64,000 nt of DNA. Origin: Patescibacteria group bacterium (GTDB lineage: Bacteria; Patescibacteriota; Patescibacteriia; UM-FILTER-42-10). Below the pieces are notes generated by a model. That model was given only the letters and a program-made list of their open reading frames with translations, was not told the origin of the DNA and did not search any database. The stretch is taken from assembly GCA_041666485.1 (NCBI GenBank), contig JBAYGW010000003.1, forward strand, positions 16,415 to 80,414. The letters run 5' to 3'. Shown here in pieces: positions 1 to 64,000 of the stretch. A program made the position numbers and the translations under genes. Numbering within the stretch: the stretch's first letter is position 1; the number at the start of each line of letters is the position of its first letter.

Positions 1-134
1 ATTTCTATATTTAAATGATTCATTACTTATTTACCATTTTTCATTAATTCCTAGTATATTTGCATATTATACAAACATGCGCTAGTCTAATTATACTTAC
101 ATGCTTCAATTTAAGCAAAATATAATACTAAATT

Positions 135-614
135 ATGCCGACACTTCCTGTAGTTACAGAACCAAACCCAATATTAAGAAAAAAAGCGGAAACTATCAAT
201 AATCCGCTATCTTCAGCTGTTCAGGAACTGATCCCAAAACTGACTGAAACCATGATTCAGGAGGACGGGATTGGTATCGCCGCTCCGCAGGTCGGTGAAT
301 CAATTCAAATGATTATTATCAACCAAAAAGACAGCCCAATGGTGATGATTAATCCCAGGATAATCACAAAATCAATCCGCACTGAAATAGCTGAAGAAGG
401 ATGTCTGAGCGTGCCCGGAATATTCGGCATGGTCAAACGTTCTAAAAAAGTTAAAGTGAATGCGATAGATGGTTTGGGTAAACCTTTTACAATCAAGGCC
501 GAGGGTCTATTTGCCAGAGTAATACAGCATGAAATTGACCATTTAAATGGCATACTTTTTATAGACAAGATGGTGAAACAAACTCGGAACCCGGGGGACG
601 ATAATATTCTTTAG
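135..614 (+). CDS. def: peptide deformylase
   Basis: 159-aa ORF with the three PDF motifs GIGIAAPQVG, EGCLSVPG and QHEIDHLNG. Confidence 0.95.
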   Translation: MPTLPVVTEPNPILRKKAETINNPLSSAVQELIPKLTETMIQEDGIGIAAPQVGESIQMIIINQKDSPMVMINPRIITKSIRTEIAEEGCLSVPGIFGMVKRSKKVKVNAIDGLGKPFTIKAEGLFARVIQHEIDHLNGILFIDKMVKQTRNPGDDNIL

Positions 615-1117
615 CTGTTTTGTACAATTTTTTCTATAAACTCTTCTTTTAATTTCCGATACACTCTGCCGTCGCCTTTAGCCGTTTTCACGGCTTGTTT
701 TTTTATTTTTGAATATTCCATCACCGCTTCCGGATGATTTTTCAGGTAATCACGGAACAAAATAATCCGTCGCCATTCAACTCCCCCCATTTTCACAAGA
801 TGAATATGTACACGTCTGATTTTCTTCTTACTAACGTAATCTCTCCGAAAAAATATCCTACCCGGGACACTGGCAACAGCACGGTACTCATAGCCGATAT
901 TCTCCAGTTTCAATTTTACTTTATGCATGTCCTTTTGTTTAACACCAACAAGAATATCAACAATCCCCTTTCCTCCTAAACCACGGACGGACGTGCTTCC
1001 AATATGCTCCACAAGAGCTTTACTTCCTAATGCTTTTACAATTTTATTTTTTTCATAATTATAAAACCTATTGTAATCTGAGGTATATTTATTAAAAACG
1101 TATTTTTTCATTTCCAT
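611..1117 (-). CDS. GrpB family protein (nucleotidyltransferase-fold)
   Basis: 168-aa ORF; HIGSTSVRGLGGKGIVDILVGV matches the GrpB/UPF0157 signature. Confidence 0.7.
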   Translation of the reverse strand: MEMKKYVFNKYTSDYNRFYNYEKNKIVKALGSKALVEHIGSTSVRGLGGKGIVDILVGVKQKDMHKVKLKLENIGYEYRAVASVPGRIFFRRDYVSKKKIRRVHIHLVKMGGVEWRRIILFRDYLKNHPEAVMEYSKIKKQAVKTAKGDGRVYRKLKEEFIEKIVQNS

Positions 1118-1126
1118 TGATCTTGT

Positions 1127-1426
1127 TTATTTACTTTTATTGATAGTTTTATAAACTGTGATGATAAAATATGGCAGAACCAACATAAACATATATTCTT
1201 CAATCGGCAGATTGCCAATTTTTATTCCGGTTAAACCAGATGCGCTGTAATCAAAATACCAATGGTGACTATAAACGGCAAAGCTGTCCCATGCAACTCC
1301 TACGATTAGTAAAATTAATACTGTGGAAATTCTTTGTTTCCATGAATTATATAAACCAATTTTGTTTTTCCATTGTAGAAAAACACTAAATATCAATATG
1401 AACGTTAATATGATTAGATAGTCCAT
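1127..1426 (-). CDS. lycopene cyclase domain-containing membrane protein
   Basis: 99-aa, 3-TM ORF with the GNLPIEEYMF (PxEE) motif typical of small CrtY c/d-type domains. Confidence 0.6.
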   Translation of the reverse strand: MDYLIILTFILIFSVFLQWKNKIGLYNSWKQRISTVLILLIVGVAWDSFAVYSHHWYFDYSASGLTGIKIGNLPIEEYMFMLVLPYFIITVYKTINKSK

Positions 1427-1503
1427 AAATATGCTTTTATCAATGTAATCATATCACTTTTTTTGAAATGGATAAATATTTGTGGATAAAAAAAGAGCTC
1501 ATT

Positions 1504-1800
1504 TTAGACGCTCTTACTTGCGGTACTTATTTGGTGAGTACCGGTGTAAACACCATGCACGATCAATCCTACCCCGACCAAGATACCGACGACAACGCAG
1601 ATCCTCATGAGCAGTGGCATAGCGCGCCACTCGCCTCTCCAGTACGCAGCACATGCTGCTTCAAACGTCAGGACAGGCTGTTCTGACTCTGTCTTTGTGA
1701 GCGGTTCCGTCATGCGGTTCCCGTTCCCTTCTGTTGGACAGGCTAGTGTTTCGGGGCGAAGAAAATGAGCTTCAAAGAAGTATATCACCTCATTCCCCAT
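1504..1800 (-). CDS. hypothetical small membrane protein in a G+C-rich patch (alternative start at 1713)
   Basis: 98-aa ORF with a C-terminal hydrophobic helix (ICVVVGILVGVGLIV). The DNA is visibly G+C-richer than its flanks. No clear SD, and a weak hairpin+T-run overlaps the stop. Confidence 0.35.
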   Translation of the reverse strand: MGNEVIYFFEAHFLRPETLACPTEGNGNRMTEPLTKTESEQPVLTFEAACAAYWRGEWRAMPLLMRICVVVGILVGVGLIVHGVYTGTHQISTASKSV

Positions 1801-1818
1801 TTGTCAATACTAGGAATT

Positions 1819-2103
1819 TCAGCTGTAAATTATCACACCGATGACAACCATAATATTGATGATAAATGACACTATATTCGTAAAAATAATCGGCTTCTTT
1901 TTATGTAACTTCCCATAAATAACCCAAAGGATTGAGTTAAACGCGTAGGTAATCCAGGCAATTAGTGAAACACCGTCCGCGTTCTTATTCAGCCAAATCT
2001 TTATTACCTGCGACGAAGTCAATATTGGAATTGCGATGCCCATAATATACATAACCCGATCAAGTAACTGAACTCTGTCTCGCGCTTTTTTATCCATATC
2101 CAA
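1819..2103 (-). CDS. SemiSWEET/PQ-loop family small sugar transporter-like protein
   Basis: 94-aa ORF with three TM helices; size and topology fit bacterial SemiSWEET. Confidence 0.55.
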   Translation of the reverse strand: MDMDKKARDRVQLLDRVMYIMGIAIPILTSSQVIKIWLNKNADGVSLIAWITYAFNSILWVIYGKLHKKKPIIFTNIVSFIINIMVVIGVIIYS

Positions 2104-2197
2104 ATAGTCTCAATTCTAGCGGTTAATGTTATATTTCTTGAATATTCTTACTACATAAGTCATACTGTAAACACAGTATATCATTATATCTGCAATT

Positions 2198-3163
2198 ATG
2201 GTTAGTAAAAAAGACGAAGTAAATGACAGCAAATTCAGAGTGGCATTTTTCGGCACGCCGGATTTTGCCGTGCCGGCTTTACAGGCACTGCTCTCCATGC
2301 CGGAAATTTACGTGCTCGCCGCTGTTACCCAGCCCGATAAGCCGGCCGGAAGAAAACAGGAGCTGACGGCCCCGCCGATAAAAAAATTGGCGGAACAATA
2401 TAATCTGCCGGTCTGCCAGCCGGAACGGATAAAATCGGTAAAATTTGAACAGTGCTTACGAAATGTCAATCTAGATCTCGCGATCGTTGTGGCTTACGGC
2501 AAAATCATTCCGGAAAAAGTTCTGGACATACCAAAATACGGCTGGTTGAATATTCACGGATCTTTGTTGCCGAAATACCGCGGTGCTTCGCCGATTCAGG
2601 CAGCAATCTTAAATGATGAAAAAGAGACAGGAATTACGCTGATGAAAATTGATGCCGGTTTGGACACGGGAGCCATAATTAATCAAAAAACCATTCCGAT
2701 CATGAGTGGTGACAATTTTGAGTCACTGCATGACAAGCTTGCTCTGCTCGGAGCAGATATTTTAAAAAGTTCACTACTTGACTACTTAAACGGAAAACTG
2801 AAGCCGGTACCGCAGGACGATTTGAAAGCGACTAAAACGCTGATTATAAAAAAAGAAGACGGAAAAATTGATTGGTCAAAAGATGCGTCCGTAATTGCCA
2901 GACACATTAGGGCATATAATCCGTGGCCGGGTTCTTTTTGCAAGTATTACAATAAGACCCTGAAAATACACTCTGCGGAAATAGCTGACGCAAAAGTTCA
3001 ACTGAGTCCTGGTAAAATTTCATATATTGATAATTCCCTTGTAATCGGCTGCGGAAAGGGTAATTTGAAAGTAACTGAACTTCAATTGGAAGGTAAAAGA
3101 TTGCAAACAGCCAATGAATTTATTAATGGTATTCCAGATTTTAGAAATGCTCAGCTTGCTTAA
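2198..3163 (+). CDS. fmt: methionyl-tRNA formyltransferase
   Basis: 321-aa ORF; FFGTPDFAVP N-terminus and HGSLLPKYRGASPIQ catalytic motif. Confidence 0.95.
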   Translation: MVSKKDEVNDSKFRVAFFGTPDFAVPALQALLSMPEIYVLAAVTQPDKPAGRKQELTAPPIKKLAEQYNLPVCQPERIKSVKFEQCLRNVNLDLAIVVAYGKIIPEKVLDIPKYGWLNIHGSLLPKYRGASPIQAAILNDEKETGITLMKIDAGLDTGAIINQKTIPIMSGDNFESLHDKLALLGADILKSSLLDYLNGKLKPVPQDDLKATKTLIIKKEDGKIDWSKDASVIARHIRAYNPWPGSFCKYYNKTLKIHSAEIADAKVQLSPGKISYIDNSLVIGCGKGNLKVTELQLEGKRLQTANEFINGIPDFRNAQLA

Positions 3164-3328
3164 CCAAGCACAAGCTAAATAAAAAAATTGGCTCCTGCCA
3201 AGAACCCCACGCCTCATCCATTATAAATGTGTAGAGCAATCTCTACAGCTACATTCATTAGAAATGCCGTCCTTGAATTAATTTCTTTTTTTTATTTCCC
3301 CTAATTCCTGACCCCTAACTCCTATACC

Positions 3329-4819
3329 CTATTTCCTAATTTTCTCCGTCACATTAAATCCCATGTATTTACCCAGCATCAGCCGGGTCTGAGCATCAAT
3401 CGCTGGAATTGATCCGAAAAAGATCATTGTTACCGGAAAGAGTACCCATTGTAACAGCATTTCAACAAATTTAATCTTATGTTTTTGCTCGGGCCTTTTA
3501 GGCAGCAATGTCGTACTGAAAACTGCCATCAAAATCAGGCCGATCATTGCCGCGCTCATCAGCCACTCCAATACATAAGGCGCGGTTTGTGCGGCGATTG
3601 ATGAAGACTCCTGGTATCTGGCAACCGCAAGCGGTAGTCTACCTAAGATAAATATCAAAATCGGAGCTGTGGCCCAGGAATAATGTCCCTCCGCCATGTT
3701 CCACACGTAGTGAAATTTTTGTCGCCATTTAATTTTCTTATTTTTTTTGAAAAACCAAAGCATATACGGAAAATGCTCAATACCGTATGCCCAGCGCCTT
3801 TGCTGTTTATATTGATTTTTTAAACTTTGCCACAGGGTGCTGCCCATAACCGTATCCATGGAAACCGGTATGTACATAGGCGTCACAGTATAATCTCCGT
3901 CATATTCCAGAAAACACTGCAGAAATATTCTGGAATCCTCAGTGACAATATCGTTCTGCCAGAAATCAATATCCACCAGTGCGCGGAAACTCATACTGTG
4001 TGATGAAAATGTAAATAATCTTTCCGGCCGTAACTGTTCGGTCATCAACCAGAATGTCGTGCCATTTGCCACCACCCGCATCAGTGCCGGCGAATCCCAG
4101 ATATTATTATTGAACAGAGGCACGGGCTGGAAACTGGTTTTGGTCGGATTCGGATGGTTAAGATACATGTTCGTCAAATACGCAAAATATTCGCTGTGCA
4201 CGCATGTATCAACATCAAACGAGGATACGATAACGTTTTCGTACGGAATATTTTGGCTGTCAATATATTCCTTTGTTTTTCTACCAGCCCAGGCGATATT
4301 TGAACCTTTCCCGGGCATTTCTCCCGGAATATTCGCCGGGTGTTCCACCACCAGCAGTTTATGAAACTTATCACCGAATTCTCTTTGCATAATTTCCGCA
4401 ATACCGCTCGCTCTTTCCCTATCCCGCTCCTCAATCGCAAACGTAACAATAAATTTGTCCTTCGGATAATTGGAATTTACTAAGCTCTGGAATGTTGATC
4501 TTATTACTTCAATCGGCTCTTTATATGTCGGCAACATAATAAAATGATACATGTCCTGCCAACGGGAATTTTTCCTGCATTCTTCCAACCAATTTACCTT
4601 GATCGCTCTTTTGAAACGGCGATACGAGATGATCATATACAACTGTAAATACAGTATGCGCATCAGCCACAGTAGATCAAAGACAATAATAAAATATATC
4701 ACCCAGATCGGCTGGAAAAATGACAGTGAAATTGCGGCAATAAAAGTAGTCCAGGTCAGCGCACCCGGGATTATTTCCAGAATTCTATATTTACGATAAT
4801 CAGACAGTTTATTAAACAT
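3329..4819 (-). CDS. membrane-bound family 2 glycosyltransferase (processive synthase-like)
   Basis: 496-aa ORF with N- and C-terminal TM helices, an FDVD (DxD) motif and a QQRRW (QxxRW) motif. Confidence 0.75.
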   Translation of the reverse strand: MFNKLSDYRKYRILEIIPGALTWTTFIAAISLSFFQPIWVIYFIIVFDLLWLMRILYLQLYMIISYRRFKRAIKVNWLEECRKNSRWQDMYHFIMLPTYKEPIEVIRSTFQSLVNSNYPKDKFIVTFAIEERDRERASGIAEIMQREFGDKFHKLLVVEHPANIPGEMPGKGSNIAWAGRKTKEYIDSQNIPYENVIVSSFDVDTCVHSEYFAYLTNMYLNHPNPTKTSFQPVPLFNNNIWDSPALMRVVANGTTFWLMTEQLRPERLFTFSSHSMSFRALVDIDFWQNDIVTEDSRIFLQCFLEYDGDYTVTPMYIPVSMDTVMGSTLWQSLKNQYKQQRRWAYGIEHFPYMLWFFKKNKKIKWRQKFHYVWNMAEGHYSWATAPILIFILGRLPLAVARYQESSSIAAQTAPYVLEWLMSAAMIGLILMAVFSTTLLPKRPEQKHKIKFVEMLLQWVLFPVTMIFFGSIPAIDAQTRLMLGKYMGFNVTEKIRK

Positions 4820-5678
4820 ATAGTTTTTGGCATTTAGGACAAAAGGTTGTACCGCGGTTACTCACTTTGGTCCTGGACAGTTTAGTGTCACAGCGGAAAC
4901 AATTTTGTCCGCTACGCTTATATACTTTTCTCACGTTCTGGTAATTACCTTTTCTACCGAGCGCATCACGGTAATCTGATATGGATGTACCACGATACTT
5001 TACCGCCTTTTTCAGTATTTTAACAATAGCTGAATGGATGGCTTTGCTTTGTCTTACATTCAGACTGTCCGTTTTCTGTTTAGGATTGATCTTCGCTTCC
5101 CATAAAATCTCATCTGCATATATATTCCCGATTCCTGATACAAAATGCTGATCCAGTAAAATAGATTTAATAAAACCTTTTTTATTTTGGAGCCTTGATT
5201 TAAATACACTGTATGTAAACTCACGACTCAGCGGTTCCGGACCGAGTTTTTTCAGCCGCGGCATATCATTCTCTTCACTTGTTTTAAAAAGCTTAATCTC
5301 GCCAAATCTCCTCACATCCGAAAAAGCCAGCTCTTTATTATCATCCAAATAAAAGCGGGTGCGTATAAACTGATTAAAGGAATCGTAAAATGGACTGTCT
5401 TTTCCCTCTTTATTCTTCCAGTCATGATCACGATAAAGCAAATGACCGGTCATTTTTAAATGAATAAGTAATGTTTGATTACCTGTCAGATCAATCAGAA
5501 TATTTTTTGCCCGCCTTCTAACACCGGTCACTTTCCTGCCGACAATACCTTTCCTGACTTTCAAAACAGAAGGATGAAAGCTCTTCGGCCAATCAGTCCA
5601 AATCTTTTGAACAGTATGTCCTTTCAATTTTACATTTAAATCAGAAACAATTGTTTGTACTTCGGGCAGCTCCGGCAT
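4812..5678 (-). CDS. mutM: formamidopyrimidine-DNA glycosylase
   Basis: Starts MPELPEV and has a C-terminal CxxC...CxxC zinc finger (CFRCDTKL...FCPKCQ). Confidence 0.9.
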   Translation of the reverse strand: MPELPEVQTIVSDLNVKLKGHTVQKIWTDWPKSFHPSVLKVRKGIVGRKVTGVRRRAKNILIDLTGNQTLLIHLKMTGHLLYRDHDWKNKEGKDSPFYDSFNQFIRTRFYLDDNKELAFSDVRRFGEIKLFKTSEENDMPRLKKLGPEPLSREFTYSVFKSRLQNKKGFIKSILLDQHFVSGIGNIYADEILWEAKINPKQKTDSLNVRQSKAIHSAIVKILKKAVKYRGTSISDYRDALGRKGNYQNVRKVYKRSGQNCFRCDTKLSRTKVSNRGTTFCPKCQKLYV

Positions 5679-5679
5679 A

Positions 5680-6021
5680 TTATATTATAATAGTTGATTG
5701 ATAATACTTCTCCTGAAAATTTATCTGCTTCCTTATTTCATCAACGCTGTATTTATTATTGTCAGCAACCACTAGTTTAAATTCATCATCATCTTTTCTT
5801 TCCACAAACGCGATAACAACACCTACATATTCATTAACGGGATTGTTGACACCCACCACATAAGCATCAACCGGCTCTCCGTCTCCCGCCATTGTTCCGG
5901 GGATATATCCGTAATTTATTTTGTATTTGGATTCCGGAAAATCAGGATGGCACGAACCAATTGGCCGGTCAATAATTACTTTCACTTTTTTACCTAACCA
6001 TTTTTTTGAGTCTTGATTCAT
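5680..6021 (-). CDS. small inorganic pyrophosphatase-like protein
   Basis: YGYIPGTMAGDGEPVDAYVVG resembles the family I PPase DGDPxD region. Start chosen at MNQDSKKW; the ORF is open to 6078. Confidence 0.55.
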   Translation of the reverse strand: MNQDSKKWLGKKVKVIIDRPIGSCHPDFPESKYKINYGYIPGTMAGDGEPVDAYVVGVNNPVNEYVGVVIAFVERKDDDEFKLVVADNNKYSVDEIRKQINFQEKYYQSTIII

Positions 6022-6130
6022 TGGATTACAGCAATTATACCCTACCCAAGCCATAAAATAAAGAACCGAATTAACCAAAAAGACCCCGCGATTGCGGGAT
6101 CCTTTTTCCTCCTTAGCAATTTCAAATTTA

Positions 6131-6412
6131 TTAGAGAATTGCGTCTTTTGCTGCTTTGGCGACTCTGAACTTCAGCACTGTTTTGGCTTTGATCTGAATC
6201 TGTTCGCCCGTGGCTGGGTTTCGGCCCATGCGAGCTTCACGGTGCTTTTTGATCATCTTTCCCAAACCCGGGAGAGTGATTTCACCGCTTGATTTACATT
6301 CTTTGTAAACCAATTCGTTTAGGTTTTCCATGAAGGAAACAACCTCTTTTTTTTGAAGACCGGTTTTTTCAACCAGCGCTCCAATGAATTGAGACTTGGT
6401 CATTGATGCCAT
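6131..6412 (-). CDS. hup: HU family DNA-binding protein
   Basis: 93-aa ORF; the [14 protein letters not shown] arm motif and length are typical of HU/IHF. Confidence 0.9.
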
Positions 6413-6670
6413 AGTATTCTCTTTTCTTACTTAATTAGTTATTCACATGTTAATGATTACATGCGTAGTATATACTATTTTGCAATATTTGCATAGATTC
6501 CCCTTTGTTTATAAGTATTTTTTACATACGAAGATATTCGGATCGCAATATTAATTTATAAAAAATGCATAATTATTGGCTAATATAAGCCATTTTCTAT
6601 TACTAAATAAAATGTCGCAAAAGCAACAAACTAATCAGATAAAAACTATTATATCGCCTGATAAAATGGT

Positions 6671-8161
6671 ATGATTGTTATTATGAAAAGACAATCCGGA
6701 ATATTATTACACATCACATCACTGCCCAGTCCGTATGGCATTGGTGATTTGGGAGAAGAAGCATTTAGATTTATTGATTTCTTAAGCAAGTCCGGACAGA
6801 GTATTTGGCAAATTCTTCCATTAACCATACCGGACTCTATCGGTTCACCATACGCGTCTTCATCTGCGTTTGCCGGAAACTGGCTACTAATTAGTCCTGA
6901 TGAATTATTAAAAGCCGGATTGCTGCACAAAAAGTCACTTCCCAAAACAAAGCGAGTCACAGCGATCAAATATTCAAAAGTATTCCAAGAGCGACGAAAA
7001 CTCGTTGAAAAATCATATGAGTATTTCCGCAAACATGCTTCACGTGAACAGAGTAACAGCTTTAATCATTTTATCCAATATCATTCAAAATGGCTCAACG
7101 ATTTCGGGCTGTTTATGGCGCTTAAAGATCACTTCAAGGGTGCGCGATGGTTTAATTGGCCTGAGGATATTGCCAACAGAGAAGAACAAGCCATCAAATA
7201 CTGGCAAAAAAAACTTGATCGCCAAATAAAAGTATATCAATACGGACAATGGATATTTTTTTCTCAGTATGCGAAAATTAAAAAATACGCGAATAAAAAA
7301 GGTATCCGCATTTTTGGCGATATTCCATTCTTTATTATTCACGACAGTGTAAATGTTTGGGTTGATCGGGATTTGTTTTTGCTGGACGATAAATACCAAC
7401 CCCTGGCCAAATCGGGTGTGCCACCGGATTATTTCAGCAAACGTGGACAGTTGTGGGGTGACCCGCAGTACAACTGGGAAAAAATGAAGAAAAATAATTT
7501 CCGTTGGTTTATCAGAAGAATAAAAAAAGCGGAAAACTTTTATGATGATGTTCGTTTAGACCATTTTAGAGGCTATTCAGCAGTATGGCATGTTGATCCA
7601 AAATCCAAAACATCTAAAAATGGCAAATGGGTCCCTGTACCCGGAATTGAAATCTTCAGAGAAGTAAAAAGCAAATTCAAAAATCTTTCTATCATTGCGG
7701 AAGATCTTGGATATATAACTCACGATGTAGTTGAATTGAAAAGGCATTATAAATTTCCGGGTATGCGCGTAATGCAGTTTGGTTTTAGTGGAAAACAGAA
7801 TAATTTTCATCTACCCACGAATTTTTCAACCGATTGCGTCGCTTATACCGGCACTCATGATAACGACACAACCTATGGCTGGATTACGAAATCCGGTAAA
7901 ACGTCGCAAAAGAAATTTGCGCTAAAATATGCGAAAACTGACAAAAAGCATTTTGCCTGGAAGCTTATTGAAATAGGTATGCGCTCAAGAGCCTGTTGGT
8001 TCGTCTTCCCTATTCAGGACGCTCTAAATCTCGGATCAGAGGCCCGCATGAACAAACCGTCAACCAAAAAGAAAAACTGGCAATGGCGTATGAAAAAAAA
8101 CGCATTATCGGACGAATTGGCAATTAAGATAAACAATCTTACCAGATCTGCCAGAAGATAA
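6671..8161 (+). CDS. malQ: 4-alpha-glucanotransferase (amylomaltase)
   Basis: 496-aa ORF; GILLHITSLPSPYGIGDLG N-terminus and the GDIPFF and DHFRG motifs of GH77. Confidence 0.9.
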   Translation: MIVIMKRQSGILLHITSLPSPYGIGDLGEEAFRFIDFLSKSGQSIWQILPLTIPDSIGSPYASSSAFAGNWLLISPDELLKAGLLHKKSLPKTKRVTAIKYSKVFQERRKLVEKSYEYFRKHASREQSNSFNHFIQYHSKWLNDFGLFMALKDHFKGARWFNWPEDIANREEQAIKYWQKKLDRQIKVYQYGQWIFFSQYAKIKKYANKKGIRIFGDIPFFIIHDSVNVWVDRDLFLLDDKYQPLAKSGVPPDYFSKRGQLWGDPQYNWEKMKKNNFRWFIRRIKKAENFYDDVRLDHFRGYSAVWHVDPKSKTSKNGKWVPVPGIEIFREVKSKFKNLSIIAEDLGYITHDVVELKRHYKFPGMRVMQFGFSGKQNNFHLPTNFSTDCVAYTGTHDNDTTYGWITKSGKTSQKKFALKYAKTDKKHFAWKLIEIGMRSRACWFVFPIQDALNLGSEARMNKPSTKKKNWQWRMKKNALSDELAIKINNLTRSARR

Positions 8162-8168
8162 TAATTCT

Positions 8169-8206
8169 AAAAACGTTCCGGCTTGAAATAAGCGCCGGGG
8201 CGTTTT
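8169..8206 (+). terminator. putative intrinsic terminator after malQ
   Basis: CCGGC...GCCGG hairpin followed by GCGTTTTT. Confidence 0.5.
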
Positions 8207-8321
8207 TGATTATTCCAGAATCAGATTTCCGACCATGCCCATTTGCCGGTGATTTTGTATACCGCAATAATATTCAAAAATTCCGGTTTTATCCGCTATA
8301 AACTCCACTTAATATTAATAA

Positions 8322-8516
8322 TTAGCCGACCTTTTCCCATGTGGCATCATCGGCAACTTCATCAATGTCTACTTTTTTCTGGGGAATCAGGCACGAAACA
8401 CATTCGGGAAATTTTTCGCCTTTTTCCAATTTTGACTTATAGCCGCACGGCATACATAAATATTCTCCCGTCTCCGGAGCTTTATCACCGGCGTAATAGT
8501 ACTTTTTAATAGGCAT
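8322..8516 (-). CDS. small zinc-ribbon / rubredoxin-like protein
   Basis: 64-aa ORF with CMPC...CVSC cysteine pairs. A strong AGGAGGAGG SD precedes the ATG. Confidence 0.5.
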   Translation of the reverse strand: MPIKKYYYAGDKAPETGEYLCMPCGYKSKLEKGEKFPECVSCLIPQKKVDIDEVADDATWEKVG

Positions 8517-8531
8517 ACCTCCTCCTAATTG

Positions 8532-9098
8532 TTAAGAAGTAATATTTTCTCTGCCCCATTTAAGGGTTTTTGTCATCCAGATTAATTCTGTTAAAAAAGT
8601 ATCAATTCTTACATCGTATGATTCATCTAAAACGTTACCATCATCGTCAAAAAGTGTATCAACCTTTGAGAAGTTCAAGTCAGTCTTAATCATTGATAAT
8701 TGCAGGGCCTTCATAACAGATGCCAAACTTTCAACTGCCCTTGCCCCGCCAAAACCACCGTCTGAAACACTGCATAAGCCCACCGATTTATGCCGGTATT
8801 CCGGTAACAGCATATCCAGGGCCATTTTTAAACTACCCGGGAAACTGTGATTATACTCGGGTGATACAATAATCAAACCGTCCGCTTTTTCTACTAATTC
8901 TTTAAAATCAGAATTTTTTTTACCCAGACCGCGCCCTTCATTACCCGCAAAATTTAATTTTTTTACATCAATGATTTGCGTTACAATCCCCGGTTTCTCC
9001 CTGACTCTTTTTTCCAAATATTTCGCGACTTTTTCACTTTCGCGTCCTTCTCTGGTTGTACCAAGAATAATCGGCAAATATAGAGCATCTTCTGACAT
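8532..9098 (-). CDS. NAD(P)H-dependent FMN reductase family oxidoreductase
   Basis: 188-aa flavodoxin-like ORF; LGTTREGR and SPEYNHSFPG motifs. Confidence 0.8.
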   Translation of the reverse strand: MSEDALYLPIILGTTREGRESEKVAKYLEKRVREKPGIVTQIIDVKKLNFAGNEGRGLGKKNSDFKELVEKADGLIIVSPEYNHSFPGSLKMALDMLLPEYRHKSVGLCSVSDGGFGGARAVESLASVMKALQLSMIKTDLNFSKVDTLFDDDGNVLDESYDVRIDTFLTELIWMTKTLKWGRENITS

Positions 9099-9115
9099 AT
9101 AATTATAATTAATTA

Positions 9116-9814
9116 TTAAATATATTGTTGTGGATCAATCCAATTATTCAGTTCTGCTTCTGTCTGGACATATCCTTTGATATTAATTTCAGTTCCTTTA
9201 TGTATCCCGAAATGCAGATGCTTTCTTTCCCCGTCTGTTTCCGCGCTTTTGTCCGCACCCAGTAACCCTATTATATCCCCTTTTTTGATATTTGATCCAA
9301 CTTCAAATTTTACACTAGCTATCATTAAATGACCGTAAATTACAGTAACTCTCTGACCATTCAAATCACATTCCTGGACAATCACTCCCCCATAACCGCT
9401 TGCGGTAGTTTTCATTCTAAGCGATCCGGTACAAAAAGACTTAACCTCCACATCACTGTTTAGTTCGTCAGCAAATACCTCAAAGTCAGCTCCGGTATGA
9501 TATCCGGAAAATCTCTCCGGCTGTACCGGCGAATTAGTCTTCGTTATTTTAATACCGAATGGTTTTTTTATAATTCTTTCTTTTGGTTGATCCAAAGGAC
9601 TCTGATAACCCTCATTACTTACCTGATTATTTAAATTTTGGTTTAAATCGGCATTTGCAATGTTTGTAATTTCGGAATTTACCAATACACTATTATTTAA
9701 AATTGTACTGTTACCAATGTTCTGGTTTTTCTTAATCTGTAAAAAAACAAACACACCAAAAAATATAAACATTATCAGCAAACCATAGAGAACCCTTTTG
9801 AATCCTTTACCCAT
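9116..9814 (-). CDS. M23 family metallopeptidase (membrane-anchored)
   Basis: N-terminal TM helix; HTGADF and HLHFGIH metal-binding motifs. Confidence 0.85.
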   Translation of the reverse strand: MGKGFKRVLYGLLIMFIFFGVFVFLQIKKNQNIGNSTILNNSVLVNSEITNIANADLNQNLNNQVSNEGYQSPLDQPKERIIKKPFGIKITKTNSPVQPERFSGYHTGADFEVFADELNSDVEVKSFCTGSLRMKTTASGYGGVIVQECDLNGQRVTVIYGHLMIASVKFEVGSNIKKGDIIGLLGADKSAETDGERKHLHFGIHKGTEINIKGYVQTEAELNNWIDPQQYI

Positions 9815-9841
9815 TATCTTCTTATTAATATATTATTAAGT

Positions 9842-9873
9842 AAAACTCCCACCAAATAAATGGAGGGAGTTTT
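9842..9873 (-). terminator. hairpin terminator downstream of the ArsR-family gene
   Basis: AAAACTCCC...GGGAGTTTT 9-bp inverted repeat flanked by A/T runs. Confidence 0.6.
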
Positions 9874-9956
9874 ATCAATTCGGTTAGCAACCGCAATCAG
9901 GACCTGATGTCATTTTATTTACCTTTCATGTTTGCCTGCTTAAAATACAGGCTTAA

Positions 9957-10307
9957 TTAATGAATATGTTGATCTAAATGATTATCCAGCATTTCAACCT
10001 GTTCTTTGTCACTGATCTCAAGCATATAGCAAACGCACTTGCCCATTTTATACTTAGTTACAATCCGGGAGCGCTCTAGCATACTTAGCTGGTGCGACAC
10101 TGCGCTGATACTGATACCGAGCACAGCAGCGATATCTGAAACACAGATCTCTTCATAATGTTTTAATAACAGCAATATTTTTATCCTGGTCGGATCAGAC
10201 AAAACATTGCATAGATCACTTTGGATTTTTATGTGTTTACCGTTTCTTTTCAGCCAATTCTGATTTTTTAATATTTGCTTTTGCGTTAACATACTACGTT
10301 TTATCAT
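9957..10307 (-). CDS. ArsR/SmtB family transcriptional regulator
   Basis: LSDPTRIKILLLL and CVSDIAAVLGISISAVSHQL wHTH motifs. Confidence 0.9.
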   Translation of the reverse strand: MIKRSMLTQKQILKNQNWLKRNGKHIKIQSDLCNVLSDPTRIKILLLLKHYEEICVSDIAAVLGISISAVSHQLSMLERSRIVTKYKMGKCVCYMLEISDKEQVEMLDNHLDQHIH

Positions 10308-10440
10308 TTGCTCAAGTGTCTTAATGATATAGCAATTTGTTACCGCCTGTCAAGTCGGGTCACAACTCCTCATAAAGCCAATCTTGACAATAACGTACTT
10401 TTGTATTACTTTCTTTGTATGTTGATCTTTGAAACAACGA

Positions 10441-10575
10441 TGTAGGTGGGAGGACCGCCGTACCAAAAAGCAAGCAGTAATGCTACCCGCTGGGTGACAT
10501 TGACTGACGGGATTCGTCTCGTCCGTGGGCAGATGTTGCCCTCTGGGATGCTAAAGTGCGCGTCCTCCCACCCCA
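10441..10575 (+). promoter_or_regulatory. structured G+C-rich leader RNA domain, class unknown
   Basis: An 11-bp perfect long-range helix (GGTGGGAGGAC 10445-10455 with GTCCTCCCACC 10562-10572) extends by 3 bp. It encloses an AGCA-GTAA-TGCT GNRA hairpin, a GACG-GATT-CGTC hairpin and a GGGCA-n5-TGCCC hairpin. Confidence 0.4.
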
Positions 10576-10760
10576 CTTTCTTCTACAAATTGCTTTGTGC
10601 GGACGCTTAAGTCCGTTTGTGATAGTCACCCCACAACCCGATCCTACAGGGAGGTACGCCAAATGTACTCGTGGAGTTACGCACGCCACGGGTTCGGTTG
10701 ACCTGCGATCTTCTCCGTCTGAGTAGTCAATGCCCACGACTCAAAATGAGGAGATCTCGC

Positions 10761-11126
10761 ATGTGCGACAAGACCCAATGGAACGCGGGGCACGTCCTCG
10801 TCGTCCAGACCGTGTTCCCGACCGACAGCGAATCCCCCGGCGGTTTCTCGCGCAGCGTCATGTTGTGCACCTGTGGGAGCTGCCTGAGCTCCAACAACCC
10901 GATGACGCCCGCAGGGCCCCTGCACAGCTACCTGAAACGGTGCTTTGAGCAGGACGCTGCTGATGCGGTGGCGGGGGGCCTTGAGCCGCCCGTCAACCTC
11001 CTGAGCATGCCGAAGCTTGACCCGCGCACCGGCGCCGAGAAGCCGACCAAGAAGCAGGCAGCCATGCTGATCAAGCAGATCGGTCCGGACGCCTTCGCTT
11101 CCGACATCGTCGCGGCCTACGCCTAG
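10761..11126 (+). CDS. hypothetical protein (121 aa) in a G+C-rich cassette
   Basis: ATG is preceded by GAGGAG at 7-nt spacing, codons are GC3-rich, and a strong terminator follows. No family recognised. Confidence 0.5.
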   Translation: MCDKTQWNAGHVLVVQTVFPTDSESPGGFSRSVMLCTCGSCLSSNNPMTPAGPLHSYLKRCFEQDAADAVAGGLEPPVNLLSMPKLDPRTGAEKPTKKQAAMLIKQIGPDAFASDIVAAYA

Positions 11127-11159
11127 CGTAGGAGAAGAAGTACATCGTTGAAGGACATC

Positions 11160-11190
11160 GGGCGAATCCACTGGATTCGCCCATTTTTTT
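11160..11190 (+). terminator. intrinsic terminator
   Basis: GGGCGAATCCA-C-TGGATTCGCCC perfect hairpin followed by ATTTTTTT. Confidence 0.85.
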
Positions 11191-11276
11191 ATTATGAATA
11201 TTGACAGAAGAAGTGGAATACAATACCATTGTTAACGCCCGCTGATTGTAAGACATCCTTCATGGAGGAGGTGGAC

Positions 11277-11573
11277 ATGTCCCAAAGTCGGCTGGTGATG
11301 TTCTTAATGCTCTTTCTCGGACTGACTCTCTCTCCCCTGTTTCTTGTCGTTGCGGCGGTTATGTTCCTTGCTCCCTCGGAGCCGAAGCTCATCCCCCGGG
11401 ATGATGAAGGGAGACGTTGCTGTCCCGTCTGCCACTCCAGACACTATCTCATCTTCCCGACTCGGCAGAAGAGCTACTTCGGCCATTCCTGGATTTCAGC
11501 ATTTTGCAGAAACCAAATGGAATACCGCTACCAGGACTGCACAATGAGCTGGAAAGAATCCGGGGACGGCTAA
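11277..11573 (+). CDS. hypothetical small Cys-rich membrane-anchored protein (98 aa) in a G+C-rich cassette
   Basis: GGAGGAGG SD 5 nt before the ATG, an N-terminal TM helix (LVMFLMLFLGLTLSPLFLVVAAVMFL), and a CCPVC plus further Cys residues. Confidence 0.5.
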   Translation: MSQSRLVMFLMLFLGLTLSPLFLVVAAVMFLAPSEPKLIPRDDEGRRCCPVCHSRHYLIFPTRQKSYFGHSWISAFCRNQMEYRYQDCTMSWKESGDG

Positions 11574-11576
11574 ACC

Positions 11577-11604
11577 GCGTTGATGTTCTATCAGCGCTTT
11601 TTTT
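11577..11604 (+). terminator. intrinsic terminator
   Basis: GCGTTGAT...ATCAGCGC hairpin (one G-T pair) followed by TTTTTTT. Confidence 0.6.
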
Positions 11605-11623
11605 ATATATTTATTTGACGTTA

Positions 11624-11959
11624 CTATCTGAAGATTTTAGACAGAAACCAGTTTACAATAGCCAGTACAATACCAAACAGCAATGCCCACCAAAAGCTTG
11701 CTATGGAAAATCCCGGAACAATTAACGCCATCAGCATAACCAATAATGCGTTAATCACCAGCGTAAACAAGCCAAGCGTCAGAATATTGATCGGCAGAGT
11801 AAAAATTACTAAAACAGGTTTGATAAATATATTAATCAGACCCAATACCAACGCCCCGACAAAAGCGACAAAAAAACCATCAACCGCTACGCCCGGTAGC
11901 AGATAGGCTGTGATCAGGATTGCGACCGTTGAAATTAGCCATTTAATAAGGATTTTCAT
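11624..11959 (-). CDS. phage holin family 4 / YvlD-like membrane protein
   Basis: 111-aa, 4-TM ORF; ITAYLLPGV and PINILTLGLFTLVINAL resemble the Phage_holin_4_2 family. Confidence 0.75.
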   Translation of the reverse strand: MKILIKWLISTVAILITAYLLPGVAVDGFFVAFVGALVLGLINIFIKPVLVIFTLPINILTLGLFTLVINALLVMLMALIVPGFSIASFWWALLFGIVLAIVNWFLSKIFR

Positions 11960-12156
11960 ATTGTTTTATTTAATGATTATGAAATCTTAGCTCTCTCTCC
12001 ATCAACCCAAAATAGTTGTTCATTATTAACAAAAGTAGGTATAATTAATGTACAAATATATTTTAGCACAATTCGCATAAAATACTCTATATTGCTGAAA
12101 TACGACATATATTCGTGTTGAAACGGGTTAAGTGAAATTCTAAATCTATTTTACAT

Positions 12157-13206
12157 ATGACAAACCATTACGAACAACAATTACAATTTGCTGCCCGTCG
12201 TGAGCAAGAGTCACTATTTACTGACGAGAATTGGATGGTACGCGTCAACAACGAGCTCCATAGTACGTACTTACCACTAGATAAGGATAAAGAAACACTA
12301 AGACCAGAATATCATGCTAAATTACTGGAAGATGCAGAGGCGTATTACCTGAACATTGGTGACGATTTCAATACATTTCGTCTACGATTGAAAAGAGGAA
12401 ATTTACGGGAAGCTGAACAACTAGCGCAAGTATTTTTATCTAAAACAGAAGAACCTAATTTTTTCGCCCATTACACTTCACACCCAGAGGCAATGGACGA
12501 TGCAAACATTCTTGAATTAAAAAAAACATACGTTTTGAGTGATTTAGCGAGATATAAGAAAGATGAAGAGTTACAAAAACAAGCTGCTGCAAGATTCATT
12601 ACTTACGCGGAAAATCAATCGCAACGTGATGAACTATCTGGCTACGAGGCATCAGCTCTCGGATTCTGGCAGGCACGAAGTCTTGTTACAGAAAACAAGC
12701 GAGCTGATATTTCAAATAATTGCATTGCCCAGTTTCGGAAAGCTGCTGAAGATAGAGCTAAAGTCGGGGATCGCTGGTGGGAAAGCATTGCACTGCGCCA
12801 AATAGGCAAAATCTCACCAGATCCAGCGGATAAGCAGGCAGCCTTACAAAGGTCAGAGGAACTGATTACGGAATATACGCAAATGGGCGATTACAAAAAA
12901 GCAGCCCTCTGGGCTCGCGATGTAAATGATCTCAATCCTTCAACAGAAAATGCTCAAAGAATGGAAGATTTGTGGAATGAAAACATAAGGAGAATGCAGG
13001 AAAGTGGTAATACGCGAGACATAGCTAAATCGCTCTGGTCTTTGTTCAAAAGGGTAAGAAAATACGATAGTGAAAAAGCTGAAGATTGCAGATTAAAGAC
13101 AATAGAGTGGTATGAGAAACTCTTATCCGAGGAAAAGGCTAAAAAGCAACCGAGAGAAGACAGAATACGCGAGTGCTATTGGGTATTCAGTGAGCTCATT
13201 CAATAA
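12157..13206 (+). CDS. hypothetical alpha-helical protein (349 aa)
   Basis: Long uninterrupted ORF with charged, helical-repeat-like composition. No family recognised. Confidence 0.55.
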   Translation: MTNHYEQQLQFAARREQESLFTDENWMVRVNNELHSTYLPLDKDKETLRPEYHAKLLEDAEAYYLNIGDDFNTFRLRLKRGNLREAEQLAQVFLSKTEEPNFFAHYTSHPEAMDDANILELKKTYVLSDLARYKKDEELQKQAAARFITYAENQSQRDELSGYEASALGFWQARSLVTENKRADISNNCIAQFRKAAEDRAKVGDRWWESIALRQIGKISPDPADKQAALQRSEELITEYTQMGDYKKAALWARDVNDLNPSTENAQRMEDLWNENIRRMQESGNTRDIAKSLWSLFKRVRKYDSEKAEDCRLKTIEWYEKLLSEEKAKKQPREDRIRECYWVFSELIQ

Positions 13207-13290
13207 ATTCAGAACTTCACACAACACCGCGTATGCGGAGAGTTTAAATCATATAGAAACAATCGGAAAATAATAAATATAGTATAATTT

Positions 13291-13779
13291 ATGACTAAAA
13301 AAATAGTTGGAATAATGGGTCCCGGTAGTAAAGCCACCATGAAGGACCTAAAAAACGCCTACAATATCGGAAAATTTTGTGCTGAAAATAACTGGGTTAC
13401 TTTAACAGGTGGCAGAAACAAAGGAGTAATGAATGAAGCATTAAAAGGCGCGAAAAAGGGTAACGGCTTAACTATCGGAATATTGCCAACTGATGAAAAA
13501 AATAAATTTTCTAAATTCCTAGATATTGCAATCTGCACAAATATGAGATCTGGAAGAAATTATATAAATGTTTTGTCTAGTGATATAGTAGTAGCCTGTG
13601 GTATAGACCCTGGCACATCTTCAGAGATCAGTTTGGCAATAAAACCAAAAAAGAATGTAATTTTAGTAGGACTTAATAAAGAGGCAAAAGACTTTTATAA
13701 AAAACTAGCCCCTAAACAAGTTTATTGTGTAAAAAATTATATAGAAGCAAATAAAATATTAGCTGAAAAACTTGGGTGA
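13291..13779 (+). CDS. TIGR00725/LOG-like (SLOG superfamily) protein
   Basis: GIMGPG, TGGRNKGVMNEALKGA and GIDPGTSSEI resemble the LOG GGxxG...PGGxGTxxE pattern. Confidence 0.65.
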   Translation: MTKKIVGIMGPGSKATMKDLKNAYNIGKFCAENNWVTLTGGRNKGVMNEALKGAKKGNGLTIGILPTDEKNKFSKFLDIAICTNMRSGRNYINVLSSDIVVACGIDPGTSSEISLAIKPKKNVILVGLNKEAKDFYKKLAPKQVYCVKNYIEANKILAEKLG

Positions 13780-13785
13780 TTTTTT

Positions 13786-13992
13786 GTGTCATACATCACC
13801 CCCGACCTTGACGAAGCTGGCAAAAAACAACTTGCGGATGTTGTATTAGCTATGAGAAAAGATTTGTTAGGCAGAAAAACTAAATTAAAACATGATGATA
13901 TAAAATATTTCATGTTACTTACGACAAATAGTAATATATTTTACTTCGTACAACACGCATTAGGAGAAATGCATAAACCAATTGAAAATTAA
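13786..13992 (+). CDS. hypothetical small protein (GTG start)
   Basis: 68-aa ORF filling the gap between the LOG-like and NDT-like genes. No motif recognised. Confidence 0.3.
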   Translation: MSYITPDLDEAGKKQLADVVLAMRKDLLGRKTKLKHDDIKYFMLLTTNSNIFYFVQHALGEMHKPIEN

Positions 13993-14001
13993 ATAAATAG
14001 A

Positions 14002-14418
14002 ATGAAAATTGTAATTTGCGGAAGTATGTCGTCAGCAGTTAAGATGTTAAACGCTGAGAAAGAATTACTTCAAAAAGGCCATAAAGTTGTATTACCAAAA
14101 CATACAAAAGAATATGCAGAAATAGAATCGGAGGCGGACACATCACATGAATCAATCAAGGACAAAATTGAACAAGATCTAATACGAGACTATTTTGAAG
14201 AGATAAAAAACGCTGATGCAGTTTTGATTATTAATGTTGATAAATACGGTATTCAAAATTATATCGGTGGAAATGCTTTTCTGGAAATGGGTTTTGCATA
14301 TGTTCTCAGTAAACCAATTTATATACTCAATCAAATTCCGGAAATATTTTATAAAGATGAGATTTTGGCAATGCAGCCGATTACACTTAACGGAAATTTA
14401 TCTAAAATACATTTATAG
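14002..14418 (+). CDS. nucleoside 2-deoxyribosyltransferase-like protein
   Basis: MKIVICGSM N-terminus and a GGNAFLEMGFAY acidic motif, typical of the NDT/DUF4406-like Rossmannoid fold. Confidence 0.55.
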   Translation: MKIVICGSMSSAVKMLNAEKELLQKGHKVVLPKHTKEYAEIESEADTSHESIKDKIEQDLIRDYFEEIKNADAVLIINVDKYGIQNYIGGNAFLEMGFAYVLSKPIYILNQIPEIFYKDEILAMQPITLNGNLSKIHL

Positions 14419-14465
14419 TTAGCAAATTTTTACCATTTTCTTCTATTGTTATATAATAAGAAAAC

Positions 14466-14650
14466 AATAAAAATCAAGCATCGCACCAGCCTTGGCGAGG
14501 CGGGCAACACCGGATATCACCACTACGGTCTAGAACCCTTGGGGGCCTTTTTCAAGGAATTTCAGAGAGTTTTTCAAGAGGTCACCCCGTCATACGACGG
14601 GGCAGGAAATGAGACAAAAGAGACAGTGCAGAGGGGTGTCTTATTCTTGA
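14466..14650 (+). ncRNA. candidate small RNA or remnant in a G+C-enriched non-coding patch
   Basis: TGTTATATAAT extended -10-like box at about 14449-14459. The frame has no ATG. Hairpins include CCCCGTC-ATAC-GACGGGG and CCTTG...CAAGG. Confidence 0.25.
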
Positions 14651-14855
14651 CTCATTTAAATAACAGTAGCGTAATATTTACACGTTTAATTATCTCAAAA
14701 GGCACGAATTGATATTCGTGCCCATATGCTATCTATAAGAATTAGACAATTATAACAACTTAATTTGTAAAACAGATACAAGAGACACAATGTCTATTAT
14801 AATTTTTCAACTAAATCATTAACTTCTTCGACATTAATTATGATTAGCTAAAAGA

Positions 14856-15392
14856 TTATTGCGCAGCAGGATAATTGACACGACCCAGATCGCGCGTTAA
14901 TGCCCACCATAAAGACGTCTTTGTAACCGATGGTAGCGATCCGGAAGTATCTTCAGGTATTGATAATACATCGTCCATTAATTGTCCTTGAATATACTGA
15001 CCCGGCACAAAAAGAGAGACTGCGGTCGCTGCGCTGGGATTCGGGTGATTCAACACTGTTAACTGTCCGTTAGTACGCATAACGTCTCTAATCATTAAAA
15101 CTCTTCCAATATATCCATCTGACTCGGTAAATGGATTACTATTTGGCGCGACTGCTGTATATGCATAAAAGCGAAATGAATTTGCAAAAGTCGGGCTAAG
15201 ATAAAAATAAATGCCCAAGAGTACAAATGTAAAACCAACCAAAGTAAAAAAGGAACCGACAATTAAGGAAATCCTTTTCCAAAGACTCCCTTTTGATTTG
15301 ATAATAAATATAATCAAAACAACCACTGCAATTAATATCAGCGGCATAATGACCGCCAAGCTTATGTAGTTTAAACCAAGGTTTGCTTGCAT
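14856..15392 (-). CDS. hypothetical membrane protein
   Basis: 178-aa ORF with two N-terminal TM helices and an extracytoplasmic C-terminal domain. Confidence 0.55.
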   Translation of the reverse strand: MQANLGLNYISLAVIMPLILIAVVVLIIFIIKSKGSLWKRISLIVGSFFTLVGFTFVLLGIYFYLSPTFANSFRFYAYTAVAPNSNPFTESDGYIGRVLMIRDVMRTNGQLTVLNHPNPSAATAVSLFVPGQYIQGQLMDDVLSIPEDTSGSLPSVTKTSLWWALTRDLGRVNYPAAQ

Positions 15393-15452
15393 ATGTTTTA
15401 TAATAAAGATTTATATGTATATATTATATCATTTTATATAAAAGTATAATAG

Positions 15453-15491
15453 TATAAAAATGGCTCTGACAACGAATTCGTCGCCAGAGCC
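15453..15491 (-). terminator. intrinsic terminator of the G+C-rich secreted-protein cassette
   Basis: GGCTCTG...CAGAGCC hairpin (inner ACGAATTCGT palindrome) followed by ATTTTTAT on the minus strand. Confidence 0.6.
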
Positions 15492-15514
15492 TTGAATGAA
15501 ACAGGAGCGCTATA

Positions 15515-15895
15515 CTACGGACAGCTGCCGATCCACGGGGTCGGACTGCCCGTGTAGTCGAATGCCAGGCAACCGAGATGCGTCGTACCACCACCGAGGG
15601 TCTTCGACGGCCAGGTGTTGGACTGAATGTTGATGTCATTCACCCATGCCTTGCCGATGTAACCGGAACCAGACGGAAGTCCCGAGACAGAGATCAGTCG
15701 TTGCCCGAGCGGGAGCGTGACCATCGTGTTCTGCCAACGGACTGTGCTCCCCTGGATGATCTGCACCGTGTACGTGAATGATGATGGACCTCTCACCGTC
15801 ACCTGAGCAGTGCCGGCATGGGCGACGCTAACAGATCCGATGGACACCATCACGACGAGGACAAACAGCAGGATGACACTCTTGAAGATCTTCAT
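15515..15895 (-). CDS. hypothetical small secreted protein (126 aa) in a G+C-rich cassette
   Basis: AGGTGG SD and a signal peptide ending VAHA-GT. The mature part is beta-rich with two C-terminal Cys and GC3-rich codons. Confidence 0.6.
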   Translation of the reverse strand: MKIFKSVILLFVLVVMVSIGSVSVAHAGTAQVTVRGPSSFTYTVQIIQGSTVRWQNTMVTLPLGQRLISVSGLPSGSGYIGKAWVNDINIQSNTWPSKTLGGGTTHLGCLAFDYTGSPTPWIGSCP

Positions 15896-16459
15896 GATCT
15901 TCCACCTTTCATGCGAGTTTGCCTATGCTGTAATGACCAATGAAGCTACGATGAACTCTTACCTCCTTTCTCAAATAGGAAACGAACGATGAATCATTCC
16001 TGGTGTAACCAAGAACGTTATTAAAAGTATGTATGAGTATCAAAATTATTGCAAGAATAAACTTGCGTTATGAAATCTCGGAATCCAAACTACTTTCTCT
16101 TTTTAGAGTGATGATTGAGTGTCCACCAACATCGAAATCAAGATTTTGATGTATTAATGCGTACAGTTTTTTTATAATATGACCATCTTAGACAAACCCA
16201 GACAATATGATTACCGATAATATCAGACAAAATAAATGCCCTTGGAATGAAGCAGAAATGTAAACACTCACAAATGTGCTGTAAAAAATATTTCAATTTG
16301 TGATTATTTCTGTGGGATTGAATATCTAGATAATGTTTTGTGTTGTTATCCCGATAAAAATACTTTGCTAGATAATAAACAAAACAAATAATTTTATTCC
16401 TTAACGCTCGCTCTGGACGCCGGAATATCCTATTCTGTTAGCTGATTGCCGGATAAATT

Positions 16460-17461
16460 TCAGGCTATCGGGTTATTCTCCATCTTTTCACTTTCATCTT
16501 CAATCTCCCCCACCAACTCTTCCAATAGATCTTCCAGCGTGGCAATACCGACGGCTTTTTGTTGCTTGTCCACAACTACTGCAATGTGAACATGAGTTTT
16601 CTGAAAAATTTTGAACAGGTAATTTATTTTAAAATCCTCATCTACAATAATCGGTTTTTTTGCAACCTGTTCAATACGAGCGTTGCCTTTATTTTTTACA
16701 AGTTCTCTAGCAATATCTTTCACTAGTGCAATCCCCACGATGTCATGCTTGTCAGATTTATATACCGGAACACGCGAATAGCCACTGGTAATAATTTCAC
16801 TCATCGCTTCTGAAATTGTTTTTTCACCTTGGAGCATAAAAACGTTTTTAAAAGGGACCATAATCTCTTTTGCTAAAGTATCGCTGAATATCAAAGCCTG
16901 GTTCATAATATATTGCTCGTGCGGTTGAATTACATTTCTTTCCACGCCAAACTGGATCATTTCCTTGATTTCTGTTTCCGTAATTAATTCTTGATCAGGG
17001 ATTTTTACAATTCTGTGCATTAAATTTGTAATCCATTCCAAAAACCAGACAAACGGATAAATAATTAAACCGAAATAGTAAACCGGCCTGGAAATAAATA
17101 AAGCTATGGCACCGGCATTACGGTTGGCAAATGTCTTTGGCATAATTTCACCAAAGATTAAGATCAACAAAGTCAGAATGCCCGTTGCTAATCCGATCAC
17201 ACCTGATCCAAAATGTTCTGAGACAATAATTGCCGTCATGGAGGCCGCGGAGATGTTTGCGATGTTATTGCCGATTAAAACTATAATAATCATCCGGCGA
17301 GGTCTTTCCTTTAGTTTGCGTAAAATACGCGAGCCGCGCTTATTTTCTTTAAGATACGTACGCACCTTTAAATCTGTTACCGAAAGCAAAGCAACCTCGG
17401 CAGCGGAAAAATATCCGGAGATCAGCAACAGAACAAATAAGATTAAAATGTTGGTCCACAT
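16460..17461 (-). CDS. CNNM/HlyC-CorC family transporter (DUF21 + CBS pair)
   Basis: Four N-terminal TM helices with the GEIMPK motif, followed by CBS-domain sequence. Confidence 0.9.
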   Translation of the reverse strand: MWTNILILFVLLLISGYFSAAEVALLSVTDLKVRTYLKENKRGSRILRKLKERPRRMIIIVLIGNNIANISAASMTAIIVSEHFGSGVIGLATGILTLLILIFGEIMPKTFANRNAGAIALFISRPVYYFGLIIYPFVWFLEWITNLMHRIVKIPDQELITETEIKEMIQFGVERNVIQPHEQYIMNQALIFSDTLAKEIMVPFKNVFMLQGEKTISEAMSEIITSGYSRVPVYKSDKHDIVGIALVKDIARELVKNKGNARIEQVAKKPIIVDEDFKINYLFKIFQKTHVHIAVVVDKQQKAVGIATLEDLLEELVGEIEDESEKMENNPIA

Positions 17462-17462
17462 A

Positions 17463-18041
17463 CTACTTTACTATATTTATGTTGAATTTTTTTAGTGCCC
17501 TGACTAAAGCATAGATGGGCAAACCGACAATGCTAAAGAAATCACCTTCCAACTTGCGGATCAGCACTGCACCATACCCCTGAACGGCAAATGCTCCCGC
17601 TTTATCTAAAGGTTCACGTGTTCCAATATACCAGTTTATTTCCTCTGATGATAGCTTTTTGATGGAGACTTTTGCGGTGCTATAATCAGAATATTTCCTT
17701 TTTGTTCTTGCGTCAACTATAGCAAATCCGGTGATTACATTCACACTCTTCCCGCTGATCATTTTTAACATTCTTCGGGTATCTTCCTTGTCTTTCGGCT
17801 TGCCTAATAGCTTATTACCCAAAACAACAAAAGTATCAGCGCCAATTACTATCCCCTCTGCATGTTTCTTTGCCACAGACTGGGCTTTGTTAAGCGCCAA
17901 AAACTTCGCCAGCCTCACAGGCGACAGATTTATTTTCATATCCTCCGGATATTCGCTGGCTTCCACAGAAAATTTTACTTTCAACATTTTCAGCAATTCT
18001 ATTCTCCTGGGGGAGGTTGATGCCAAAATTATTTTTTGCAT
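17463..18041 (-). CDS. maf: Maf-like nucleoside triphosphate pyrophosphatase
   Basis: ILASTSPRRIELL N-terminus and a GAFAVQG motif. Confidence 0.9.
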   Translation of the reverse strand: MQKIILASTSPRRIELLKMLKVKFSVEASEYPEDMKINLSPVRLAKFLALNKAQSVAKKHAEGIVIGADTFVVLGNKLLGKPKDKEDTRRMLKMISGKSVNVITGFAIVDARTKRKYSDYSTAKVSIKKLSSEEINWYIGTREPLDKAGAFAVQGYGAVLIRKLEGDFFSIVGLPIYALVRALKKFNINIVK

Positions 18042-18054
18042 TTCAGAATTATAA

Positions 18055-18753
18055 TCATCTTATCATCAATTTTTTTACTAAATATAACGGCAATGTCGCG
18101 ATCAGCGCAAGCATTTCCATTAATGCTCCCAGTGACACAACGGGCCCCATATATTTGTTCTGTAGCATATTCAGTGTATTTTTGCCTACATCATAGTATA
18201 TCATCAAACCACCTAAAATTATTAAAAACAAAATTCCCCAAATTGCATTTTTGATATCAACACTGCTCGGTGCAATAGAGGCGGAAATCCCCGTCGCAAG
18301 ATATAAAAACAGCCAGAACTTCCAGTCAGAAGCAAACTCGCGAAAAAAATCAAGAGCGCTTTGAAAAAGACCATTAATATTTTGTAGAAATGTGACGGAA
18401 AAATCAACACTCGGCAAAGTATTGTGATAACCGAAAAGCACAAAAAGTCCCCAGAGCGACAGTGAGCACCCGATGAGCGGAGCCAATCCGATCAGTGGTT
18501 TGCCGATTATCGGTATTCTTGGCTGACCGTGTTCCACCTCTCCCCCCTCCGGCGCAAAAAAACGGATCCTCATTATCTTTGCCCGCATCAGTACACACGC
18601 TATTGCGTGGCTAAGCTCATGGATAATGATTCCCGGCGTGATAAACCACCGATAACCATGGCGGGGGAAAATTCTGCTCCACAAAAAATCTAACAAAAAA
18701 CTGAAAATAATCAGCAGGACAAACCACGTCAGAAATGCCAGATAGTTTGCCAT
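18055..18753 (-). CDS. membrane HExxH metalloprotease-like protein (M50/DUF3267-like)
   Basis: Polytopic membrane ORF with IIHELSHAIA in a TM segment. Confidence 0.5.
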   Translation of the reverse strand: MANYLAFLTWFVLLIIFSFLLDFLWSRIFPRHGYRWFITPGIIIHELSHAIACVLMRAKIMRIRFFAPEGGEVEHGQPRIPIIGKPLIGLAPLIGCSLSLWGLFVLFGYHNTLPSVDFSVTFLQNINGLFQSALDFFREFASDWKFWLFLYLATGISASIAPSSVDIKNAIWGILFLIILGGLMIYYDVGKNTLNMLQNKYMGPVVSLGALMEMLALIATLPLYLVKKLMIR

Positions 18754-18771
18754 ATGATATTCAGCTAATAA

Positions 18772-19236
18772 TTATTGTCCGATGTATGAACTTTGGACTC
18801 TAAAAGTGCTCGTGCTGGTTGCTCCGGCCGATTCAAAATATTCACCCGACTTATTCACAAGTTTAATTCTTAGAATATAGTTACCCTCATCAACAGTCCT
18901 GACCATCTGGCTGCCGCCTTTACTCAGAACGTTGTACGAACCGGGCACGATTATTATCGTTTCACCATTTTTTATCAATTCCAGGTCAATTCTCTGCACC
19001 GCCTGTGTTTCTCCGGACAGCACATATTGAGCAACCAACGGACCGGGATTCATTACGGCATTATTTGCCGGGGATAATATTTGTACTGATGGCTCCTCGT
19101 CAATTGTAATTTCTGCCTCAACATTTGAGTTACTATTATTTTCTTCCCTAAAATAATTATTTTGCGCAAGCCATGTCCAAATCAAAATTACTGCAGATAA
19201 TAAGGCAATTACAATTACTAATTTTTTGTTGTTCAT
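18772..19236 (-). CDS. hypothetical secreted/anchored protein
   Basis: 154-aa ORF with an N-terminal signal-anchor. No recognised motif. Confidence 0.55.
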   Translation of the reverse strand: MNNKKLVIVIALLSAVILIWTWLAQNNYFREENNSNSNVEAEITIDEEPSVQILSPANNAVMNPGPLVAQYVLSGETQAVQRIDLELIKNGETIIIVPGSYNVLSKGGSQMVRTVDEGNYILRIKLVNKSGEYFESAGATSTSTFRVQSSYIGQ

Positions 19237-19586
19237 TATGACAGTCCTAATTCATCTTTAGCACTTTCCTTTACCATATCCGGTGTCCAGGGCGGATCCC
19301 AGACTAGGTACACCTTTGCACTTTTTATGCCCGGGAGCTTTTCTAGAACTTCCTGCGCCTGTCTGGTAATCGGACCTGCAAGCGGGCACCCCGGGAAAGT
19401 CAGTGTCATTTTTAGGGTCACAGCATTATTGCGTACCGATAAGCTATATATCAGACCGAGATCAACAATATTGATTCCTAATTCCGGATCCATTACTTCC
19501 CTTAATGCATTCTCAGCTGATTTCTTTGTAATTTTGTCCTGAAGCTTTATTTGTGGCTTTTTTTTATTCATAACGCAGAGCGTCAA
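19236..19586 (-). CDS. DUF59/MIP18-family Fe-S cluster assembly protein
   Basis: VMDPELGINIVDLGLIY and FPGCP motifs. Confidence 0.85.
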   Translation of the reverse strand: MTLCVMNKKKPQIKLQDKITKKSAENALREVMDPELGINIVDLGLIYSLSVRNNAVTLKMTLTFPGCPLAGPITRQAQEVLEKLPGIKSAKVYLVWDPPWTPDMVKESAKDELGLS

Positions 19587-20802
19587 TCGGATTTTTTCTT
19601 GCGGCTTTTGATGCCGGCATTATTCCAAATACTATTCCAACAATGACAGATACGCCAAATGCTAATGCTAGTGAAAAAACAGTTATTAGCGCCGGAATGC
19701 CGTAGTATTTGGTAATCAATTGAGTCACTACGTACGCCAGACCAACTCCTATGAATCCGCCCAGTAAACTCAAGACGCTTGATTCAATTAAGAATTGGAA
19801 TAAAATATTTGAGCCGGACGCTCCCAACGCTTTTCTGATTCCAATTTCTCTTGTTCTCTCTGTTACAGACACCAGCATGATGTTCATAATTCCAATTCCA
19901 CCAACAATTAATGATATTGCGGCTATTCCGACGATTGCATTTGTTAATATTCCAAAAAAATCATCAAAGAGATCCAGCATATCGTCAGTTGTTAATACAG
20001 AAAAATCTTTAATTCCCTTATGCCGCTCCAACATTAAACTGTTGACTGTTTCAACACCAGGAGCGACCGCTTCGGTTGAATTGAAATTAATCATTATTCT
20101 AAAAATATTCAGTGCCTCAAGGGTGTCCTCAGCTGTACTGATTGGAATTGTGTATGCTTCATGCAGGTTCGGCATTTGACTCGTCATCATGTTACTATCG
20201 TCACCTCCGCCGCTTAGGAATCCTACATCAGTTTCCACAACTCCGATTACCTCAAATTCCTCTTCTAACACTTTTACTTTCTGCCCGACTGCTGAACCTT
20301 CAAAGTCACGTTTCGCAGCATCACGGCCAACCAGAATTACTTTCGCCTTGTTTTCAATATCTTCGGCAGAAATATACCTTCCTTCAATGGCTTTGATATC
20401 TACTATTTTGTTCATCTGATCATTTGTTGCTAAAACCATCGGAAGATACGGATTGCCTACTGGAGGGGTCACAGCACTTGGCACAATCATGAGCGGCGCA
20501 ACTGCTTTCACATTTTCCACCTCGCTGATTGCATCCACATCCCCCATTGTTAATGCCGACATACTCATAAATGAAGCTGGATTCATTTCGCCATTAGTGA
20601 TATCTCCCGCAATCACAGCCGCTAAATTTCCGCCTAACGAATCAACTGCACCGGTAAATTCTTGTTTTACCCCGTCTCCAATACTGACTAATGTTATTAC
20701 GGAAAACACTCCAATAATTATGCCAAGCATAGTCAATACGGACCGCATACGATTTGCCCAGATTGCCGATAATGCAAAGCGGATACTTTCTAAAATGTTC
20801 AT
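19564..20802 (-). CDS. MacB/FtsX-type ABC transporter permease
   Basis: 412-aa ORF with a MacB periplasmic domain between TM1 and TM2, a C-terminal FtsX domain and a RKALGA motif. Confidence 0.9.
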   Translation of the reverse strand: MNILESIRFALSAIWANRMRSVLTMLGIIIGVFSVITLVSIGDGVKQEFTGAVDSLGGNLAAVIAGDITNGEMNPASFMSMSALTMGDVDAISEVENVKAVAPLMIVPSAVTPPVGNPYLPMVLATNDQMNKIVDIKAIEGRYISAEDIENKAKVILVGRDAAKRDFEGSAVGQKVKVLEEEFEVIGVVETDVGFLSGGGDDSNMMTSQMPNLHEAYTIPISTAEDTLEALNIFRIMINFNSTEAVAPGVETVNSLMLERHKGIKDFSVLTTDDMLDLFDDFFGILTNAIVGIAAISLIVGGIGIMNIMLVSVTERTREIGIRKALGASGSNILFQFLIESSVLSLLGGFIGVGLAYVVTQLITKYYGIPALITVFSLALAFGVSVIVGIVFGIMPASKAARKNPIDALRYE

Positions 20803-21485
20803 ACATTTGCTCCTTCCAATTCGCCGTCCACGATTCTTATTGTTTTATTCGCCCACTTCGCTATCTCAGGATCGTGAGTCACTATTAATAATGTCGTCCC
20901 CCTCTGATTGGCCGCTTTCAGCAGTTCCATAATTTCCCTTCCTGTTTTAGTGTCTAAATTACCAGTCGGCTCGTCTGCTAAAATTATTTCCGGTTGATTG
21001 ACTAATGCTCTGGCAATTGCCGCCCTTTGCGCTTCTCCGCCGGAAAGCTCATTCGGTTTATGGTGCATCCGCTCGGTAATTCCAACTGATTTTATGGCAT
21101 CCAATACTTTTTGCTTCCTTTCGGCTCTTGGCTCCTTAGCATAAATCAGTGGAAGCTCAACATTCTTATAAACGGAATACCTCGGCAATAGGTTATAGCT
21201 CTGGAAAATGAATCCGATTTTTTTGCCGCGCATTTTTGGAAATTCTCGTTTGGCAATTTCTAAAATATTTTGTCCGTCCAGTTCATACAAACCGTCCGTC
21301 GGCCAGTCCAACAGGCCGATAATGTTCATCAGAGACGATTTACCAGATCCCGATGGACCCATAAATGCAACAAAATCCCCCTTTTCTATTTCAAGGGAAA
21401 CATGTTTAATTACCGGAAGAAGCCTCTTTTTGCCTATCTGATACGACTTGTCAATTTTATCTAATTTAATTACTGATTTTGGCAT
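20799..21485 (-). CDS. ABC transporter ATP-binding protein (MacB/LolD-like)
   Basis: Walker A GPSGSGKS, signature LSGGEAQR and Walker B ILADEPTG. Confidence 0.95.
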   Translation of the reverse strand: MPKSVIKLDKIDKSYQIGKKRLLPVIKHVSLEIEKGDFVAFMGPSGSGKSSLMNIIGLLDWPTDGLYELDGQNILEIAKREFPKMRGKKIGFIFQSYNLLPRYSVYKNVELPLIYAKEPRAERKQKVLDAIKSVGITERMHHKPNELSGGEAQRAAIARALVNQPEIILADEPTGNLDTKTGREIMELLKAANQRGTTLLIVTHDPEIAKWANKTIRIVDGELEGANV

Positions 21486-21761
21486 TTATTTATTTCTTTT
21501 AGCTATCAAAAAAATAAAACTAATAAACAAAGTTACGAGTGTAATCAATTCGGCGAACATTATTGACACAGAACTGGTCTGCACAAAGAATATTCTTGAA
21601 ATGTAGTATATTGCGCCAAAAACAATCAGATTCAGAATAACCAAAAATGCAAACTTCATAACTAGTGACATATGCCCTGCCGGAAGCATTCTTTCCGGAT
21701 TACTCTCCTGTTTGTTCAATAACGGGGTTGGCTTATTTTTTTCGTTATTTTTTTCAGCCAT
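21486..21761 (-). CDS. hypothetical small membrane protein
   Basis: 91-aa ORF with two TM helices, abutting the ABC ATPase gene. Confidence 0.45.
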   Translation of the reverse strand: MAEKNNEKNKPTPLLNKQESNPERMLPAGHMSLVMKFAFLVILNLIVFGAIYYISRIFFVQTSSVSIMFAELITLVTLFISFIFLIAKRNK

Positions 21762-21797
21762 TGAATTATTATTAATGTTTAGCCTTAATATTATAGC

Positions 21798-22718
21798 CTA
21801 TTTGTTCAGCAATTTCAATAATCTCTCACCCACGGAATATGGAACAGTTCTATTTTTTGAAATATACCCCAGAGGCAGTCCCGGTATGCTCTTATTATGG
21901 AAATCGCTGCCGCCTGTAATCTGCAGATTATTGCGTTCCGCAAATTTCAGCAGATTTTTAATATCTTTTACATAATGATCGGAAGCATATGCTTCTATAC
22001 CGTCTAATCCCATTTTTTTTAATGCTAGAAGATTTTTTGACCAAGTTCCTTTTACCGGCCACAGAGATAAATCCGGGGAATATCTTCTGCCTAACGGATG
22101 GGAAATAAACGCATATCCTCCCGCGTCATGAATAAGTTTGATCGCCTGTCCGGCGGAGAGATTCTTTTTTTCCGCATACGCGGCCGCGCTTTTAACCAAA
22201 TATTTTGCAATAAATTGTGAACGGTCAGGTATAAATCCGAAATTTTTGATTAATATTTTATTATTCCTTTTATCAAATATTACTTGATCGGCAAGATGCG
22301 GACGACCGATAATTTTTTCCGCTCTGTTTCTCACTCCGATGTAGCTGACCGCGTAGCCCAGACGGTTCAGGTTTATAATCATCTTTTTAATGCGGGTCAC
22401 TCGGCTATTAATATAAAACTGGCTTGCTCTCTTCATTGCGATGTGGTGATAATCAAATCCGTATCCCAACAAATGTAATTCTTCCCCTTTGAATGTGACT
22501 GTTATTTCAATTCCGGAAATAAATGGAAATCCGTATTGCTTAGCCTTTTTTTCAACATCATGCATGCCGATTGCAGAATCATGATCACAGACCACTAAAA
22601 TTTTTACTCCAGATTTTTTTGCCATACGGAAAAGCTCTGATGGCGTCAATGATCCGTCAGAGTGGATAGAATGCACCTGTAGATCCACTAGTTTCTGTTT
22701 CCTTTTCATTATAATCAT
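21798..22718 (-). CDS. PHP domain-containing phosphoesterase
   Basis: DLQVHSIHSDGS N-terminal metal-binding motif of the PHP (TrpH/YciV-like) family. Confidence 0.8.
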   Translation of the reverse strand: MIIMKRKQKLVDLQVHSIHSDGSLTPSELFRMAKKSGVKILVVCDHDSAIGMHDVEKKAKQYGFPFISGIEITVTFKGEELHLLGYGFDYHHIAMKRASQFYINSRVTRIKKMIINLNRLGYAVSYIGVRNRAEKIIGRPHLADQVIFDKRNNKILIKNFGFIPDRSQFIAKYLVKSAAAYAEKKNLSAGQAIKLIHDAGGYAFISHPLGRRYSPDLSLWPVKGTWSKNLLALKKMGLDGIEAYASDHYVKDIKNLLKFAERNNLQITGGSDFHNKSIPGLPLGYISKNRTVPYSVGERLLKLLNK

Positions 22719-22841
22719 TATATCCCATTTTACAGAATAAATCCCGTTAAAAGCTTATGTGTGGTATTAAACTCCGCGTTCTCTATACCTTTGTGTATTC
22801 AGCCCGCAGCGAGATGCGAAGTATCCTGCTTCTAATGGAAT

Positions 22842-22878
22842 AAAAAACCTGCCCAACACGTGAGTTGTGTTTAGACAG
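22842..22878 (-). terminator. intrinsic terminator of the purH cassette
   Basis: Imperfect CCTGTCTAAACAC...GTGTTGGGCAGG hairpin followed by TTTTTTA on the minus strand. Confidence 0.55.
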
Positions 22879-22907
22879 GGTCCTTTTGAAAAATGTGCAA
22901 ACGCCCT

Positions 22908-24497
22908 CTAGTGCCAGAACATCCGGCGATCGGTAAAGAGCATCGCGATGCCCAGTTTGTCCGCGGACCTGATTGAATCCTGGTCGCGAATTGAACCGCC
23001 CTGCTGGACGATCGTCTTGACGCCGAACGTGTCCGCCAGGCGCACGCAGTCGTCAAACGGGAAGAAGCTGTCGGACACCAGCACAGCATGGTGCAGATCC
23101 ATATTCTGCGCCTCCATGTTGTTCATGGCCTGCTCCAGAGCAAGCCGTGCCGACTTGATCCGGCTGGTCTGGCCGTTGCCGATGCCGATCGTCTGCCCGT
23201 TCCAGACCACGATGACCGAGTTGGACTTGACGTGCTTTGACACATTGCAGCCGAAACTGATATCCGACCAGTAGCGGTCCTTGACACCGAGCTTGGTGAC
23301 GCACCGGAACGACCTGCAGTCAAACAGCTCGGTGTCCATCAGCTGGACCACCATGCCGCCGGTCACCGGCTTGAAGTTCAGCGTGCCGAACGGCATGCTG
23401 CAGGAAAGCTCCCCACCCAGTTTGAACAGCGGGGTCTCTGCCCTGGCGCGCTTCTTGGTGATGTGTTCCATCGCCTCCGGCGAAAAATCCAGCGCGACGA
23501 TCGCGTCCACCTTCTGCACGCAGATGGTTTCAGCGACTTCCTCCGTCACCTGGAAGTTGAGTACCACCACCCCGCCGAAAGCCGATTCCGGATCGCACGC
23601 CAGTGCGTTCTGGAAAGCCTTCAGCGGACTGAAGCTGTCCATCGCCACTCCGCACGGCGTACCATGCTTGATGATCGCGACTGCGAATTCCGGGGACAGG
23701 TCGCGGACCGTCTCAATGCCGGCATTGATATCCAGCACAGTGGTGGCCGAGAGCGGCTTGCCCCAGATCTGCTTGGCGTTTGCCGCGGTGTAGCAGTTCA
23801 GACCCGGCAGTTCGTAGAACGCACCCGGCTGATGCGGATTCTCACCGTAGCGCAGATCACACTTCTTCTGCAGACGCTGAACCATCCGATCCGGGAAGCT
23901 GGGGAACTCAAGGCGTTCAGCCAGCCAGTCGGAGATCGTGGCGTCATACCACGCAGTGTGAAGAAACGCCTTGTAAGCCAGTTGCAGACGTTCCAGCGCG
24001 TTGAACCCGACATCTTCCGAAAGACACCGAATCACAAAGCCGTACTGCTCTGGTGAAGTGACCACCAGCACATGGCTGTGATTCTTCGCGGCCGCGCGGA
24101 TCAGTGCCACGCCGCCGATATCAATCTGCTCAATCGCGTCCCGAAATGCCACGGTCCGATCAGCCACCGTCTCTTCAAACGGATACAGGTTGACCACGAC
24201 CATGTCAAACGGGTAGATGCTGTGATCAAACAGCTCCTGCATGTGCGCGTCGCTGTCCTGATCCGCCAGGATCCCGCCGTGGATCTTCGGATGCAGAGTC
24301 TTCACCCTGCCACCCAGAATTTCCGGGAAACCGGTCACCTCCTCTACCGTTCGCACGGGAATTCCGGCTTCCACCAGGTGTCTGGACGTTCCGCCGGAAG
24401 ATACAATCTCCCAGCCATGTTCAAACAGCACGGTGGCAAGCTCAACAATGCCGCGCTTGTCGGACACGCTGATCAGAGCGCGCTGATTTGCTCGCAT
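22908..24497 (-). CDS. purH: bifunctional AICAR transformylase / IMP cyclohydrolase
   Basis: ALISVSDK, GGRVKTLHPKIHGGIL, GENPHQ and QQGGSIRD motifs. Start set at MRANQ, preceded by AAAGGAGC. Strongly G+C-rich relative to its flanks. Confidence 0.93.
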   Translation of the reverse strand: MRANQRALISVSDKRGIVELATVLFEHGWEIVSSGGTSRHLVEAGIPVRTVEEVTGFPEILGGRVKTLHPKIHGGILADQDSDAHMQELFDHSIYPFDMVVVNLYPFEETVADRTVAFRDAIEQIDIGGVALIRAAAKNHSHVLVVTSPEQYGFVIRCLSEDVGFNALERLQLAYKAFLHTAWYDATISDWLAERLEFPSFPDRMVQRLQKKCDLRYGENPHQPGAFYELPGLNCYTAANAKQIWGKPLSATTVLDINAGIETVRDLSPEFAVAIIKHGTPCGVAMDSFSPLKAFQNALACDPESAFGGVVVLNFQVTEEVAETICVQKVDAIVALDFSPEAMEHITKKRARAETPLFKLGGELSCSMPFGTLNFKPVTGGMVVQLMDTELFDCRSFRCVTKLGVKDRYWSDISFGCNVSKHVKSNSVIVVWNGQTIGIGNGQTSRIKSARLALEQAMNNMEAQNMDLHHAVLVSDSFFPFDDCVRLADTFGVKTIVQQGGSIRDQDSIRSADKLGIAMLFTDRRMFWH

Positions 24498-24563
24498 TTC
24501 TGCTCCTTTCGTGGCAAACCGTGAAGCTTTCACCGCAAACAACCGTTTGGGAAACGGTTTTTT

Positions 24564-24592
24564 AACTTATCACTCCGACTGACGCAAGTCAA
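24564..24592 (-). promoter_or_regulatory. sigma70-like promoter of the purH cassette
   Basis: TTGACT, a 17-nt spacer, then TAAGTT on the minus strand, about 70 nt upstream of the purH ATG. Confidence 0.45.
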
Positions 24593-24641
24593 ATCAAAAA
24601 CGGGTGACTTTCACCCGCATTTAATTATGAATGAATATGTC

Positions 24642-25145
24642 CTATTTTGACCGAATCCATTTATCTAGACTGAACCGATTTTTATGGCTTAAAGTGACCA
24701 GGCCAGCCATAACCATAAACAGCAAATCTCTGACATATGTGCTCCAATCCAGAGCGCTTTCGGAATTGAAACACCCGCAGGCAATCAATCCGCCACGGTA
24801 CAGGGTAATTAGGATGGCGATCATAAAACTAAAAAGCATCAGATTAATAATCGTCACGCTGAATCTCGTAAACAATCCTATAACAACCGCAAACCCGAAT
24901 ATCAGTTCAACCCAGGGCAACGCGTAGCCATACCATGTTTCCAGCGGATCGGGCAGAACATTATACTGCCGGACGGTTGCCATGAATTCATCCGGCGCCG
25001 GAATTTTTGACATAGCCGCCATTATAAATACCACGCCCAGTAATATCCGTAGGATCATAGTTGCATAATCATTCACAAATATTTTATTCATTCCAGCTAC
25101 CACTTTTTGATACATTGACTTTTTTTGTAAGTTTGTTTCTTCCAT
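24642..25145 (-). CDS. DoxX/MauE family membrane protein
   Basis: 167-aa, 4-TM ORF with a conserved CGCF near the C-terminus. Confidence 0.7.
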   Translation of the reverse strand: MEETNLQKKSMYQKVVAGMNKIFVNDYATMILRILLGVVFIMAAMSKIPAPDEFMATVRQYNVLPDPLETWYGYALPWVELIFGFAVVIGLFTRFSVTIINLMLFSFMIAILITLYRGGLIACGCFNSESALDWSTYVRDLLFMVMAGLVTLSHKNRFSLDKWIRSK

Positions 25146-25171
25146 TAATCCTGCTTTCTAGTGATGAATAC

Positions 25172-25936
25172 TTAATTAATTTTATTGAGCCATTTGATTA
25201 TGCCATTCGCCATTTGTTTTGAATCTCTATCCTGATGAAGCGTGTGCCCGGCATTTTTAATCACTATCCTATTCTTTATTTTAGTATTTAAATCATAATA
25301 AAATTTTCTATTCAATTTCAAAATCCGCGGATCCTCAGCTGAACCGTATATTTGTAATACTGGGCAGTTTATTTTCCTAACATGCATTGGCATATTATAT
25401 TTTTTTGATTCATTATAAACTGCAACCCCTATTTTAACCTGCTTTTTTTGAATTCTGGAGTATTCAAAAGCCCAACCTTGTTTTAATAGCAAAGCAAAAT
25501 TATCTCTCATTTCAAAAACAGCCAGCAAATCGTATGTTGGACTTTGCAGGATCAACCTACTAATGCGCCGATCACGACTTGCAATAATTACTGCGGCTGT
25601 ACCGCCGATTGAATAACCGATAAGAATATATTGCTTTCTTTTTAAATGCTTTAAAACATATGAAACTACCAGCTTAATATCCTGAACGTATCCTCCAACA
25701 GTAAAATCAACCAGCTTTCCTTCGCTTTTTCCTGTACTGTTCGTCGCATCCAAACGAACTGTAGAATACCCTTCTTCTCTTAACTTGCGCGCTACTTTAA
25801 CAACCTGCGGAGTTCCGCCGAATGACCGAAAACCGTGGCAAAGGATTACTAATGGTCCGGGAGACTTACCTCTCCATTCCAAAACGGCATAAATTGTTTT
25901 GCCTTTTTCATTCTTAATTCTGATTTCTTCTTTCAC
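25172..25936 (-). CDS. alpha/beta hydrolase
   Basis: HGF oxyanion motif and GYSIGG nucleophile elbow. Confidence 0.8.
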   Translation of the reverse strand: MKEEIRIKNEKGKTIYAVLEWRGKSPGPLVILCHGFRSFGGTPQVVKVARKLREEGYSTVRLDATNSTGKSEGKLVDFTVGGYVQDIKLVVSYVLKHLKRKQYILIGYSIGGTAAVIIASRDRRISRLILQSPTYDLLAVFEMRDNFALLLKQGWAFEYSRIQKKQVKIGVAVYNESKKYNMPMHVRKINCPVLQIYGSAEDPRILKLNRKFYYDLNTKIKNRIVIKNAGHTLHQDRDSKQMANGIIKWLNKIN

Positions 25937-25937
25937 A

Positions 25938-26408
25938 CTATGTCCTGTCCAAAATAATTTTTATATCCTCTGATGCCTTCGGTAAAAAACGCGATTGGAG
26001 ATAATGGCAAGTGATTTCCTCATCCAGATCCTGGTTGATGGCACGATTACCCAGACGATGTACGCCGTCCACCACCAAATATATTTCTTTCTCCGGATAA
26101 TATAGAACCAATATATCCCCCGCCGGCACGTCATCGTAATCATAAAAACTTTTGAAGTGGTCTTCATTAACCTTGGTCTGTGCCAGTGCATAAACATCCT
26201 TCAGCCTGACCGGTAAGTACTCATCATCTTTGCCCGCCTCTTCAAAAGCGTTAGTAATAATTCCGCACTTCTGGTATCGTGGCAAATAGTACTCCATAAT
26301 GTCGGATACTTTCTTTTTTTCTGAAAATTCCCGCTTGCCGAAAAACAACCAGGTCTTTTTTATCCGTACACGGATGTCTTTGCTGTATTTTTCCAGAAAG
26401 TCTGACAT
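25938..26408 (-). CDS. hypothetical protein with a ParB/Srx-like DGxHR motif
   Basis: 156-aa ORF. VVDGVHRLGNRA resembles the ParB-N/sulfiredoxin fold signature. Weak call. Confidence 0.35.
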   Translation of the reverse strand: MSDFLEKYSKDIRVRIKKTWLFFGKREFSEKKKVSDIMEYYLPRYQKCGIITNAFEEAGKDDEYLPVRLKDVYALAQTKVNEDHFKSFYDYDDVPAGDILVLYYPEKEIYLVVDGVHRLGNRAINQDLDEEITCHYLQSRFLPKASEDIKIILDRT

Positions 26409-26537
26409 GCAATAAGTATAGCAATTCCCCGGGTAAAAACAATTCTGGCTTAGATTTTAAAGACCATCTTTGTGTGTTATGCTAGAGGGGTGTAAGGGTG
26501 TAATAGCATTAATTTAAGTAAATCAGAGCAAAAAACC

Positions 26538-27527
26538 ATGAATCTGGATAAGATCTATACAATACTGGCAGACCAGCCGAAATACCGGATAGAACAGGCT
26601 AACGAAGCCATTTTTAAACTACTCATAAACAATTGGGATGGGGCGACAAACTTCCCGAAGGAAATCAGAGAAAAACTGAACCGAGAGTGCCCGCTGGAAA
26701 TAAAAGGTGAACTTTTTGCCTCCAAAGACAATAAAACCAGCAAAGCGCTGATTACACTGGAAGACGGCCAGCAGATTGAAACTGTTCTACTGATTCACAA
26801 AGACGGTCGGCATACAGTATGTGTTTCCACTCAAGCCGGTTGTCCGATGGGGTGCACTTTCTGTGCCACCGGAAAGCTAGGACTCAAAAGAAATCTGAAG
26901 GCGGAAGAAATATTGGCACAGGTACTTTTTTTCTCCAGGATTTTGAAACCGAAGAATGAACGCGTGTCCAACGTAGTTTTCATGGGTATGGGCGAACCGT
27001 TCCTGAATTATGACAATACACTTTCGGCAATCAACTATTTGAATAAAGACTTAGGTATCGGTGCCCGCCGTATCTCCATATCCACCTGCGGAGTAATCCC
27101 GGGGATAGAAAAATTAGCAAAAGAAAAATTACAGCTAAACCTTGCCGTATCGTTGCACGCGCCCAATCAGGAACTGCGTAATAAACTGATGCCGGTCAGC
27201 AAGCATGTTGCTTTAGAAAAACTGCTTTCAGCCGTGGACGACTATATTGCCAAAACCGGCAGACGGGTTATGTTTGAATATTTGATGATCAAGGGTGTAA
27301 ATGATAAAATTGAGTACGCAAAGCAACTGGCCGTGCTGATGGATAAACCTCTTCACATGGTAAACCTGATCGCCTACAACCCTACGGACGTTTTCAAACC
27401 TTCGGACCGGAAAACAATAGAAGCATTCAAAGAAGTTTTGGAAAAAGCGGGTGTTACCGTTACCCAGCGCTACAGTTTCGGTCAGGATATCAACGCTGCC
27501 TGTGGACAGTTGGCTAATAAAAAGTAA
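26538..27527 (+). CDS. rlmN: 23S rRNA/tRNA (adenine-C2)-methyltransferase, radical SAM
   Basis: CPMGCTFCATG radical-SAM cluster and GMGEPFLNY motifs. Confidence 0.93.
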   Translation: MNLDKIYTILADQPKYRIEQANEAIFKLLINNWDGATNFPKEIREKLNRECPLEIKGELFASKDNKTSKALITLEDGQQIETVLLIHKDGRHTVCVSTQAGCPMGCTFCATGKLGLKRNLKAEEILAQVLFFSRILKPKNERVSNVVFMGMGEPFLNYDNTLSAINYLNKDLGIGARRISISTCGVIPGIEKLAKEKLQLNLAVSLHAPNQELRNKLMPVSKHVALEKLLSAVDDYIAKTGRRVMFEYLMIKGVNDKIEYAKQLAVLMDKPLHMVNLIAYNPTDVFKPSDRKTIEAFKEVLEKAGVTVTQRYSFGQDINAACGQLANKK

Positions 27528-27645
27528 CTCAAGAGAATGATTAATATCTTGAATAAATATTTATTCACATGACTAATTCCATATTTTGTCTAAATTGGGT
27601 AAAATGTAACTATTGGAAAATATATATAATTAATTATCTAATAAA

Positions 27646-28602
27646 ATGATTAAAGAACCAACTCCAGGATTGGAGCAATCAAGAGAATTAATAGAAGAAC
27701 AAGGCCACAACACCAGTGTTCATTTTACATTTGTCCGTCATTCGCAGAAATCATCAGGTCAAGTTTTTGCAGAAGGTGGCAAGGGAATATCGCGATCAAG
27801 TATTTCCGAAGGAGGAAGACAGCGGGCAGAAGTTTATGGACGAGATCAAATGTCCAGTCGAAGAATAAATAAAGCTTATGCTACTAAAGTAGATAGAACA
27901 AAAGAAACATTAAATTATGCTTTTCAGGCAGCAGAAATAAATCCAGATATTCTACAAAAATCAGATAGCTCACAATCTTTCTTCTCACTGCCCGCTTTAT
28001 CGGGCAGTACAGAATTTAATAGACGTTATGATGCTATTATGCTTCCCGAAAGACAAAAATTTATTGACGGGCATTATCCGGGGAGGCAATTTAGTGAACT
28101 GACGCCAGATGAGCAAGAGGTAGCCGCAGAATACGCCGAGGAACCGGCCCTAGAATGGTATCTTTCATATAATAATGAACGACCCGATGAAGAAACACCA
28201 AGCCCGCGTGAACAGGCCGCCTCTGTTGCCTTCAAACTAAATCGACTCGTTAATTTAACGGATTTCATGCCAAATGGCAAAGAATTGGACCTTGTCAGTT
28301 CAGGACATAAAACATCTACTGAAGCATTGCTAAAATATATTATAGAACGACAAGAAAATGGCGAAGTAGTAGTGGGATTTGAAAGCTTGGAACAAATAGG
28401 TGGAAGTTTAAAGATTCTAGATAGCTGGGATTTATATGTTCAAAATGATGAAGGTGGAGAAAAGCATATCATGATGGTGTTGAGACGGGAAAATGGTGAA
28501 ACGCAGGAATATGGACTAAACAGTTCTATTCTAAATGAATTGGCAAAAGAATACATTGAGGCCAGCAGTTTGAAGCCTAAGAAAATAGACTCATTACAAT
28601 AA
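27646..28602 (+). CDS. histidine phosphatase (PGAM-like) superfamily protein, divergent
   Basis: FVRHSQK (RHG-type motif), a downstream VDRTKETL and a SSGHKTS second-His region, with a long insert. Confidence 0.5.
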   Translation: MIKEPTPGLEQSRELIEEQGHNTSVHFTFVRHSQKSSGQVFAEGGKGISRSSISEGGRQRAEVYGRDQMSSRRINKAYATKVDRTKETLNYAFQAAEINPDILQKSDSSQSFFSLPALSGSTEFNRRYDAIMLPERQKFIDGHYPGRQFSELTPDEQEVAAEYAEEPALEWYLSYNNERPDEETPSPREQAASVAFKLNRLVNLTDFMPNGKELDLVSSGHKTSTEALLKYIIERQENGEVVVGFESLEQIGGSLKILDSWDLYVQNDEGGEKHIMMVLRRENGETQEYGLNSSILNELAKEYIEASSLKPKKIDSLQ

Positions 28603-28606
28603 AGCT

Positions 28607-28936
28607 ATGGCAAAAATATTACTTACCGGCATAGGCGCCAGCCCAGGATATGTAGAAGGCACTGCACGACTATTTCATTCTGGCGATGAACTATTATCAT
28701 TTCATGATGGTGATATTTTAGTAACTATAATAACCGATCCAACCATGGTGACCGCGATGGTAAAAGCATCGGCAATAATTACAGATATCGGTGGTATTAC
28801 ATCCCACCCCGCAATCCTGAGTCGTGAAATGGGTATACCTTGTATTGTTAATACGAAGGAGGCAACAAAGATAATAAGAGATGGCATGCATATTAGTGTT
28901 GATGGTCAAAAAGGAGAAATTTATGTCCTGGATTAA
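28607..28936 (+). CDS. stand-alone PEP-utilising enzyme mobile (swivel phosphohistidine) domain protein
   Basis: 109-aa ORF; GGITSHPAILSREMGIPCIV is the PEP-utilizers phosphohistidine signature. Confidence 0.8.
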   Translation: MAKILLTGIGASPGYVEGTARLFHSGDELLSFHDGDILVTIITDPTMVTAMVKASAIITDIGGITSHPAILSREMGIPCIVNTKEATKIIRDGMHISVDGQKGEIYVLD

Positions 28937-29990
28937 TGAGTTTACAAAATCAGCATCAAGTTTGTTTAAAGGTCAGATACTAGCAGGTTTCCAACCGCTT
29001 GATTTTAGTCACTTTCTTCCACTTTGGTATGCTCTATGGATTACTAATATTGCGCATACAATTAAAATACTGGACTTAGAATCAAAACATTTTGATGAAA
29101 TCAATGAAATACTTCCACCACCTTCCAACATGAGGGCAATTCTGGTAAAACTTATTCCCGCTTATTATGCTAATCCCACAAAAAATAAGAAGGATTACAA
29201 CATAGTAGCAAATTTTTTTGCGCGAATGCTTAAAGAATGCTGCCCAAATGATCCATTTGCTCTTAAATCAAATACCATTCATACAAGCACGGAAATTATT
29301 TCCCTTGTATCCAATATAAACTGGAATAATGCCGATATTCAAAGTGCGCGAAAAGTTGGCCAACTTATCACTGCAACCGGGTCACTTGTTCATGGTTTAT
29401 ATAACGACCTTGTAACGGATCTCGGCTGGGAAGTATATGGTCCATATATTTCAACAATAAAGCAAACATTACTAATACGTCTTTTCCCCAATCTCCAACC
29501 AAAAGAGCTATGGCCAGAAAAGTATTTAGCCAGCATGAAAGAAATTACTATCTATGCCACTTATGAAGATGTTGAATGGAATATTTCTTTTGTTGGCTGT
29601 CATACAATTTCTAATGGAAAAAGCCCAGTTGAAGGCATGACAAAATACGCAATTTACGGGGATGGAAAAAAATTAAATCTAATCAATACAGAAAATCTTA
29701 TTGATGAATTATCAAAGAAAGCAACAGATATTTATAGCAACATAAATAGTATGTCCTCTGAGAACCTTAAATTATTGGTTATGAGGCAAGAATGCTATCA
29801 ACTTAAATTATTGTTTGATGAAGCGGGAATCGATTGGCAGCCGACCGCTGAAATGATAGAAGTAGTTAAAAGCAAGCAAATTTTGCATGGAGTATTTCCG
29901 CGTGATAAATTTATTGAATCAACAGAGGAATTTAAGAAAATATTTGGCATTGATGTTTTTGAAAAAGAAATTCTGAATATTTTAAATTAA
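28923..29990 (+). CDS. hypothetical protein (355 aa), translationally coupled to the swivel-domain gene
   Basis: AAAGGAG SD; the ATG at 28923 overlaps the upstream stop by 14 nt. No family recognised. Confidence 0.55.
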   Translation: MSWINEFTKSASSLFKGQILAGFQPLDFSHFLPLWYALWITNIAHTIKILDLESKHFDEINEILPPPSNMRAILVKLIPAYYANPTKNKKDYNIVANFFARMLKECCPNDPFALKSNTIHTSTEIISLVSNINWNNADIQSARKVGQLITATGSLVHGLYNDLVTDLGWEVYGPYISTIKQTLLIRLFPNLQPKELWPEKYLASMKEITIYATYEDVEWNISFVGCHTISNGKSPVEGMTKYAIYGDGKKLNLINTENLIDELSKKATDIYSNINSMSSENLKLLVMRQECYQLKLLFDEAGIDWQPTAEMIEVVKSKQILHGVFPRDKFIESTEEFKKIFGIDVFEKEILNILN

Positions 29991-30001
29991 TTTATAAACA
30001 T

Positions 30002-30427
30002 ATGACCAAAGCACAAATCAAGGGACATCAAGTTGTTTGTTCCGCGTTTATAGAAAGAAATAAAAGGTTTTTGATTGTCATGGATCCCAAATTCAAAGTT
30101 TGGCGGGTTCCCGGAGGCAGACCGGAGCACGGTGAAAAGCTTGAAGATACTTTGATACGAGAAATGCAGGAAGAAACAGGTATAACATTTTCCGACCCCA
30201 AATTCATCGGCTTTGGCCAGGATCAGCAGTTTAAAGTGGATGATAAACTGGAAACATCGCGTTTGATTATGTATTTTCATGTGCATACCGACCAGGAACC
30301 GGTGCTTGACCCGAACGAAGCAGAACAGCACAAATGGGTTACGCTTGACGAACTCAAGGAAATAGATTTAGATAACAAGGAAGGGGCGCTTACCGATTTT
30401 TTTAATCGTAATCCGAATTTTAAATAA
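30002..30427 (+). CDS. NUDIX hydrolase
   Basis: Nudix box GGRPEHGEKLEDTLIREMQEETG. Confidence 0.9.
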   Translation: MTKAQIKGHQVVCSAFIERNKRFLIVMDPKFKVWRVPGGRPEHGEKLEDTLIREMQEETGITFSDPKFIGFGQDQQFKVDDKLETSRLIMYFHVHTDQEPVLDPNEAEQHKWVTLDELKEIDLDNKEGALTDFFNRNPNFK

Positions 30428-30434
30428 AACATTT

Positions 30435-30812
30435 ATGAATGAAAATGTCATAGTCAAAGAGTCAAGTATCAATAATAAAGGCGTTTTTGCCACACGCGAT
30501 TTTAAAAAGGGTGAAGTAGTGCTCCCCTGGCAGACAAATACTATCCTAACCATGGAAGAAGTTAAAAAATTGCCGGCATCAGAAAGAAACTATATCGCCA
30601 ACTATGCGGGGGGTAAATATCTGCATCAACAAGAGCCGGAAAGATATGTTAACCACTCCTGCGATCCGAATACAGAAACTGGTGATGATTGTGACGTAGC
30701 GATCAGAGATATTAAATCTGGTGAAGAAATTACTTCCGATTATTCCAAGGCAAAGTTTAATATGCACTTTGTATGCAACTGCGGGAGTAAAAATTGCCGC
30801 AAGTATATTTAA
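30435..30812 (+). CDS. SET domain-containing protein (putative lysine methyltransferase)
   Basis: NHSCDPN and EEITSDY motifs plus a C-terminal Cys cluster (post-SET-like). Confidence 0.85.
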   Translation: MNENVIVKESSINNKGVFATRDFKKGEVVLPWQTNTILTMEEVKKLPASERNYIANYAGGKYLHQQEPERYVNHSCDPNTETGDDCDVAIRDIKSGEEITSDYSKAKFNMHFVCNCGSKNCRKYI

Positions 30813-30838
30813 GTATATATACTTTAAATGATTGAATC

Positions 30839-31297
30839 ATGTCGGATCAACGAAAAGTAATCCCGGGAGTACATCTCATTTTCCAAAAATATAATAATGA
30901 CATCGGCGAGAACGAGTATCTGCTCCACAAGCGCATGAATACCAACTTTTTTGACAAACACTTTTCCGTTCCCGGCGGGCATATTGATGATTATGAAACC
31001 CCTACCGACTGCGTGGTACGCGAAGGAAAAGAAGAACTTGGTGTGGATATTGATCCAAAATACATAAAATTTGCTAATGTACTTTACAGGATTAAAAAAT
31101 CCGATCATGAAGTGCGCATTGACTTTTGCTACATCATTACCAAATGGAAAGGCATATTGAAGGCCAATGAACAGCATAAACACTCTGAGCCGGCCTGGTA
31201 TCCACTCAGCAAATTCCCTACACCCGTAGTTCCTTATGTATTGCAGGCAATACAAGATATTGAAAGTGGAATTGCATACACAAAGACAGATATTTAG
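30839..31297 (+). CDS. NUDIX hydrolase
   Basis: Nudix box PGGHIDDYETPTDCVVREGKEELG. Confidence 0.85.
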   Translation: MSDQRKVIPGVHLIFQKYNNDIGENEYLLHKRMNTNFFDKHFSVPGGHIDDYETPTDCVVREGKEELGVDIDPKYIKFANVLYRIKKSDHEVRIDFCYIITKWKGILKANEQHKHSEPAWYPLSKFPTPVVPYVLQAIQDIESGIAYTKTDI

Positions 31298-31351
31298 TGG
31301 GGAATAAGAATCATAATAATAACCTGGGTGCAAGAATTTAATTCAATATAA

Positions 31352-31789
31352 ATGTTTACAATCGGAACATTCGGCATAATCAAAGATGAAAATGAACGGG
31401 TATTACTCTGTCACCGCCGGGATTATGATTTTTGGAATCTGCCTGGAGGCGGAGTAAAAGAAAATGAAACTCCCTGGGACGCTGTAATTCGGGAAATAAG
31501 GGAAGAAACGGGACTGGAAGCTCGGATCACTCACCTCTCGGGCGTGTACAGCAAGCCGGATAAAAATGAAATTGTGTTTTCTTTTGTTTGCGAAATAGCG
31601 GGCGGGGAAACTACTTTAACTGACGAGGCGGACAAAATAGCATATTTTGAAGTTGACCAGATTCCTAAAAATACTTCCCCGAAACAAGTGGAACGGATCA
31701 AAGATTATTTTGCTGATCCATCCAAAACCCACTACAAGGCGCAAACCGGCGCGTCATCAATTGATCTGATCAAAGCGGGAAGACTTTAA
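31352..31789 (+). CDS. NUDIX hydrolase
   Basis: Nudix box PGGGVKENETPWDAVIREIREETGL. Confidence 0.9.
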   Translation: MFTIGTFGIIKDENERVLLCHRRDYDFWNLPGGGVKENETPWDAVIREIREETGLEARITHLSGVYSKPDKNEIVFSFVCEIAGGETTLTDEADKIAYFEVDQIPKNTSPKQVERIKDYFADPSKTHYKAQTGASSIDLIKAGRL

Positions 31790-31854
31790 AATTCAGAATA
31801 AATTTAAAACAGTTTATGCAATAAACTGTTCTTTGTTAACAAAAAAACTTAACA

Positions 31855-33075
31855 TTAAAACTTGCTCTTCCTTAAAATATATACCATCAAAACCAATTGA
31901 CAGATACCGACTGCCAATGGAGCCATTAACAGTCCCGTTTTTTGTGAAGTAATTTGAATTATGAATAATAGTATCAGGACGCTAGATATCCTACCGATGT
32001 TCAAAAACAATTCTTTGTCAAAAATATACATGTATTGATTATTCAGCTTCTCATTAGACTCATCGTCCATGATATCTAATACTAGTGGCTCAATCGTTAA
32101 CCACTGAAAAATAGTGGTAATTCCTGAAAATAAAACAAAAATTAAAATATTCAGTGGATGCTCCAGTAATAACAATAAAACAGAAAATATTATATATGAC
32201 GACAATGATACAAAATAAACCGGCTTTCTATGATTATGTTTTGCTAAACGTCCGTACAGATAAGTAATAACCACCACGAATAATGTTACAATCGTGCTGA
32301 TCGTCCCCAGTACCCCTTCTTCGCCAAGGTAAAACAAAATCAGTAAAGTCGGCAGAAAAAAACCGATTCCTTCCAGGATGCCCATGGCAAAACTGATTAA
32401 TCTTACTTTATTCCATTTTGGAGAGATGTGAAATTGGATTATTTTATTTACTTTAGGCGATACATAATCAGTTTTCAAAACCACCATTCCTGAATATATT
32501 AACACTATCATGGCCAGTAGACTTAAAACCCAATATGCTGTTGTCGGCGTATATAACCCGTTACCTTCACCCAAAACAATCAGCCACCCTACTAAAAATG
32601 TAACAATGAGGGATATTAAAGAATTCAATAAGGAAGCGATACTGTAAAAATAATTCCTATGCTGGGATTTCGCTTCCTGAAATGATAAAAAATTCCGGTT
32701 AGCCCAATAAATTCCGGCGCCGAAACCATAAAACCCCCCGTAAGCAAAAAAATTCCAAACACTACTGCCTGAAAAAAATACTGTGACTACTATTGAAACG
32801 GCGGAAACAATCAAACCGACCAAATACAACCGGGCAATCTTTATTCTTTTTAACATCAGACCGTTGACATAAAAACCAAGCGGCAATAAAACAAAAAATC
32901 CGACATTATAAATTACCACATCCGGCAGCGATGAAGTACTCCGCCAGATAAATGAATTGATGAATAATGATAATAGTGGAGATGCAATACTACGCAGTGT
33001 AAATGAAATCATCAGCAGCCGAGACTTCAGAGGAAGAGTTTGATAATGATTCCATTCACGTAAAATAATATTCAT
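31855..33075 (-). CDS. MFS-like polytopic transporter
   Basis: 406-aa ORF with about 12 predicted TM helices. Confidence 0.6.
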   Translation of the reverse strand: MNIILREWNHYQTLPLKSRLLMISFTLRSIASPLLSLFINSFIWRSTSSLPDVVIYNVGFFVLLPLGFYVNGLMLKRIKIARLYLVGLIVSAVSIVVTVFFSGSSVWNFFAYGGFYGFGAGIYWANRNFLSFQEAKSQHRNYFYSIASLLNSLISLIVTFLVGWLIVLGEGNGLYTPTTAYWVLSLLAMIVLIYSGMVVLKTDYVSPKVNKIIQFHISPKWNKVRLISFAMGILEGIGFFLPTLLILFYLGEEGVLGTISTIVTLFVVVITYLYGRLAKHNHRKPVYFVSLSSYIIFSVLLLLLEHPLNILIFVLFSGITTIFQWLTIEPLVLDIMDDESNEKLNNQYMYIFDKELFLNIGRISSVLILLFIIQITSQKTGLLMAPLAVGICQLVLMVYILRKSKF

Positions 33076-33144
33076 AAGGCAATGAATGTTTGATAACTTG
33101 AATATAACTGCATTGTAGTGTTTTTCAAAGCTACGGTCAATCTA

Positions 33145-33179
33145 AAAACTGTCCCTCAATTAATCCGAGGGACAGTTTT
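33145..33179 (-). terminator. hairpin terminator after the PA14/FG-GAP gene
   Basis: AAAACTGTCCCTC...GAGGGACAGTTTT 13-bp inverted repeat. Confidence 0.7.
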
Positions 33180-33191
33180 ATATTAGTTAAT

Positions 33192-34784
33192 TTATTGGAT
33201 GATTCCTCCACCCACCTGAACGCCGTTTCGGTATTCAATTGCATAAGGGAAAAATCCGGCATTGATGATCGGCTGGCCGTAGCGGTTGAAAATTCTGACA
33301 TGCGGTCCTCCGCCCGGCCCGGCACCGGTAATGATTTCATCCCTACCATCCTGATCCAAATCAGCGATTCCGACATTTACTCCCCCTCGGAATGCGGTAT
33401 CATAGGCGAAAAATCCCGGAGTGAACTTAATATTGCCATAGGGGTCAAAAATTCTGACGTGCGCTCCCATTCGTACATTGGTTCCGGTAATTATCTCGTC
33501 CCGTCCGTCTTTATCCAGGTCGCCGGCGGCAACTTTAATGCCGTGCCGGAGATCTTCACGATACGCAAAAAATCCCGGAGAAAATTTCAGATTGCCGTCT
33601 CCGCCAAAAACACGTACATGCGGACCGCCGCCGGATTCTGTACCGGTAATTATTTCTGATTTACCGTCTCCGTCCAGATCGCCGGCTGCAACTTTTACAC
33701 CCAGTAAATAGTTATAATTATAGGCGGAAAATTCCTTTAACAAATAATATTTTCCGTCACGATATTCAAATACTCTTACTAAGTGCCCGCCGACTCCGGC
33801 GCCAGTGATTATTTCTTTTGTTCCGTTACCGTTTACATCCCCAATCGCAACATTGACACCGCCGCCGAAATTTTCGTCATAAGCCATGAAAGAATTTATC
33901 TGTATTCCTTCAATATTAAACAATCTGACTTCCGGTTTTCTGCCGTCCTGCGGACCGACAACGACTTCCGCTATCCCGTCCAGTGTGATATCACCAACAG
34001 CCAGATTTACTCCGCCGAGAAATTCTTTTTCATATACCAAAAATTCTCTGACAAAATTGCCGTCTTTTCCGAAAACTTTAACGTATGGCTCCTCCCATTT
34101 GCTGGTAGCAACAACAATGCCGGTTGATTTTGAGTCACCGATAACCTGAGGAGTTGGAATATTTGTCTGATCATCATCCTTGATCGGGACAGACGGTGTT
34201 GTCCGTGCAGTAATTTTCAGTTTATCCTGATTGCTGAAACTAAACATCATTGATGCTTCATAAGCATTTCTATCAGCATAATAGATATCTACCGTATGTT
34301 TGGATTCTGTTATCGTCTCTATTGCTGTTTTAGTACGTGCGGCATGAACACCGGAATTATCAATCACCAATCTTCCGTCAAAATATACCCATGAATCATC
34401 ATCACTGGTTATGGACAGGACATAGTCGCCAGGAAAATCGGTTGTAACATAAGACTGCCAGTGAACACCGAAATTTCGGTCGTGTCCCAGATTATCCTCT
34501 TCCTTTGCAGAATCAAACGGGAAAAAATTATTACCAAAATTCAAATTATCATCAATTCTGGCAAAACGAAAATACTTATTGTCATACCAGTCAGTATCCC
34601 AAGTGCCTAGCGGATTGCCGTGATTATTATCAGGCCACTTCGCACTGGGAACTGCCATATCAGGATGTAACTCAGAATAGTTATAATACCTGCCATACCA
34701 GCCGGTATCACCTTCCGCACTACGTACCCCGAACGGGATAAATAATCCGACTACTGCCAAAATTAATATTGATTTTTTAATCAT
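33192..34784 (-). CDS. secreted PA14 domain + FG-GAP/VCBS repeat protein
   Basis: Signal peptide, a PA14-like GDYVLSITSDDDSWVYFDG region, then at least 5 repeats of the GDxDGDGxxEIITG type. Confidence 0.8.
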   Translation of the reverse strand: MIKKSILILAVVGLFIPFGVRSAEGDTGWYGRYYNYSELHPDMAVPSAKWPDNNHGNPLGTWDTDWYDNKYFRFARIDDNLNFGNNFFPFDSAKEEDNLGHDRNFGVHWQSYVTTDFPGDYVLSITSDDDSWVYFDGRLVIDNSGVHAARTKTAIETITESKHTVDIYYADRNAYEASMMFSFSNQDKLKITARTTPSVPIKDDDQTNIPTPQVIGDSKSTGIVVATSKWEEPYVKVFGKDGNFVREFLVYEKEFLGGVNLAVGDITLDGIAEVVVGPQDGRKPEVRLFNIEGIQINSFMAYDENFGGGVNVAIGDVNGNGTKEIITGAGVGGHLVRVFEYRDGKYYLLKEFSAYNYNYLLGVKVAAGDLDGDGKSEIITGTESGGGPHVRVFGGDGNLKFSPGFFAYREDLRHGIKVAAGDLDKDGRDEIITGTNVRMGAHVRIFDPYGNIKFTPGFFAYDTAFRGGVNVGIADLDQDGRDEIITGAGPGGGPHVRIFNRYGQPIINAGFFPYAIEYRNGVQVGGGIIQ

Positions 34785-34912
34785 TTTCTTTCAAATTATA
34801 TATTTATCAGCAACGTTGGATACTATCACATTTGTATCCCCCTGTCAATACCTGAAGAAAAAACGCTAAATTTAGCGTTAATTAAAGTCTATAATAATTC
34901 ATTATTCAAACC

Positions 34913-36415
34913 TTAGGTAATTGTAAAAATATTGATTTTTTCAATCGCTTTCTTTGCCAGTTCAATTCTTTCCCTGCGATTCGCGTAAAAAGTGAACAGT
35001 TTACTACCCTTTTTAACTTCCTGTCCAACCCTTTTGTGGAGGTAAATGCCGGCCAATTTTTCTGAAGGCGCACCTAGTGTTCTCGCAATTTCGTCAATTG
35101 CTTTATTATCTACTGCGGTTATTTTACCTGACTTTGCGGAAAGTACACGGTAATACTCACCGCCTAAGACCACTGCGTCGGAATCAATTGTAGAATTACC
35201 ACCCTGTTCCTTGATCACCACCTGCATTTTTTTCCACGCCTTACCTGATACCAGAATTTCTTCCGCAACTGATTTTCCCTTACCGCGCGCCACCTGCCCC
35301 GATATTTCCAGAAGTTTTCCCGCCAAAACCAGTGCTTTATCTTCTAAATCTTTCGGCCTGTTACTTTTTTGCTGCAATACCCGGAGAACATCGCGTGATT
35401 CCAAGGCCGGTCCAACCCCTCTGCCGACCGGTTCATTGGCAAAAATTTTTTCAACATGTATTTTAATCCCAAAACGCTTGCCAAGATACATAAACTTTTT
35501 TTCAATCTCATTCGCGGTCTTCATATCCGGAATTTTTGAGGTGATTCCGACCGGCATATCAATCACCAGATACTTGATACCCATGGCAACTTTTTTCGCC
35601 ATAATACTTACCACCATTTTATCAAACGGTTCCAAGGAGAGTGGTTTTGTCACCTGAATAATCAAATCATCCGCCGGAGCAATATTTAAACCACCGCCCC
35701 AGATCATACATACTTTGTTTTTCATCACCATTTGTTTGATTCTGGTCATGGAAAATCCGACCGGAGCCAATACTTCCATAGTATCCGCCGTACCCGACGG
35801 TGAAGTGATCGCCCGGGAGGAGGTTTTTGGAATATATAAACCAAAGGCTGCAACAATCGGAACAACAATCATAGTTGTCCTATTGCCGGCCAAACCGCCG
35901 ACGGAATGTTTATCAACTACAATTTTATTTCCGGAAAATCTCAACTGCTCGCCGGTTTCCGCAATTGATTTTGTAAGATAATACAGCTCCAGTGGAGTAT
36001 AAGGCCTTGCAAAACTAGACGCGACAAAATATGATGTTTCCACCGGTCCGAGTCTGCGGCTGACAATATCTGCTATGATTGAATGAATTTCCTCATAACT
36101 TAAAACACCGCCCTTAATTTTCTTATTAATTGCTTTTACTGATTCCGGACGTTCAACGATTGAAACCTCAATGATTTGATCTTTCTTCATCGGGTACTTC
36201 GCCCAGATCTCTTCAAAAAAACCGATCTCCCCCGGCTTTATTTCATTTTCCGCCAGGTTTACAGTAGCAAATATTCTTTTACGGTTATGCCAGGACAAAC
36301 CGATATGGTCATTAGCATGAATACCAAAATTGAGGGCTTCTTTTTCATTTAAAAGCACCTTCGGCATCTCGCCGGTTTCAATATCAATTTTTTTTGCCCT
36401 TAAATAAAATGCCAT
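34913..36415 (-). CDS. deoA: AMP phosphorylase (thymidine phosphorylase family, archaeal DeoA type)
   Basis: 500-aa ORF with the N-terminal extension typical of AMPpase and a DKHSVGG phosphate-binding motif. Sits in an operon context with RuBisCO and R15P isomerase. Confidence 0.85.
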   Translation of the reverse strand: MAFYLRAKKIDIETGEMPKVLLNEKEALNFGIHANDHIGLSWHNRKRIFATVNLAENEIKPGEIGFFEEIWAKYPMKKDQIIEVSIVERPESVKAINKKIKGGVLSYEEIHSIIADIVSRRLGPVETSYFVASSFARPYTPLELYYLTKSIAETGEQLRFSGNKIVVDKHSVGGLAGNRTTMIVVPIVAAFGLYIPKTSSRAITSPSGTADTMEVLAPVGFSMTRIKQMVMKNKVCMIWGGGLNIAPADDLIIQVTKPLSLEPFDKMVVSIMAKKVAMGIKYLVIDMPVGITSKIPDMKTANEIEKKFMYLGKRFGIKIHVEKIFANEPVGRGVGPALESRDVLRVLQQKSNRPKDLEDKALVLAGKLLEISGQVARGKGKSVAEEILVSGKAWKKMQVVIKEQGGNSTIDSDAVVLGGEYYRVLSAKSGKITAVDNKAIDEIARTLGAPSEKLAGIYLHKRVGQEVKKGSKLFTFYANRRERIELAKKAIEKINIFTIT

Positions 36416-36420
36416 GATTA

Positions 36421-36475
36421 GTAATTCGTAATTAGCAATTGGTAATTAGTAATTAGCAACGTGTAATTCGCTGTA
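36421..36475. repeat. AATTAC/GTAATT heptamer array (candidate operator) upstream of the AMP phosphorylase gene
   Basis: On the minus strand: TAATTACTAATTACCAATTGCTAATTACGAATTAC, 5 nt before the ATG. Five AATTAC units in about 55 nt. Confidence 0.6.
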
Positions 36476-36516
36476 TAATGCCGTATGTACAGGTCTGATA
36501 TTAAGATGTAAAAAAA

Positions 36517-37761
36517 TTACTTATCCCCATCCTTCCAATGTCTGAGCGCAACGGCTAACTCTCCGTGGTCTTTGGCATACTCATCCAGATCAATCCCCGC
36601 AAGCGTCGCGTCTAATGCCTGTTTAACGGCTGTCGCTCCGGCAAATGTTCCTTCCGGATGACCATGGATACCCCCGCCAAAATTCAGAATTACATCTTTG
36701 CCGAATATTTTATAAAGCGAAGGTATTAAATTGGGATACAACCCGCCTGATGCGATCGGGAATGTTGATTTAATATTAAACCACTTACTGCGCAGAAAAT
36801 CATCTATTTCAACTACATCACTTTTTCCACCCTCCATTTTCCCCACAACCGTGCCGGTGTGCAGCTGATCAATACCTGCCAGACGCGCCAATTTTGACAG
36901 CACTAGCATACTCATTCCATGTTTTTGGTTCTTAGTGAACATAGAATGCCCAGCTCTGTGACCGTGAATTATAAGACCTAAATCCCGTTTGCGTAACATT
37001 TGCACATTATCAAGTCCTACGGAAACCATGTCAATCATTACCACTTCACCGCCGAGGCTTTTGACCAGCTGCGCTCTTTTGATCATTTCATCCGGTTGTG
37101 CTGTTACATTAAACACGCACAATTTTTTGCAGCCTGTTTCTTTTTCCGCTTTATCCCTCATTTTAAGAGTAAGCCGGACTCGCTGATCAAATCGGCTGAA
37201 AGAAAGGTCGGTTAAATTTTCATCATCTTTGACCAGATCAATTCCACCGATAAAGACCTGGTAAGACAGTGTGGCATGCTGCAGAGCGGACAAGCCCAGC
37301 TTTGGTTTCAGAATTGATCCCAGTATGGGCCGGTCATAAATTCCCATAATGCGCCTGATCCCTTTTATGCCGAAACGCGGGCCCTGAAAACTTTCAACAT
37401 ATTCTTTCGGAAAGTCTACATCCACTAATCTGAGATTCCTTATGATCTTCATACTAAAAACATTACCCGCCACACCGGATAAAAATTGCGGGATGCTCCC
37501 CTTTTCAAAAAGCGCCAAGGGATAGGCAACTTTGAATGTATGGGCTTTTTTATCAATATCATATGCTTTCGCGCTCAGCTTCGTGAATGTTGCTTTGGAT
37601 AATGTGGCAAGATCCGTCCAGGTTCCAATAGAAGATTCCGCCGCCACTCCGCCCGCCGCATCGTTAAAATCAACATTGGTATCCATATAGAATGAAGCGA
37701 CAAGTTCTGTTTTCTTCGGCTGATAGCTTTTTTTTACAAATTTTTGGTAAAATTTATTCAT
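36517..37761 (-). CDS. rbcL: ribulose-1,5-bisphosphate carboxylase large subunit, form III-like (II/III)
   Basis: GGIDLVKDDENL (carbamylated Lys motif) and NFGGGIHGHPEG. Start set at MNKFYQ, 1 nt after the upstream stop. Confidence 0.9.
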   Translation of the reverse strand: MNKFYQKFVKKSYQPKKTELVASFYMDTNVDFNDAAGGVAAESSIGTWTDLATLSKATFTKLSAKAYDIDKKAHTFKVAYPLALFEKGSIPQFLSGVAGNVFSMKIIRNLRLVDVDFPKEYVESFQGPRFGIKGIRRIMGIYDRPILGSILKPKLGLSALQHATLSYQVFIGGIDLVKDDENLTDLSFSRFDQRVRLTLKMRDKAEKETGCKKLCVFNVTAQPDEMIKRAQLVKSLGGEVVMIDMVSVGLDNVQMLRKRDLGLIIHGHRAGHSMFTKNQKHGMSMLVLSKLARLAGIDQLHTGTVVGKMEGGKSDVVEIDDFLRSKWFNIKSTFPIASGGLYPNLIPSLYKIFGKDVILNFGGGIHGHPEGTFAGATAVKQALDATLAGIDLDEYAKDHGELAVALRHWKDGDK

Positions 37762-37762
37762 A

Positions 37763-38719
37763 TTATAGATTCTTGAAAATCCATGGATAATGCTTTTCAA
37801 CTAAATAAGCAACATCACGTGGCTTAATAATACCAAATTCACAAATTATTCCTTTGATGAATTTAGATGGAATGCGGTCAAAAGCGAAATTGATTATTTT
37901 TAATCCTTTCGGACCGTTCGGCCAGATTTCTTTGCGATCCCGCAATTCAATGCCAACATATTTGCTGATAAATGTTTCCGGATCGGTTTTTAAAAGTGAA
38001 GCGGCGACATAAACCGGAATTTTTTCGTGGTTAGCAACCTGGGCGATTCCGTAGCTACCGACTTTGTTGATCACTGAGCCGCCGGATGTAACCGAGTCTG
38101 CACCCAAAAAAGCAATATCCACCATCACTTCCCGGCCACTGGTTCTGCTGATCAGAAAAGCGGCAGCTGAATCAGCCACCATTGTGACGTCAATCTTTCG
38201 CTTTAATAGATTCTTAGCTGTTATTCGCCCCTGGAAAAGCGGGCGGGTTTCTGTACAAAAAACATGCGGCATCTTTGAATGTTTATTAGCCTCAGTAATA
38301 ATATGCTCCACAGTTGAAGAATGGCAGTGCGTGAATACTTTCATATCTTGCTTAATCAGTTTTGCGCCGGCTACGGCAATTTTTTGATCATGATATTTCA
38401 GCAAAACTAAAAAAAGATGGCAAGCTTTTTTTAGCAACTTCGCCAACTCAGGCACGGATAAACCTTCTTTATTATTCTCTAAATAATGTAAAACGAATTG
38501 GACTGAATTACGGGACAGCGGTTCGGTCGGCCTTGCTTCCGCCAAGGCTTTGCCACTTTTACGAATAGCAGAAAGAAACTGGCTTTTATTTTTTTTTAGC
38601 AATTGATTACTTTCCAACTGCAACGCGTCCAAAATTACTTTGGTTATCTGCGTTGCACCCTGTATTTCTAAAGATGCTATTTTTGTTACTGTTTTTTGTA
38701 CTGCGCTATTCATAAACAC
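37763..38719 (-). CDS. ribose-1,5-bisphosphate isomerase (eIF-2B alpha/beta/delta family, E2b2-type)
   Basis: 318-aa eIF-2B-family ORF (TRPLFQGR, GADSV motifs) directly upstream of RuBisCO. Confidence 0.8.
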   Translation of the reverse strand: MFMNSAVQKTVTKIASLEIQGATQITKVILDALQLESNQLLKKNKSQFLSAIRKSGKALAEARPTEPLSRNSVQFVLHYLENNKEGLSVPELAKLLKKACHLFLVLLKYHDQKIAVAGAKLIKQDMKVFTHCHSSTVEHIITEANKHSKMPHVFCTETRPLFQGRITAKNLLKRKIDVTMVADSAAAFLISRTSGREVMVDIAFLGADSVTSGGSVINKVGSYGIAQVANHEKIPVYVAASLLKTDPETFISKYVGIELRDRKEIWPNGPKGLKIINFAFDRIPSKFIKGIICEFGIIKPRDVAYLVEKHYPWIFKNL

Positions 38720-38734
38720 AGTATACCATTTATA

Positions 38735-40558
38735 TCATTCCCATTCAATCGTCCCTGGCGGCTTGTTGGTGAAATCAAAAACAATCAAATCTATTTGTTT
38801 TATTCTTTTTAAGCGTCCGACAACCTGGTCAATAAAAGATCGGGACAACGGGAAATACTTGACCGTCATTGCTTCCTCCGATTGCACGGGGCGCAAAATT
38901 ACTGTGTAGCCGCCCGCAATGGAATATGGGGCCAGGATTACGGGAAATTGCCAGATTTTAGAATCCAGTCGGGCTTTTTTCATTTCAGACTGTACTATGT
39001 CGTCAATATTCTGCAGTAGAGCCACGTTTTTTTTCGTCAGCAGAAGTTTAATATTTTTTCCTCCGCTAATATCTTTTTTCCTGCTAAAAATCACCCAGCA
39101 CACCCGATTTACATTTTGAATCTGATTTGCCACGAGCGGACCGAGCTTTTGCATTTGAATAGTATTCATTTCTCCGGAGAAAACCGCGGGATGGGCGTAA
39201 GTCCGTTCATCGCCCTGAACGCCCACACTTCTGACCGGTAGTACCCAGCCTTTAATATCTGATTTGTTCTCATAATTGAACTGCGAGATTATTATATCCA
39301 AATCGGCATTTTCTTTCTTTACATTTACATGCACCTTATTTCCCCGGGAACAAATTATACGGATTGCCAACCCCGGACCGGGAAATGGATGACGATTGAT
39401 AATTTCTCCAGGCAAGCCGATCTGCTTGCCGAGCTGCCGTACTTCGTCTTTGTACAAGTCTTTCAAAGGCTCAATGACCAACCCGCGTTTTATTAATTCC
39501 AAAACTTCTTTTACCCGATTATGGTGTGTTTTTATTTTATCGGCGTGCTTCGTCCCGCCCGATTCAATTGTATCCGGATAAATAGTCCCCTGCGCCAGAA
39601 TCCATTCCTTTGGATTCAGTTTGAATTTCTTCATCGCAATTCTTTGAACATCCAGATACGTCCTGCCGATAATCTCGCGTTTGCGTTCCGGACTGATAAT
39701 ACCTTTTAACCTCTTATAGAATAGTACGGAAGCATCCATTACTTCCAGATTGGTAAACCCTAGTTTATTGAAACGTTTTTTTATTTCCTCTGATTCATTT
39801 TTTCTCATGAACCCCAGATCAATATGCAGACCAAACACCTTTTCTTTGCCCAAGATCCGATTCAGTAACCCGAAACATACGGCAGAATCAACTCCGCCGG
39901 AAACCAGCAAAAATACCTTGCGACTTCCTACTTTCCTAACTATCTCTTTTTCAATATCAGTTAAGTAATGTTTAATATCCCATTCCTTTTTAGCGCCGCA
40001 GATACTGAAAACAAAGTTATTAATTAATTCCATTCCACGTTCTGTATGTGATACTTCGGGGTGAAACTGGACTCCGTATATTTTCATTATGCTGTTTCCC
40101 ATCGCTGCTACCGGGCAATCAGCAGTCTTTGCCATGACTTTAAATCCCTTCGGCACATTTAATACAAGATCACCATGACTCATCCAAACCTGTTCGTTTG
40201 CACCAAATTTCCTGAACAGCTTGCCGGGTTCAATTACTGACAGGTTGGCAAAACCATATTCTCTCACATCACCCCTGACTACTTTTCCGCCCATTAGATA
40301 GGTGATCAGTTGGTGACCATAGCAAACACCTAGGATTGGTACGCCGCTTTTCAGTATTCTCCGGTCAAATTTTATTTTCCCGTCATAAACGCTGTTTGGT
40401 CCGCCGGACAGGATTATTCCCCAGGACGACCTTAATTCTTCAAGTGGCGTTTCGGGATTGTAAATATTAGCTAAAACACCAAGTTGCCGGATTCTGCGTG
40501 CAATCAGGTGGGTATATTGTGAACCAAAATCCAGAATTGTTATGTGTTTTTGTTTCAT
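38735..40558 (-). CDS. guaA: GMP synthase (glutamine-hydrolysing), long-form C-terminal domain
   Basis: GATase GVCYGHQL, PP-loop SGGVDS, SVGVQGDERTY and C-terminal GTIEWE. At 607 aa it is longer than typical bacterial GuaA. Confidence 0.93.
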   Translation of the reverse strand: MKQKHITILDFGSQYTHLIARRIRQLGVLANIYNPETPLEELRSSWGIILSGGPNSVYDGKIKFDRRILKSGVPILGVCYGHQLITYLMGGKVVRGDVREYGFANLSVIEPGKLFRKFGANEQVWMSHGDLVLNVPKGFKVMAKTADCPVAAMGNSIMKIYGVQFHPEVSHTERGMELINNFVFSICGAKKEWDIKHYLTDIEKEIVRKVGSRKVFLLVSGGVDSAVCFGLLNRILGKEKVFGLHIDLGFMRKNESEEIKKRFNKLGFTNLEVMDASVLFYKRLKGIISPERKREIIGRTYLDVQRIAMKKFKLNPKEWILAQGTIYPDTIESGGTKHADKIKTHHNRVKEVLELIKRGLVIEPLKDLYKDEVRQLGKQIGLPGEIINRHPFPGPGLAIRIICSRGNKVHVNVKKENADLDIIISQFNYENKSDIKGWVLPVRSVGVQGDERTYAHPAVFSGEMNTIQMQKLGPLVANQIQNVNRVCWVIFSRKKDISGGKNIKLLLTKKNVALLQNIDDIVQSEMKKARLDSKIWQFPVILAPYSIAGGYTVILRPVQSEEAMTVKYFPLSRSFIDQVVGRLKRIKQIDLIVFDFTNKPPGTIEWE

Positions 40559-40653
40559 ACTTGTCTTTATTGTAAAATATACTTACAATTAAAACAACAT
40601 TTTAACCCTAATCCCTTGTCCCTACTACCTAACTTCGCATATTACCAGGTAGA

Positions 40654-40691
40654 GATTACGAATTACCAAATTGCCAATTACTAATTACTAG
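40654..40691. repeat. AATTAC heptamer array (candidate operator) in the guaA/guaB divergent region
   Basis: On the plus strand: GATTACGAATTACCAAATTGCCAATTACTAATTAC, 20 nt before the guaB ATG. It shares both 12-13-mers with the 36421-36475 array. Confidence 0.6.
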
Positions 40692-40711
40692 TTCCTAAAC
40701 CCTAAAAAAAT

Positions 40712-42187
40712 ATGTTTACCCAGTTTGAAGAAACATTAACATTTGATGATGTATTGTTAGTTCCGCAAAAGTCATCAATTCTTCCGAATGAAACCGAGAT
40801 TAAAACCAGGCTGACACGCAGGATAAATTTAAATATTCCATTAATCTCATCCCCGATGGACACTGTAACCGAACACCGGCTGGCGATCGCCCTGGCACTG
40901 CACGGCGGAATCGGGATAATTCATAAAAATATGCCTGCCGACAAACAGGCGCAGGAAGTAAGTTTTGTAAAAAGATTTGAAAACGGCTTTATTGAAAATC
41001 CTGCCACACTGCAGCCGGAAGATCCGATTGATGACGCGGCGGAAATTAGAGACAAAAAAGGATACAAAAAAATTCCGATTGTTGATAAAAACAACAAGCT
41101 GGTGGGAATGATTACCGAGCAGGATTATTTCGTGCCCGACGATTTGAAACTGCCGATAAAATTTAAAATGAAACGTTTGAATGAAATTGTGGTCGCTAAG
41201 CACGGCATCACCCTCCAACAAGCAAATAAAATTATTAGGGAGAAAAAGCTCACCGCATTGCCGATCGTTAATAAGCAGGGAAAACTGGTTAGTATGGTTA
41301 CCAGAAAAGATTTGGAAAAAAACGAGCAGCACCCCAATGCCTGCAAGGATGATAAAAAACAACTGCGGGTCGGTGCCGCTATTTCCGTCGGCCCGGAAGC
41401 TCTGGAACGCGCCAAATATTTGGTTGCCGCCGGAGTAGATGTATTGGTCGTTGATACCGCTCACGGCCATACTAAGGGCGTATTGGATACGGTAAGAGCG
41501 CTGAAAAAAAATAAATTGTTTTCTAATATTGATATCATCGCCGGGAATGTCGCAACAGAAGAAGGAACCAGAGATCTGATCAGGGCTGGTGCGGACGCTG
41601 TAAAGGTAGGGGTCGGGCCGGGATCAATCTGTACCACCAGAGTAATTGCGGGGATCGGTGTACCACAAATCAGCGCGATTCTGGCGGCGGTAAAAGGCCG
41701 GGGTAAATCCAATATTCCCATTATTGCTGACGGCGGTATCCGATACTCAGGCGATATAGTAAAAGCACTTGGTGCTAAAGCGGATTCCGTAATGATCGGC
41801 AGTCTTTTTGCCGGTTGTGAAGAAACACCAGGTGAAATAGAGTATGAAGGTGGCAAAATGTATAAATCCTACCGCGGGATGGGTTCAAAAGAAGCCATGA
41901 TCCACGGATCCAAAGACCGTTACGGACAGGGAGAGCAAAAAGACAGTGAAAAACTGGTGCCGGAAGGTGTATCAGCCAGGGTTATTTATAAAGGGCTGGT
42001 TTCAAGACACATATATCAGTTGATCGGCGGGATTAGATCCGGTATGGGTTATATCGGCTCTAAAACAATTTCGGAGTTGCACAGGAAAGCAAGATTTATT
42101 AAAATCAGCTCTGCGGGACTGCGAGAAAGTCATCCACATGATGTAACAATTACAAAACAGCCGCCAAATTATCATTCGGAAAAATAA
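40712..42187 (+). CDS. guaB: IMP dehydrogenase
   Basis: CBS pair insert, [11 protein letters not shown] catalytic Cys loop and GGIRYSGD. Confidence 0.95.
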
Positions 42188-42231
42188 TAAACAAAAGACG
42201 GATTTCACATCCGTCTTTTTAATTCGCTCTA

Positions 42232-43668
42232 TTAAATTCTTTTTCTCAACTTCATGTGCGCCTGTTGCAACTGCGTCAAAAGACTCGTTTCGTTGATAAA
42301 ATTATGCTTACGATTAGAAATAACAAAATTCCCGTTAATCATCAGATCCCTGATATTTCTACCCCCATACGTAATCATATTACTGACCAATGTCTTCGGG
42401 TCATTTGAATTGTACGGTAAGAATCCGCGATCCTGCAGTTTCCAGAACGCGATATCCGCCCGATATCCCGGCAGTATTTTGCCGACTTTTGGCAATCCCA
42501 ACAGTTTCGCACCTTGTGCAGTAATCATATTGAATAAATCACTATAGGGAACGATTTTTTTGTTTTGATGCATCGTTTTAGTCTGTAGCGCTTCCGTAAG
42601 CAAATCCAGCCTGTTTTTACTGACCACGCTGTCCGTTCCCAAGGCAATCTGTTTGGTTGCTTTAATCTTATGAAATAACGGATAATCAAACTGACCGCTA
42701 CGGTGCAGAAGATTGGATGTCGGCAGATGCACAACCCCGACCCTTCTTTTCTGAATTAATTCTACATCTTCCCTGCCCACATGCACGACATGCGACATCA
42801 TGGTCCTGGGATTTAATAGTCCAAACCGATCCAATACTTTCACCGGATGTTCTCCAAATTTTTTCATTGACTTCTCCAATGACTCCTTAGTTTCCGCGAC
42901 ATGGATCGTAAACAATGCATTATACTTTTTCTGAAGCAATCTAACTTTTTTAAAAATTGCCGGCGATGCCTTGTGCGGTTCATGGATCGCAATTGCGGGC
43001 TCCGTATGATATTTTGCTTTATTCTTCAGATATCTTTCAACCATTGCCGGAGTATTTTCCGGATGCGAGTTGCTCACCGCACTGACAGCATTAATCACTT
43101 CATGACCGGTTAGTTTTCCCGCATCGTCAATCGGTTCAAACACTCCATAGTGGCTAAGCGTTGTTGATATGCCGAACTTTTGTTGTTCAGTAAAATCCCC
43201 TACTGCCCCCAGAAAAAAATCGTCCTCAGTCATTTTCCCTTCTAACCTTGCCATACCTTTCAGTGTCTTTTCTAAATTCGCTTCGGAAAATGTTAATGTG
43301 GATCTGAGTAGATACATCGGGGGATGTGCGTGTGCATTAACTAACCCGGGGGTAACAACTATTCCACCGCCGAGCTCGGCATCATAAATTAGGTCAATCT
43401 CGGTTAAATCAACAAAAGATAATTCAGTTGCTTTTAATACTTTTACTATCACTCCATCCTCAATCAGAATTGATCGTCCGGATACAACCTCTAATTTTTC
43501 ATTCTCATTGATGGTAATTAAAAAGGGAATTCCGTGAATTAGAATTTTTCTCGGATTCCCTTCGCGCAACAAAGTATACCTGTTTTTCCCTTTCTGGCCA
43601 GCAGCAAAATTAATATCTTTCTGCCGATATTCAATCTCGCTTTTAAGTTCGGAAAACTCGTTTCTCAT
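42232..43668 (-). CDS. amidohydrolase family protein (nucleoside/nucleobase deaminase-like)
   Basis: NAHAHPPMY HxH metal motif, later HVAE and HVVH, and TDS near the C-terminus. Start set at MRNEF to avoid overlap with queG. Confidence 0.7.
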   Translation of the reverse strand: MRNEFSELKSEIEYRQKDINFAAGQKGKNRYTLLREGNPRKILIHGIPFLITINENEKLEVVSGRSILIEDGVIVKVLKATELSFVDLTEIDLIYDAELGGGIVVTPGLVNAHAHPPMYLLRSTLTFSEANLEKTLKGMARLEGKMTEDDFFLGAVGDFTEQQKFGISTTLSHYGVFEPIDDAGKLTGHEVINAVSAVSNSHPENTPAMVERYLKNKAKYHTEPAIAIHEPHKASPAIFKKVRLLQKKYNALFTIHVAETKESLEKSMKKFGEHPVKVLDRFGLLNPRTMMSHVVHVGREDVELIQKRRVGVVHLPTSNLLHRSGQFDYPLFHKIKATKQIALGTDSVVSKNRLDLLTEALQTKTMHQNKKIVPYSDLFNMITAQGAKLLGLPKVGKILPGYRADIAFWKLQDRGFLPYNSNDPKTLVSNMITYGGRNIRDLMINGNFVISNRKHNFINETSLLTQLQQAHMKLRKRI

Positions 43669-43678
43669 TTGCTTGATA

Positions 43679-44713
43679 TTATAACAGGATTTGCTTTTTT
43701 GCCCAAATTGCGTGAGCTGCGACCATTTCATCCTCATTTTTAATTAATAGCTCAATGGAAGGTAGCGCTTCCACACTCCCCCAATTCCCCAGGGCAACCG
43801 CTACATTTCTCATGAATCCGCGATATTTTGTTCTCTTTATCGGGCTGTTTTTGAATCTAGCCATAAAATCCTCTGCAGATAATTTTGCCAAATCTACTAG
43901 AGACGGGGCGATTAAATCTTCATGGGCAGTAAATTCTTGAAATGACGTTGGTAATGATTTGCTGTTCCAAGGGCAAACCTCCTGACAAATATCACAGCCG
44001 TAAATTCTATTTTTCATAAGCTTGCGAAATTCTACTGGTATTTCATTTTTTAATTCTATCGTAAGATATGAAATACAACGCCTAGCATCAAGCACCTTGT
44101 TTGCCACCAACGCTCCGGTAGGACAGCTCTTTCTGCATCGCTGGCAGGTTCCGCATGATCCAATCAGTTTATTTACATAACTGTCTAATTCTATATCTAT
44201 TAATATCTCACCCAGAAATATATATGAACCGGTTCTGTAATTTATCAAATTAGTGTTGTTGCCAGTAAATCCTAATCCTGCGCGCTCAGCAAACTCCCTT
44301 TCCAAAAAAGGCCCCGTATCAACATACATCTTTGCGCTGACATTTTTTTTCATCACAACTGAAATGGCTTCAACATATTTTTCCAGTCTCGTTTTAACTA
44401 TCTTGTGATAGTCGTCAAACCACGCATAGCGGGCAATGATTCCTCTTGAAGGATCATTTAGTAATTCAGCCGGGATATCCTGCGTAAAATAACTTACCCC
44501 AACCATAATAATTGATTTTGCTTGGGGAAATATTTTTCTCGGATCTTCGCGTTTTTCCTGGCCGCGCCGGATCCAATCCATATCCCCCGCCATTCCTAAG
44601 CTTATCCACTGGTCAAGTTGACGTTTTTGTTTGCTGGGCTGTACCGGTATTATTCCAAGCAAATCAAAACCTAGTTTTTTTCCGGCATTATGAATACTGC
44701 GAGTAATTTCCAT
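43679..44713 (-). CDS. queG: epoxyqueuosine reductase
   Basis: Two 4Fe-4S motifs CGTCQRCRKSCP and CDICQEVCPWN, and a C-terminal HEAT-like tail. Confidence 0.88.
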   Translation of the reverse strand: MEITRSIHNAGKKLGFDLLGIIPVQPSKQKRQLDQWISLGMAGDMDWIRRGQEKREDPRKIFPQAKSIIMVGVSYFTQDIPAELLNDPSRGIIARYAWFDDYHKIVKTRLEKYVEAISVVMKKNVSAKMYVDTGPFLEREFAERAGLGFTGNNTNLINYRTGSYIFLGEILIDIELDSYVNKLIGSCGTCQRCRKSCPTGALVANKVLDARRCISYLTIELKNEIPVEFRKLMKNRIYGCDICQEVCPWNSKSLPTSFQEFTAHEDLIAPSLVDLAKLSAEDFMARFKNSPIKRTKYRGFMRNVAVALGNWGSVEALPSIELLIKNEDEMVAAHAIWAKKQILL

Positions 44714-44754
44714 ATGAATATTTTAGCAATTAATGGGATATTAGCACAATTGAA

Positions 44755-44783
44755 TTGACACCCGTCAAATTTGAGCCTAAACT
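44755..44783 (+). promoter_or_regulatory. sigma70-like promoter of the BCCP-like cassette
   Basis: TTGACA, a 17-nt spacer, then TAAACT. Confidence 0.5.
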
Positions 44784-44844
44784 CTATATGGCCTGAAAAG
44801 CCATTTGTTCATTGTCACCGGCTCAACACCAGAAAGGAGCAGAC

Positions 44845-45267
44845 ATGGACTTGAAAAAAGTCCGGCAAATAGTCAGCCTGCTCCAAGAGCATCCAACTAT
44901 TGCCGAGCTGGAAGTAAGGAACACGATGGGATTTGAAAAAATCCTGATCCGGAGGTCTCCTCCGATCATCCCCGAGAGTCAGACACAAGCAACAGTTGTA
45001 CTGGCACGACCGACCTTTTTCATCACCGCTCCGGATGTCGGATGGTACCTGGCCGCTGCCGATCTGGAGAAAAATCCGCCGCTTACCAAGGGCAGTTTTG
45101 TTTCCCAGGGCGAAATCGTGGGTTACATTGAAAACCACGGAATTCGGAATGAAGTCGTTGCGGAATTCGCCGGGACAGTCATGCATGTACATGCTGAAAC
45201 CGGTAAACCGGTGGAGTACGACCAGAAGCTGTACACAATCTTACTTTCCGAACCTTCCAGATGCTAA
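44845..45267 (+). CDS. biotin carboxyl carrier protein-like protein lacking the biotinyl-lysine
   Basis: AccB-like N-terminus (MDLKKVRQIVSLLQEH..IAELEV) and a C-terminal lipoyl/biotinyl fold (GEIVGYIE-NHGI-RNEVVAEFAGTV..GKPVEYDQKLY). NHGI replaces the AMKM motif. AAAGGAGC SD; G+C-enriched. Confidence 0.6.
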   Translation: MDLKKVRQIVSLLQEHPTIAELEVRNTMGFEKILIRRSPPIIPESQTQATVVLARPTFFITAPDVGWYLAAADLEKNPPLTKGSFVSQGEIVGYIENHGIRNEVVAEFAGTVMHVHAETGKPVEYDQKLYTILLSEPSRC

Positions 45268-45283
45268 TTACCTGCTCATTTCG

Positions 45284-45310
45284 TCAAGCGCAATGCTTGA
45301 TGTTTTTTTT
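45284..45310 (+). terminator. intrinsic terminator
   Basis: TCAAGC-GCAAT-GCTTGA hairpin followed by TGTTTTTTTT. Confidence 0.7.
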
Positions 45311-45364
45311 AATTCCAATATGCGATATAATAGCTTAAACAAGATATTACACGTATAATATAAA

Positions 45365-46486
45365 ATGATTAAAGCCATCATATTTGATTTCGGGAACGTT
45401 ATAGCCAGTTTTGACAATGGTTTATTTTTGAAAAAAATTTCCAAATATACCAGTAAATCTATTGACAAGTTGTATGAACTAATCTATAAAAAATCAAAAC
45501 TGCCAAGCCAATACGAACAGGGAAAAATTAACTCCGATGAATTTTACAACCAAGTTGTAAAACTATGTGATCTGAAAATCAGTCAGATACAATTTAGAGA
45601 CGCCTATACTCAGATATTCACACCGATTCCGGAAACAATTGAGCTGATTAATGCACTTAAGCCAAATTATAAGCTGGGGCTTTTATCCAGCACCAGCGAG
45701 TGGGATTTTGAATTTGGATTCAAACCGCTAATTGATGTGTCTATTTTTGATTCAATTACATTAACCTATCAGCTAGGAATTAAAAAACCGGATCCGAAAT
45801 TATTTCACGATGCTTTAAATAAACTGAGTGTTGCCCCAAACGAAACTGCCTATATTGATGATCTCCCGGAAACAATTGAAGTAGCCAATAATCTGGGTAT
45901 TCATGGAATATTATTTACCGGTAATGACACCCTGCAAGCATCACTGCATAAACTGGGGGTTGAAGTTAATAATACCTACCGCCCGAATTATGTGCAAAAA
46001 GTTACGATAGCTGACGAGAATGACAAAAAAATTGGATACAAATACCGGGATCAAATCACAGAGACAGATATTTTTCGGGCGACCGGCTTGTGGATTACCA
46101 ATTCAAAAGGCGAAATACTTTTAGCCCGAAGAGCACTGTCAAAAAAAATGCATCCGGGATTATGGAGTACCGCCGTTGCCGGAACAGTTGAAGAAGATGA
46201 AACATACGAACAAAATGTAATCAAAGAAGCTGAAGAGGAACTTGGTATCGTTGGCGAAACTTTTATTCCGTATGAAAAAACCAGAATCCGAGGAAAACAC
46301 AATTTCTTCATCCAATGGTACACTTTAGTCATAAATAAAAAAGCTGAGGAATTCATGTTGCAACCAGAGGAAGTGGTTGAAGTAAAATGGTTCAAAAAAT
46401 CCGAGCTAAAATTGTTGCTGAAAGAAAAACCGGAAATATTTACGTCTTCGCTGCCTCAGTGGGTATCTTTATTCCTGGCGAAATAG
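45365..46486 (+). CDS. HAD-superfamily hydrolase fused to a NUDIX (IDI-like) domain
   Basis: N-terminal IIFDFGNV (DxG-type HAD motif I) and a later YIDD. The C-terminal half carries GLWSTAVAGTVEEDETYEQNVIKEAEEELG. Confidence 0.75.
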   Translation: MIKAIIFDFGNVIASFDNGLFLKKISKYTSKSIDKLYELIYKKSKLPSQYEQGKINSDEFYNQVVKLCDLKISQIQFRDAYTQIFTPIPETIELINALKPNYKLGLLSSTSEWDFEFGFKPLIDVSIFDSITLTYQLGIKKPDPKLFHDALNKLSVAPNETAYIDDLPETIEVANNLGIHGILFTGNDTLQASLHKLGVEVNNTYRPNYVQKVTIADENDKKIGYKYRDQITETDIFRATGLWITNSKGEILLARRALSKKMHPGLWSTAVAGTVEEDETYEQNVIKEAEEELGIVGETFIPYEKTRIRGKHNFFIQWYTLVINKKAEEFMLQPEEVVEVKWFKKSELKLLLKEKPEIFTSSLPQWVSLFLAK

Positions 46487-46499
46487 ATTTGTACTATTG

Positions 46500-47420
46500 T
46501 TATATTTTTTTTGGAAACAGAATAGACAGGATAATTGAAGCAAAAAGCGCGAGCATAATGATGCCAAATGAGATTAATGACGATATATGGACACCAAATA
46601 TCCCAGAAAGCATTTTCAATCCGATAAACAACAGAATAAATGCCAAACCTTTCTGCAGATGATGAAAACGATGGAGTACGCTTTCAATCAGGAAGAATAA
46701 TGCTCTCAACCCCAGAATTGCAAAAATGTTTGAAGTGAATACAATAAAGAAATTTTGGGAAATAGCAAAGACCGCTGGAATTGAATCCACCGCAAAAAGG
46801 ATATCCGTCGCCTCAATCAATATCATTATTAAAAATAGCGAGGTAAACACAAACTTTCCATTTTCACGGTAAAAAAACTTTCCACTATGGTGGTTTACGG
46901 TAAATGGCAAATACTTTCGGGCAATTTTGATTATTCTATTATTATTAAAATCAACGTGCTCCTCTTTTTTCTCACGCAAAAGTTTAAAGCCGGTAAATAA
47001 TAATACCGCGCCAAAAATATACAACACCCAGTAAAATTGGTGAATAATATACGCTCCCACCCCGATAAAAATTCCGCGGAAAACAATTGCCCCCATTATG
47101 CCCCAGAACAAAACCCGGTGATGGTATTTTTCTTCTAATTTGAAATAACTGAAAATCAGCATCATCACAAACAGATTGTCAACGGACAACATTTTTTCCG
47201 TTACGTATGCGCTCATAAACTGGGCCGCCAGTTCATTACCCATATACAGAAGAATCAAAAAGCCGAACATTACGGAAATCAATATCCAAAATATTGATTG
47301 ATACAATGCCGGTTTGAATTCAATTCTATGGCTTCTCCGGTTAAAGAATCCAAGATCAACTATCATAAACAAAGTTACAATTATCCCGAAGAGAATAAAC
47401 AGTTTAGCTTGTATATCCAT
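46500..47420 (-). CDS. TerC family integral membrane protein
   Basis: SVDNLFVMMLIF and AVDSIPAVFAI paired TerC motifs. Confidence 0.9.
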   Translation of the reverse strand: MDIQAKLFILFGIIVTLFMIVDLGFFNRRSHRIEFKPALYQSIFWILISVMFGFLILLYMGNELAAQFMSAYVTEKMLSVDNLFVMMLIFSYFKLEEKYHHRVLFWGIMGAIVFRGIFIGVGAYIIHQFYWVLYIFGAVLLFTGFKLLREKKEEHVDFNNNRIIKIARKYLPFTVNHHSGKFFYRENGKFVFTSLFLIMILIEATDILFAVDSIPAVFAISQNFFIVFTSNIFAILGLRALFFLIESVLHRFHHLQKGLAFILLFIGLKMLSGIFGVHISSLISFGIIMLALFASIILSILFPKKI

Positions 47421-47454
47421 AACAGCTGGTGCTTTATTATTTAAATCGTCTCAT

Positions 47455-47552
47455 AAAAAAACCGGCATTCGGCCGGTTATAATTAATGCTAGTTCACTGT
47501 TCCAAAGCGCCCTCTTGTGGAAGGACCTTTTGCTTTTTCACTCCCTAGCATT
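47455..47552 (-). promoter_or_regulatory. riboswitch-like leader (stem-enclosed domain plus terminator) upstream of TerC
   Basis: On the minus strand, AATGCTAG (47545-47552) pairs with CTAGCATT (47485-47492), enclosing GGAGTGAAAAAGC...CACAAGAGGGCG. An AACCGGC-CGAAT-GCCGGTT hairpin plus T7 terminator follows, 34 nt before the ATG. Confidence 0.4.
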
Positions 47553-47614
47553 CAAGGCATATTAATAATATCAAACAAATCACTAGAATGCAAACCTACT
47601 CAAAATACTTTTTG

Positions 47615-48250
47615 CTATTTTTTCTTTTTTGCCTTCGGTTTAGCTTTTACCGCCTTTATTACCTTCTTCTTAACTTCTGCTTTTACAGAAACCTTCTTCT
47701 TTATTTCGGGCTTAGAAACAGGTTTTACTTTTTCTTGTAATACTTCTGGCTCTGCTGCCGATAACTGCCGCAATATTTTATCTAATTTTTCATTAATTGT
47801 TTTTAACTGGCCGTCAAATCGCCCGCTATTGGCATCGCTTGGTTTTCGGTCAGCACTTCTCGGATCCTTCCCAAAACAGCTGGAACACAATACGGGCTTT
47901 TCTCCGGTAGGACGAAAAGGAACTTCACAGCTCTGCCCGCACTTGGAACAGGTAGCACTGAACATTTTTTTCTCATAAAAATTCGGCTTGCCGAAATCCC
48001 TGCCAAAAGAACGACCGGAACTTGATTTATCCTTTGCTTTGAAGCAGTTACTGCAATAAACCGGCTTGTTTCCCGTCGGTTTAAACGGAACTTCACAGCT
48101 TTGCCCGCATTCCGAACAGACAGCTTTATGCATTACATGATGGTCCGAGTCACCTCCCCGGTTATAACCGCCGCTCATAGATTCTCTGCGGTCAAAACTA
48201 GGACCGTTTTTTCGGTCAAATGATTTTCCGTTTCTGTTAAAGTTTTTCAT
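47615..48250 (-). CDS. CxxC-x17-CxxC domain protein (two zinc-ribbon repeats, Lys-rich tail)
   Basis: CSECGQSCEVPFKPTGNKPVYCSNC and CSKCGQSCEVPFRPTGEKPVLCSSC repeats, and a KKK-rich C-terminus. Confidence 0.7.
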   Translation of the reverse strand: MKNFNRNGKSFDRKNGPSFDRRESMSGGYNRGGDSDHHVMHKAVCSECGQSCEVPFKPTGNKPVYCSNCFKAKDKSSSGRSFGRDFGKPNFYEKKMFSATCSKCGQSCEVPFRPTGEKPVLCSSCFGKDPRSADRKPSDANSGRFDGQLKTINEKLDKILRQLSAAEPEVLQEKVKPVSKPEIKKKVSVKAEVKKKVIKAVKAKPKAKKKK

Positions 48251-48366
48251 AAAAATTTTATAATAATTAATGCGGGTTAAGTCTAGCTGTTTAAGTCATA
48301 AATAGCAAGCTTTTCATTAACATTTTTACGCTTTTGTGCTATAATTACAATAATTACGGAATTATT

Positions 48367-49038
48367 ATGGATCAGAAAGTGATTATCTCGATTAGAAATA
48401 TCGAGAAAACATATAACCTTGGCGAAATAAAGGTTAAAGCACTGAGAAAAATCTCCTTAGATATTCAAGAAGGAGAATTTTTGATTATTACCGGCAGAAA
48501 CGGATCCGGCAAGTCCACCCTGCTCCGACAAATCGGCCTTTTAGACTGGCCGAACCGCGGTCAAATATTTCTGGACGGAGATGAAGTCACCCATTTGAAG
48601 GAAAAACACCGCAGAAAAATCCGCCACAAAAAAATCGGTTATATTTTTCAGGAATACGCTTTGATTCCGGAATTAAACGCAATTGAAAATGTAATGCTCC
48701 CCGCCATGCTGATTGAACCGACAAAATCCTGCAAACCGAGAGCAATTGATTTACTGAAAAAGGTCGGGCTGGAAAATCGGCTCAGGCATCAGCCGAAACA
48801 GATGTCCGGCGGTGAACAGCAGAAGGTAGCCATTGCCCGCGCGCTGATTAATAACCCAAAAATACTTTTCGCTGACGAACCGACCGCAAATCTTGATTCA
48901 ATAGCGGCGGGTGGAATTCTGGAAATATTTGAACGACTACATGCTGAGGGCCATACAATTGTAATGATTTCTCACGAGCAGGATGAAAAAAGCTACGCAA
49001 GCAGGATTATTGAATTAAGAGACGGGGTATTATTATGA
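48367..49038 (+). CDS. ABC transporter ATP-binding protein
   Basis: Walker A GRNGSGKS, signature MSGGEQQK and Walker B LFADEPTA. Start set at MDQKV. Confidence 0.93.
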   Translation: MDQKVIISIRNIEKTYNLGEIKVKALRKISLDIQEGEFLIITGRNGSGKSTLLRQIGLLDWPNRGQIFLDGDEVTHLKEKHRRKIRHKKIGYIFQEYALIPELNAIENVMLPAMLIEPTKSCKPRAIDLLKKVGLENRLRHQPKQMSGGEQQKVAIARALINNPKILFADEPTANLDSIAAGGILEIFERLHAEGHTIVMISHEQDEKSYASRIIELRDGVLL

Positions 49039-50234
49039 AATATGAATTTAAAATTCCGTTTTTTCTGGCATTTCGCCAGATTACCCGTGGTAGTAAGTGG
49101 ACTTTCTTTTTGATAATTTTTTTAATGGCGGCATCATTTATTAATCTAGTTTTTGTTTCTTCTCTTTTCAAGGGCATTATTAAAGGATCAAATGAGCAGG
49201 TGATAAATATGCATTCCGGACATATCATGATTAAACCGAACAGCGGAAAGGACGTGTTTGAAAACCGGGATGATCTAATTGAAGAGATTGAGAAAATCCC
49301 AAATATTGAATCAGCAACTACGCAATTTGAGATTGGCGGAAATCTTGCACTGAATGAAAAAAGCGGTAATTGGATAATCAATGCCATAAACCCGGATGAG
49401 GAGGTAAAAGTTACAAAACTTTTTGACAGTATGATTTCCGGGGAATATTTAAAATCAGGAGACCGGGAAGGAATTATCCTTGGTAAACAGATCGCGGGTG
49501 GTGATGTGGCGGAACTGGATGCTTTTTCCCTACATGCCAATGTCGGAGATACTATCATTGCAAATTTTAACGGCGTGGAAAAAGAATTTGTTGTAAGAGG
49601 AATATTCAATTCCAAATACATGACCGTAGACAATACTGCATTTATCACTTACGCGGGTTTGGAATCTATTTTTCCGGCTTTGGTTAATCAGGCCAATACC
49701 GCGCTTGTCCGCTTGATTGAACCCGGTGAAGAACAGACGGCCATCAATCAGCTGAAGAATGCGGGTATTCATGGAACATTTTATACCTGGGAAGACGCGG
49801 CCGGCATAATGAACTCCGTAACAAGCAGTTTTCTGACAATTGATTTTATACTCAGCTTTGTTGCCACATTAATCGCAGCGGTAACAATTTTTATAGTTGT
49901 CTACATTGATATTTCAAACAAGCGACAACAAATCGGAATATTGCGGGCGATAGGAGTGAAACCATATATTATCCGTTCCGCATACGTTATTATTTCTTCA
50001 ATATATTCCGTAATTGGCGTTGCTGTCGGTGCCGGACTGTTTTTCGGAATTATCATGCCGTATTTTGTTGCACATCCCTTTGTACTGCCGATTGTGGATG
50101 CAACCTTGGCAATTGAGCCTGGAGATTTTATTTTCCGCATGGAATCAATTATTATTGTTTCAATTCTGGTCAGCCTTATCCCCTCCTTCATGATAACCAG
50201 AATTAAGTTATTAAACGCTATCTGGGGTAAATAA
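49035..50234 (+). CDS. FtsX-like ABC transporter permease
   Basis: 399-aa ORF with an extracytoplasmic domain after TM1, a C-terminal FtsX domain (LRAIGV), and a 4-nt overlap with the ATPase gene. Confidence 0.85.
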   Translation: MKYEFKIPFFLAFRQITRGSKWTFFLIIFLMAASFINLVFVSSLFKGIIKGSNEQVINMHSGHIMIKPNSGKDVFENRDDLIEEIEKIPNIESATTQFEIGGNLALNEKSGNWIINAINPDEEVKVTKLFDSMISGEYLKSGDREGIILGKQIAGGDVAELDAFSLHANVGDTIIANFNGVEKEFVVRGIFNSKYMTVDNTAFITYAGLESIFPALVNQANTALVRLIEPGEEQTAINQLKNAGIHGTFYTWEDAAGIMNSVTSSFLTIDFILSFVATLIAAVTIFIVVYIDISNKRQQIGILRAIGVKPYIIRSAYVIISSIYSVIGVAVGAGLFFGIIMPYFVAHPFVLPIVDATLAIEPGDFIFRMESIIIVSILVSLIPSFMITRIKLLNAIWGK

Positions 50235-50265
50235 TTAATACAACTAGAAGGGATATCTAAACAAC

Positions 50266-50655
50266 ATGGAAGAACCTAAGGTAAGTCCAAAACCATTAAG
50301 GCTTTTTTACTTTTGGTCCGGTATCATCGCTACATTCGCCTACCGTGCAATTATTGTAATCAATGACGCGGTCGTCGTGAAGATATTTTGGTATGTCGGC
50401 ACAATCGGTTTTATAATCTATTTTATACACCGGTTTGATATTTCGCAAAAACGCTCTAAATTGATTGTAGATCACAAACTGCGGGAGAAAATGGACACTC
50501 TTGACCATCTGACCGACGATGATAAAAAAGCACTGAGTTATATACTCGGTACCCTAGTATCTTCAAAAGAGAAATGGAACAATTACGCAATCTTTATTCT
50601 CTCCGGAATTGCCCTAATATTGGGAATATTATTTGATTTTATCCTTAAAATTTAA
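50266..50655 (+). CDS. hypothetical membrane protein
   Basis: 129-aa ORF with 3 TM helices. Confidence 0.45.
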   Translation: MEEPKVSPKPLRLFYFWSGIIATFAYRAIIVINDAVVVKIFWYVGTIGFIIYFIHRFDISQKRSKLIVDHKLREKMDTLDHLTDDDKKALSYILGTLVSSKEKWNNYAIFILSGIALILGILFDFILKI

Positions 50656-50658
50656 ATT

Positions 50659-51093
50659 TTGATGGAAATAAAACAATTCACCGCCACCAAAGCGTTTATC
50701 AAATATAACGGTAAAATTCTGATTCTCCGTGAATCAGGAAAATATGAAGACGGAACTAATATGGGATATTATGATATTCCCGGTGGCAGAGTGAAGCCCG
50801 GGCAAAGGTTTGACGAAAGCTTGAGGAGGGAAATTAAAGAAGAAACCGGATTGAATATTGCGATCGGTGAACCGTTTTTTGTGAGTGAATGGCGACCGGA
50901 AAAAAACGGCGAGCAGTGGCAGATTGTCGGGATCTTTTTTGAATGTCAGGCGGACATTGACCGAGTGATTTTAAGCAATGATCACGACAAATACGAGTGG
51001 ATTGATCCAAAAGAATATATCAAATTTAAACTTATTGATAACTTAAAGCCGGCATTTAAGAGTTATAATCAGCGTCAAACAGTTAATCAATAA
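50659..51093 (+). CDS. NUDIX hydrolase
   Basis: Nudix box PGGRVKPGQRFDESLRREIKEETGL. Confidence 0.9.
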   Translation: MMEIKQFTATKAFIKYNGKILILRESGKYEDGTNMGYYDIPGGRVKPGQRFDESLRREIKEETGLNIAIGEPFFVSEWRPEKNGEQWQIVGIFFECQADIDRVILSNDHDKYEWIDPKEYIKFKLIDNLKPAFKSYNQRQTVNQ

Positions 51094-52066
51094 GTTTTAA
51101 ATACCGAGAGCGGTTAACCCGCTCTTTTTCTTTTTCAAACGCCAATTTAAATTCGGGATAAATTTCGGAAACTCTAACTAACCTATCTTCAACTATTACT
51201 AGTGGATCAATCACACGCATTTTAGATTTTTTGTGGATGTAATCATAAATATCCGCATCTTCAATAACTTTATTACGATCAAGATTTTTTAATCTCCTAG
51301 TCGCTTCAATGATATCATTGTTACTGCAATTTTCTAATTTCTCAATAACTACGTCATCATCGGTTGCTAAATCTTCTTTCATTAATACCCCTGCTTCTAT
51401 AGCCATAACTATAATATTTTTTAACATATTGTAAGAATAGACACCCCAATTGGAATGCCAGAAATTTCCGCACATCCACAATGACAATTCAGCGAATTCT
51501 TTGGCAATATCTTTATCATGAAAAACAATCATATCATTTTTAACAACCAGATCGTTGATGATTATCTTTGCTTTCTTTTGATCTATCCTATTCGCAGTAA
51601 CACCATCACCTAGGGTATACTGCAAGCGATCCGCACAGATATTCGGCAGTTCATTTTCTGCTAGCGGCCATCTTTTTATATCTTCAACAGCGTCCGTATC
51701 AATTTTATATTTCTTCAAAACTGCACTGATGTCAGTCTGAAAATATTTTTTGTTCACGCTTTCTTGATAATCCTCTTTTTCATAACGGTTATATAAGTGA
51801 TCTATTACATGGGAAAATGTTCCGTGCGATATGTCATGCAGCAAACCGGCAAGCTGTTCTTCAAGTCCCGCACCGAATTGTTTTAATAACCAGTACACTC
51901 CCAATGAATGTTCAAATCGGGTTGTATCAGCTTCCGGATAAAAATAATGGTAAATTCCATATTGATGTATTTTTTTTAACCTCTGCAATTGCGGAGTATC
52001 AATCAATTCCAAAACTACCGGCTCTGTGATTTCAATGTTTCCATAGATTTTATCTGTGAATCGCAT
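51083..52066 (-). CDS. HD domain-containing phosphohydrolase
   Basis: RFEHSLGV and LLHDISHGTFSH motifs. Confidence 0.85.
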   Translation of the reverse strand: MRFTDKIYGNIEITEPVVLELIDTPQLQRLKKIHQYGIYHYFYPEADTTRFEHSLGVYWLLKQFGAGLEEQLAGLLHDISHGTFSHVIDHLYNRYEKEDYQESVNKKYFQTDISAVLKKYKIDTDAVEDIKRWPLAENELPNICADRLQYTLGDGVTANRIDQKKAKIIINDLVVKNDMIVFHDKDIAKEFAELSLWMCGNFWHSNWGVYSYNMLKNIIVMAIEAGVLMKEDLATDDDVVIEKLENCSNNDIIEATRRLKNLDRNKVIEDADIYDYIHKKSKMRVIDPLVIVEDRLVRVSEIYPEFKLAFEKEKERVNRSRYLKLID

Positions 52067-52119
52067 GGATCTATTGTATTAAAAAAAGCGGATGTCGTCC
52101 ACCTTATTGTAATTTCTTT

Positions 52120-52401
52120 TTACTTTTTTATTGCTATCGGCCGTAGTGCAAAATACACAAAGGCAAATACAATGATTGTACCGATCATTCCGGCAAACGC
52201 CACAGCCAAGTAGTCATTGCCGAATATGTTCAATTCATAATCCGGCATTAGCACCTTTGAAGGATAATTTAGCGCTTTTACAATAAAACCCTTATCTTCC
52301 GCGACTTTTTCCAGGCCATCAGGGCTAGAAGAAGCAAACAAAGAAACAACACTTGCTGACAAAATAGATACTAATAATAGTATTTTATATCTTCTGTTCA
52401 T
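52120..52401 (-). CDS. PDGLE domain-containing protein (CbiN-like)
   Basis: SSPDGLEKV motif, two TM helices, overlaps the CbiM gene. Confidence 0.75.
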   Translation of the reverse strand: MNRRYKILLLVSILSASVVSLFASSSPDGLEKVAEDKGFIVKALNYPSKVLMPDYELNIFGNDYLAVAFAGMIGTIIVFAFVYFALRPIAIKK

Positions 52402-53089
52402 TGCCTTTTTCTTTTTGCATATACCAAACTATCGCAAACGTAATTATGCCCTCGCCAATGCCGATCAAAGCATGCGTCTTAACCATTGCGGGAATAACTA
52501 AATTCAGTGCAATTGTGTTTGAAATTGCCAGTTCAAGAGATGTCGCAATTGATGCTAAGACAACACTTAACCAACCAGCAATAAAAACAGACAATAGTTT
52601 AAACTTAACAATCTTCCTGATTCCCTTGTAGCAATAAAAACCCGCTATTGTACCAATTATGCCCATATTAAAAATATTTGCACCCAAAGCAACCAACCCC
52701 CCGTCCGCAAAAAAAATAGACTGTATAACTAGAACGGCCGATATCACAATCAAAGCTTCCAGCGGACCGAGCAGTACAGCCGCCAACACTCCGCCCAATA
52801 AATGGCCGGACGTTCCATTCGCCACCGGAAAATTAAGCATTTGTGTCGCAAACACAAATGATGCGATAGTAGCCATGCGTAACAATTTATCCTTTCCATA
52901 TCCAGACAGTACGGATGTTTTTTTTACCGTTGAAAATTGCGCACCTTCGGGCGTAGCTAGCGCAAGAATTTCCTTCTTTACAAAAAACTTTCTTTTTACC
53001 CTGCTAACAGCAAAGCTGACCGCAGCAACTGCTGCAGTAATTAATGAAGCGGACGTATTTGGTCCTAAAAATCCGTCTGGAATATGCAT
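52385..53089 (-). CDS. cbiM: ECF-type metal transporter substrate-capture component CbiM/NikM
   Basis: N-terminal MHIPDGFL and a polytopic membrane profile. Confidence 0.85.
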   Translation of the reverse strand: MHIPDGFLGPNTSASLITAAVAAVSFAVSRVKRKFFVKKEILALATPEGAQFSTVKKTSVLSGYGKDKLLRMATIASFVFATQMLNFPVANGTSGHLLGGVLAAVLLGPLEALIVISAVLVIQSIFFADGGLVALGANIFNMGIIGTIAGFYCYKGIRKIVKFKLLSVFIAGWLSVVLASIATSLELAISNTIALNLVIPAMVKTHALIGIGEGIITFAIVWYMQKEKGNEQKI

Positions 53090-53092
53090 AGT

Positions 53093-53842
53093 TTATTCAA
53101 TGAGTAACATTAACGCCATTATTCCAATTCCGAGCATTAAGGACAGTAATTGAAACCACGATTTTCTAAAGTCGGTTTCTTTTTTCATTTCCGGAATTAA
53201 ATCAGCAGCAGCAATATAGACAAAACCGCCGACCGTAAACGCAACAAGAAATTCTTGCGTATTTTCCAAAACTGATCCAACTAATAAGGCCAGGACAGCG
53301 CCCGCTATTGCCGTTAATGCAGACAGAAAATTGAAAAGTAGCGCTTTTTTCTTGCTAAATCCGGCATGCAATAGAATTCCAAAGTCCCCTATTTCTTGAG
53401 GAATTTCATGCAATATTACTGCGACAGTTGTCGCGATACCTAACGGGATATTAACTAAGTAACTTCCGGCTATTATCATGCCGTCAATTAGATTATGAAA
53501 GCCATCTCCTACTATATTATTCACTGCAACAGGATGCGGATGATTTTCAGACGTTGGCACATGGCAATGTCGCCAACATAATATTTTTTCCAAAATGAAG
53601 AATAGTAAGAAACCCAATATAATCATAAAAGGGATCATTGCAATATTATTTGAATCTTTATAGACCTCCGGAATCAAATGAATGAATGCGTCACCTAATA
53701 ATGAGCCCGCGGCAAAACTAACTAAGAACAAAAGGCTCTTTTTTAGTTTCTCCATATCAATTGAAATTGCAACGATTCCAATCAATGAAACCAAACTTAC
53801 TATGAAGACGCTCCCAATTGTATATAGCCAAACTTGTGTCAT
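53093..53842 (-). CDS. ZIP family metal transporter
   Basis: HNLIDG and HEIPQEIGDF motifs. Confidence 0.9.
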   Translation of the reverse strand: MTQVWLYTIGSVFIVSLVSLIGIVAISIDMEKLKKSLLFLVSFAAGSLLGDAFIHLIPEVYKDSNNIAMIPFMIILGFLLFFILEKILCWRHCHVPTSENHPHPVAVNNIVGDGFHNLIDGMIIAGSYLVNIPLGIATTVAVILHEIPQEIGDFGILLHAGFSKKKALLFNFLSALTAIAGAVLALLVGSVLENTQEFLVAFTVGGFVYIAAADLIPEMKKETDFRKSWFQLLSLMLGIGIMALMLLIE

Positions 53843-53863
53843 ATTATTTTCATTATATCATTA

Positions 53864-54838
53864 TTATTCAACGCTCGCATCAAGCTTCTTTAAACGTAAT
53901 ATTGACCAGATAGCGCCAAACACAATTACGGCGCCCAGCCATTGTCCTAAAGATAGCGTTTGATTATGTATAAAGTATTCTAATATTATGGCACTGACCG
54001 GAAAAACCATTTCGTACATTATGGAACGCGTTGCCAAAACTTTTTTTAACCCCCAGTAGTATATAAATATTGCCGTACCGCCGGTGGTCAGCGCAATCAC
54101 CACGAAAGCACCGATCAGGTTCCAATTCACAGCACTAAATCCGGCGAAGCCCTCATAATTAGTATCAATCCCGGAATAATTTAACAGCGAAATCACAGAA
54201 ATTATTACTAGCATTATTGCTGTTGTAATAAAAAACCTCAGGGCAGTTCCCAAACCGTTACTGATTTTAGTAACCGCTCTTTTTGAAAACACAGTTGAGG
54301 ATCCGAACGAAAAGGCGGCCAGAATAGCCAGCATTGCCGGCACAAACATTCCGGTGACTTTGAAATTCGGGCTGTTCAAACCGAATGTCAAAAGATAACT
54401 GCCAATCAGAGCAACTAGCGCCCAGACGTAAAATACTTTTCTTGGCCTTTCTTTCAGCCACAAATATGCAAGCAGTATGGCGAAGATCGGCTGCAGCTTC
54501 TGAAGTAAAAGTACCACGGAAATATTCAGGCCTTCACTATAAACCTGCACGATTGCCGCGATGATCGCCATAGTCCCGATCGCACCACCGAACAAGCCGG
54601 TCAATCCAAATGCCAACCAGTCTTTTTTATCCAGATTTTTCAATTCGGCGGATTTGGTAAACAAGAAATAACTTAAGAATACTGATGAAACAGCATGTAA
54701 CATGAAAACAAATGTCGGTACGTCGGAAAGACCCAGGTCTACCACCCAGGGTGTCAGTACCACTCCGTCAAATGCCCATAAAAAAGCGGCAAACATGATT
54801 GCCAGCGCTCCCATAAAACCAATATTCTTTAATCTCAT
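53864..54838 (-). CDS. DMT superfamily (EamA-like) transporter
   Basis: 324-aa ORF with 10 TM helices as two EamA-like halves. Confidence 0.8.
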   Translation of the reverse strand: MRLKNIGFMGALAIMFAAFLWAFDGVVLTPWVVDLGLSDVPTFVFMLHAVSSVFLSYFLFTKSAELKNLDKKDWLAFGLTGLFGGAIGTMAIIAAIVQVYSEGLNISVVLLLQKLQPIFAILLAYLWLKERPRKVFYVWALVALIGSYLLTFGLNSPNFKVTGMFVPAMLAILAAFSFGSSTVFSKRAVTKISNGLGTALRFFITTAIMLVIISVISLLNYSGIDTNYEGFAGFSAVNWNLIGAFVVIALTTGGTAIFIYYWGLKKVLATRSIMYEMVFPVSAIILEYFIHNQTLSLGQWLGAVIVFGAIWSILRLKKLDASVE

Positions 54839-54882
54839 ATTAATTTAAAATTTTGTAAAGATATTATATCAGAAAATAATGA

Positions 54883-55653
54883 TTAGCATAATTTTACAGT
54901 TTCATCATGAAGTCTGGTGCCGTTAGTGGCAATAAATATGCTGTTCATGTCATTTTTTTCAATTCTGCCGGAAAAATCCGTAATGCGTGCCCCTGCCTCT
55001 CGGGCAATTAATTTGCCCGCGATATGGTCATATATTTCGCTGTAGTTATTAATTAATATTTCTACTTTCCCTGAAGCAAGCATGCAGAAATCCAGTGAAG
55101 GAGACCAATTGCGTAAAATTCTTTTTACTTTTTTATTTTCAACTCTATCAATGATTAACTTATGCGGCTTGCGGTTCACTGTGTAATGAGTTATGTAGAC
55201 AACGGTTGATTTCTCCAATTCGGATATTTTATTTACTTCAATCTTTTTTTTATTACAGAAAGCGCCATTACCTTTTTCCGCATAATATGTTTTTTCTTGG
55301 ATCGGGTCGTACACTACTGACGCAATTATTTCATCATTTCTTAATAATGCGATGGAAGCAGAAAAATTAGGTATTCCTAAAACAAAATTATTTGAGCCGT
55401 CTAACGGATCAATGATCAAGGTATATTCAGAATTTTTCTTTATCTCTCCCGTTTCTTCGGAGAAGATATTAAAACCGGGTAATTCTTTGGTGACAATATT
55501 TAAAATAGCCGCCTCTGATTCAATATCAGCTTTCGTATAAACATCAGCCGGAAATGTCTTCTGAACAACTTGCAGATCGTGGCCGAAATATTTCCTTAAT
55601 ACTTCCCCGCCGGCCTCTGCCGCTTTGATAATTACCTTTGTTTCTCTTTTCAT
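54883..55653 (-). CDS. inositol monophosphatase family protein
   Basis: EE..., IDPLDGSNNF and WSPSLD-type motifs. Confidence 0.85.
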   Translation of the reverse strand: MKRETKVIIKAAEAGGEVLRKYFGHDLQVVQKTFPADVYTKADIESEAAILNIVTKELPGFNIFSEETGEIKKNSEYTLIIDPLDGSNNFVLGIPNFSASIALLRNDEIIASVVYDPIQEKTYYAEKGNGAFCNKKKIEVNKISELEKSTVVYITHYTVNRKPHKLIIDRVENKKVKRILRNWSPSLDFCMLASGKVEILINNYSEIYDHIAGKLIAREAGARITDFSGRIEKNDMNSIFIATNGTRLHDETVKLC

Positions 55654-55810
55654 ACCGTCTTATTGTACCAAATATCAATGTTTCTGGCGACTTGTCATTA
55701 CAGTCACGTAGCAACCCTGACTTGCCAGAGTAAATGAAATATGGTAAAAACAAAACTGTGCCCATCTTCAGGGCGCAAATGACCAAAACCCGTTTTTGGG
55801 AGGTATTGGT

Positions 55811-56923
55811 ATGGACCAACGATTTGTCGATCTGGCGAGAGTCATGGTCGGCCATTCCACAAGGGTCTCAAAGGACGATATCGTCATCGTCAAGAGCACG
55901 GAGGTAGTGCCGCCCGACATGATCTTCGCGGTGATCCAGACCGTGCGCGAAGCGGGGGGCTCCGTGATCCCCTGGCGCTACGATCCGCGCATTGACTTCG
56001 AGGCATTCAGGGGTGGCACCGCTCACCAGCTGCGTGCCTGGGGCGCCGGCCAGTTTACCCAACTGGCTGCCGCCAACTGCTTCATTGAGTTCCGGCCGTT
56101 CAGTAACCAGCTCGACGGCAACGACGTGCCGGCAGCGGACATGCAGCGCCACGGCGAGGTGTTCGTTCCGCTGACGGTTGAACAGCGCGTGGAACGCACC
56201 CGCTGGGTGCTGACCCGCTGGCCGACGCCGGCCAACGCCCAGTTGGCCGGGATGTCCACGACGCAGTTCGAAGAGTTCTTCTTCAAGGCATGCCTCGCCG
56301 ACTACGGCGCCATGGCCAAGGCCGTGAAGCCGCTCGTCGCCCTGATGGAGCGGACCGACCAGGTCCAGATCCAAGGGCCGGGCGACACCGATCTCACTTT
56401 CAGCATCAAGGGAATTCCGATCATCGCCTGTACCGGATCGCACAACATCCCCGACGGCGAAGTGTTCACGGCGCCGGTTCGCGATTCCATGAACGGCGTG
56501 ATCGCCTACAACACCCCCACGGTCAACTCCCGCGGCCAGCGGTTCACCAATCTCCGCTTCGTGGTCAAGGCGGGCAAGATCGTGGAGGCGACCTGCGAGA
56601 CGGGTGACCAGACGGCGCTGGACGCCTTCCTGGACACCGACGAGGGTGCCCGCTACTTCGGCGAATTCGCCCTCGGCATCAACAACTTCGTCACGGGTGT
56701 GATCGGCGAAACGCTGTTCGACGAGAAGGTCGGTGGAAGCCTCCACTTGACGCCCGGCCGGTGCTATGAGCAAGCGCCGAACGGGAACCAGTCGGCCAAC
56801 CACTGGGACATCGTCTGCGATCAGCGCGGGGCTTCCGGTGGTGGGGAGATCTACTTCGACGGCAAGCTGGTCCGCAGCAAAGGGCTTTTCATCCCGAAGA
56901 GCCTCCACGCGCTCAATCCCTGA
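55811..56923 (+). CDS. M29 family aminopeptidase (AmpS/PepS-like)
   Basis: 370-aa ORF; NIPDGEVFTAP and HWDIV motifs of thermophilic metalloprotease M29. GGGAGG SD. Strongly G+C-rich. Confidence 0.82.
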   Translation: MDQRFVDLARVMVGHSTRVSKDDIVIVKSTEVVPPDMIFAVIQTVREAGGSVIPWRYDPRIDFEAFRGGTAHQLRAWGAGQFTQLAAANCFIEFRPFSNQLDGNDVPAADMQRHGEVFVPLTVEQRVERTRWVLTRWPTPANAQLAGMSTTQFEEFFFKACLADYGAMAKAVKPLVALMERTDQVQIQGPGDTDLTFSIKGIPIIACTGSHNIPDGEVFTAPVRDSMNGVIAYNTPTVNSRGQRFTNLRFVVKAGKIVEATCETGDQTALDAFLDTDEGARYFGEFALGINNFVTGVIGETLFDEKVGGSLHLTPGRCYEQAPNGNQSANHWDIVCDQRGASGGGEIYFDGKLVRSKGLFIPKSLHALNP

Positions 56924-56996
56924 CCGCACAACCGGCGCATTGTCAACTAAGCCGTCTAGCACGGCTATTCGCTCTTGAAACGGACCCGCGAACTGT

Positions 56997-57027
56997 GACC
57001 TTAACAGTTCAAAGGTCCATTTTTTTT
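56997..57027 (+). terminator. intrinsic terminator of the aminopeptidase cassette
   Basis: GACCTT-AACAGTTC-AAGGTC hairpin followed by CATTTTTTTT. Confidence 0.6.
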
Positions 57028-57034
57028 ATAATCT

Positions 57035-57068
57035 AAAACCGCTCAAATAATGCATATTGAGCGGTTTT
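57035..57068 (-). terminator. hairpin terminator after the 2-hydroxyacid dehydrogenase gene
   Basis: AAAACCGCTCAA...TTGAGCGGTTTT 12-bp inverted repeat. Confidence 0.7.
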
Positions 57069-57080
57069 ATGAATTAATAT

Positions 57081-58127
57081 TTATTTCACTAGGTTTTTCA
57101 TTTTCATTTTCTGGCTGTAAGAAGTAATATTTTCAATCGTCGTATCCAATATCCTTTCCAACGCCTCTTTGCTGTTGAAAGCGTTATGCGGGGTTACTAC
57201 AACTTTGTCAGACATTAATAGCATATGACCTTCCACGATTGTTTCCAGATTCTCCTTGATATTCTGCTGATTTTTGCTGACAAAATGCGGGGACAAAAGT
57301 TCCGTTTCTTCTTTGAGTATATATTTTTCCTCTTCTAACACATCTAATCCAATACCTGCAAGTTTGCCACTACGTAACCCGTCAATCAAAGCTGTCGTAT
57401 CAATCAGGCCTCCGCGGGCGGTATTGATGATCATTGCCCCTTCTTTAACCAGTTTGATATTTTTCCTGTTGATCATGTGATGGGTTTTCTTGGTATACGG
57501 CGCGTGCAGTGTAATAATATCCGACACACTGATCAGCCGGTTGAGTGTTACATATTGGAACCCCATTTTCTTTGCTAACTTCTGATTCCGATGAACATCA
57601 TACACAATCACTTTCATATTGAAGCCTTGGGCAATTCTTATGACATGTTGTCCGATATTTCCACTGCCAACCACGCCGATCGTTTTGTCTCTGAGATCAA
57701 AACCACGCAATCCCTCCAAACTGAAATTTCCACGTGATGTCCGTTCATAAGCCTGGTGGATTTTCCTGCTAAGCGAGAGAATTAAGGCGAAGGTATGTTC
57801 CGCAACCGTATTTGCTCCGTACGTCGGCACATTTGCTACCTTGATATTCATTTTTTGCGCCGACTTAAGATCAATGTGATCAAATCCGGTTGAACGGGTT
57901 GCTACTAATTTCAGATTTGGTAGTGCCGAAAGAATATCCTTATTTATTTTGGAATAGATAAAAGGCGACAAGATACCGACATTCTGAATACTTTTCAGAT
58001 TTTCCTTATCTATAGTTTTACTGAAAAAACTAAGTTCAAACCCTTTTAATCTTTTTTCTAGATATTCCTTTTCCCACTGCTCAACCTCAAAAAAAGCAAC
58101 GCTTACTTTTCGGTTTTTTTTGGTCAT
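57081..58127 (-). CDS. D-isomer-specific 2-hydroxyacid dehydrogenase
   Basis: GVVGSGNIGQ NAD-binding motif, a TARGGLID region and a catalytic His region (TPHNAF). Confidence 0.88.
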   Translation of the reverse strand: MTKKNRKVSVAFFEVEQWEKEYLEKRLKGFELSFFSKTIDKENLKSIQNVGILSPFIYSKINKDILSALPNLKLVATRSTGFDHIDLKSAQKMNIKVANVPTYGANTVAEHTFALILSLSRKIHQAYERTSRGNFSLEGLRGFDLRDKTIGVVGSGNIGQHVIRIAQGFNMKVIVYDVHRNQKLAKKMGFQYVTLNRLISVSDIITLHAPYTKKTHHMINRKNIKLVKEGAMIINTARGGLIDTTALIDGLRSGKLAGIGLDVLEEEKYILKEETELLSPHFVSKNQQNIKENLETIVEGHMLLMSDKVVVTPHNAFNSKEALERILDTTIENITSYSQKMKMKNLVK

Positions 58128-58375
58128 TATTCTTCTCTCTTGGAACCCTTTCTAGCCTTTATCTTTTTTCTAGTTTTGTTAACTTTCTTTACCGTTGCAA
58201 TGCTGGTTAATATAGCAAAGGCACCGGCCAAACCCAACATTACTTTCTTTTTTGTTTCATCATCCATTGAGCTGTACTTACCTTTTATTTTATTGGTATG
58301 CTCAATCAGTTTGTCAAACTTTTTATGTTCAACGGTTGGTGATGAAGCAGGAACGCGTTTCTTGGTAATTTTCAT
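58127..58375 (-). CDS. hypothetical small membrane-anchored basic protein
   Basis: 82-aa ORF with one TM helix; its stop overlaps the downstream start. Confidence 0.4.
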   Translation of the reverse strand: MKITKKRVPASSPTVEHKKFDKLIEHTNKIKGKYSSMDDETKKKVMLGLAGAFAILTSIATVKKVNKTRKKIKARKGSKREE

Positions 58376-58396
58376 GGGTTTAATCCTTTCTAGTTA

Positions 58397-58972
58397 TTAA
58401 TAATTTTCTTTAAATATTTCAAAGTGTGCCTGGGGGTGCAGGCAAGCCGGGCAGACATTCGGCGCCTTTGTTCCCTCGTGCAGATAACCGCAATTCCGAC
58501 ACTTCCAAATAATCTTTTCACCGCTGACAAATACTTTACCTTCTTCTAAATTTTGATACAGCTTTCTGTACCTTTTTTCGTGTGCTCCTTCAACTTTTGA
58601 AATATTCCGAAAAGCATTGGCAATTTCTTTGAATCCTTCTTCCTCTGCGACATCAGCAAAGCCAGGATATAGTTCTGACCACTCTTCATGTTCGCCTTCC
58701 GCGGCTGCCTTCAAATTTTCCAAGGTCGTGCCAATTTTTCCGGCAGGATAAGTGGCAGTTATTTCAACCTTATTGCCTTCCAAAAATTTGAAAAATATTT
58801 TGGCATGTTCCCGTTCATTCAAAGCGGTTTCTTCAAAAATACCAAACATTTGTTCCAAGCCTTCTTTTTTCGCCTGCTTGGAAAAATAATCATAACGCAT
58901 TCGGGCCTGTGACTCACCGGCAAATGCTTTGAGCAAATTTTTTTCTGTTTGTGAACCAGCTAAATTTCCCAT
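58397..58972 (-). CDS. rbr: rubrerythrin
   Basis: Ferritin-like EExxH pairs (ALNEREHA, AAEGEHEE) plus a C-terminal rubredoxin CRNCG...CPAC. Confidence 0.93.
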   Translation of the reverse strand: MGNLAGSQTEKNLLKAFAGESQARMRYDYFSKQAKKEGLEQMFGIFEETALNEREHAKIFFKFLEGNKVEITATYPAGKIGTTLENLKAAAEGEHEEWSELYPGFADVAEEEGFKEIANAFRNISKVEGAHEKRYRKLYQNLEEGKVFVSGEKIIWKCRNCGYLHEGTKAPNVCPACLHPQAHFEIFKENY

Positions 58973-59093
58973 ATCAATTGATGTTAATGATTATTTGTAT
59001 TGGTCTACATTATAGCAGATTTACACGGATTATCAATTAGAGCCAAAATGAAAAAACCAAATTATTCCGGCTCAAAATTGAAGATAAACAATT

Positions 59094-59861
59094 TTACATC
59101 ACAGTCAAATCTACCCCTTTTGATTCATAATATTCTAAAACATAATCGGGTATCTGTATTTTATGATGCCTAAAGCATTGGACCATTTTTGTAATATATC
59201 CCTCTTTATCATCCTCCCATGTATCCCAATGCAACGATTCACGAGCGATCGCATTTAGTTCCTTATCCATAGCTCCGTACTTCAACTGTAAATCCGTTAG
59301 CTCCTTCCACAAAATAAGATGATACAAACGGATACCACTCTGATCAAACCATGATTGACTGTCAAAAACATCCTGATATTTTTCATGAAACCGGTCTATC
59401 TGATATTCCCCATATATAAACACAGCTACCCCGGTTACAATCGCTCCAACTTCTGCCAGTTTTTTTGTGCTTTCACGCTTGGATTTTGCAGCAGCCATTG
59501 AATCATCCACTAATAAAACGCGTGTTCCGGGTTTGATAAAATTCATGCCACCAACGATAACCGGTCGTCCTGCACGTTTTGATTCACCGCGCACAATAAC
59601 CATTGGTTTGCCAGTTGCCATTGAAATCGCCGTCGCAATGGTAACACCGGATAACTCAATACCGGCAATAATATCTACCTGACTAAAATCAATCAGTCGT
59701 TTGAACTCTTCCGCAAGCAATTTCAATATCGTCGGCTCACCAACTACGCCTCTGGTAAAATCCACAGGAATCAAGCCATAACTGGTCATTACTGGTACAA
59801 GTGTAAACAAATTCGGAAACGTTCCCAGTCGTTTGATTAATTCTTGGCTTTGTATGTTCAT
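59094..59861 (-). CDS. phosphoribosyltransferase-fold protein (OPRT-like, atypical PRPP loop) with a C-terminal extension
   Basis: RVLLVDDSMAAA in place of the canonical VLLVDDVxTTG, and an additional C-terminal domain of about 90 aa. Confidence 0.6.
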   Translation of the reverse strand: MNIQSQELIKRLGTFPNLFTLVPVMTSYGLIPVDFTRGVVGEPTILKLLAEEFKRLIDFSQVDIIAGIELSGVTIATAISMATGKPMVIVRGESKRAGRPVIVGGMNFIKPGTRVLLVDDSMAAAKSKRESTKKLAEVGAIVTGVAVFIYGEYQIDRFHEKYQDVFDSQSWFDQSGIRLYHLILWKELTDLQLKYGAMDKELNAIARESLHWDTWEDDKEGYITKMVQCFRHHKIQIPDYVLEYYESKGVDLTVM

Positions 59862-60138
59862 AAAGTAATTGTAACGCGCATATATTCTAGGTCAAGGTGC
59901 CTGTATAACTACTGCCCGTTCGAATCCCAATAATTACAAATGTCTTAATTCATTATTTATCCTGAGCACAACAGGAGCGCACAAGGCATAGATTTGACAA
60001 GTCTAGCTAGTCCTCGCCGAGACAGAAAAAAGTGGGGCCCCCGACCCGCTTTTGGCGGGTTGGGGAAAGGGGCACAGACCCGCAACCTAAAACAACCAAG
60101 CTTGCTTGGTTGTGACAGGTGAAGGGTCTGATGACCCG

Positions 60139-60212
60139 TGGCTGGGGAGGAGGGATTCGAACCCCCGGTGACGGGACCAGAACCCGTTGCCTTACCGCTT
60201 GGCTACTCCCCA
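60139..60212 (-). tRNA. tRNA-Gln (anticodon CUG), CCA encoded
   Basis: Manual cloverleaf: acceptor TGGGGAG/CTCCCCA, D arm GCC-AAGCGGTAA-GGC, anticodon arm ACGGG-TTCTGGT-CCCGT, variable loop CACC, T arm GGGGG-TTCGAAT-CCCTC, discriminator G and CCA. 74 nt. Confidence 0.9.
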
Positions 60213-60221
60213 ATGTTTAGA

Positions 60222-60488
60222 TTAATTTTTATTTTTGATTTCTTCTATGTCTTTCAGTTTTTCATCAAGTAATTTTCTACCTTGACCGGATTTTAAAAAC
60301 TTTTCTCTTTTCATTGCCTCAGATCTACTATTAAAATCTTCCTTATAAATCAATACCCACGGTGATCGTCCCTTAGTATATCTACACTTGCCGCTATTGT
60401 GTTCTTCTAATCTTTTCTCAACATTATCAGTGCTACCAACGTACCTATTCTGGTAATTTATACTTTTTATTACGTAAATTGAATACAT
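60222..60488 (-). CDS. GIY-YIG nuclease family protein (minimal, catalytic domain only)
   Basis: 88 aa; YSIYVIKS...YVGSTDNVEKRLEEHNSG and a later E in MKREKFLK. Start set at M68 of the 155-aa track ORF. Confidence 0.85.
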   Translation of the reverse strand: MYSIYVIKSINYQNRYVGSTDNVEKRLEEHNSGKCRYTKGRSPWVLIYKEDFNSRSEAMKREKFLKSGQGRKLLDEKLKDIEEIKNKN

Positions 60489-60499
60489 TGTATTTTTAT

Positions 60500-60650
60500 G
60501 ATTCCTCGCCGGAGGCGAGTGCGCTCGCCTCGCTTTCGCGAGAGCGAAGCGGGCCTCAGGCGCAGAACCCCCGGTGACGGGACCAGAACCCGTTGCCTTA
60601 TCCGCCTCGGCTCGACGCCTCGTCGAGACGGGCCGCTTGGCTACTCCCCA
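60500..60650 (-). pseudogene. truncated, insertion-bearing second copy of tRNA-Gln(CUG)
   Basis: Identical to nucleotides 1-59 of the intact tRNA (through GAATC of the T loop). A 32-nt G+C-rich insert (60601-60632) lies in the D loop and a 60-nt insert (60505-60564) in the T loop. The 3' T-stem and acceptor strand are missing. Confidence 0.75.
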
Positions 60651-60662
60651 ATGTTTTATTTC

Positions 60663-60694
60663 AAAAAAATAATTCGCCATATATCGCATGGCGA
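60663..60694 (-). terminator. intrinsic terminator after dnaX
   Basis: TCGCCAT-GCGATAT-ATGGCGA hairpin followed by ATTATTTTTTT on the minus strand. Confidence 0.7.
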
Positions 60695-60706
60695 TAACAT
60701 TCTTAT

Positions 60707-62356
60707 CTAACCTTCTACCACTTTCCCGCCGAAGGTGTCAAGTGCATCCTTCAGCGCACTACTGTCTTCCTCTTTTTTATTGTGTTCCGGTATCTTTTTA
60801 TCTCGCAACGCATTATCAATAATACAGGTGAAGGTCAGGGGCGTTTCATATACTTCATCCAGTACATTTTCAATTATCTGTTTGTTCTTTGCTTCCCAGA
60901 CCCGGTCCATATAAAATTTAAACCCGAAAGCAATTGTAATAACCTTGCCGTTAATCTCCAATACTTCCCCGACACTTAAGGTAAGTGATAAAGAATGATT
61001 ATGTGCTTTTAGCTTTTTTAAAAAAGTTTTCCATTTTTTTTCAATCTCTGACAGCTTAACAACCGGCGTCTCTTTTACCAATTCATCTGTTTCATCAACC
61101 GCCTTCTTTTCAGCTAGAACTGGCCTAATTACCTCTTTTACTATCTTATGTACTTGAGCAATTGGTCTTACTTCGGGAATATTTCTTCTGTTTGGTGGTT
61201 GAAATTTAGGAGTAAAAGACGGTTGATTCTTTGTAACCGGCTGTGTTATTTCATTCCCGCCCTCAATAATTTCCAAAATTGCAATTTCCAGCGGGAGTTG
61301 GATTATATCCTTTTGCGCTTTGATCATCGGTTCAATTTTAAGAAAAATATTGATCCACCGGATCAGTTCCTGTGAATTGAATTGATTTGAAATTTTAATC
61401 ATTTCTTTCTGCAGTTCATCATCCATTTCATACACAACAAACTTCTCCAATGAACTTGATATATTAAGCAGCATGATTCTTCTTAACACTTCAATCACAT
61501 TTTTAACAAAATTCCTGACATTTCCACCCTCTTCTACCAACCTGTTGACCAGCTCAATAGATGCGGCGGTATTTTCCATCGCAATCAGGCTCAAAAACTG
61601 AATCACTAGTGTATCATCAGAATGCGGAACGATCAGATCAATGTGATCCATTGTAACTTTTTTCTCTCCGAGTGAAAGCACCTGACCCAACATGCTCTCG
61701 GCGTCCCGTACACTACCGTCAGAAGCCATAGCAATTGCCTTCAAGACCGGCTCATCAACCTGCACTTTTTCCTGACTAATAATAGTGTTCAACCGGAGCA
61801 CCAGATCTTTTACTCCCACTTTCTGAAAATCAAAACGCTGACAGCGGGATATAATAGTCTGCGGCACCTTATGTACCTCGGTTGTCGCAAGGATAAACAC
61901 AACATTTTCCGGCGGTTCTTCCAGTGTTTTCAGCAAAGCATTGAACGCGGATATTGAAAGCATGTGGACTTCATCTATTATGAATACTTTGTAGGTGCTG
62001 GATACCGTTGCCACACGCGAATTGTCAATTATATTTTGTCTTACATTATCCACTCCCGTATGAGAAGCAGCATCAATCTCAACCAAATCCAATAATCTTC
62101 CCTTCATAATATCTTTGCAGGAGCTGCATTCATTACAGGGTTCTGCAGAATCTTTTTTTCTTTTCTTACAGTTAAGAGATTTTGCAAAAAGACGGGCAAT
62201 GGTTGTCTTGCCGACACCCCGCGGACCGGTAAACAAATATGCATGGGCGATTCTACCGCTTTCCAATTCATTTATCAGCGTAATTCTGATATGATTTTGA
62301 TCAACCAAATCCTTAAAAGACTGCGGCCGATATTTACGATATAGTGTCTGTGACAT
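60707..62356 (-). CDS. dnaX: DNA polymerase III subunit gamma/tau
   Basis: Walker A GPRGVGKTT, a zinc module CxxC...CxxC, the IIDEVHMLS box and an SRCQRF sensor motif. Confidence 0.93.
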   Translation of the reverse strand: MSQTLYRKYRPQSFKDLVDQNHIRITLINELESGRIAHAYLFTGPRGVGKTTIARLFAKSLNCKKRKKDSAEPCNECSSCKDIMKGRLLDLVEIDAASHTGVDNVRQNIIDNSRVATVSSTYKVFIIDEVHMLSISAFNALLKTLEEPPENVVFILATTEVHKVPQTIISRCQRFDFQKVGVKDLVLRLNTIISQEKVQVDEPVLKAIAMASDGSVRDAESMLGQVLSLGEKKVTMDHIDLIVPHSDDTLVIQFLSLIAMENTAASIELVNRLVEEGGNVRNFVKNVIEVLRRIMLLNISSSLEKFVVYEMDDELQKEMIKISNQFNSQELIRWINIFLKIEPMIKAQKDIIQLPLEIAILEIIEGGNEITQPVTKNQPSFTPKFQPPNRRNIPEVRPIAQVHKIVKEVIRPVLAEKKAVDETDELVKETPVVKLSEIEKKWKTFLKKLKAHNHSLSLTLSVGEVLEINGKVITIAFGFKFYMDRVWEAKNKQIIENVLDEVYETPLTFTCIIDNALRDKKIPEHNKKEEDSSALKDALDTFGGKVVEG

Positions 62357-62430
62357 AAATAAATCCCCTTAATCGGGTACCTACTATATTAGCGCGAATG
62401 ATAAAGATTTGCAATCTGCATAACTCATAT

Positions 62431-62465
62431 AAAAAGACCCTTATTCTGTAGGTTTATAGGGTCTT
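62431..62465 (-). terminator. hairpin terminator after the 62494-63144 gene
   Basis: AAGACCCT...AGGGTCTT inverted repeat followed by a short T run on the minus strand. Confidence 0.5.
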
Positions 62466-62493
62466 AAAACAGTTATTAAAATTTACTTTGAAA

Positions 62494-63144
62494 TTATATC
62501 TCTAAATCATCAACTGCCTTTTCCTTCTCCATGCCGGGATTTTCTTGTTGGATATTCACAGTACTCGGCACAGCATTAATATTTGGTTGTGACTCGCCTC
62601 CTTTTACAATATTTTCCACAGCGGCCCAATCTGTTTGTTTATCAATTGGAACAAGTATTACCACCTCATCACCGACTTCACCTTTAAAATACGTAATACT
62701 GGCCAAAAGTACCTTATAACTCTTGCCGTTTGCCAGCACCTGGTATTCCCCGGTTGTATCATCCTGATTCAACATGCCGATCAGTCTTTTTCTTTCCACC
62801 GGCCCGATTTGTTTAAAAACAAAAGAACCATCATTGGAAATGGTCAGTTTTAAGATATCGCCTTCAACCAGTTTTGATTTAGAAGCATAGTTCGCCGGCA
62901 CATTGTACTGTTTTCCGTCCGGACCGATCATATTTAATCCATCAAATACTCCTTCCACAACACGCCCGTTGTGATCCACAGAACCGATGGAGCGAGCCTT
63001 TTGTAAATGACTAATCTCATTGGAAACAGCGTCAGCATCCGATTCTAGCGAGTCTCCTTCCAACATAGCTTTAGCAACACGTATCGCATCTTCCGCTGAA
63101 GCAATTAGCTGTTTGATTTGTGTCAGTTTATTTTCGTCAACCAT
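62494..63144 (-). CDS. hypothetical protein (216 aa)
   Basis: Uninterrupted ORF between dnaX and the methyltransferase gene. No motif recognised. Confidence 0.5.
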   Translation of the reverse strand: MVDENKLTQIKQLIASAEDAIRVAKAMLEGDSLESDADAVSNEISHLQKARSIGSVDHNGRVVEGVFDGLNMIGPDGKQYNVPANYASKSKLVEGDILKLTISNDGSFVFKQIGPVERKRLIGMLNQDDTTGEYQVLANGKSYKVLLASITYFKGEVGDEVVILVPIDKQTDWAAVENIVKGGESQPNINAVPSTVNIQQENPGMEKEKAVDDLEI

Positions 63145-63322
63145 TTTATTTTTGCCTCCCCTTTTTATATTGTTTTATCTTTGATTTTAATTTTGATTTA
63201 AGTTTTTGTTTGGTTTTTACTAATCACATTGTATCATATTGAGTTTTCAAATGTAAAGCATAATTTGATTTCTGGCATAAAAATACGGGATAAATCCCGT
63301 ATATTTCGTTTTAGCTATAATA

Positions 63323-63877
63323 CTAGAATTGATATAAATATATGGCAATACTTGATTTGTCTGGCTTACTTACTGCACTTGGAGTAAATGTTTTAAGCGG
63401 AAACACATATGAGATTACTCTGGCGCCTTTTTTCAGTTCCTTGGAAAATTTTGCCTCCAGTTCCTTTATTGATTTTGGCATCAGAAAACATATTACCAAA
63501 TCGGCGTCATTCAAATTTTGCTGGAAAAGATCACGGTATTTGATCAAAACTTTACCTTTCATTTTATGAACAATAATTGTGTTCATCAACCAGGACTTTA
63601 TTTTTGAGAACACATAGGGCATTAGCGAGATTTCAACACCCGTTGCAGACACTTTAAATCGTTTGGCTATTTCAAAAAGTATACGCCCATCCCCGGAACC
63701 CAGCTCATAAACTGATTCACCGTCTTTTATTCCGGCCAGGTTAATCAGCCGGTCAAGATCCTTCTTTTTTGTCGGCACCCACGGAGCACCGCGGTATCCG
63801 GCATATGCCATTGATCCCAATACCACAAAAACAATAACTGCAATAATAAAATAAAAAAACATTCCTGGATCAAACAT
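63323..63877 (-). CDS. class I SAM-dependent methyltransferase (membrane-anchored)
   Basis: N-terminal TM helix and the VYELGSGDGRI SAM-binding motif I. Confidence 0.8.
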   Translation of the reverse strand: MFDPGMFFYFIIAVIVFVVLGSMAYAGYRGAPWVPTKKKDLDRLINLAGIKDGESVYELGSGDGRILFEIAKRFKVSATGVEISLMPYVFSKIKSWLMNTIIVHKMKGKVLIKYRDLFQQNLNDADLVICFLMPKSIKELEAKFSKELKKGARVISYVFPLKTFTPSAVSKPDKSSIAIYLYQF

Positions 63878-63904
63878 ATTGATTTATATTTAACAAATGC
63901 GAAA

Positions 63905-64000
63905 CTAAACGGTAAATTTTGGAGTTGATGATGTCGGCGGAACCGGCAATGTTGGATTTTTTGGGACTGATGTATTTGGAGTTGATACAGGAGCTGTTGG
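63905..64000 (-). CDS. 3' end of a Pro/Thr/Ser-rich ORF truncated by the window edge
   Basis: 31 open codons (PTAPVSTPNTSVPKNPTLPVPPTSSTPKFTV) ending at TAG 63905-63907. The start lies outside the window. Confidence 0.3.
   Translation of the reverse strand, partial: PTAPVSTPNTSVPKNPTLPVPPTSSTPKFTV

What the first reader, a model, noticed from the sequence alone, without database searches (positions are those of the whole stretch)
15453..16060. G+C-rich cassette encoding a 126-aa secreted beta-rich protein with a C-terminal Cys pair
The unit is on the minus strand. An AGGTGG SD precedes MKIFKS... and a classical signal peptide ending VAHA-GT. The mature domain is about 100 aa, rich in G/S/T/V, with two Cys near the C-terminus (HLGCLAFD...GSCP). 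A hairpin+T-run terminator lies at 15453-15491.

Composition contrasts sharply with both flanks. Upstream lies an unusually long ORF-free A+T-rich stretch.

A small disulfide-stabilised secreted protein in an episymbiont-like genome is a candidate host-interaction or antimicrobial factor. That role is inference.
Basis: partly seen in the sequence, partly recalled or inferred. Interest (0 to 1): 0.5.

Follow-up and report, generated by a model that had tools for sequence, protein, structure and literature searches.

The report
Secreted beta-sandwich protein with membrane partner
A real, G+C-rich gene in a Patescibacteria genome encodes a small exported beta-sandwich protein of a very rare, unnamed family that almost always sits next to a small membrane-protein gene; what it does is still unknown.

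Summary
They are the 126-aa ORF (15515-15895, minus), the AGGTGG ribosome-binding site, a signal peptide ending VAHA|GT, a 99-aa Gly/Ser/Thr-rich mature part, two C-terminal Cys, the terminator (15453-15491), the G+C jump and the 564-bp gene-free stretch upstream.

The gene is real. Its mature part is under strong purifying selection (dN/dS 0.06). It models with high confidence (pLDDT 96) as an all-beta sandwich.

In 8 of 9 loci of the close subfamily, gene A is followed by gene B (14856-15392). B is a Cys-free protein with two transmembrane helices and an external domain. A conserved terminator hairpin and B's own promoter lie between the two genes.

My best reading is a two-protein cell-surface module, with A compositionally foreign. 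An antimicrobial or host-interaction role is untested. Moderate interest.

The parts
15515..15895 (-). Gene A coding sequence (126 aa plus stop): pre-protein of the exported beta-sandwich
   Evidence: ORF list. Identical protein is in public databases as a hypothetical protein of a Patescibacteria MAG. dN/dS against L001 is 0.205 overall and 0.064 for the mature part.
15815..15895 (-). Signal peptide, residues 1-27 (MKIFK / hydrophobic core / VAHA, cleavage before G28)
   Evidence: Hydropathy and the AxA rule. Every complete family member has an AxA-type or lipobox signal at this place. It evolves faster than the mature part (dN 0.265 against 0.014). SignalP was not run.
15518..15814 (-). Mature domain, 99 aa: eight-strand beta-sandwich with the invariant Cys pair C109/C125
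15902..15907 (-). Shine-Dalgarno AGGTGG, 6 nt before the ATG
   Evidence: Read directly. Conserved in L001.
15896..16062 (-). Promoter region and roughly 110-130-nt leader of gene A. Includes the SD-like box GAAAGGAGGT (15961-15970) and a small hairpin (15997-16015).
   Evidence: This block is conserved with L001 up to 16062 and not beyond. The SD-like box recurs 65-80 nt upstream of the start in 7 loci. The promoter position is inferred, not shown.
15453..15491 (-). Intrinsic terminator of gene A (stem 15462-15491, T-run 15453-15461)
   Evidence: Terminator scan. The same hairpin (GCTCTGGYGAC...GTCRCCAGAGC plus a T-run) is present in all 8 A-B loci. 93.8% of cells are paired and 3 pairs show compensatory changes.
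15393..15452 (-). Gene B promoter region with an extended -10 box, TGATATAAT (15423-15431)
   Evidence: Conserved in L001 and L005 even where gene A is replaced. TATAAT/TATACT-like boxes occur in all A-B spacers. Function is inferred.
14856..15392 (-). Gene B: 178-aa Cys-free membrane protein. Two N-terminal transmembrane helices, a short basic loop, and a C-terminal domain of about 115 aa predicted to face outward.
   Evidence: ORF. 5 homologue clusters in 5.8 billion proteins. Lies directly downstream of A in 8 loci. The AlphaFold2 model is confident only for the helical hairpin. Topology comes from the positive-inside rule and is an inference.
14517..14855 (-). Gene B 3' region: terminator hairpin (14697-14723) followed by a conserved non-coding block (14517-14696) that travels with B
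   Evidence: 88-95% identical to L001 and 76-88% to L005-8, with the same end point in all three. No Rfam match. Fold z-score -3.0.
16063..16459 (.). A+T-rich spacer specific to this genome, between the A unit and the CNNM/CBS transporter gene (16460-17461)
   Evidence: No ORF, no repeat and no homology to any fetched locus. Together with 15896-16062 it forms the longest gene-free gap in the window. Its nature is unknown.

Best explanation
Gene A encodes a pre-protein exported by the Sec pathway. Signal peptidase I would cut after VAHA27. The 99-aa mature part folds into a compact Ig/prealbumin-like beta-sandwich. One disulfide (C109-C125), invariant in complete family members, pins the C-terminus.

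Gene A is the first gene of a conserved two-gene module. The second gene, B, encodes a protein anchored by an N-terminal transmembrane hairpin. Its domain of about 115 aa faces the same extracytoplasmic side.

The most likely mechanism is that A is a non-enzymatic binding module that works at the outer face of the membrane together with B. In this single-membrane organism it would be held there by B. Several relatives use a lipid anchor instead.

The two genes are transcribed separately. A has its own promoter and leader and a strong terminator. B has an extended -10 promoter.

The high G+C content, especially at third codon positions, marks A as foreign in a 40% G+C genome that holds several other single-gene G+C-rich acquisitions.

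**Shown:** the gene is real and under selection, it has an export signal, the fold, the Cys pattern, and the A-B linkage.
**Inferred:** physical A-B contact, surface retention, a binding function, and horizontal origin.
For: **The gene is real**
- Mature-domain dN/dS is 0.064 against L001 (14 synonymous, 3 non-synonymous changes). It is 0.089 between L003 and L012.
- AlphaFold2 gives pLDDT 96 from only 7 sequences.

**Export**
- The signal-peptide features are present.
- All complete family members carry either an AxA signal or a lipobox (L-x-x-C) plus linker.

**Disulfides**
- C109 and C125 are present in every complete sequence.
- A second Cys pair is present or absent together in 16 of 17 sequences.

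**Partner gene B**
- B lies 85-122 nt downstream of A in the window, L001, L003/4, L012, L013, L014, L096 and L097. A identities across these loci go down to about 51-62% and B identities to 35-50%.
- The terminator hairpin between A and B is conserved with compensatory changes.
- dS is similar for A (0.21) and B (0.24) between the window and L001, so the pair has been linked since those genomes split.

**Retention logic**
- Distant relatives in 60-68% G+C genomes lack B. One of them (L099) also encodes a TonB-dependent receptor.

**Foreign composition**
- GC3 is 0.73 against a median of 0.39, while B next door has GC3 0.35.
- An M29 peptidase and PurH in the same window are similar outliers.
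- Horizontal transfer is frequent in Patescibacteria (PMC12455944).
Against: - There is no direct evidence that A and B touch. B's outer domain could not be modelled (pLDDT 49) and no complex prediction was possible.
- A terminator and a separate promoter lie between the genes, so they need not be co-expressed.
- A occurs without B in L002 and in the distant high-G+C relatives.
- B occurs without A in L009, L010/11 and L005-8.
- If A and B arrived together, their very different G+C (0.58 against 0.40) is unexplained.
- If A arrived later, the equal dS values mean this happened before the window/L001 split. No donor was found.
Confidence: 0.5

Rival explanations
1. Secreted antimicrobial protein (A) with a membrane immunity protein (B). 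A is released, damages the envelope of competitors or hosts, and B protects the producer.
For: - The gene order is small secreted protein, then terminator, then a membrane protein with its own promoter.
- 'Orphan' B genes exist without A (L009, L010/11), and B is kept when A is replaced (L005-8).
- The module sits in different genomic places in related genomes.
Against: - A is highly conserved and under strong purifying selection rather than diversifying.
- Six relatives are lipoproteins, so they would stay tethered to the producer.
- A occurs without B in four loci.
- No match to any bacteriocin, toxin or defence family. No toxin-like fold.
- No match in phage, plasmid or viral collections.
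Confidence: 0.15
2. Soluble or lipid-anchored inhibitor of an extracellular enzyme, such as a protease or a cell-wall hydrolase from the host or competitors. This would be analogous to small beta-sandwich or beta-barrel inhibitors that exist in free and lipoprotein forms. B would be incidental or a co-receptor.
For: - Small size, a disulfide-stabilised beta-sandwich, and both secreted and lipoprotein versions in one family.
- Invariant surface-type residues: TWPxK, HLGCL, GxPxPW.
- One distant relative lies directly downstream of a Peptidase_C39_2 lipoprotein gene.
Against: - No sequence match at E<=10 to any Pfam family, which includes the inhibitor families.
- No target enzyme gene is consistently nearby.
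Confidence: 0.1
3. Component or substrate of an envelope glycosylation system. A and/or B work with the PMT_2-type (GT-C) membrane glycosyltransferase that is encoded divergently upstream of A in several relatives.
For: A PMT_2 gene of about 525 aa lies immediately upstream, on the opposite strand, in L003/L004, L012 and L013. Mature A is rich in Ser and Thr.
Against: - Those PMT_2 proteins are 75-80% identical to each other, so this is one clade and the linkage may be inherited synteny.
- There is no PMT_2 gene near A in the window, L001, L096 or L002, and no homologue of it anywhere in the 64-kb window.
Confidence: 0.08
4. Artefact: the G+C-rich segment is a mis-assembled or contaminating fragment, or the ORF is not a gene.
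For: A sharp G+C step at both ends of a short segment in a metagenome-assembled genome.
Against: - The same A-to-B junction occurs in an independent assembly of a different genome that is 88% identical in DNA (L001/L095).
- A-B adjacency occurs in six further loci.
- Purifying selection and a very confident fold.
Confidence: 0.02

Closest known systems
Ig-like / prealbumin(transthyretin)-like beta-sandwich domains: NOMO Ig-like domains, alpha-2-macroglobulin MG domains, CnaB/pilin domains, the Mfa2 fimbrial anchor, the T6SS lipoprotein TssJ
Sec-dependent small beta-sandwich bacteriocins with adjacent immunity genes (for example lactococcin 972; recalled from memory, not tested structurally)
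   Same: A Sec signal, a small all-beta mature protein, and a downstream membrane-protein gene.
   Different: No sequence match to that or any bacteriocin family. There is no ABC-type immunity transporter. The family includes lipoproteins and is under strong purifying selection.
Small periplasmic or lipoprotein enzyme inhibitors (MliC/PliC, chagasin-like ICP, Streptomyces subtilisin inhibitor, tendamistat; recalled from memory)
   Same: About 100 aa, beta-rich, often disulfide-stabilised, and found in both soluble and lipid-anchored forms.
   Different: No Pfam hit at E<=10, and none of these appears among the best structural matches.
Horizontally acquired, compositionally atypical genes and islands in Patescibacteria (PMC12455944)
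   Same: A short G+C-atypical segment in a streamlined low-G+C genome. The same module sits in different genomic neighbourhoods in related genomes. In L001 it lies next to a tRNA gene.
   Different: There is no integrase, transposase or repeat at the borders in this window. Only gene A is atypical, not its conserved partner B. No donor lineage was identified.

Membership tests
Sec/signal-peptidase-I secreted proteins | Positively charged N-region, a hydrophobic core of 10-20 residues, small residues at -3 and -1 (AxA), and no lipobox Cys | tested here: met
   MKIFK (+2), a 19-residue core with mean hydropathy 2.68, A-H-A before G28, and no Cys in the signal. Equivalent signals occur in the relatives. 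This is a heuristic; SignalP was not available.
Bacterial lipoproteins (signal peptidase II) | Lipobox L-x-x-C at the end of the signal peptide | tested here: not met
   The window protein has none. Relatives P0006, P0007, P0013, P0015 and the L096 and L097 proteins do (LIVC|S, LIGC|S, LVDC|S, FTGC|S, FIGC|S).
Ig-like / prealbumin-like beta-sandwich fold | Two-sheet sandwich of 7-9 antiparallel strands that superposes on known members | tested here: met
Any named protein family (Pfam, NCBIfam, PHROGs, PADLOC, PDB sequences) | A significant profile match | tested here: not met
   Pfam gave 0 hits at E<=10. NCBIfam gave only noise, at 14 bits against cut-offs of 47-531. PHROGs gave 0 and PADLOC 0. 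The best PDB profile search hit was E 0.75.
Disulfide-stabilised extracellular protein | Conserved Cys pairs that lie close together in the structure and co-vary | tested here: inconclusive
   C109 and C125 are present in all complete members. The second pair is present or absent together in 16 of 17 sequences. The C-terminus is confidently packed (pLDDT 93 for the last block). Model coordinates could not be read, so the S-S distance was not measured. The oxidation state is unknown.
Toxin (bacteriocin) plus immunity gene pair | Toxin homology or activity, the immunity gene always accompanying the toxin, and rapid diversification | tested here: not met
   There is no toxin homology. A occurs without B in 4 loci. 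dN/dS is 0.06-0.09. Activity cannot be tested here.
Mobile gene cassette or genomic island | Atypical composition, variable genomic location, a recombinase or repeats at the borders, and tRNA adjacency | tested here: inconclusive
   Composition and variable location are met. In the window there are no border repeats, recombinase or tRNA. In L001 the block lies about 200 nt from tRNA-Asn, between 32-nt direct repeats. Large serine recombinase genes lie within 4 kb in L003, L005 and L009.

The most novel reading that the evidence does not exclude
Gene B with its conserved flanks (14517-15452) is a resident 'docking' gene. The slot just upstream of it is a hot spot where unrelated, G+C-rich genes for exported proteins are swapped in by horizontal transfer. 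That slot holds gene A in this window and in L001. It holds an unrelated Cys-rich 231-aa lipoprotein (GC3 0.70) in the related genomes L005-8, with the breakpoint exactly after A's terminator. B would then be a generic membrane anchor or partner for interchangeable surface proteins in ultra-small episymbiotic bacteria.
Probability: 0.12. Interest if true: 0.6.

Novelty: new member of a known kind. Interest (0 to 1): 0.3.

Why it matters
Patescibacteria live attached to other microbes, and most of their surface proteins have no known function. This work turns an anonymous 'hypothetical protein' into a defined and testable object:
- a very rare family of exported beta-sandwich proteins with a confident structure;
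- a fixed membrane-protein partner;
- a defined transcription layout.

If the pair forms a surface complex, it is a small, tractable candidate for studying how these cells present binding modules. The contrast in composition between the two linked genes is also a clean case for studying how foreign genes settle into streamlined genomes. On present evidence, though, it remains an ordinary orphan secreted protein.

Tried and rejected
- **Family searches.** Pfam, NCBIfam, PHROGs and PADLOC for A and B gave nothing. PDB profile searches for A and B gave nothing.
- **False positives.** Large repetitive proteins found by the exhaustive profile search (P0020-P0030) are Big_9/cadherin/fn3 repeat proteins or unannotated, not family members.
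- **Structure of B.** The model was too poor to use (pLDDT 49), so no fold search was run on it.
- **RNA families.** Rfam found only a tRNA in the window (60142-60212) and nothing significant in 14300-16500.
- **Empty-site comparison.** I scanned species-representative genomes with the neighbouring CNNM gene to find a relative that lacks the insert. No relative closer than 37% identity turned up, so the comparison was not possible.
- **Mobile elements.** tblastn against phage and plasmid collections and IMG/VR scans for A and B gave no match.
- **L001 direct repeat.** It is absent from the window and from the other loci.
- **Direction of G+C change.** Comparing the window and L001 copies of A gave 12 against 5 sites in the mature part, too few to conclude decay from a G+C-rich ancestor.
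- **Upstream small ORF.** I considered one behind the second SD-like box. There is no consistent start codon or frame across loci.
- **Literature.** Two searches found general work on secretion and gene transfer in Patescibacteria but nothing on this family.

Full report
**1.

- AGGTGG lies at 15902-15907, six bases before the ATG.
- The N-terminus has two Lys, a 19-residue hydrophobic core (mean hydropathy 2.68) and VAHA before Gly28.
- The mature part is 99 aa and 10.4 kDa. It has 14 Gly, 13 Thr, 11 Ser and 7 Val, and two Cys at positions 109 and 125.
- The terminator scan finds a 13-bp stem at 15462-15491 followed by a T-run.
- The ORF has GC 0.577 and GC3 0.73. The window has GC 0.405 and a median ORF GC3 of 0.39. 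The ORF ranks third of 68 ORFs, and the flanks drop to 0.29-0.37.
- The 564-bp gap upstream (15896-16459, GC 0.335) is the longest ORF-free gap in the window, where the median gap is 36 bp.

**2. It is a real gene for a folded, exported protein**

An identical protein is on record as a hypothetical protein of a Patescibacteria MAG. A 96%-identical one comes from another Patescibacteria MAG, locus L001. In L001 the gene caller chose a late start, but the full ORF with a signal peptide is intact there.

Between the window and L001 the mature domain differs by 14 synonymous and 3 non-synonymous changes (dN/dS 0.064). The signal peptide evolves much faster. A second pair, L003 against L012, gives 0.089.

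AlphaFold2, using only seven sequences, gives pLDDT 96.1 and pTM 0.86 with eight beta-strands.

**3. The family is tiny and unnamed**

A word-indexed search of 5.8 billion protein clusters found 7 proteins. An exhaustive profile search of 1.84 billion representatives found 19. About a dozen of these are real. The rest are repeat proteins with Big_9, cadherin or fn3 domains, or are unannotated. A profile search with all 17 aligned members added one more.

There is no match in Pfam, NCBIfam, PHROGs, PADLOC or PDB sequences.

**4. What the alignment shows**
- Every complete member starts with a secretion signal. Six carry a lipobox followed by a low-complexity linker, so they are lipoproteins.
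- Most relatives have a second pair (SGCGY and SKC). The window and L001 proteins have lost both together. Across the family the two are present or absent together in 16 of 17 sequences. That is the expected signature of two separate disulfides.
- Invariant or nearly invariant motifs are TWPxK, (H)LGCLxF and GxPxPW.

**5.

Directly downstream lies gene B (14856-15392, minus). It encodes 178 aa with no Cys, two N-terminal hydrophobic helices separated by the basic loop KSKGSLWKR, and a C-terminal domain of about 115 aa. It has no family match and only five homologue clusters.

A B homologue follows gene A, 85-122 nt downstream, in eight loci: the window, L001 (=L095), L003/L004, L012, L013, L014, L096 and L097. 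That is 8 of the 9 loci of the close subfamily. The exception is L002, where A is a lipoprotein in a different kind of genome.

The spacer always holds the same hairpin, GCTCTGGYGAC-loop-GTCRCCAGAGC, plus a T-run. 93.8% of cells are paired and three pairs show compensatory changes. A TATAAT-like box follows it. In the window this is TGATATAAT at 15423-15431. So the two genes are always adjacent but appear to be transcribed separately.

By the positive-inside rule the C-terminal domain of B faces outward, into the same compartment as A. This topology is an inference. B's outer domain could not be modelled (pLDDT 49).

**6. Boundaries and mobility**

DNA homology between the window and L001 runs from 14517 to 16062 (1551 bp, 87.8% identity). 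It stops sharply on both sides, and the flanking genes are unrelated.

The block contains:
- about 167 bp of promoter and leader for A;
- gene A and its terminator;
- B's promoter and gene B;
- 339 bp of conserved non-coding DNA after B.

L005-8 come from a genome related to L001, with dnaG-rpoD 82% identical in DNA. There the B part (window 14517-15452) is present at a third genomic position. The slot upstream of B holds an unrelated Cys-rich 231-aa lipoprotein gene with GC3 0.70, and another G+C-rich gene follows B. The breakpoint falls exactly after A's terminator.

In L001 the block lies about 200 nt downstream of tRNA-Asn, between 32-nt direct repeats. Nothing comparable exists in the window. 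No copy was found in phage, plasmid or viral collections.

**7. Composition**

| Locus | GC3 of A | GC3 of B | Locus GC |
|---|---|---|---|
| window | 0.73 | 0.35 | 0.405 |
| L001 | 0.65 | 0.32 | 0.422 |
| L003 | 0.53 | 0.43 | 0.455 |
| L012 | 0.67 | 0.47 | 0.48 |
| L013 | 0.60 | 0.65 | 0.54 |
| L014 | 0.64 | 0.62 | 0.538 |

(All values.)

- In the low-G+C genomes A is richer in G+C than B. In the 54% G+C genomes (L013, L014) the two are equal.
- In L002 gene A is poorer in G+C than its host: GC 0.39 against 0.47, with GC3 0.27. The protein therefore does not force G+C-rich codons, and the excess in the window reflects history.
- Distant relatives live in genomes of 60-68% G+C, at matching composition, and without B. 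High-G+C lineages are thus plausible ultimate sources, but no close donor was found.
- dS is about the same for A (0.21) and B (0.24) between the window and L001. The A-B junction therefore predates the split of these genomes. Why only A has kept a foreign composition is unexplained.
- The window holds other single-gene G+C outliers: an M29 peptidase, PurH, and an island at 10.5-11.6 kb. This fits the frequent gene transfer reported for Patescibacteria (PMC12455944).

**8. Interpretation**

What is solid: A is a real, conserved, exported, probably disulfide-locked beta-sandwich, encoded as the first half of a conserved A-B module.

The most economical mechanism is a two-protein assembly on the outer face of the membrane. 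A would be a binding module held in place by B, or by a lipid anchor in some relatives. The distant relatives lack B, and one of them (L099) also encodes a TonB-dependent receptor. That fits the idea that retention matters, but it is an inference.

The toxin/immunity reading fits the gene layout and the orphan B genes. It is weakened by strong purifying selection, by the lipoprotein forms, by A genes without B, and by the lack of any toxin similarity.

An inhibitor role and a link to the PMT_2 glycosyltransferase seen in one clade remain possible but thinly supported.

Mis-assembly is effectively excluded by the independent occurrences of the same junction.

**9. Verdict**

This is a new member of a familiar kind, a small exported beta-sandwich protein of unknown function. 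It belongs to a very rare, unnamed family with a fixed membrane partner. Interest is moderate to low (0.3).

The most novel reading still open is that B marks a swap site for foreign exported-protein genes.

Noticed in passing
window 55796-56923 (+); 22908-24542 (-): Two other single-gene G+C-rich outliers in this 40.5% G+C window. One is an M29 aminopeptidase (GC 0.63, GC3 0.84). The other is PurH, the AICAR transformylase/IMP cyclohydrolase (GC 0.59, GC3 0.76). They look like separate horizontal acquisitions from high-G+C donors.
   Followed up: partly
window 10483-11573: A G+C-rich island of about 1.1 kb (up to 0.68 G+C) with overlapping ORFs on both strands. The frame 10671-11126 (+) has GC3 0.81 and is probably the real one. 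There is no Pfam match.
   Followed up: partly
window 14517-14696: A conserved non-coding block after gene B's terminator (14697-14723). It travels with B in three genomes and ends at the same base in all of them (…GGTTCTAGACCGTAGTGGTGA). L005 lacks one 22-nt hairpin (window 14585-14602). There is no Rfam match. The fold z-score is -3.0 on the minus strand. It could be a small RNA or the end of a mobile unit.
   Followed up: partly
window 15961-15970, and the equivalent place in L001, L003, L012, L013, L096, L002: A second Shine-Dalgarno-like box, GAAAGGAGGT, lies 65-80 nt upstream of the true ribosome-binding site of gene A in seven loci. No consistent small ORF follows it. Its role is unexplained. 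In L013 the database protein model extends upstream across this box, and the L014 model carries a similar long N-terminal extension; both starts look mis-called.
   Followed up: partly
L001 5465-5540, 5597-5628 and 7383-7414: In L001 the A-B block lies just downstream of tRNA-Asn. It is bracketed by 32-nt direct repeats ending …GAGTCCTGCCYCCGGAGCCAATA, which resemble a tRNA 3' end. In the related L005 the same tRNA-Asn is followed by a large serine recombinase gene. This may be the remnant of an integration site.
   Followed up: partly
L005/L006 5160-5855 and 7061-7804: In a relative of L001, gene B is flanked by two other G+C-rich genes with no family match. One is a Cys-rich 231-aa lipoprotein (GC3 0.70), sitting where gene A is in the window. 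The other is a 247-aa protein (GC3 0.64).
   Followed up: partly
L099, L100/L101, L102/L103: Distant A-like proteins have extra Cys-rich C-terminal tails (…CPPPCWNCPG…). They sit in genomes of 60-68% G+C, without gene B. Their neighbours include CHAT-protease, Peptidase_C39_2, ECF-sigma/anti-sigma or Bub-like (ThiF/Multi_ubiq/BubE) genes.
   Followed up: no
window 16063-16459: A 397-bp A+T-rich, ORF-free stretch between the gene A unit and the CNNM/CBS transporter gene. It has no homology to any fetched locus and no repeat in the window. In a genome whose median intergenic gap is 36 bp, this is unexplained.
   Followed up: partly
window 11624-11959 (-): A Phage_holin_4_2 family protein (E 1e-33) lies beside the G+C-rich island at 10.5-11.6 kb.
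   Followed up: no

What the first reader, a model, noticed from the sequence alone, without database searches (positions are those of the whole stretch)
22842..24592. Orphan, foreign-looking purH as the only de novo purine gene, close to native guaA/guaB and the AMP-salvage operon
purH (AICAR transformylase/IMP cyclohydrolase) is the most G+C-rich large gene in the window. It carries its own promoter-like signal, an AAAGGAGC SD and a terminator. No other pur gene is visible in 64 kb, whereas A+T-rich guaB and guaA lie 14-18 kb away.

Reduced genomes of this type are generally described as lacking de novo nucleotide synthesis. A lone PurH could convert scavenged AICAR/ZMP to IMP, feeding GuaB then GuaA. 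That would be a horizontally acquired patch on a salvage network, which is inference.
Basis: partly seen in the sequence, partly recalled or inferred. Interest (0 to 1): 0.55.

Follow-up and report, generated by a model that had tools for sequence, protein, structure and literature searches.

The report
Lineage-conserved lone purH, persistently GC-rich

Summary
The observation mostly holds. Window 22908-24497 (- strand) encodes a 529-aa PurH with both domains and its catalytic motifs intact. It has its own Shine-Dalgarno site, a promoter-like element conserved in relatives, and a hairpin-plus-T6 terminator. GC is 0.59 and GC3 0.77, against a window gene median GC3 of 0.39. No other pur gene was found in the 64 kb. 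guaA, guaB and the AMP phosphorylase/isomerase/RuBisCO operon lie 10-18 kb away. One detail is wrong: an M29 aminopeptidase (55811-56923, GC 0.63) is more G+C-rich.

The "recent foreign patch" reading is not supported.
- Nine PurH sequences (49-100% identity) form one clade (100/100 NJ bootstraps).
- Eight sit in Patescibacteria contexts; seven directly beside the PHP gene (five with the full PHP-hyp91-ABC-FtsX row), in independent assemblies.
- All are G+C-rich (GC3 0.55-0.81) against flanks of 0.36-0.43 GC.
- No non-clade protein exceeds 48% identity, and there is no insertion scar.
- A Ca. Kerfeldbacteria relative has purM next to purH, which hints at a remnant rather than a gain.

The most likely function is ZMP/AICAR to IMP conversion feeding GuaB and GuaA. 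This is inferred. Genome-wide orphan status could not be tested. The persistent G+C-rich codon usage, shared with M29 and another gene, is unexplained. The gene itself is an ordinary family member and the context is mildly interesting.

The parts
22908..24497 (-). purH coding sequence (529 aa plus TAG stop): N-terminal IMP cyclohydrolase (MGS-like) domain and C-terminal AICAR transformylase domain
   Evidence: Pfam PF02142 (1.4e-21) and PF01808 (1e-85). NCBIfam NF002049 at 592 bits, cutoff 402. PDB PurH 3zzm E=4e-103 with the motifs aligned. GC 0.591, GC3 0.768.
24502..24509 (-). Shine-Dalgarno AAAGGAGC. Its GGAG core ends 5 nt before the ATG.
   Evidence: Read from the sequence. Relatives have GGGG or GGAG at the same position.
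24564..24592 (-). Promoter-like element: -35 TTGACT (24592-24587), 17-nt spacer, TG-extended -10 TGaTAAGTT (-10 hexamer 24569-24564)
   Evidence: Read from the sequence. The hexamers are invariant in L001, L004 and L006. Below the threshold of the consensus scan, so function is inferred.
24541..24559 (-). Conserved hairpin AACCGTTTcccAAACGGTT at the predicted 5' end of the purH leader
   Evidence: Inverted repeat (I8). Conserved in L001, L004 and L006. No Rfam family matches the leader.
22842..22879 (-). Intrinsic terminator of purH: CCTGTC..GGCAGG hairpin with an inner stem, then TTTTTT
   Evidence: Read from the sequence. Present in all relatives, with compensatory stem changes in L006 and L004.
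24596..24618 (-). Terminator of the upstream MauE/DoxX gene. It separates that gene from purH.
   Evidence: Terminator scan: 8-bp stem with 5 GC pairs and a T-run.
21798..22718 (-). PHP-domain phosphoesterase, the conserved downstream neighbour of purH. It resembles 3',5'-nucleoside bisphosphate phosphatase / RNase RNM but scores below their cutoffs.
   Evidence: Pfam PF02811. NCBIfam NF041577 at 150 bits, cutoff 400. Next to purH in 7 of the related loci.
38735..40558 (-). guaA (GMP synthase, 607 aa), native composition (GC 0.42)
   Evidence: NCBIfam NF000848 at 541 bits, cutoff 400. Pfam.
40712..42187 (+). guaB (IMP dehydrogenase), the predicted consumer of PurH's product
   Evidence: TIGR01302 at 582 bits, cutoff 481.5.
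34913..38719 (-). AMP phosphorylase (34913-36415), form III-type RuBisCO (36517-37800) and ribose-1,5-bisphosphate isomerase (37763-38719): the nucleotide-ribose salvage operon
   Evidence: Pfam. AMP phosphorylase scores 529 bits on TIGR03327 (cutoff 535) and 548 bits on NF003338 (cutoff 434).
2198..3163 (+). fmt (methionyl-tRNA formyltransferase). It shows the cell uses 10-formyl-THF, which is PurH's cofactor.
   Evidence: TIGR00460 at 288 bits, cutoff 201.5.
55811..56923 (+). M29 aminopeptidase, a second gene-bounded G+C-rich island with the same codon usage as purH
   Evidence: Pfam PF02073. GC 0.634, GC3 0.846. The orthologue in L016 has the same synteny with GC 0.627 and GC3 0.84. RSCU correlation with purH r = 0.80.

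Best explanation
This is a canonical, functional, monocistronic purH. A narrow clade of Patescibacteria (Ca. Kerfeldbacteria and relatives) has inherited it vertically, at one chromosomal locus, since before its members diverged to about 50% PurH identity. In the window's sub-clade it stands without neighbouring pur genes.

The most likely function is to take ZMP/AICAR and formylate it with 10-formyl-THF. The ZMP could come from scavenged AICA base or riboside, or from a residual pathway elsewhere in the genome. PurH would then cyclise the product to IMP, which GuaB and GuaA convert to GMP.

Its origin is ancient. Either an early acquisition or a remnant of a larger pur gene set is possible. 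The purM neighbour in a relative favours the remnant reading.

The G+C-rich codon usage is a long-standing property of the gene across the clade. It is shared with a few other genes and is not a mark of recent transfer.

**Shown:** gene identity, intact motifs, purifying selection, conserved synteny, a single clade, and clade-wide G+C richness.
**Inferred:** the substrate source, flux to GuaB, absence of the rest of the pathway, and the cause of the G+C richness.
For: **Identity.**
- Pfam and NCBIfam matches.
- PDB PurH hits with the motifs aligned: SVSDK, GGT, RVKTLHP, NLYPF, IDIGG, AAAKN, RYGENPHQ, KH-PCG, KSNS, GQTSRI, FFPFDD, GGSIRD.
- The catalytic Lys-His pair is named in PMC9525906.

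**Selection.** dN/dS is 0.17-0.24 among orthologues.

**Vertical descent.**
- Orthologues at 79-82% identity lie between the MauE/DoxX and PHP genes on contigs of 1.18 Mb, 392 kb and 225 kb.
- Orthologues at 49-51% identity are also followed by PHP-hyp91-ABC(-FtsX), directly in L010 and L013 and after purM plus one gene in L008. L014 shows only the upstream DUF2703 gene.
- The clade P0001-P0009 is supported by 100 of 100 NJ bootstraps.
- A clade-specific motif scan of JGI metagenomes found only 5 stretches. Two are known contigs, and the two new loci that were examined show the same synteny.

**Transcription unit.** The promoter-like element and the terminator are conserved in relatives.

**Cofactor user present.** fmt.

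**No pur partner.** None in the window. None within about 10 kb in 7 related loci. The relative's purM has no close orthologue on the long contigs of the window clade.

**Old G+C richness.**
- GC3 is 0.55-0.81 in every member, against flank GC of 0.36-0.43.
- Synonymous sites between the window and L010 or L008 are 82-87% of the way to saturation, about the same as in flanking genes.
Against: - The rest of the genome was not available, so a complete pathway elsewhere cannot be excluded.
- No ZMP source (his genes, kinase, a specific PRTase) was identified. The PRTase at 59094-59861 is unassigned.
- The clade carries substitutions at sites that are at least 95% invariant in the other 111 bacterial PurH sequences of the set. 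The main one is SYNN to SATT in the transformylase domain. Its effect is unknown.
- The TIGR00355 score (508) is just under its cutoff (528).
- purH dN/dS is higher than in most flanking genes.
- purH lies 14-18 kb from guaA and guaB and is not co-transcribed with them.
- The tree is NJ only and is built from the 120 best hits.
Confidence: 0.6

Rival explanations
1. Recent horizontal acquisition: purH was imported from a G+C-rich donor into this strain or species as a patch on a salvage network, and its composition has not yet ameliorated.
For: - GC step bounded by the gene, 0.59 against 0.39.
- Own promoter and terminator.
- Codon usage unrelated to native genes, RSCU r = 0.17.
- A two-state model prefers declining GC3 in the window sub-clade: root 0.86, LRT 8.0.
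Against: - The gene sits at the same locus in all 8 contexts examined, spanning 49-100% PurH identity.
- The clade is monophyletic, 100 of 100 bootstraps.
- The best outside homologue is 48% identical or less.
- There are no flanking repeats, tRNA or mobility genes.
- Divergence of purH among relatives is similar to that of its flanks.
Confidence: 0.05
2. purH is not an orphan. The genome encodes the rest of the de novo purine pathway on other contigs, and purH is simply unclustered.
For: - A Ca. Kerfeldbacteria relative has purM adjacent to purH (TIGR00878 at 300 bits, cutoff 236).
- Another Kerfeldbacteria contig carries a stand-alone IMP cyclohydrolase domain gene.
- Only 64 kb of a genome of roughly 1 Mb was seen.
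Against: - No pur gene in 64 kb, nor within +/-10 kb in 7 relatives.
- The Kerfeldbacteria purM has only two relatives above the generic bacterial background (54% and 34% identity). None lies on the 1.18 Mb, 392 kb or 225-285 kb contigs of the window clade. This is weak evidence.
- CPR bacteria are generally reported to lack nucleotide synthesis (PMC7304191).
Confidence: 0.2
3. The enzyme has changed function, or is partly disabled, in this clade. For example it might keep only the cyclohydrolase half or use a different formyl donor or substrate.
For: - Clade-wide replacements at sites that are at least 95% invariant in other bacterial PurH: N252T, N253T, A260G, N280T, F329K, E331D, R356P, H526M.
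- dN/dS is higher than in most neighbours.
- Stand-alone half-enzymes exist in prokaryotes (PMC6486802).
Against: - The catalytic Lys-His pair, the AICAR phosphate-binding RYGENPHQ motif, the Ser-Asn pair and FFPFDD are all intact.
- Three of the replacements (V130, D331, M/L526) match states seen in avian ATIC in the alignment. A fourth (T280, where human ATIC has Ser) rests on my recollection of the human sequence.
- The protein is full length in all nine members, with dN/dS well below 1.
Confidence: 0.1
4. Assembly chimera or contamination: a G+C-rich fragment from another organism was joined into an A+T-rich contig.
For: Only the abrupt change in composition.
Against: The same junctions recur in independent assemblies from JGI, ENA, NCBI and Logan samples. 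The intergenic promoter and terminator are conserved across them.
Confidence: 0.01

Closest known systems
Bacterial bifunctional PurH (AICAR transformylase / IMP cyclohydrolase), e.g. Mycobacterium tuberculosis PurH (PDB 3ZZM) and Campylobacter PurH (4EHI)
   Same: Same two-domain architecture and length, with full-length alignment (E = 4e-103 to 3zzm). The catalytic and substrate-binding motifs are conserved. It scores above the NF002049 equivalog cutoff.
   Different: - At most 48% identity to any non-clade sequence.
- Clade-specific replacements at otherwise invariant transformylase sites, such as SYNN to SATT.
- Not embedded in a pur operon.
- Sits in a reduced Patescibacteria genome.
Split or alternative last-step enzymes: PurV/PurJ (separate AICARFT and IMPCH domains), PurO, PurP (PMC6486802)
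   Same: They catalyse the same two reactions. A Ca. Kerfeldbacteria contig (L017) does carry a stand-alone 200-aa IMPCH-domain gene.
   Different: The window gene is the fused, full-length PurH. The L017 half-gene is not specifically related to it (45% identity, against 51-55% to other bacteria).
AICAR recycling by PurH/ATIC from the histidine pathway by-product (yeast ADE16/17, C. neoformans; PMC9525906)
   Same: PurH consumes AICAR that does not come from the upstream purine steps. Removing ZMP also has a detoxifying role.
   Different: No his genes were seen here, so the AICAR source is unknown. The analogy rests on established pathway knowledge and was not tested.
Archaeal-type AMP/nucleoside salvage with form III RuBisCO in CPR bacteria (PMC5113843, PMC6389311)
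   Same: The window carries the AMP phosphorylase, R15P isomerase and RuBisCO operon next to guaA and guaB. In relative L010 this block lies about 5.5 kb from purH, with guaA about 9 kb away.
   Different: purH is not a described component of that pathway. It is a separate transcription unit.

Membership tests
PurH (bifunctional AICARFT/IMPCH; Pfam PF02142+PF01808, NCBIfam NF002049/TIGR00355) | N-terminal MGS-like IMP cyclohydrolase domain fused to a C-terminal AICAR transformylase domain, about 510-530 aa | tested here: met
   PF02142 covers residues 31-145 and PF01808 covers 151-471 of the 544-aa ORF. The protein is 529 aa from the ATG.
PurH (bifunctional AICARFT/IMPCH; Pfam PF02142+PF01808, NCBIfam NF002049/TIGR00355) | Score above curated equivalog cutoffs | tested here: met
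   NF002049 scores 592 bits against a cutoff of 402. TIGR00355 scores 508 bits, just below its cutoff of 528.
PurH (bifunctional AICARFT/IMPCH; Pfam PF02142+PF01808, NCBIfam NF002049/TIGR00355) | IMP cyclohydrolase active-site residues (human Arg64, Lys66, Thr67, Tyr104, Asp125, Lys137) | tested here: met
   The motifs GRVKTLHP, NLYPF, IDIGG and AAAKN align with the PDB PurH/ATIC chains. The residue list comes from PMC9525906.
PurH (bifunctional AICARFT/IMPCH; Pfam PF02142+PF01808, NCBIfam NF002049/TIGR00355) | AICAR transformylase catalytic Lys-His pair and AICAR/folate-binding motifs | tested here: met
   IIKHGTPCG, RYGENPHQ, KSNS, GQTSRI, FFPFDD and GGSIRD are all present. However, the SYNN motif is SATT in the whole clade, and the consequence is unknown.
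PurH (bifunctional AICARFT/IMPCH; Pfam PF02142+PF01808, NCBIfam NF002049/TIGR00355) | Both enzymatic activities demonstrated | not testable with these tools
   Needs expression of the protein and enzyme assays.
Complete de novo purine pathway (purF to purH) | The other pur genes are present in the same genome | tested here: inconclusive
   None found in the 64-kb window or within +/-10 kb in relatives. The exception is purM in L008 and L018. The rest of the genome could not be reached.
Recently transferred genomic island | Atypical base composition and codon usage | tested here: met
   GC 0.59 and GC3 0.77 against a median GC3 of 0.39. RSCU correlation with native genes r = 0.17.
Recently transferred genomic island | Patchy presence among close relatives, or empty sites | tested here: not met
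   purH is present at the same locus in every related contig examined.
Recently transferred genomic island | Insertion scars: flanking direct repeats, tRNA target, integrase or transposase | tested here: not met
   Only chance-level repeats. The only tRNA is at 60.1 kb. No mobility genes lie nearby.
Recently transferred genomic island | A close homologue in a donor lineage, or a gene tree that conflicts with the species tree | tested here: not met
   The best non-clade hit is 48% identical or less. The clade is monophyletic at 100 of 100 bootstraps.
ZTP (pfl) riboswitch-controlled purH | pfl/ZTP RNA motif in the 5' leader | tested here: not met
   No Rfam hit at the gathering threshold in the window. 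Nothing meaningful at E up to 10 in the leader.

The most novel reading that the evidence does not exclude
A small set of genes in this A+T-rich Patescibacteria clade keeps a distinct G+C-rich codon dialect over evolutionary times at which neighbouring genes' synonymous sites have saturated. The set includes purH, the M29 aminopeptidase and a 405-421-aa hypothetical protein.

This would mean a sustained gene-specific force rather than leftover foreign composition. Candidates are selection on codon choice or mRNA properties, biased gene conversion linked to frequent exchange, or repeated re-seeding from an unsampled G+C-rich partner.

In that reading, lone PurH is a retained and specially handled node that links scavenged ZMP and one-carbon status to GMP synthesis.
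Probability: 0.25. Interest if true: 0.6.

Novelty: new member of a known kind. Interest (0 to 1): 0.35.

Why it matters
**Purine metabolism.** If the orphan status holds genome-wide, a whole Patescibacteria lineage has kept just the last enzyme of purine synthesis for a long time. That points to ZMP/AICAR, or its base or riboside, as a metabolite these symbionts obtain or must dispose of. It would also add an entry point to the IMP-to-GMP branch alongside the known AMP/RuBisCO salvage route.

**Method.** The case is a warning for genome scans. A sharp, gene-bounded G+C island with foreign codon usage was not evidence of recent transfer here.

**Open question.** The persistence of that composition in several genes could be tested with complete genomes and population data.

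Tried and rejected
1. **ZTP or other riboswitch in the purH leader.** Rfam found nothing at the gathering threshold or at E up to 10.
2. **Insertion scars or mobile-element context.** None found.
3. **Assembly chimera.** Rejected because the same junctions recur in independent assemblies.
4. **Lower synonymous divergence in purH than in its flanks.** Jukes-Cantor-corrected dS first suggested that purH diverged at least 3 times less than its flanks. Calibrating against composition-specific saturation removed most of the contrast. I do not rely on the first result.
5. **Parsimony test of GC-to-AT against AT-to-GC singletons.** Counts were 78 to 16. A hand calculation shows that a skewed composition at equilibrium can give a ratio of about 2-3 on its own, so the test does not decide the question.
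6. **Two-state non-stationary ML model.** It prefers declining GC3 (LRT 8.0). It cannot separate an equilibrium GC3 of 0.30 from one of 0.70, because the likelihood is flat.
7. **Literature on purH or AICAR in CPR/Patescibacteria/Kerfeldbacteria.** Nothing relevant was found. The M. tuberculosis PurH structure paper was not held, so the role of the SYNN asparagines stays unassigned.
8. **Scan of representative genomes.** It returned only one close relative.
9. **Stand-alone IMPCH gene in L017.** It is not a derivative of this clade's PurH.
Full report
**What is there.**
The window is bacterial and A+T-rich (GC 0.405). It carries def, fmt, fpg and dnaX. It also has the CPR-typical AMP phosphorylase / ribose-1,5-bisphosphate isomerase / RuBisCO operon next to guaA and guaB.

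An ORF at 22908-24542 on the minus strand matches Pfam MGS and AICARFT_IMPCHas. The ATG at 24497 follows AAAGGAGC and gives 529 aa, the length of the closest orthologues.

The protein passes the NCBIfam PurH equivalog NF002049 (592 bits, cutoff 402). It falls just short of TIGR00355 (508 bits, cutoff 528). It aligns end to end with solved PurH structures, for example 3zzm at E = 4e-103.

These motifs are present:
- IMP cyclohydrolase domain: SVSDK, GGT, GRVKTLHP, NLYPF, IDIGG, AAAKN.
- AICAR transformylase domain: RYGENPHQ, IIKHGTPCG, KSNS, GQTSRI, FFPFDD, GGSIRD.

The catalytic Lys-His pair and the cyclohydrolase residue list are as named in PMC9525906.

**Composition.**
GC jumps from about 0.38 to 0.58-0.62 exactly at the gene borders. 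For purH, GC is 0.591 and GC3 is 0.768, against a median GC3 of 0.39 over 76 window ORFs.

purH is not the most G+C-rich large gene. The M29 aminopeptidase at 55811-56923 has GC 0.634 and GC3 0.846. Smaller G+C-rich blocks lie at 10.4-11.6 kb and 15.5-15.9 kb.

**Transcription unit.**
- The upstream MauE/DoxX gene ends with a good terminator at 24618-24596.
- Between that terminator and the ATG lies TTGACT, 17 nt, TGaTAAGTT. The simple consensus scan does not report it. It is invariant in three close relatives, as is a following hairpin at 24559-24541.
- Downstream, a hairpin plus T6 (22879-22842) is conserved, with compensatory stem changes.
- No riboswitch was detected. In particular there is no ZTP/pfl motif, which often controls purH.

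**Other pur genes.**
Pfam scans covered about 60 of the 76 window ORFs, essentially all of 125 aa or more. Four more ORFs were named only from relatives' synteny annotations. No other purine-synthesis gene was found.

What is present is nucleotide-handling equipment:
- several NUDIX hydrolases;
- an unassigned phosphoribosyltransferase (59094-59861);
- a TRZ/ATZ-type deaminase next to guaB;
- a LOG-like protein.

fmt shows that 10-formyl-THF is used in the cell.

**Is it foreign?**
The exact protein is on ENA, JGI and NCBI contigs of 69-84 kb, annotated by NCBI as PurH.

*Close orthologues.* Proteins at 79-82% identity sit on contigs of 1.18 Mb, 392 kb and 225-285 kb. The gene order there is the same as in the window: abhydrolase, MauE/DoxX, purH, PHP, hyp91, ABC, FtsX, FeS-assembly, Maf, CNNM. 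L004 has three extra genes inserted around purH. One of these contigs is named "Patescibacteria group bacterium".

*Distant orthologues.* The next relatives, at 49-51% identity, again lie next to PHP-hyp91-ABC-FtsX. One of them is from Ca. Kerfeldbacteria GCA_002784945.1.

*Tree.* In an NJ tree of the 120 best hits, these nine sequences form one clade in 100 of 100 bootstraps. The nearest outsiders are at most 48% identical and include Moorella and other Bacillota, and Persephonella.

*Rarity.* A clade-specific motif (SATT..D.NAG.E) occurs in only five JGI metagenome stretches. Two are already-known contigs, and the two new loci I examined show the same synteny.

*No insertion signs.* There are no flanking repeats, tRNA or mobility genes.

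Any transfer happened before this clade diversified, and no donor can be named.

**The composition puzzle.**

*All clade members are G+C-rich.*

| Locus | GC3 of purH |
|---|---|
| Window | 0.77 |
| L001 | 0.77 |
| L004 | 0.75 |
| L006 | 0.81 |
| L015 | 0.70 |
| L010 | 0.65 |
| L008 | 0.61 |
| L013 | 0.60 |
| L014 | 0.55 |

Flank GC in these loci is 0.36-0.43.

*Protein and synonymous divergence.* Protein divergence of purH among the four close genomes (76-84% identity) is in the range of the flanking genes (70-96%). dN/dS is 0.17-0.24, which indicates purifying selection.

I measured synonymous divergence against a saturation level specific to each gene's codon usage. Between the window and L010 or L008, purH is 82-87% of the way to saturation. 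That is about the same as the flanking genes. Both lineages nevertheless remain G+C-rich.

*Neutral decay does not fit well.* Suppose GC3 decays neutrally toward the flank equilibrium (about 0.385) at that turnover rate. By my hand calculation from those numbers, GC3 would be at most about 0.6-0.64, even starting from GC3 = 1.0. The window sub-clade exceeds this.

*Model fit.* A two-state non-stationary fit prefers a declining GC3 in the window sub-clade (root 0.86, LRT 8.0). It cannot fix the equilibrium value, because the likelihood is flat between 0.30 and 0.70.

*Two withdrawn indicators.* The JC-corrected dS contrast and the parsimony singleton counts turned out to be biased by composition. 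I do not rely on either.

*Shared codon dialect.* purH, M29 and a 405-aa hypothetical gene of relatives share one codon dialect (RSCU r = 0.76-0.86). It is unrelated to that of native genes (r about 0). The M29 orthologue in the closest relative is equally G+C-rich and in the same synteny.

*Conclusion.* The foreign look is old and shared by the clade. Its cause is unexplained. It could be very slow amelioration of an extremely G+C-rich ancestral gene. It could be selection or biased conversion on these genes. It could be repeated re-seeding from an unsampled source.

**Remnant or gain?**
In the Ca. Kerfeldbacteria relative, purH is followed by a 476-aa purM (TIGR00878 at 300 bits, cutoff 236), which is also G+C-rich. 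An independent JGI contig (L018) repeats the same order and ORF sizes.

That purM has only two relatives above the generic bacterial background, at 54% and 34% identity. Neither is on the long contigs of the window clade. This suggests an ancestor with more pur genes and later loss down to purH alone. The evidence is thin.

Another Kerfeldbacteria contig has an unrelated stand-alone IMP cyclohydrolase domain gene.

**Function.**
*Shown:* an intact, conserved, selected PurH with its own expression signals.

*Inferred from the established roles of PurH:* it converts ZMP to FAICAR using 10-formyl-THF, and FAICAR to IMP. GuaB and GuaA, 14-18 kb away, take IMP on to GMP. In relative L010, purH lies only about 9 kb from guaA and the RuBisCO operon.

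*Still open:* the ZMP source is unknown.

*Clade-specific substitutions.* The clade carries replacements at sites that are at least 95% invariant in the other bacterial PurH sequences of the set: P130V, N252T/N253T, A260G, N280T, F329K, E331D, R356P and H526M. Three of the new states (V130, D331, M/L526) are seen in avian ATIC in the alignment. A fourth (T280, where human ATIC has Ser) rests on my recollection of the human sequence. The SYNN-to-SATT change has no precedent that I could find.

**Verdict.**
- The "recent foreign patch" interpretation is not supported.
- The orphan-salvage function is plausible but unproven.
- The gene is an ordinary member of a well-known family and is already auto-annotated in public MAGs.
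- The modest interest lies in its long retention as an apparently lone pur gene in a reduced lineage, and in the unexplained persistence of G+C-rich codon usage in a handful of genes.

Noticed in passing
window 10400-10760 (+ strand), between the ArsR-like HTH gene (9957-10307, -) and a small G+C-rich gene: This is a non-coding leader of about 350 nt. It includes a roughly 130-nt stretch that is almost 100% identical to relative L006, far better conserved than the adjacent coding DNA. It folds with z = -3.2. It has no Rfam match. It is a candidate for an undescribed structured RNA or riboswitch.
   Followed up: partly
window 10761-11126 (+) and about 11277-11573 (+): Two small G+C-rich genes (GC about 0.54-0.65) with strong Shine-Dalgarno sites and Cys-rich motifs (CTCGSC; CCPVCH). 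Differences from L006 fall mostly at third codon positions, which indicates coding sequence. The first has no NCBIfam match; the second was not scanned. Their function is unknown.
   Followed up: partly
window 55811-56923 (+): An M29 aminopeptidase that is the most G+C-rich gene in the window (GC 0.634, GC3 0.85). It is conserved in the same synteny and composition in relative L016. Homologues at 49-55% identity occur in other Patescibacteria and Kerfeldbacteria. Its codon usage matches that of purH.
   Followed up: yes
L001 17654-18871, L004 18709-19926, L010 18040-19305 (absent from the window): A conserved 405-421-aa hypothetical protein downstream of the CNNM gene in relatives is also G+C-rich (GC 0.55-0.60, GC3 0.66-0.77). 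It uses the purH-like codon dialect. The window has no homologue by tblastn.
   Followed up: partly
L008 11901-13331 and L018 1736-3172 (-): A Ca. Kerfeldbacteria relative carries a long-form purM (476-478 aa, with an N-terminal extension of about 120-170 aa) immediately after purH. It is also G+C-rich. It has only two relatives above the generic bacterial background among 5.8 billion proteins, at 54% and 34% identity.
   Followed up: partly
L017 5226-5828: A Ca. Kerfeldbacteria contig (47% GC) encodes a stand-alone 200-aa IMP cyclohydrolase domain (purJ-like) directly upstream of its M29 aminopeptidase gene. It is not specifically related to the window's PurH clade.
   Followed up: partly
window 15515-15895 (-): A 126-aa ORF with GC 0.58 and GC3 0.73 and no Pfam match. 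It is another small G+C-rich island of unknown nature.
   Followed up: no
window 16460-22718 compared with L001, L004, L006 and L010: Neighbouring genes differ widely in synonymous divergence for the same pair of genomes. For window against L006, ABC, FtsX and PHP give tau of 0.7-0.9, while Maf and CNNM give 1.3-1.5. This suggests a recombination mosaic among these Patescibacteria lineages.
   Followed up: no
window 38735-40558 (-): guaA is unusually long (607 aa). Its match to the GMP synthase model NF000848 comes in two stretches, which implies an insertion of about 90 aa before the C-terminal dimerisation domain. The same length is seen in relative L010.
   Followed up: no

Follow-up and report, generated by a model that had tools for sequence, protein, structure and literature searches.

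Dikinases that work through a swivel histidine make up a small, well-studied class, in which only a few types of substrate site are known. In PEP synthase and PPDK, three functions are combined in one chain. HpeHI, PpsAB (phenylphosphate synthase), and CreHI are established examples of split dikinases: the swivel shuttles between the ATP-grasp and a separate substrate site, and the ATP-grasp can be a polypeptide of its own that is bound only transiently (PMC12167813). Rifampin phosphotransferase is a single-chain relative of these three and is also swivel based. The swivel of HpeHI, PpsAB, and CreHI is fused to an RPH-like substrate-binding domain, and we know of no phosphatase subunit described for them. 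A further carrier chain, the phosphotransferase system (PTS; Enzyme I, HPr, EIIA/B), passes phosphate along histidines and cysteines, starting from a PF00391 swivel. Phosphocarriers can also be acted on by phosphohistidine phosphatases, with SixA acting on NPr, ArcB-HPt, and Ndk (PMC7948535, PMC6282199).

The three adjacent genes considered here, A, B, and C, lie in a 64-kb window of Patescibacteria DNA, the window being the whole stretch that was analyzed. On balance, we consider the operon to be best explained as a split dikinase-type phosphotransferase, in which C would be the subunit with a new acceptor site, A a phosphatase subunit devoted to the system, and the ATP-grasp a partner supplied in trans. 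It resembles HpeHI, PpsAB, and CreHI in having a swivel, but here the swivel is a free 109-aa protein, its partner C resembles the RPH domain neither in sequence nor in fold, and the window contains no ATP-grasp gene. Compared with PEP synthase and PPDK, the operon lacks both the PF02896 TIM barrel and the ATP-grasp domain PPDK_N, so that among the features of the dikinase class the swivel was found, and PPDK_N and a known second substrate site were not. With the PTS it shares the multiprotein carrier chain, but it has no PEP-binding domain, HPr, or EII components. Literature searches turned up no case of a free swivel protein coupled to a histidine phosphatase, and the A-B-C version of the proposed phosphotransferase has so far been found only in Patescibacteria.

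Locus layout and the free-standing swivel protein

All three genes were confirmed as open reading frames on the forward strand, totaling 782 aa: gene A (27646–28602; 318 aa), a capped histidine-phosphatase-superfamily protein; gene B (28607–28936; 109 aa), a free-standing PEP-utilizer mobile (swivel) phosphohistidine domain; and gene C (28923–29990; 355 aa), the founding-type member of an unannotated family and the obligate partner of the swivel domain. The first-pass annotation had described a 4-nt gap between A and B, a 14-nt overlap between B and C, and an AAAGGAG Shine-Dalgarno sequence for the downstream gene, and each of these held on the sequence. The ribosome-binding site of C (28910–28916, forward strand) lies inside the 3′ end of B, 6 nt before the ATG at 28923, and the start and stop codons of B and C overlap, as in translational coupling. 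A longer frame from the ATG at 28881 would give a C protein of 369 aa, but the start at 28923 (MSWINEF...) is favored because most of 41 homologs begin at the MSW position. A promoter and terminator scan of 27300–30500 gave nothing better than shuffled sequence.

Gene B encodes one complete PF00391 domain and no other (E = 1.3e-25; 89.2 bits, with a Pfam gathering score of 23.1), with residues 33–103 aligning to profile positions 2–72 of 72, so its earlier description as a mobile phosphohistidine domain only can be retained. The protein carries GGITSHPAILSREMGIPCIV, and its presumed phospho-accepting residue is His67 (codon CAC, 28805–28807, forward strand), in the T65-S66-H67 triplet within GGITSH. 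In NCBIfam, it matches the swivel segment of PEP synthase best (positions 355–461 of 798; E = 5.8e-35), compared with E = 3.7e-12 against PTS Enzyme I models. The T-S-H motif of PEP synthase is kept, including the Thr that serves as a regulatory phosphorylation site in PEP synthase and PPDK (PMC12167813). Among the three proteins, only the B swivel matched PHROGs, in a "kinase" family, and none of the three could be assigned to the phage protein families there. Similarly, none belonged to a known anti-phage defense system in PADLOC, which returned nothing for B or C and a weak match of A to UzuA (E = 0.0082).

Gene coupling and an orphan partner family

Conserved gene neighborhoods across Patescibacteria support functional coupling of A, B, and C. 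In each of the 24 species-level loci for which upstream DNA is available, C is immediately preceded by a histidine-bearing swivel gene or forms one chain with it. Several independent clusters are B+C fusions of about 426–490 aa, and second, tandem B-C′ modules occur in L008/L024 and L026. A or another phosphatase is next to the B-C pair in most loci; in some, the gene order varies (B-A-C or B-C-A), with the genes staying together. Since the arrangement recurs across the phylum, it is not due to chance. Among the loci retrieved, no swivel gene that adjoins C or is fused to it has lost the histidine. Loss of synteny elsewhere, or of the swivel histidine in homologs, had been named in the first-pass annotation as grounds for abandoning the module, and neither was observed.

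Several other features of these neighborhoods are noted here as observations. A gene for a divergent TrmB-type regulator lies upstream in eight species-level loci, and also in L001 and L038. A short "RRH" neighbor family (232–245 aa) occurs in L001 and in 8 of 26 species-level loci; tested as a histidine phosphatase, it gave an hhalign probability of 0.7% against the A profile and matched no Pfam or NCBIfam model, so it is not demonstrably a phosphatase and is left unassigned. Single-chain paralogs (P0220, P0230) are ordered as an N-terminal domain without an assigned identity, the swivel, and C′. The N-terminal domain, of about 330 aa before swivel-C′ or C′, has no relative in PDB or NCBIfam, and comparison showed that it is not A-like.

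Gene C had been described as belonging to no recognizable family, and our searches agree. No match was found in Pfam, NCBIfam, PADLOC, PHROGs, or PDB sequences, either with the single protein or with a 42-sequence profile. The predicted structure, although modeled confidently, had no structural match in the PDB. C matched neither the PEP/pyruvate TIM barrel (PF02896) nor the RPH-like substrate-binding domain, by sequence or by fold. We found no ligand, nucleotide motif, or structural analog linking C to any chemistry, no DNA-binding, membrane, or output domain, and no match to any known function of the unrelated kind that would have spoken against the module. The family comprises 392 clusters, and its identified members all come from Patescibacteria assemblies or unlabeled metagenome contigs.

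C has a polar set of residues that is conserved across 122 superfamily domains: R71, D110, D162, Y175, Y214, H227, E280, and K283. The core motif H157-G-L-Y-N-D162 (29391–29408, forward strand) contains D162, which is kept in 115 of the 122 domains. The Cys226-His227 pair (codons TGT CAT, 29598–29603, forward strand) is invariant in the orthologous group; across the superfamily, His227 is kept in 94 of 122 domains (77%), and Cys226 in only 39.

The putative phosphatase subunit and the proposed ATP-grasp partner

By its fold and its kept catalytic residues, A is a genuine histidine phosphatase, as the first-pass annotation had recognized in calling the upstream neighbor of B a divergent histidine-phosphatase-fold protein. 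It has the alpha/beta fold of the superfamily plus a helical cap or insertion of about 100 residues. In an alignment of 36 sequences, R31, H32, R84, and H221 are invariant, a catalytic core that includes the second Arg and the second His; the RH(S/G) motif with Arg31-His32, His being the nucleophile of this motif in the superfamily, is encoded by CGT CAT (27736–27741, forward strand). The window copy scores 14.2 bits against the Pfam His_Phos_1 model, under the gathering score of 21.7, but relatives do pass: 12 of 54 family clusters have a precomputed PF00300 match, and the copy in L039 scores 24.0 bits. The earlier "PGAM-like" label should be dropped, since A neither matches a phosphoglycerate mutase model nor shows its closest structural similarity to dPGM. 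Assignment to SixA was also rejected, as there was no TIGR00249 match and A, with 318 aa and a helical insertion, is twice as long as the SixA domain, which is small (about 160 aa) and uncapped. In structural comparison, the large cap places A nearer to small-molecule acid phosphatases than to the uncapped protein phosphatase SixA.

Genes of the A family are not confined to loci with C. They adjoin PPDK_N-X-swivel genes in L042–44, which are dikinases without C, and they adjoin X+swivel and PPDK_N genes in L035 and L036. A is therefore a generic partner of swivel dikinases, including those that lack C. Within the B-C loci, its place is taken in L018 by a SixA-like His_Phos_1 protein (SixA is its best match, below threshold) and in L038 by a Metallophos protein, and no phosphatase lies beside B-C in L010, L011, L015, and L021. 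Replacement or absence at some loci, together with occurrence beside dikinases without C, suggests that A acts as a hydrolase, and a role as a phosphate relay is improbable.

Neither tblastn nor phmmer of all ORFs found a PPDK_N (PF01326) in the 64-kb window, and the 10 kb that follow on the right contain none either. PPDK_N lies within 10 kb in only 2 of 26 species-level loci; two more, L007 and L039, were found by separate searches. In L013, a stand-alone PPDK_N starts 3 nt after C, recalling the separate ATP-grasp polypeptide of HpeHI, PpsAB, and CreHI, and in L018, PPDK_N is 2 kb downstream. In L007, PPDK_N begins at the stop codon of C, and the neighbor matches RPH and PEP-synthase models. 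In P0150/L039, C is fused to PPDK_N, within an operon ordered A-like, swivel, C::PPDK_N, although this fusion is one single cluster on a 4.8-kb contig and so could be read-through. Stand-alone PPDK_N proteins (~312 aa) are common: the best 120 clusters are all 304–333 aa and 64–87% identical, and the few named ones among these 120 are from Patescibacteria or Parcubacteria.

With PPDK_N near or fused to C in four relatives, the system is best regarded as a split dikinase for which the window does not encode the ATP-binding part, and C would act alongside the ATP-grasp, not as its substitute. The first-pass proposal of a multisubunit phosphotransfer or kinase system with unrecognized partner domains thus stands as to coupling and the orphan status of C, but not fully as to its partners, since PPDK_N is recognizable in these four relatives.

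Proposed mechanism, competing explanations, and significance

The chemistry that we infer from these features, including the direction of transfer and the substrate, would run as follows. B would be a carrier protein in its own right that takes up phosphate at His67. The charging site would be the ATP-grasp PPDK_N, found right after or fused to C in some relatives; with no copy in the window, it would have to work in trans here. Phospho-B would then dock on C, a new fold that would form the second active site, and the phosphate would pass to an acceptor. A, a capped histidine phosphatase dedicated to swivel systems, would act as a hydrolase, either discharging the phospho-swivel in a SixA-like reset or dephosphorylating the substrate or product. 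Several observations weigh against this reading: PPDK_N is missing from the window and from the surroundings of most B-C loci, the C::PPDK_N fusion could be read-through, nothing ties C to a chemistry, four loci have no phosphatase beside B-C, the "RRH" neighbors are not demonstrably phosphatases, and A with its large cap is more like small-molecule acid phosphatases than like SixA. A more specific version, in which C is a new-fold catalytic domain representing a third kind of swivel acceptor site besides the PEP/pyruvate TIM barrel and the RPH-type domain, in a Patescibacteria-specific four-part dikinase with a substrate new to the class, is one that we put forward tentatively.

An alternative, which we regard as unlikely, is a self-contained His-to-His relay without any ATP-grasp, running from a metabolite phosphate through His32 of A and His67 of B and ending at an acceptor on C, or the other way round. 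Such a transphosphorylase or mutase-like system comes close to the earlier notion of a "split phosphohistidine module." It would fit with the lack of PPDK_N in the window, in the 10 kb beyond, and beside most B-C loci, and with the covalent phospho-His intermediate that histidine-phosphatase enzymes form. The order of domains in P0220 and P0230 (N-domain, swivel, C′) is also consistent with it, since A would then sit where a second catalytic domain is expected. However, A is missing from four B-C loci, and in L038 its substitute is a metallophosphatase, which to our knowledge forms no phospho-His. A-family genes also occur next to complete dikinases, in which an ATP-grasp donor is already present, and stand-alone PPDK_N is abundant among related sequences.

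C could instead be a target or effector, phosphorylated by phospho-B (for example, on His227 or Cys226, in the manner of PTS carriers) or regulated by its binding, with A resetting a regulatory phosphorelay. The invariance of Cys226-His227 in the orthologous group and the retention of His227 in 77% of the superfamily agree with this, as do the upstream TrmB-type regulators (eight species-level loci, L001, and L038) and the precedent of SixA-type phosphatases that reset phosphocarrier proteins (PMC7948535, PMC6282199). We nevertheless consider it improbable. Cys226 is not conserved in paralogs (39 of 122), the most conserved residues (R71, D110, D162, Y175, and K283) resemble a binding or catalytic pocket and not a single acceptor residue, C contains no DNA-binding, membrane, or output domain, and its direct fusion to an ATP-grasp is an arrangement typical of enzymes.

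It is also doubtful that the system works in reverse for energy conservation, modeled on PEP synthase or PPDK in the glycolytic direction. Here, C and an energy-rich phosphometabolite would generate phospho-B, and the ATP-grasp would make ATP from AMP and phosphate. Dikinase reactions are reversible, as established for PPDK, and stand-alone PPDK_N is highly conserved among related sequences. This reading is also in line with the persistence of PEP-synthase-like genes in the extremely reduced genomes of DPANN archaeal symbionts, where the direction is unexplained (bioRxiv 10.64898/2026.05.13.725050). Against it, a co-encoded phosphatase would waste the donor, and C bears no relation to the PEP/pyruvate TIM barrel. 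Finally, that the genes are mere neighbors with unrelated functions, the swivel ORF being a remnant of a decayed PEP synthase gene, is very improbable: reduced genomes do carry gene remnants and the window copy of A falls below the Pfam threshold, but the synteny and fusion data already contradict it, with B intact, highly conserved, always paired with C over many lineages, and naturally fused to it, with invariant residues kept in all three families, and with overlapping start and stop codons as in translational coupling.

Read as a split dikinase, the module adds a free-standing swivel carrier to its class, as well as an obligate partner domain without relatives in the searched domain and structure libraries and a recurrent phosphatase subunit. 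Because the system is small and soluble, with 782 aa in three proteins, the hypothesis is directly testable in vitro. Patescibacteria have very small genomes with few recognizable metabolic enzymes, so a conserved multigene phosphotransfer system likely matters for their lifestyle. The module may also account for part of the "PEP synthase" signal, so far puzzling, in symbionts with reduced genomes. If the four-part version holds, many genes annotated as "PEP synthase" in ultra-small symbionts would be pieces of systems of this kind, and these may have a central place in salvage or energy metabolism.

Gene layout and the coupling of B with C

The three open reading frames of the operon were re-found exactly as the first-pass annotation had placed them. 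On the forward strand, A, the gene for a capped histidine-phosphatase-fold protein (318 aa), occupies 27646–28602; B, the gene for a free-standing PEP-utiliser swivel domain (109 aa), starts 4 nt past the A stop at 28607–28936; and C (355 aa), at 28923–29990, shares 14 nt with the end of B and has AAAGGAG ahead of it (28910–28916). An alternative in-frame ATG at 28881 would give a C protein of 369 aa, but most C homologues begin at the MSW position, making 28923 the likelier start. An exact protein match carries the locus tag WCT33_01245 in an NCBI Patescibacteria MAG.

Directly upstream, beyond an AT-rich 118-nt spacer, lies an RlmN-like radical SAM gene (26538–27527, +), whose adjacency to B–C is not conserved at other loci. 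Immediately 3' of C, NUDIX, SET-domain, NUDIX, and NUDIX genes follow on the same strand (30002–31789, gaps of 7–54 nt), and their co-transcription with C is possible. A near-identical SET protein also adjoins B–C at locus L010, and none of these genes is conserved beside B–C in the remaining loci, so a function shared with the operon is not supported. Elsewhere in the window, a GC-rich island at 10450–11600 (up to 0.66 in 200-nt windows, against approximately 0.39 for the genome) contained only overlapping ORFs of odd composition on both strands and matched nothing in Rfam, whether at gathering or at relaxed thresholds. Two 2-kb stretches, holding a purH-type gene with AICARFT/IMPCHase and MGS domains (22908–24542, −) and a peptidase M29 gene (55796–56923, +), were 0.51–0.52 GC, well above the remaining window, and these genes may be horizontal acquisitions.

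B is a single complete PF00391 swivel domain (E=1.3e-25) with no other domain, which bears out the earlier proposal that it comprises the mobile phosphohistidine domain only. Its nearest relative is the swivel segment of PEP synthase, and its T65-S66-H67 motif is intact (His67 codon CAC, 28805–28807). This histidine, whose loss in homologues would have counted against a phosphotransfer role, is retained in every swivel gene directly before or fused to C. We also note a swivel-like ORF adjoining a stand-alone PPDK_N (PF01326, the dikinase ATP-grasp domain) at L018 (14198–14596), in which proline replaces the catalytic histidine (GGVTSPIAT); judged from its sequence, this copy is presumably inactive.

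A scan of species-representative genomes gave 26 loci with C, hosted by Uhrbacteria, Magasanikbacteria, Doudnabacteria, Daviesbacteria, and unclassified Patescibacteria MAGs; some records are labelled Gracilibacteria, Saccharibacteria, or Gammaproteobacteria. The pairing of B with C is obligate: a swivel gene directly precedes C, or is fused to it, in 24 out of 24 loci having upstream DNA, so the synteny on which the earlier proposal depended holds for these two genes. Natural B+C fusions (~426–490 aa) occur in several clusters, and tandem C–C proteins exist. Paralogous C-type domains (C'), each with its own swivel, were found at L008/L024 and L026, and single chains (P0220 and P0230) join an unknown N-domain, a swivel, and C'. 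Close relatives of C form 89 clusters, all of ~355 aa, with every named one from Patescibacteria, within a family of 392 clusters (profile search, 1.84 billion representatives). Across 122 superfamily domains, R71, D110, D162, G173-P-Y175, W197, Y214, E280, K283, Y292, and W305-x-P307 are conserved and H227 is kept in 77%, while H157 and C226 are fixed in the orthologous group only. C had no fold match in the PDB.

A phosphatase companion of swivel dikinases

The first-pass annotation called A a PGAM-like histidine phosphatase, of which the superfamily stands and the PGAM label is too specific. A scored under the Pfam threshold for His_Phos_1, yet it belongs to this superfamily, since R31, H32, R84, and H221 are invariant in its family (54 clusters) and the family profile matches phosphoglycerate-mutase-family chains in the PDB. 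Because of a ~100-residue helical insertion between R84 and H221, A resembles capped acid phosphatases and phytases most closely in structure.

An A-type gene adjoins B–C in 11 of 26 species-level loci, in variable order (A-B-C; B-A-C in L032; B-C-A in L019). Other phosphatases can replace it: the L018 protein in its place is a bona fide His_Phos_1 member (top NCBIfam match SixA, below threshold), and at L038 a metallophosphatase (PF00149, 30.8 bits) takes A's position, with a swivel gene and then an N-domain-swivel-C' gene after it. A short "RRH" protein, for which we found no fold assignment, occurs in 8 of the 26 loci and in the separately fetched L001, and four of the 26 have no phosphatase beside B–C. 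A-family genes also lie 3 nt past a 767-aa PPDK_N-X-swivel dikinase (L042–44; X denotes the intervening segment) and beside split X+swivel and PPDK_N genes (L035, L036). The A family is therefore not tied to C and is a general companion of swivel dikinases. This companionship, together with substitution by other phosphatases, argues that the selected activity is hydrolysis of a target common to these systems.

ATP-grasp subunits at related loci

PPDK_N was not found in the window or in the 10 kb past its right end, and it does accompany C elsewhere. The complete Moraniibacteriota genome of L007 carries an ORF of 1521 aa (7077–11642) that begins at the C stop codon and encodes an N-terminal PPDK_N followed, twice over, by an unknown segment and then a swivel; the deposited listing has only the last 578 aa as a gene, so the ORF may be mis-called or interrupted in that annotation. 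A stand-alone 312-aa PPDK_N starts 3 nt past C in L013, PPDK_N lies 2 kb downstream in L018, and the L039 operon encodes an A-like protein, a swivel, and a C::PPDK_N fusion (one cluster, on a short contig). The best 120 clusters for the L013 PPDK_N query were all 304–333 aa and 64–87% identical, with the few names being Patescibacteria or Parcubacteria.

Stand-alone PPDK_N proteins of ~312 aa are very common. Their neighbours, or those of fused forms, are often a swivel-containing protein and a phosphatase, either A-like (L035, L036, L042) or a HAD hydrolase (L037). Many "pyruvate, water dikinase" annotations among stand-alone loci are probably parts of split systems without known function.

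Proposed mechanism and alternatives

We favour, with moderate confidence, a split dikinase-type phosphotransferase in which C is the acceptor-site subunit, the ATP-grasp acts in trans, and A is the phosphatase subunit. What the data show directly is which domains and folds these proteins have, that A and B keep their catalytic residues and C a set of polar ones, and that the genes are coupled, shuffled, and fused; the chemical steps are what we infer. His67 of B would be charged by an ATP-grasp subunit, in trans in this genome, and phospho-B would dock on C, the putative acceptor site for the substrate. A might then hydrolyse either the phosphorylated swivel, a SixA-like reset favoured by its association with systems of differing substrate domains, or phosphate on the substrate or product, as its acid-phosphatase-like cap would favour. 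SixA is a precedent for a histidine-phosphatase-fold enzyme discharging phosphohistidine carriers (PMC7948535, PMC6282199, PMC12934123), although A did not match SixA models. Divergent TrmB-type regulator genes upstream (eight species-level loci, L001, and L038) and a xylose-isomerase-like TIM-barrel gene abutting the L001 fusion give a weak hint of a carbohydrate-related substrate.

A self-contained relay from His to His, in which A is the donor station, agrees with the absence of PPDK_N from the window, but it sits poorly with the presence of A beside complete dikinases and with the substitution of a metallophosphatase for A, and we consider it unlikely. Less likely still, C could be a phospho-acceptor or regulatory protein, as Cys226-His227 might suggest; the broader pattern of conservation disfavours this, as does the fusion to ATP-grasp. 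Reverse operation, making ATP, is similarly doubtful as a candidate reading. Chance adjacency of A, B, and C is scarcely credible.

Among known systems, the two-component dikinases HpeHI, PpsAB, and CreHI come closest, together with rifampin phosphotransferase; they work by swivel logic too, and their ATP-grasp is separable (PMC12167813). In these systems the swivel and an RPH-like substrate domain share one chain, whereas B is free-standing, and no phosphatase subunit is described (PMC12167813), in contrast to A here. PEP synthase and PPDK also share swivel and ATP-grasp, but their second site is a TIM barrel. A-B-C is a real, conserved module, found to date only in Patescibacteria, and what is new is a dikinase-type system with a recurrent phosphatase and with an unannotated partner domain that matches no fold in the PDB.

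Follow-up and report, generated by a model that had tools for sequence, protein, structure and literature searches.

A biotin carboxyl carrier protein homologue without its biotinyl lysine in Patescibacteria, and its possible role as a cofactor-less pseudo-carrier

What is left for a biotin carboxyl carrier protein (BCCP, AccB) to do once the lysine that carries the biotin has been lost, in a host where no carboxylase gene lies nearby? This question is raised by a short gene in a 64-kb stretch of DNA from a Patescibacteria group bacterium (the whole stretch is referred to below as the window), which an earlier reading of the sequence, here called the original prediction, had described as encoding a BCCP-like protein without its biotinylation site. 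The CPR/Patescibacteria are ultra-small bacteria thought to be unable to make lipids. To our knowledge, biotin-less BCCP-like pseudo-carriers have been characterised only in plants, as the BADC proteins, which control the committed step of fatty-acid synthesis, and literature searches found no description of a bacterial lysine-less BCCP or of a bacterial BADC counterpart. A pseudo-carrier encoded apart from the acc genes may point to a hidden AccC-type partner, and with it to residual carboxylase biology in the CPR; alternatively, it would represent a clean case in which a swinging-arm carrier domain has been turned into a binding module. Automatic annotation labels these proteins ‘biotin carboxyl carrier protein’ and would thereby wrongly credit such genomes with a carboxylase component.

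An AccB homologue lacking the biotinyl lysine

The product of 44845-45267 is almost certainly a non-biotinylatable homologue of AccB. The gene and the parts of its product are the following.

44845-45267, plus strand: coding sequence, 140 aa plus stop, for the non-biotinylatable AccB/BCCP homologue (homology; dN/dS 0.19-0.43)
44845-44958, plus strand: residues 1-38, AccB-type N-terminal segment, MDLKKVRQIVSLLQEHPTIAELEVRN..GF.KILIRRS, aligning with the E. coli AccB N-terminus
44959-45018, plus strand: residues 39-58, short variable linker rich in Pro, Ser and Gln (alignment, AF2)
45019-45246, plus strand: residues 59-134, flattened beta-barrel domain of the biotinyl/lipoyl type (PF00364, Foldseek)
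45043-45084, plus strand: residues 67-80, ‘thumb’ insertion, WYLAAADLEKNPPL, in ungapped alignment to E. coli FYRTPSPDAKAFI
45133-45144, plus strand: residues 97-100, N-H-G-I, a hairpin tip replacing A-M-K-M, with Gly99 at the biotinyl-lysine position (alignments)

The resemblance to AccB that the original prediction had seen by eye holds over the full length of the protein. A profile of the family aligns by hhalign with 30 lysine-bearing BCCPs from residues 1-138 to 1-155 (99.9%, E 2.6e-32), and this end-to-end alignment indicates a whole AccB with a shortened linker, more than a lone biotinyl domain. The N-terminal segment claimed earlier falls, as MDxxKV..L..E..I.ELE, inside the same alignment; by HMMER, residues 1-48 align to residues 1-45 of E. 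coli AccB, weakly when taken alone (11.8 bits), and the AF2 model has a low-confidence helix at residues 3-15. The C-terminal biotinyl/lipoyl domain, also part of the original prediction, passes the Pfam Biotin_lipoyl model (PF00364) with 31.8 bits against a gathering score of 22.1 (residues 60-132), a significant similarity to this fold. The AF2 model is weak overall (pLDDT 62.9), being usable in the C-domain (70-82) and poor elsewhere, and its best PDB matches by Foldseek are the BCCP biotinyl domains 9a87, 1bdo and 4hr7, with a target TM of 0.80-0.89. The protein is thus like AccB/BCCP (TIGR00531; E. coli; 1bdo, 4hr7) in its order of N-terminal segment (MDxxKI..LI.L..E..I.ELE), linker and C-terminal biotinyl barrel with thumb, at 24.7% identity to E. 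coli AccB across residues 1-155. It is unlike AccB in its linker, which has no invariant column and a pLDDT below 50 and is about 20 residues shorter than in E. coli, and in its score against the NCBIfam BCCP model TIGR00531 (54.4 bits), which lies under the equivalog cut-off of 115.2. Further differences are that accC is not adjacent, that conservation is stronger at the N-terminus than in the C-domain, and that the residues serving the cofactor have been replaced.

In every alignment the E-A-M-K-M motif of BCCPs corresponds to E96-N97-H98-G99-I100. The replacement of the lysine tetrapeptide by NHGI, as originally claimed, was borne out by an alignment to AccB run as a check, which puts Gly99 at the lysine position, and biotinylation at the canonical site is accordingly impossible, again as claimed. 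The substitution had also been worded as ‘K-to-H/G’, of which one part stands: the lysine position is occupied by Gly, or by Arg in one subfamily, and the His stands where BCCPs have the Met before the lysine, a change confined to a single subfamily. The thumb has kept its length, while Tyr92, Pro95 and Pro97 of E. coli are replaced by Leu69, Ala72 and Leu74. Tyr92 is nearly invariant among the 30 true BCCPs, and mutation of thumb Tyr/Pro residues impairs E. coli BCCP according to the passage on this point in PMC11926652, which cites Cronan 2001. Inside the main subfamily (see below) the thumb stretch is invariant, and the family as a whole keeps a thumb motif, LA[AT].D.E..P.L, that is unlike that of BCCPs. 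The Cys that precedes the IE motif has become Gly. A conserved lysine in the C-domain was looked for in the family alignment and not found, which excludes a shifted attachment site. A lipoyl-lysine is likewise absent from the hairpin tip, the best matches being BCCPs and the lipoyl enzymes (sucB and similar) reaching only E ~1e-3. With Gly in place of Lys, the Met gone and the thumb Tyr/Pro residues replaced, shuttling of CO2 by this protein is impossible.

Transcription unit and predicted mRNA helix

Around the coding sequence the following elements were identified.

44755-44783, plus strand: sigma-70-type promoter from a consensus scan, with -35 TTGACA at 44755-44760, a 17-nt spacer and -10 TAAACT at 44778-44783
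44817-44844, plus strand: conserved 5' UTR block, ACCGGCTCAACACC..AAAGGAGCAGAC, with the Shine-Dalgarno GGAG at 44836-44839 (orthologue alignment)
44836-44884, plus strand: predicted mRNA helix sequestering the Shine-Dalgarno sequence and start codon (RNAalifold, five loci)
45282-45310, plus strand: intrinsic terminator from a scan, stem-loop CGTCAAGC-GCAAT-GCTTGATG followed by T8 (stem 45282-45302)

With the start ATG at 44845 and the stop codon ending at 45267, the range 44755-45310 given by the original prediction spans one complete transcription unit from promoter through terminator, and all elements of the promoter-SD-ORF-terminator arrangement were located, and four orthologous loci have kept them. 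Across five orthologous loci ATTGACA and TAAACTC do not vary, and the intergenic DNA around them is variable. The 5' UTR block, in which GGAG stands six bases 5' of the ATG, is invariant or nearly so in the window and in loci L001, L005, L006 and L007, despite a dS above 2 with L007. The stem and T-run of the terminator are kept in five of five loci and the next gene's own TATAAT comes after them, so that the BCCP-like gene is monocistronic; an operon with the downstream HAD-Nudix gene was dropped on the same grounds. A further UTR hairpin (44788-44804), terminator-like by scan, was discarded, being conserved in neither L001 nor L007. No known RNA element was found in the region by Rfam at the gathering threshold, and the idea of a defence-system or phage protein was dropped after PADLOC and PHROGs gave no match.

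The predicted helix pairs GGAGCAG (44836-44842) with CUGCUCC (44878-44884, codons S11-Q14), and an inner hairpin spans codons 2-7. In RNAalifold the pairs form in all five loci, every pair being invariant and covariation hence zero. The single-sequence fold has -21.3 kcal/mol (z = -3.13), and codons 1-35 show higher conservation at synonymous sites (9 of 13 against 8 of 29; Fisher p = 0.018). Such a pattern of folding and conservation suggests translational control of the BCCP-like gene by a helix that would sequester the Shine-Dalgarno sequence and would probably damp translation. The conservation of the N-terminal segment may also be owed partly to mRNA structure instead of protein.

The elevated G+C content remarked on in the original prediction is evident in the gene, at 0.506 (GC3 0.553) against 0.40 in the flanks, and likewise in its orthologues. 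A G+C of 0.50-0.53 and a GC3 of 0.52-0.585, against flanks of 0.39-0.41, are common to four orthologues at dS 0.5-1.0, the excess being weaker in the L007 orthologue (0.45 against 0.375). The raised values may stem from an old transfer from a GC-richer donor, incompletely ameliorated, or from selection at the nucleotide level. Two other genes of the window also stand out in composition from its average of 0.405: purH (AICARFT/IMPCHase; 22908-24542, minus strand), with a G+C of 0.59 and a GC3 of 0.77, and a gene for an M29 aminopeptidase (55796-56923, plus strand), with a G+C of 0.635, a GC3 of 0.85 and a long antisense ORF that is spurious. In both cases this looks like horizontal acquisition.

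Family, neighbourhood and selection

A word-index search returned five close clusters with 61-99% identity (P0001-P0005, the main subfamily), one of them named Patescibacteria. Among 1.84 billion representatives, searched exhaustively by HMM, only two clusters came out below 1e-30, the main family and P0014, which originates from Patescibacteria MAGs, and then ordinary BCCPs; a large CPR-wide lysine-less family was thus not found. In a broader profile search the lysine is present in 112 of 112 further matches. A third subfamily came to light in locus L017 in a scan anchored on QueG. The family is tiny, with three subfamilies in one Patescibacteria clade, always beside queG. The search for homologues shows that the lysine is absent from every member and that the neighbourhoods are syntenic. 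The hairpin tips read x-H-G-[IL] in the main subfamily, L-R-I in P0014 (ALRI) and L-G-M in L017 (SLGM). As the lysine is missing from all three subfamilies and the tips differ, its loss goes back to the ancestor of the clade; the His belongs to one subfamily alone.

The shared gene order in all loci is the RuBisCO-AMP phosphorylase-isomerase cluster, guaA, guaB, a deaminase gene and queG on one side, followed by the BCCP-like gene and, beyond it, genes for Nudix or HAD proteins. In L007 the downstream gene consists of the Nudix part alone, and in L017 glyoxalase and SDR genes have taken its place, which also speaks against an operon. A functional link to queG was dropped, since a BCCP-like neighbour is lacking at all 78 of the more distant QueG loci; with the Nudix adjacency also broken in L017, we read the neighbourhood as inheritance within the clade and not as a functional link.

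Several neighbouring genes deserve a description of their own. The gene directly downstream (45365-46486, plus strand) encodes a HAD-IA phosphatase fused to a Nudix domain of the IDI/YfcD-like type; the fusion is recent, as L007 has the Nudix part only and L017 the HAD part only, the latter as two tandem HAD genes. At 34913-38719 (minus strand), three ORFs, of 500, 427 and 318 aa, correspond by synteny to the annotated AMP phosphorylase, form II/III RuBisCO and ribose-1,5-bisphosphate isomerase (IF-2B) of L001, L005 and L007. These three enzymes constitute a CO2-fixing nucleoside-salvage module typical of CPR and archaea, and in the window guaA and guaB adjoin the cluster. A gene at 47615-48250 (minus strand) encodes a 211-aa protein in which a CxxC-x17-CxxC zinc-ribbon unit (TIGR04272 / zf_Tbcl_2) occurs twice and the tail is rich in Lys; in the CPR-type locus L008 this domain is fused to a DUF87/TrwB ATPase.

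The ORF of the BCCP-like gene is intact in every genome sampled, and its orthologues show a dN/dS of 0.19-0.43 at a dS of up to 2.5. Together with the conserved expression signals, this purifying selection indicates that the gene is not a decaying relic, and the description of the carrier domain as ‘repurposed’ in the original prediction appears reasonable. The protein evolves faster than the neighbouring QueG, with identities of 65% against 79% and of 50% against 74%. Between subfamilies, identity is 66-74% in the 38 N-terminal residues, 42-45% in the C-domain and 22-25% in the linker. An N-terminal segment far more conserved than the C-domain fits a carrier role that has been lost and a docking role that has been retained.

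Lysine-less proteins also exist outside the family: among 162 sequences examined, a sample biased to such proteins because the query itself lacks the lysine, 17 have G, R, Q, N, S or M instead. These proteins (P0140, P0089, P0025, P0093, P0143 and others) share the BCCP architecture, at only 26-36% identity to the window protein, and several of them have G-Y/F ahead of the IE motif, as it does. The grouping of the lysine-less proteins in a neighbour-joining tree may be due to long-branch attraction. P0140, P0089 and P0025 lie in CPR-type contexts in which no acc gene was found nearby. In locus L011 (8001-9869), on a contig of 0.32 G+C that is not CPR-like, P0093 has its biotinyl lysine replaced by Arg (ETMRIF), and its gene occupies the canonical place of accB, with a full accC directly downstream; the two are possibly a bacterial BADC-like pair, or else belong to an acetyl-CoA carboxylase that uses another carrier. 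P0143 (L010, 8001-8612; protein cluster n=11) is a 203-aa protein in which Gly replaces the lysine (EAMGVM), encoded on a contig of 0.67 G+C. The usual gene order is efp-accB, and the P0143 gene indeed follows efp directly, with a GT9 glycosyltransferase gene next instead of accC. A lysine-containing relative, P0107, adjoins fabH, and its contig shares no gene with the window.

Possible roles of a carrier without cofactor

The absence of accA/B/C/D and fab genes from the window, stated in the original prediction, was confirmed by Pfam scans and tblastn, both of which came out empty. In the Pfam scans, which took in 30 additional ORFs with a minimum length of 183 aa, no match to a carboxylase, biotin-ligase or fab family turned up, and tblastn with E. 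coli AccA, AccC, AccD and BirA and a second AccC gave nothing at E<0.1 in 211 kb, that is, in the 64-kb window plus nine other CPR-type loci (~147 kb), which amounts to less than 20% of one ~1.2-Mb genome.

In AccB the N-terminal segment mediates both association with biotin carboxylase and self-association, and for the E. coli protein Choi-Rhee and Cronan reportedly found in 2003 that this segment is needed for the former. Given that the carrier role is lost, that selection persists and that the N-terminal segment is the most constrained part, a protein-binding pseudo-carrier is proposed. We tentatively favour a mechanism analogous to that of BADC, with an AccC-type partner, as a possible though far from assured reading. 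The protein would then be a non-catalytic subunit that acts through protein binding alone, with its AccB-type N-terminal segment as the binding part, and the most likely partner would be an ATP-grasp protein of the AccC type, with its gene at another place in the genome. Plant BADCs have 25-30% identity to BCCP, lack the AMKL motif and bind both BC and BCCP, the binding acting as an inhibitor or as a ‘glue’ (PMC11926652, PMC12706156). The window protein is similar to them in its identity to BCCP (about 25%; 24.7% to E. coli AccB), in its missing biotinylation motif and in being non-catalytic, and its proposed mode of action, binding without a cofactor, would by analogy be the same. The BADCs, on the other hand, are plastid proteins of plants and green algae that occur alongside BC, BCCP and CT, whereas the present protein has a CPR host and no carboxylase nearby. 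The nearest relatives found are bacterial BCCPs, and a loss of the lysine independent of that in BADC is more likely.

Several findings are consistent with a BADC-like role, namely the full-length AccB architecture, the lost biotin site, the selection, the conserved expression signals and the stronger conservation of the N-terminal segment between subfamilies. It also has precedents in the plant BADCs, in P0093 upstream of accC, and in a cultured CPR bacterium with accC and a few fab genes, although its fatty-acid pathway is incomplete (PMC12281837). Against it stand the lack of accC, accA, accD and birA in the 64-kb window and in the ~147 kb of other CPR-type loci, and the monocistronic nature of the gene, whose neighbours (queG, the deaminase gene, guaA/guaB and HAD-Nudix) are unrelated. 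CPR bacteria are moreover usually said to lack the ability to synthesise membrane lipids (PMC7242380), P0140, P0089 and P0025 are not adjacent to accC, and mRNA structure may explain part of the N-terminal conservation.

A rival reading is a carboxylase-independent exaptation, which we regard as rather doubtful. Here acetyl-CoA carboxylase and biotin metabolism would have been lost, and the N-terminal segment and the remodelled thumb face would bind to one another or to some unrelated partner, giving an adaptor or scaffold. Neither acc genes nor birA were found in any of the 211 kb of DNA examined, the gene is solitary and far from acc here and in three CPR-type lineages (P0140, P0089, P0025), CPR bacteria typically lack lipid synthesis (PMC7242380), and the thumb motif LA[AT].D.E..P.L is conserved in the family in a form that is not that of BCCPs. 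However, the absence of acc and birA is drawn from less than 20% of one genome, the most conserved part of the protein is precisely the AccB-type N-terminal segment, and the neighbourhood suggests no alternative partner, even the Nudix adjacency being lost in L017. Extended to the phylum, the same reasoning would have CPR/Patescibacteria without carboxylase and biotin metabolism repeatedly keeping the carrier as a cofactor-free adaptor, with the thumb face and the N-terminal segment as working surfaces and the SD-sequestering mRNA helix gating translation, a scenario that we consider somewhat unlikely.

The original prediction had suggested a regulator or decoy, for example for a partner biotin ligase or carboxylase. 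A decoy or regulator of the ligase would dock on BirA like apo-BCCP and be unmodifiable. The BCCP fold and the overall geometry of the hairpin are indeed kept, but E-A-M-K-M is changed at three of four variable positions and the tip reads NHGI, ALRI or SLGM according to subfamily. The hairpin recognised by the ligase is therefore not conserved between subfamilies (HG, LR, LG), which argues against a decoy, and birA was not found by tblastn in the 211 kb; a ligase decoy appears very improbable. Equally improbable is new chemistry at the hairpin tip, with His98-Gly99 as a phospho-acceptor, a metal ligand or a new modification site. H-G is invariant in P0001-P0005, the five clusters of the main subfamily; the sister subfamilies, however, have L-R and L-G and do not keep His116 either, and neither PTS EIIA nor other His-active families of hybrid-barrel type were matched. 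His98 was accordingly dropped as a functional centre. Also very improbable is a non-functional remnant or mis-called ORF, as might be read from the faster evolution relative to QueG and the TIGR00531 score under the equivalog cut-off, since the dN/dS of 0.19-0.43 holds at a dS of up to 2.5, the ORF is intact in all genomes sampled, and promoter, Shine-Dalgarno sequence and terminator are conserved.
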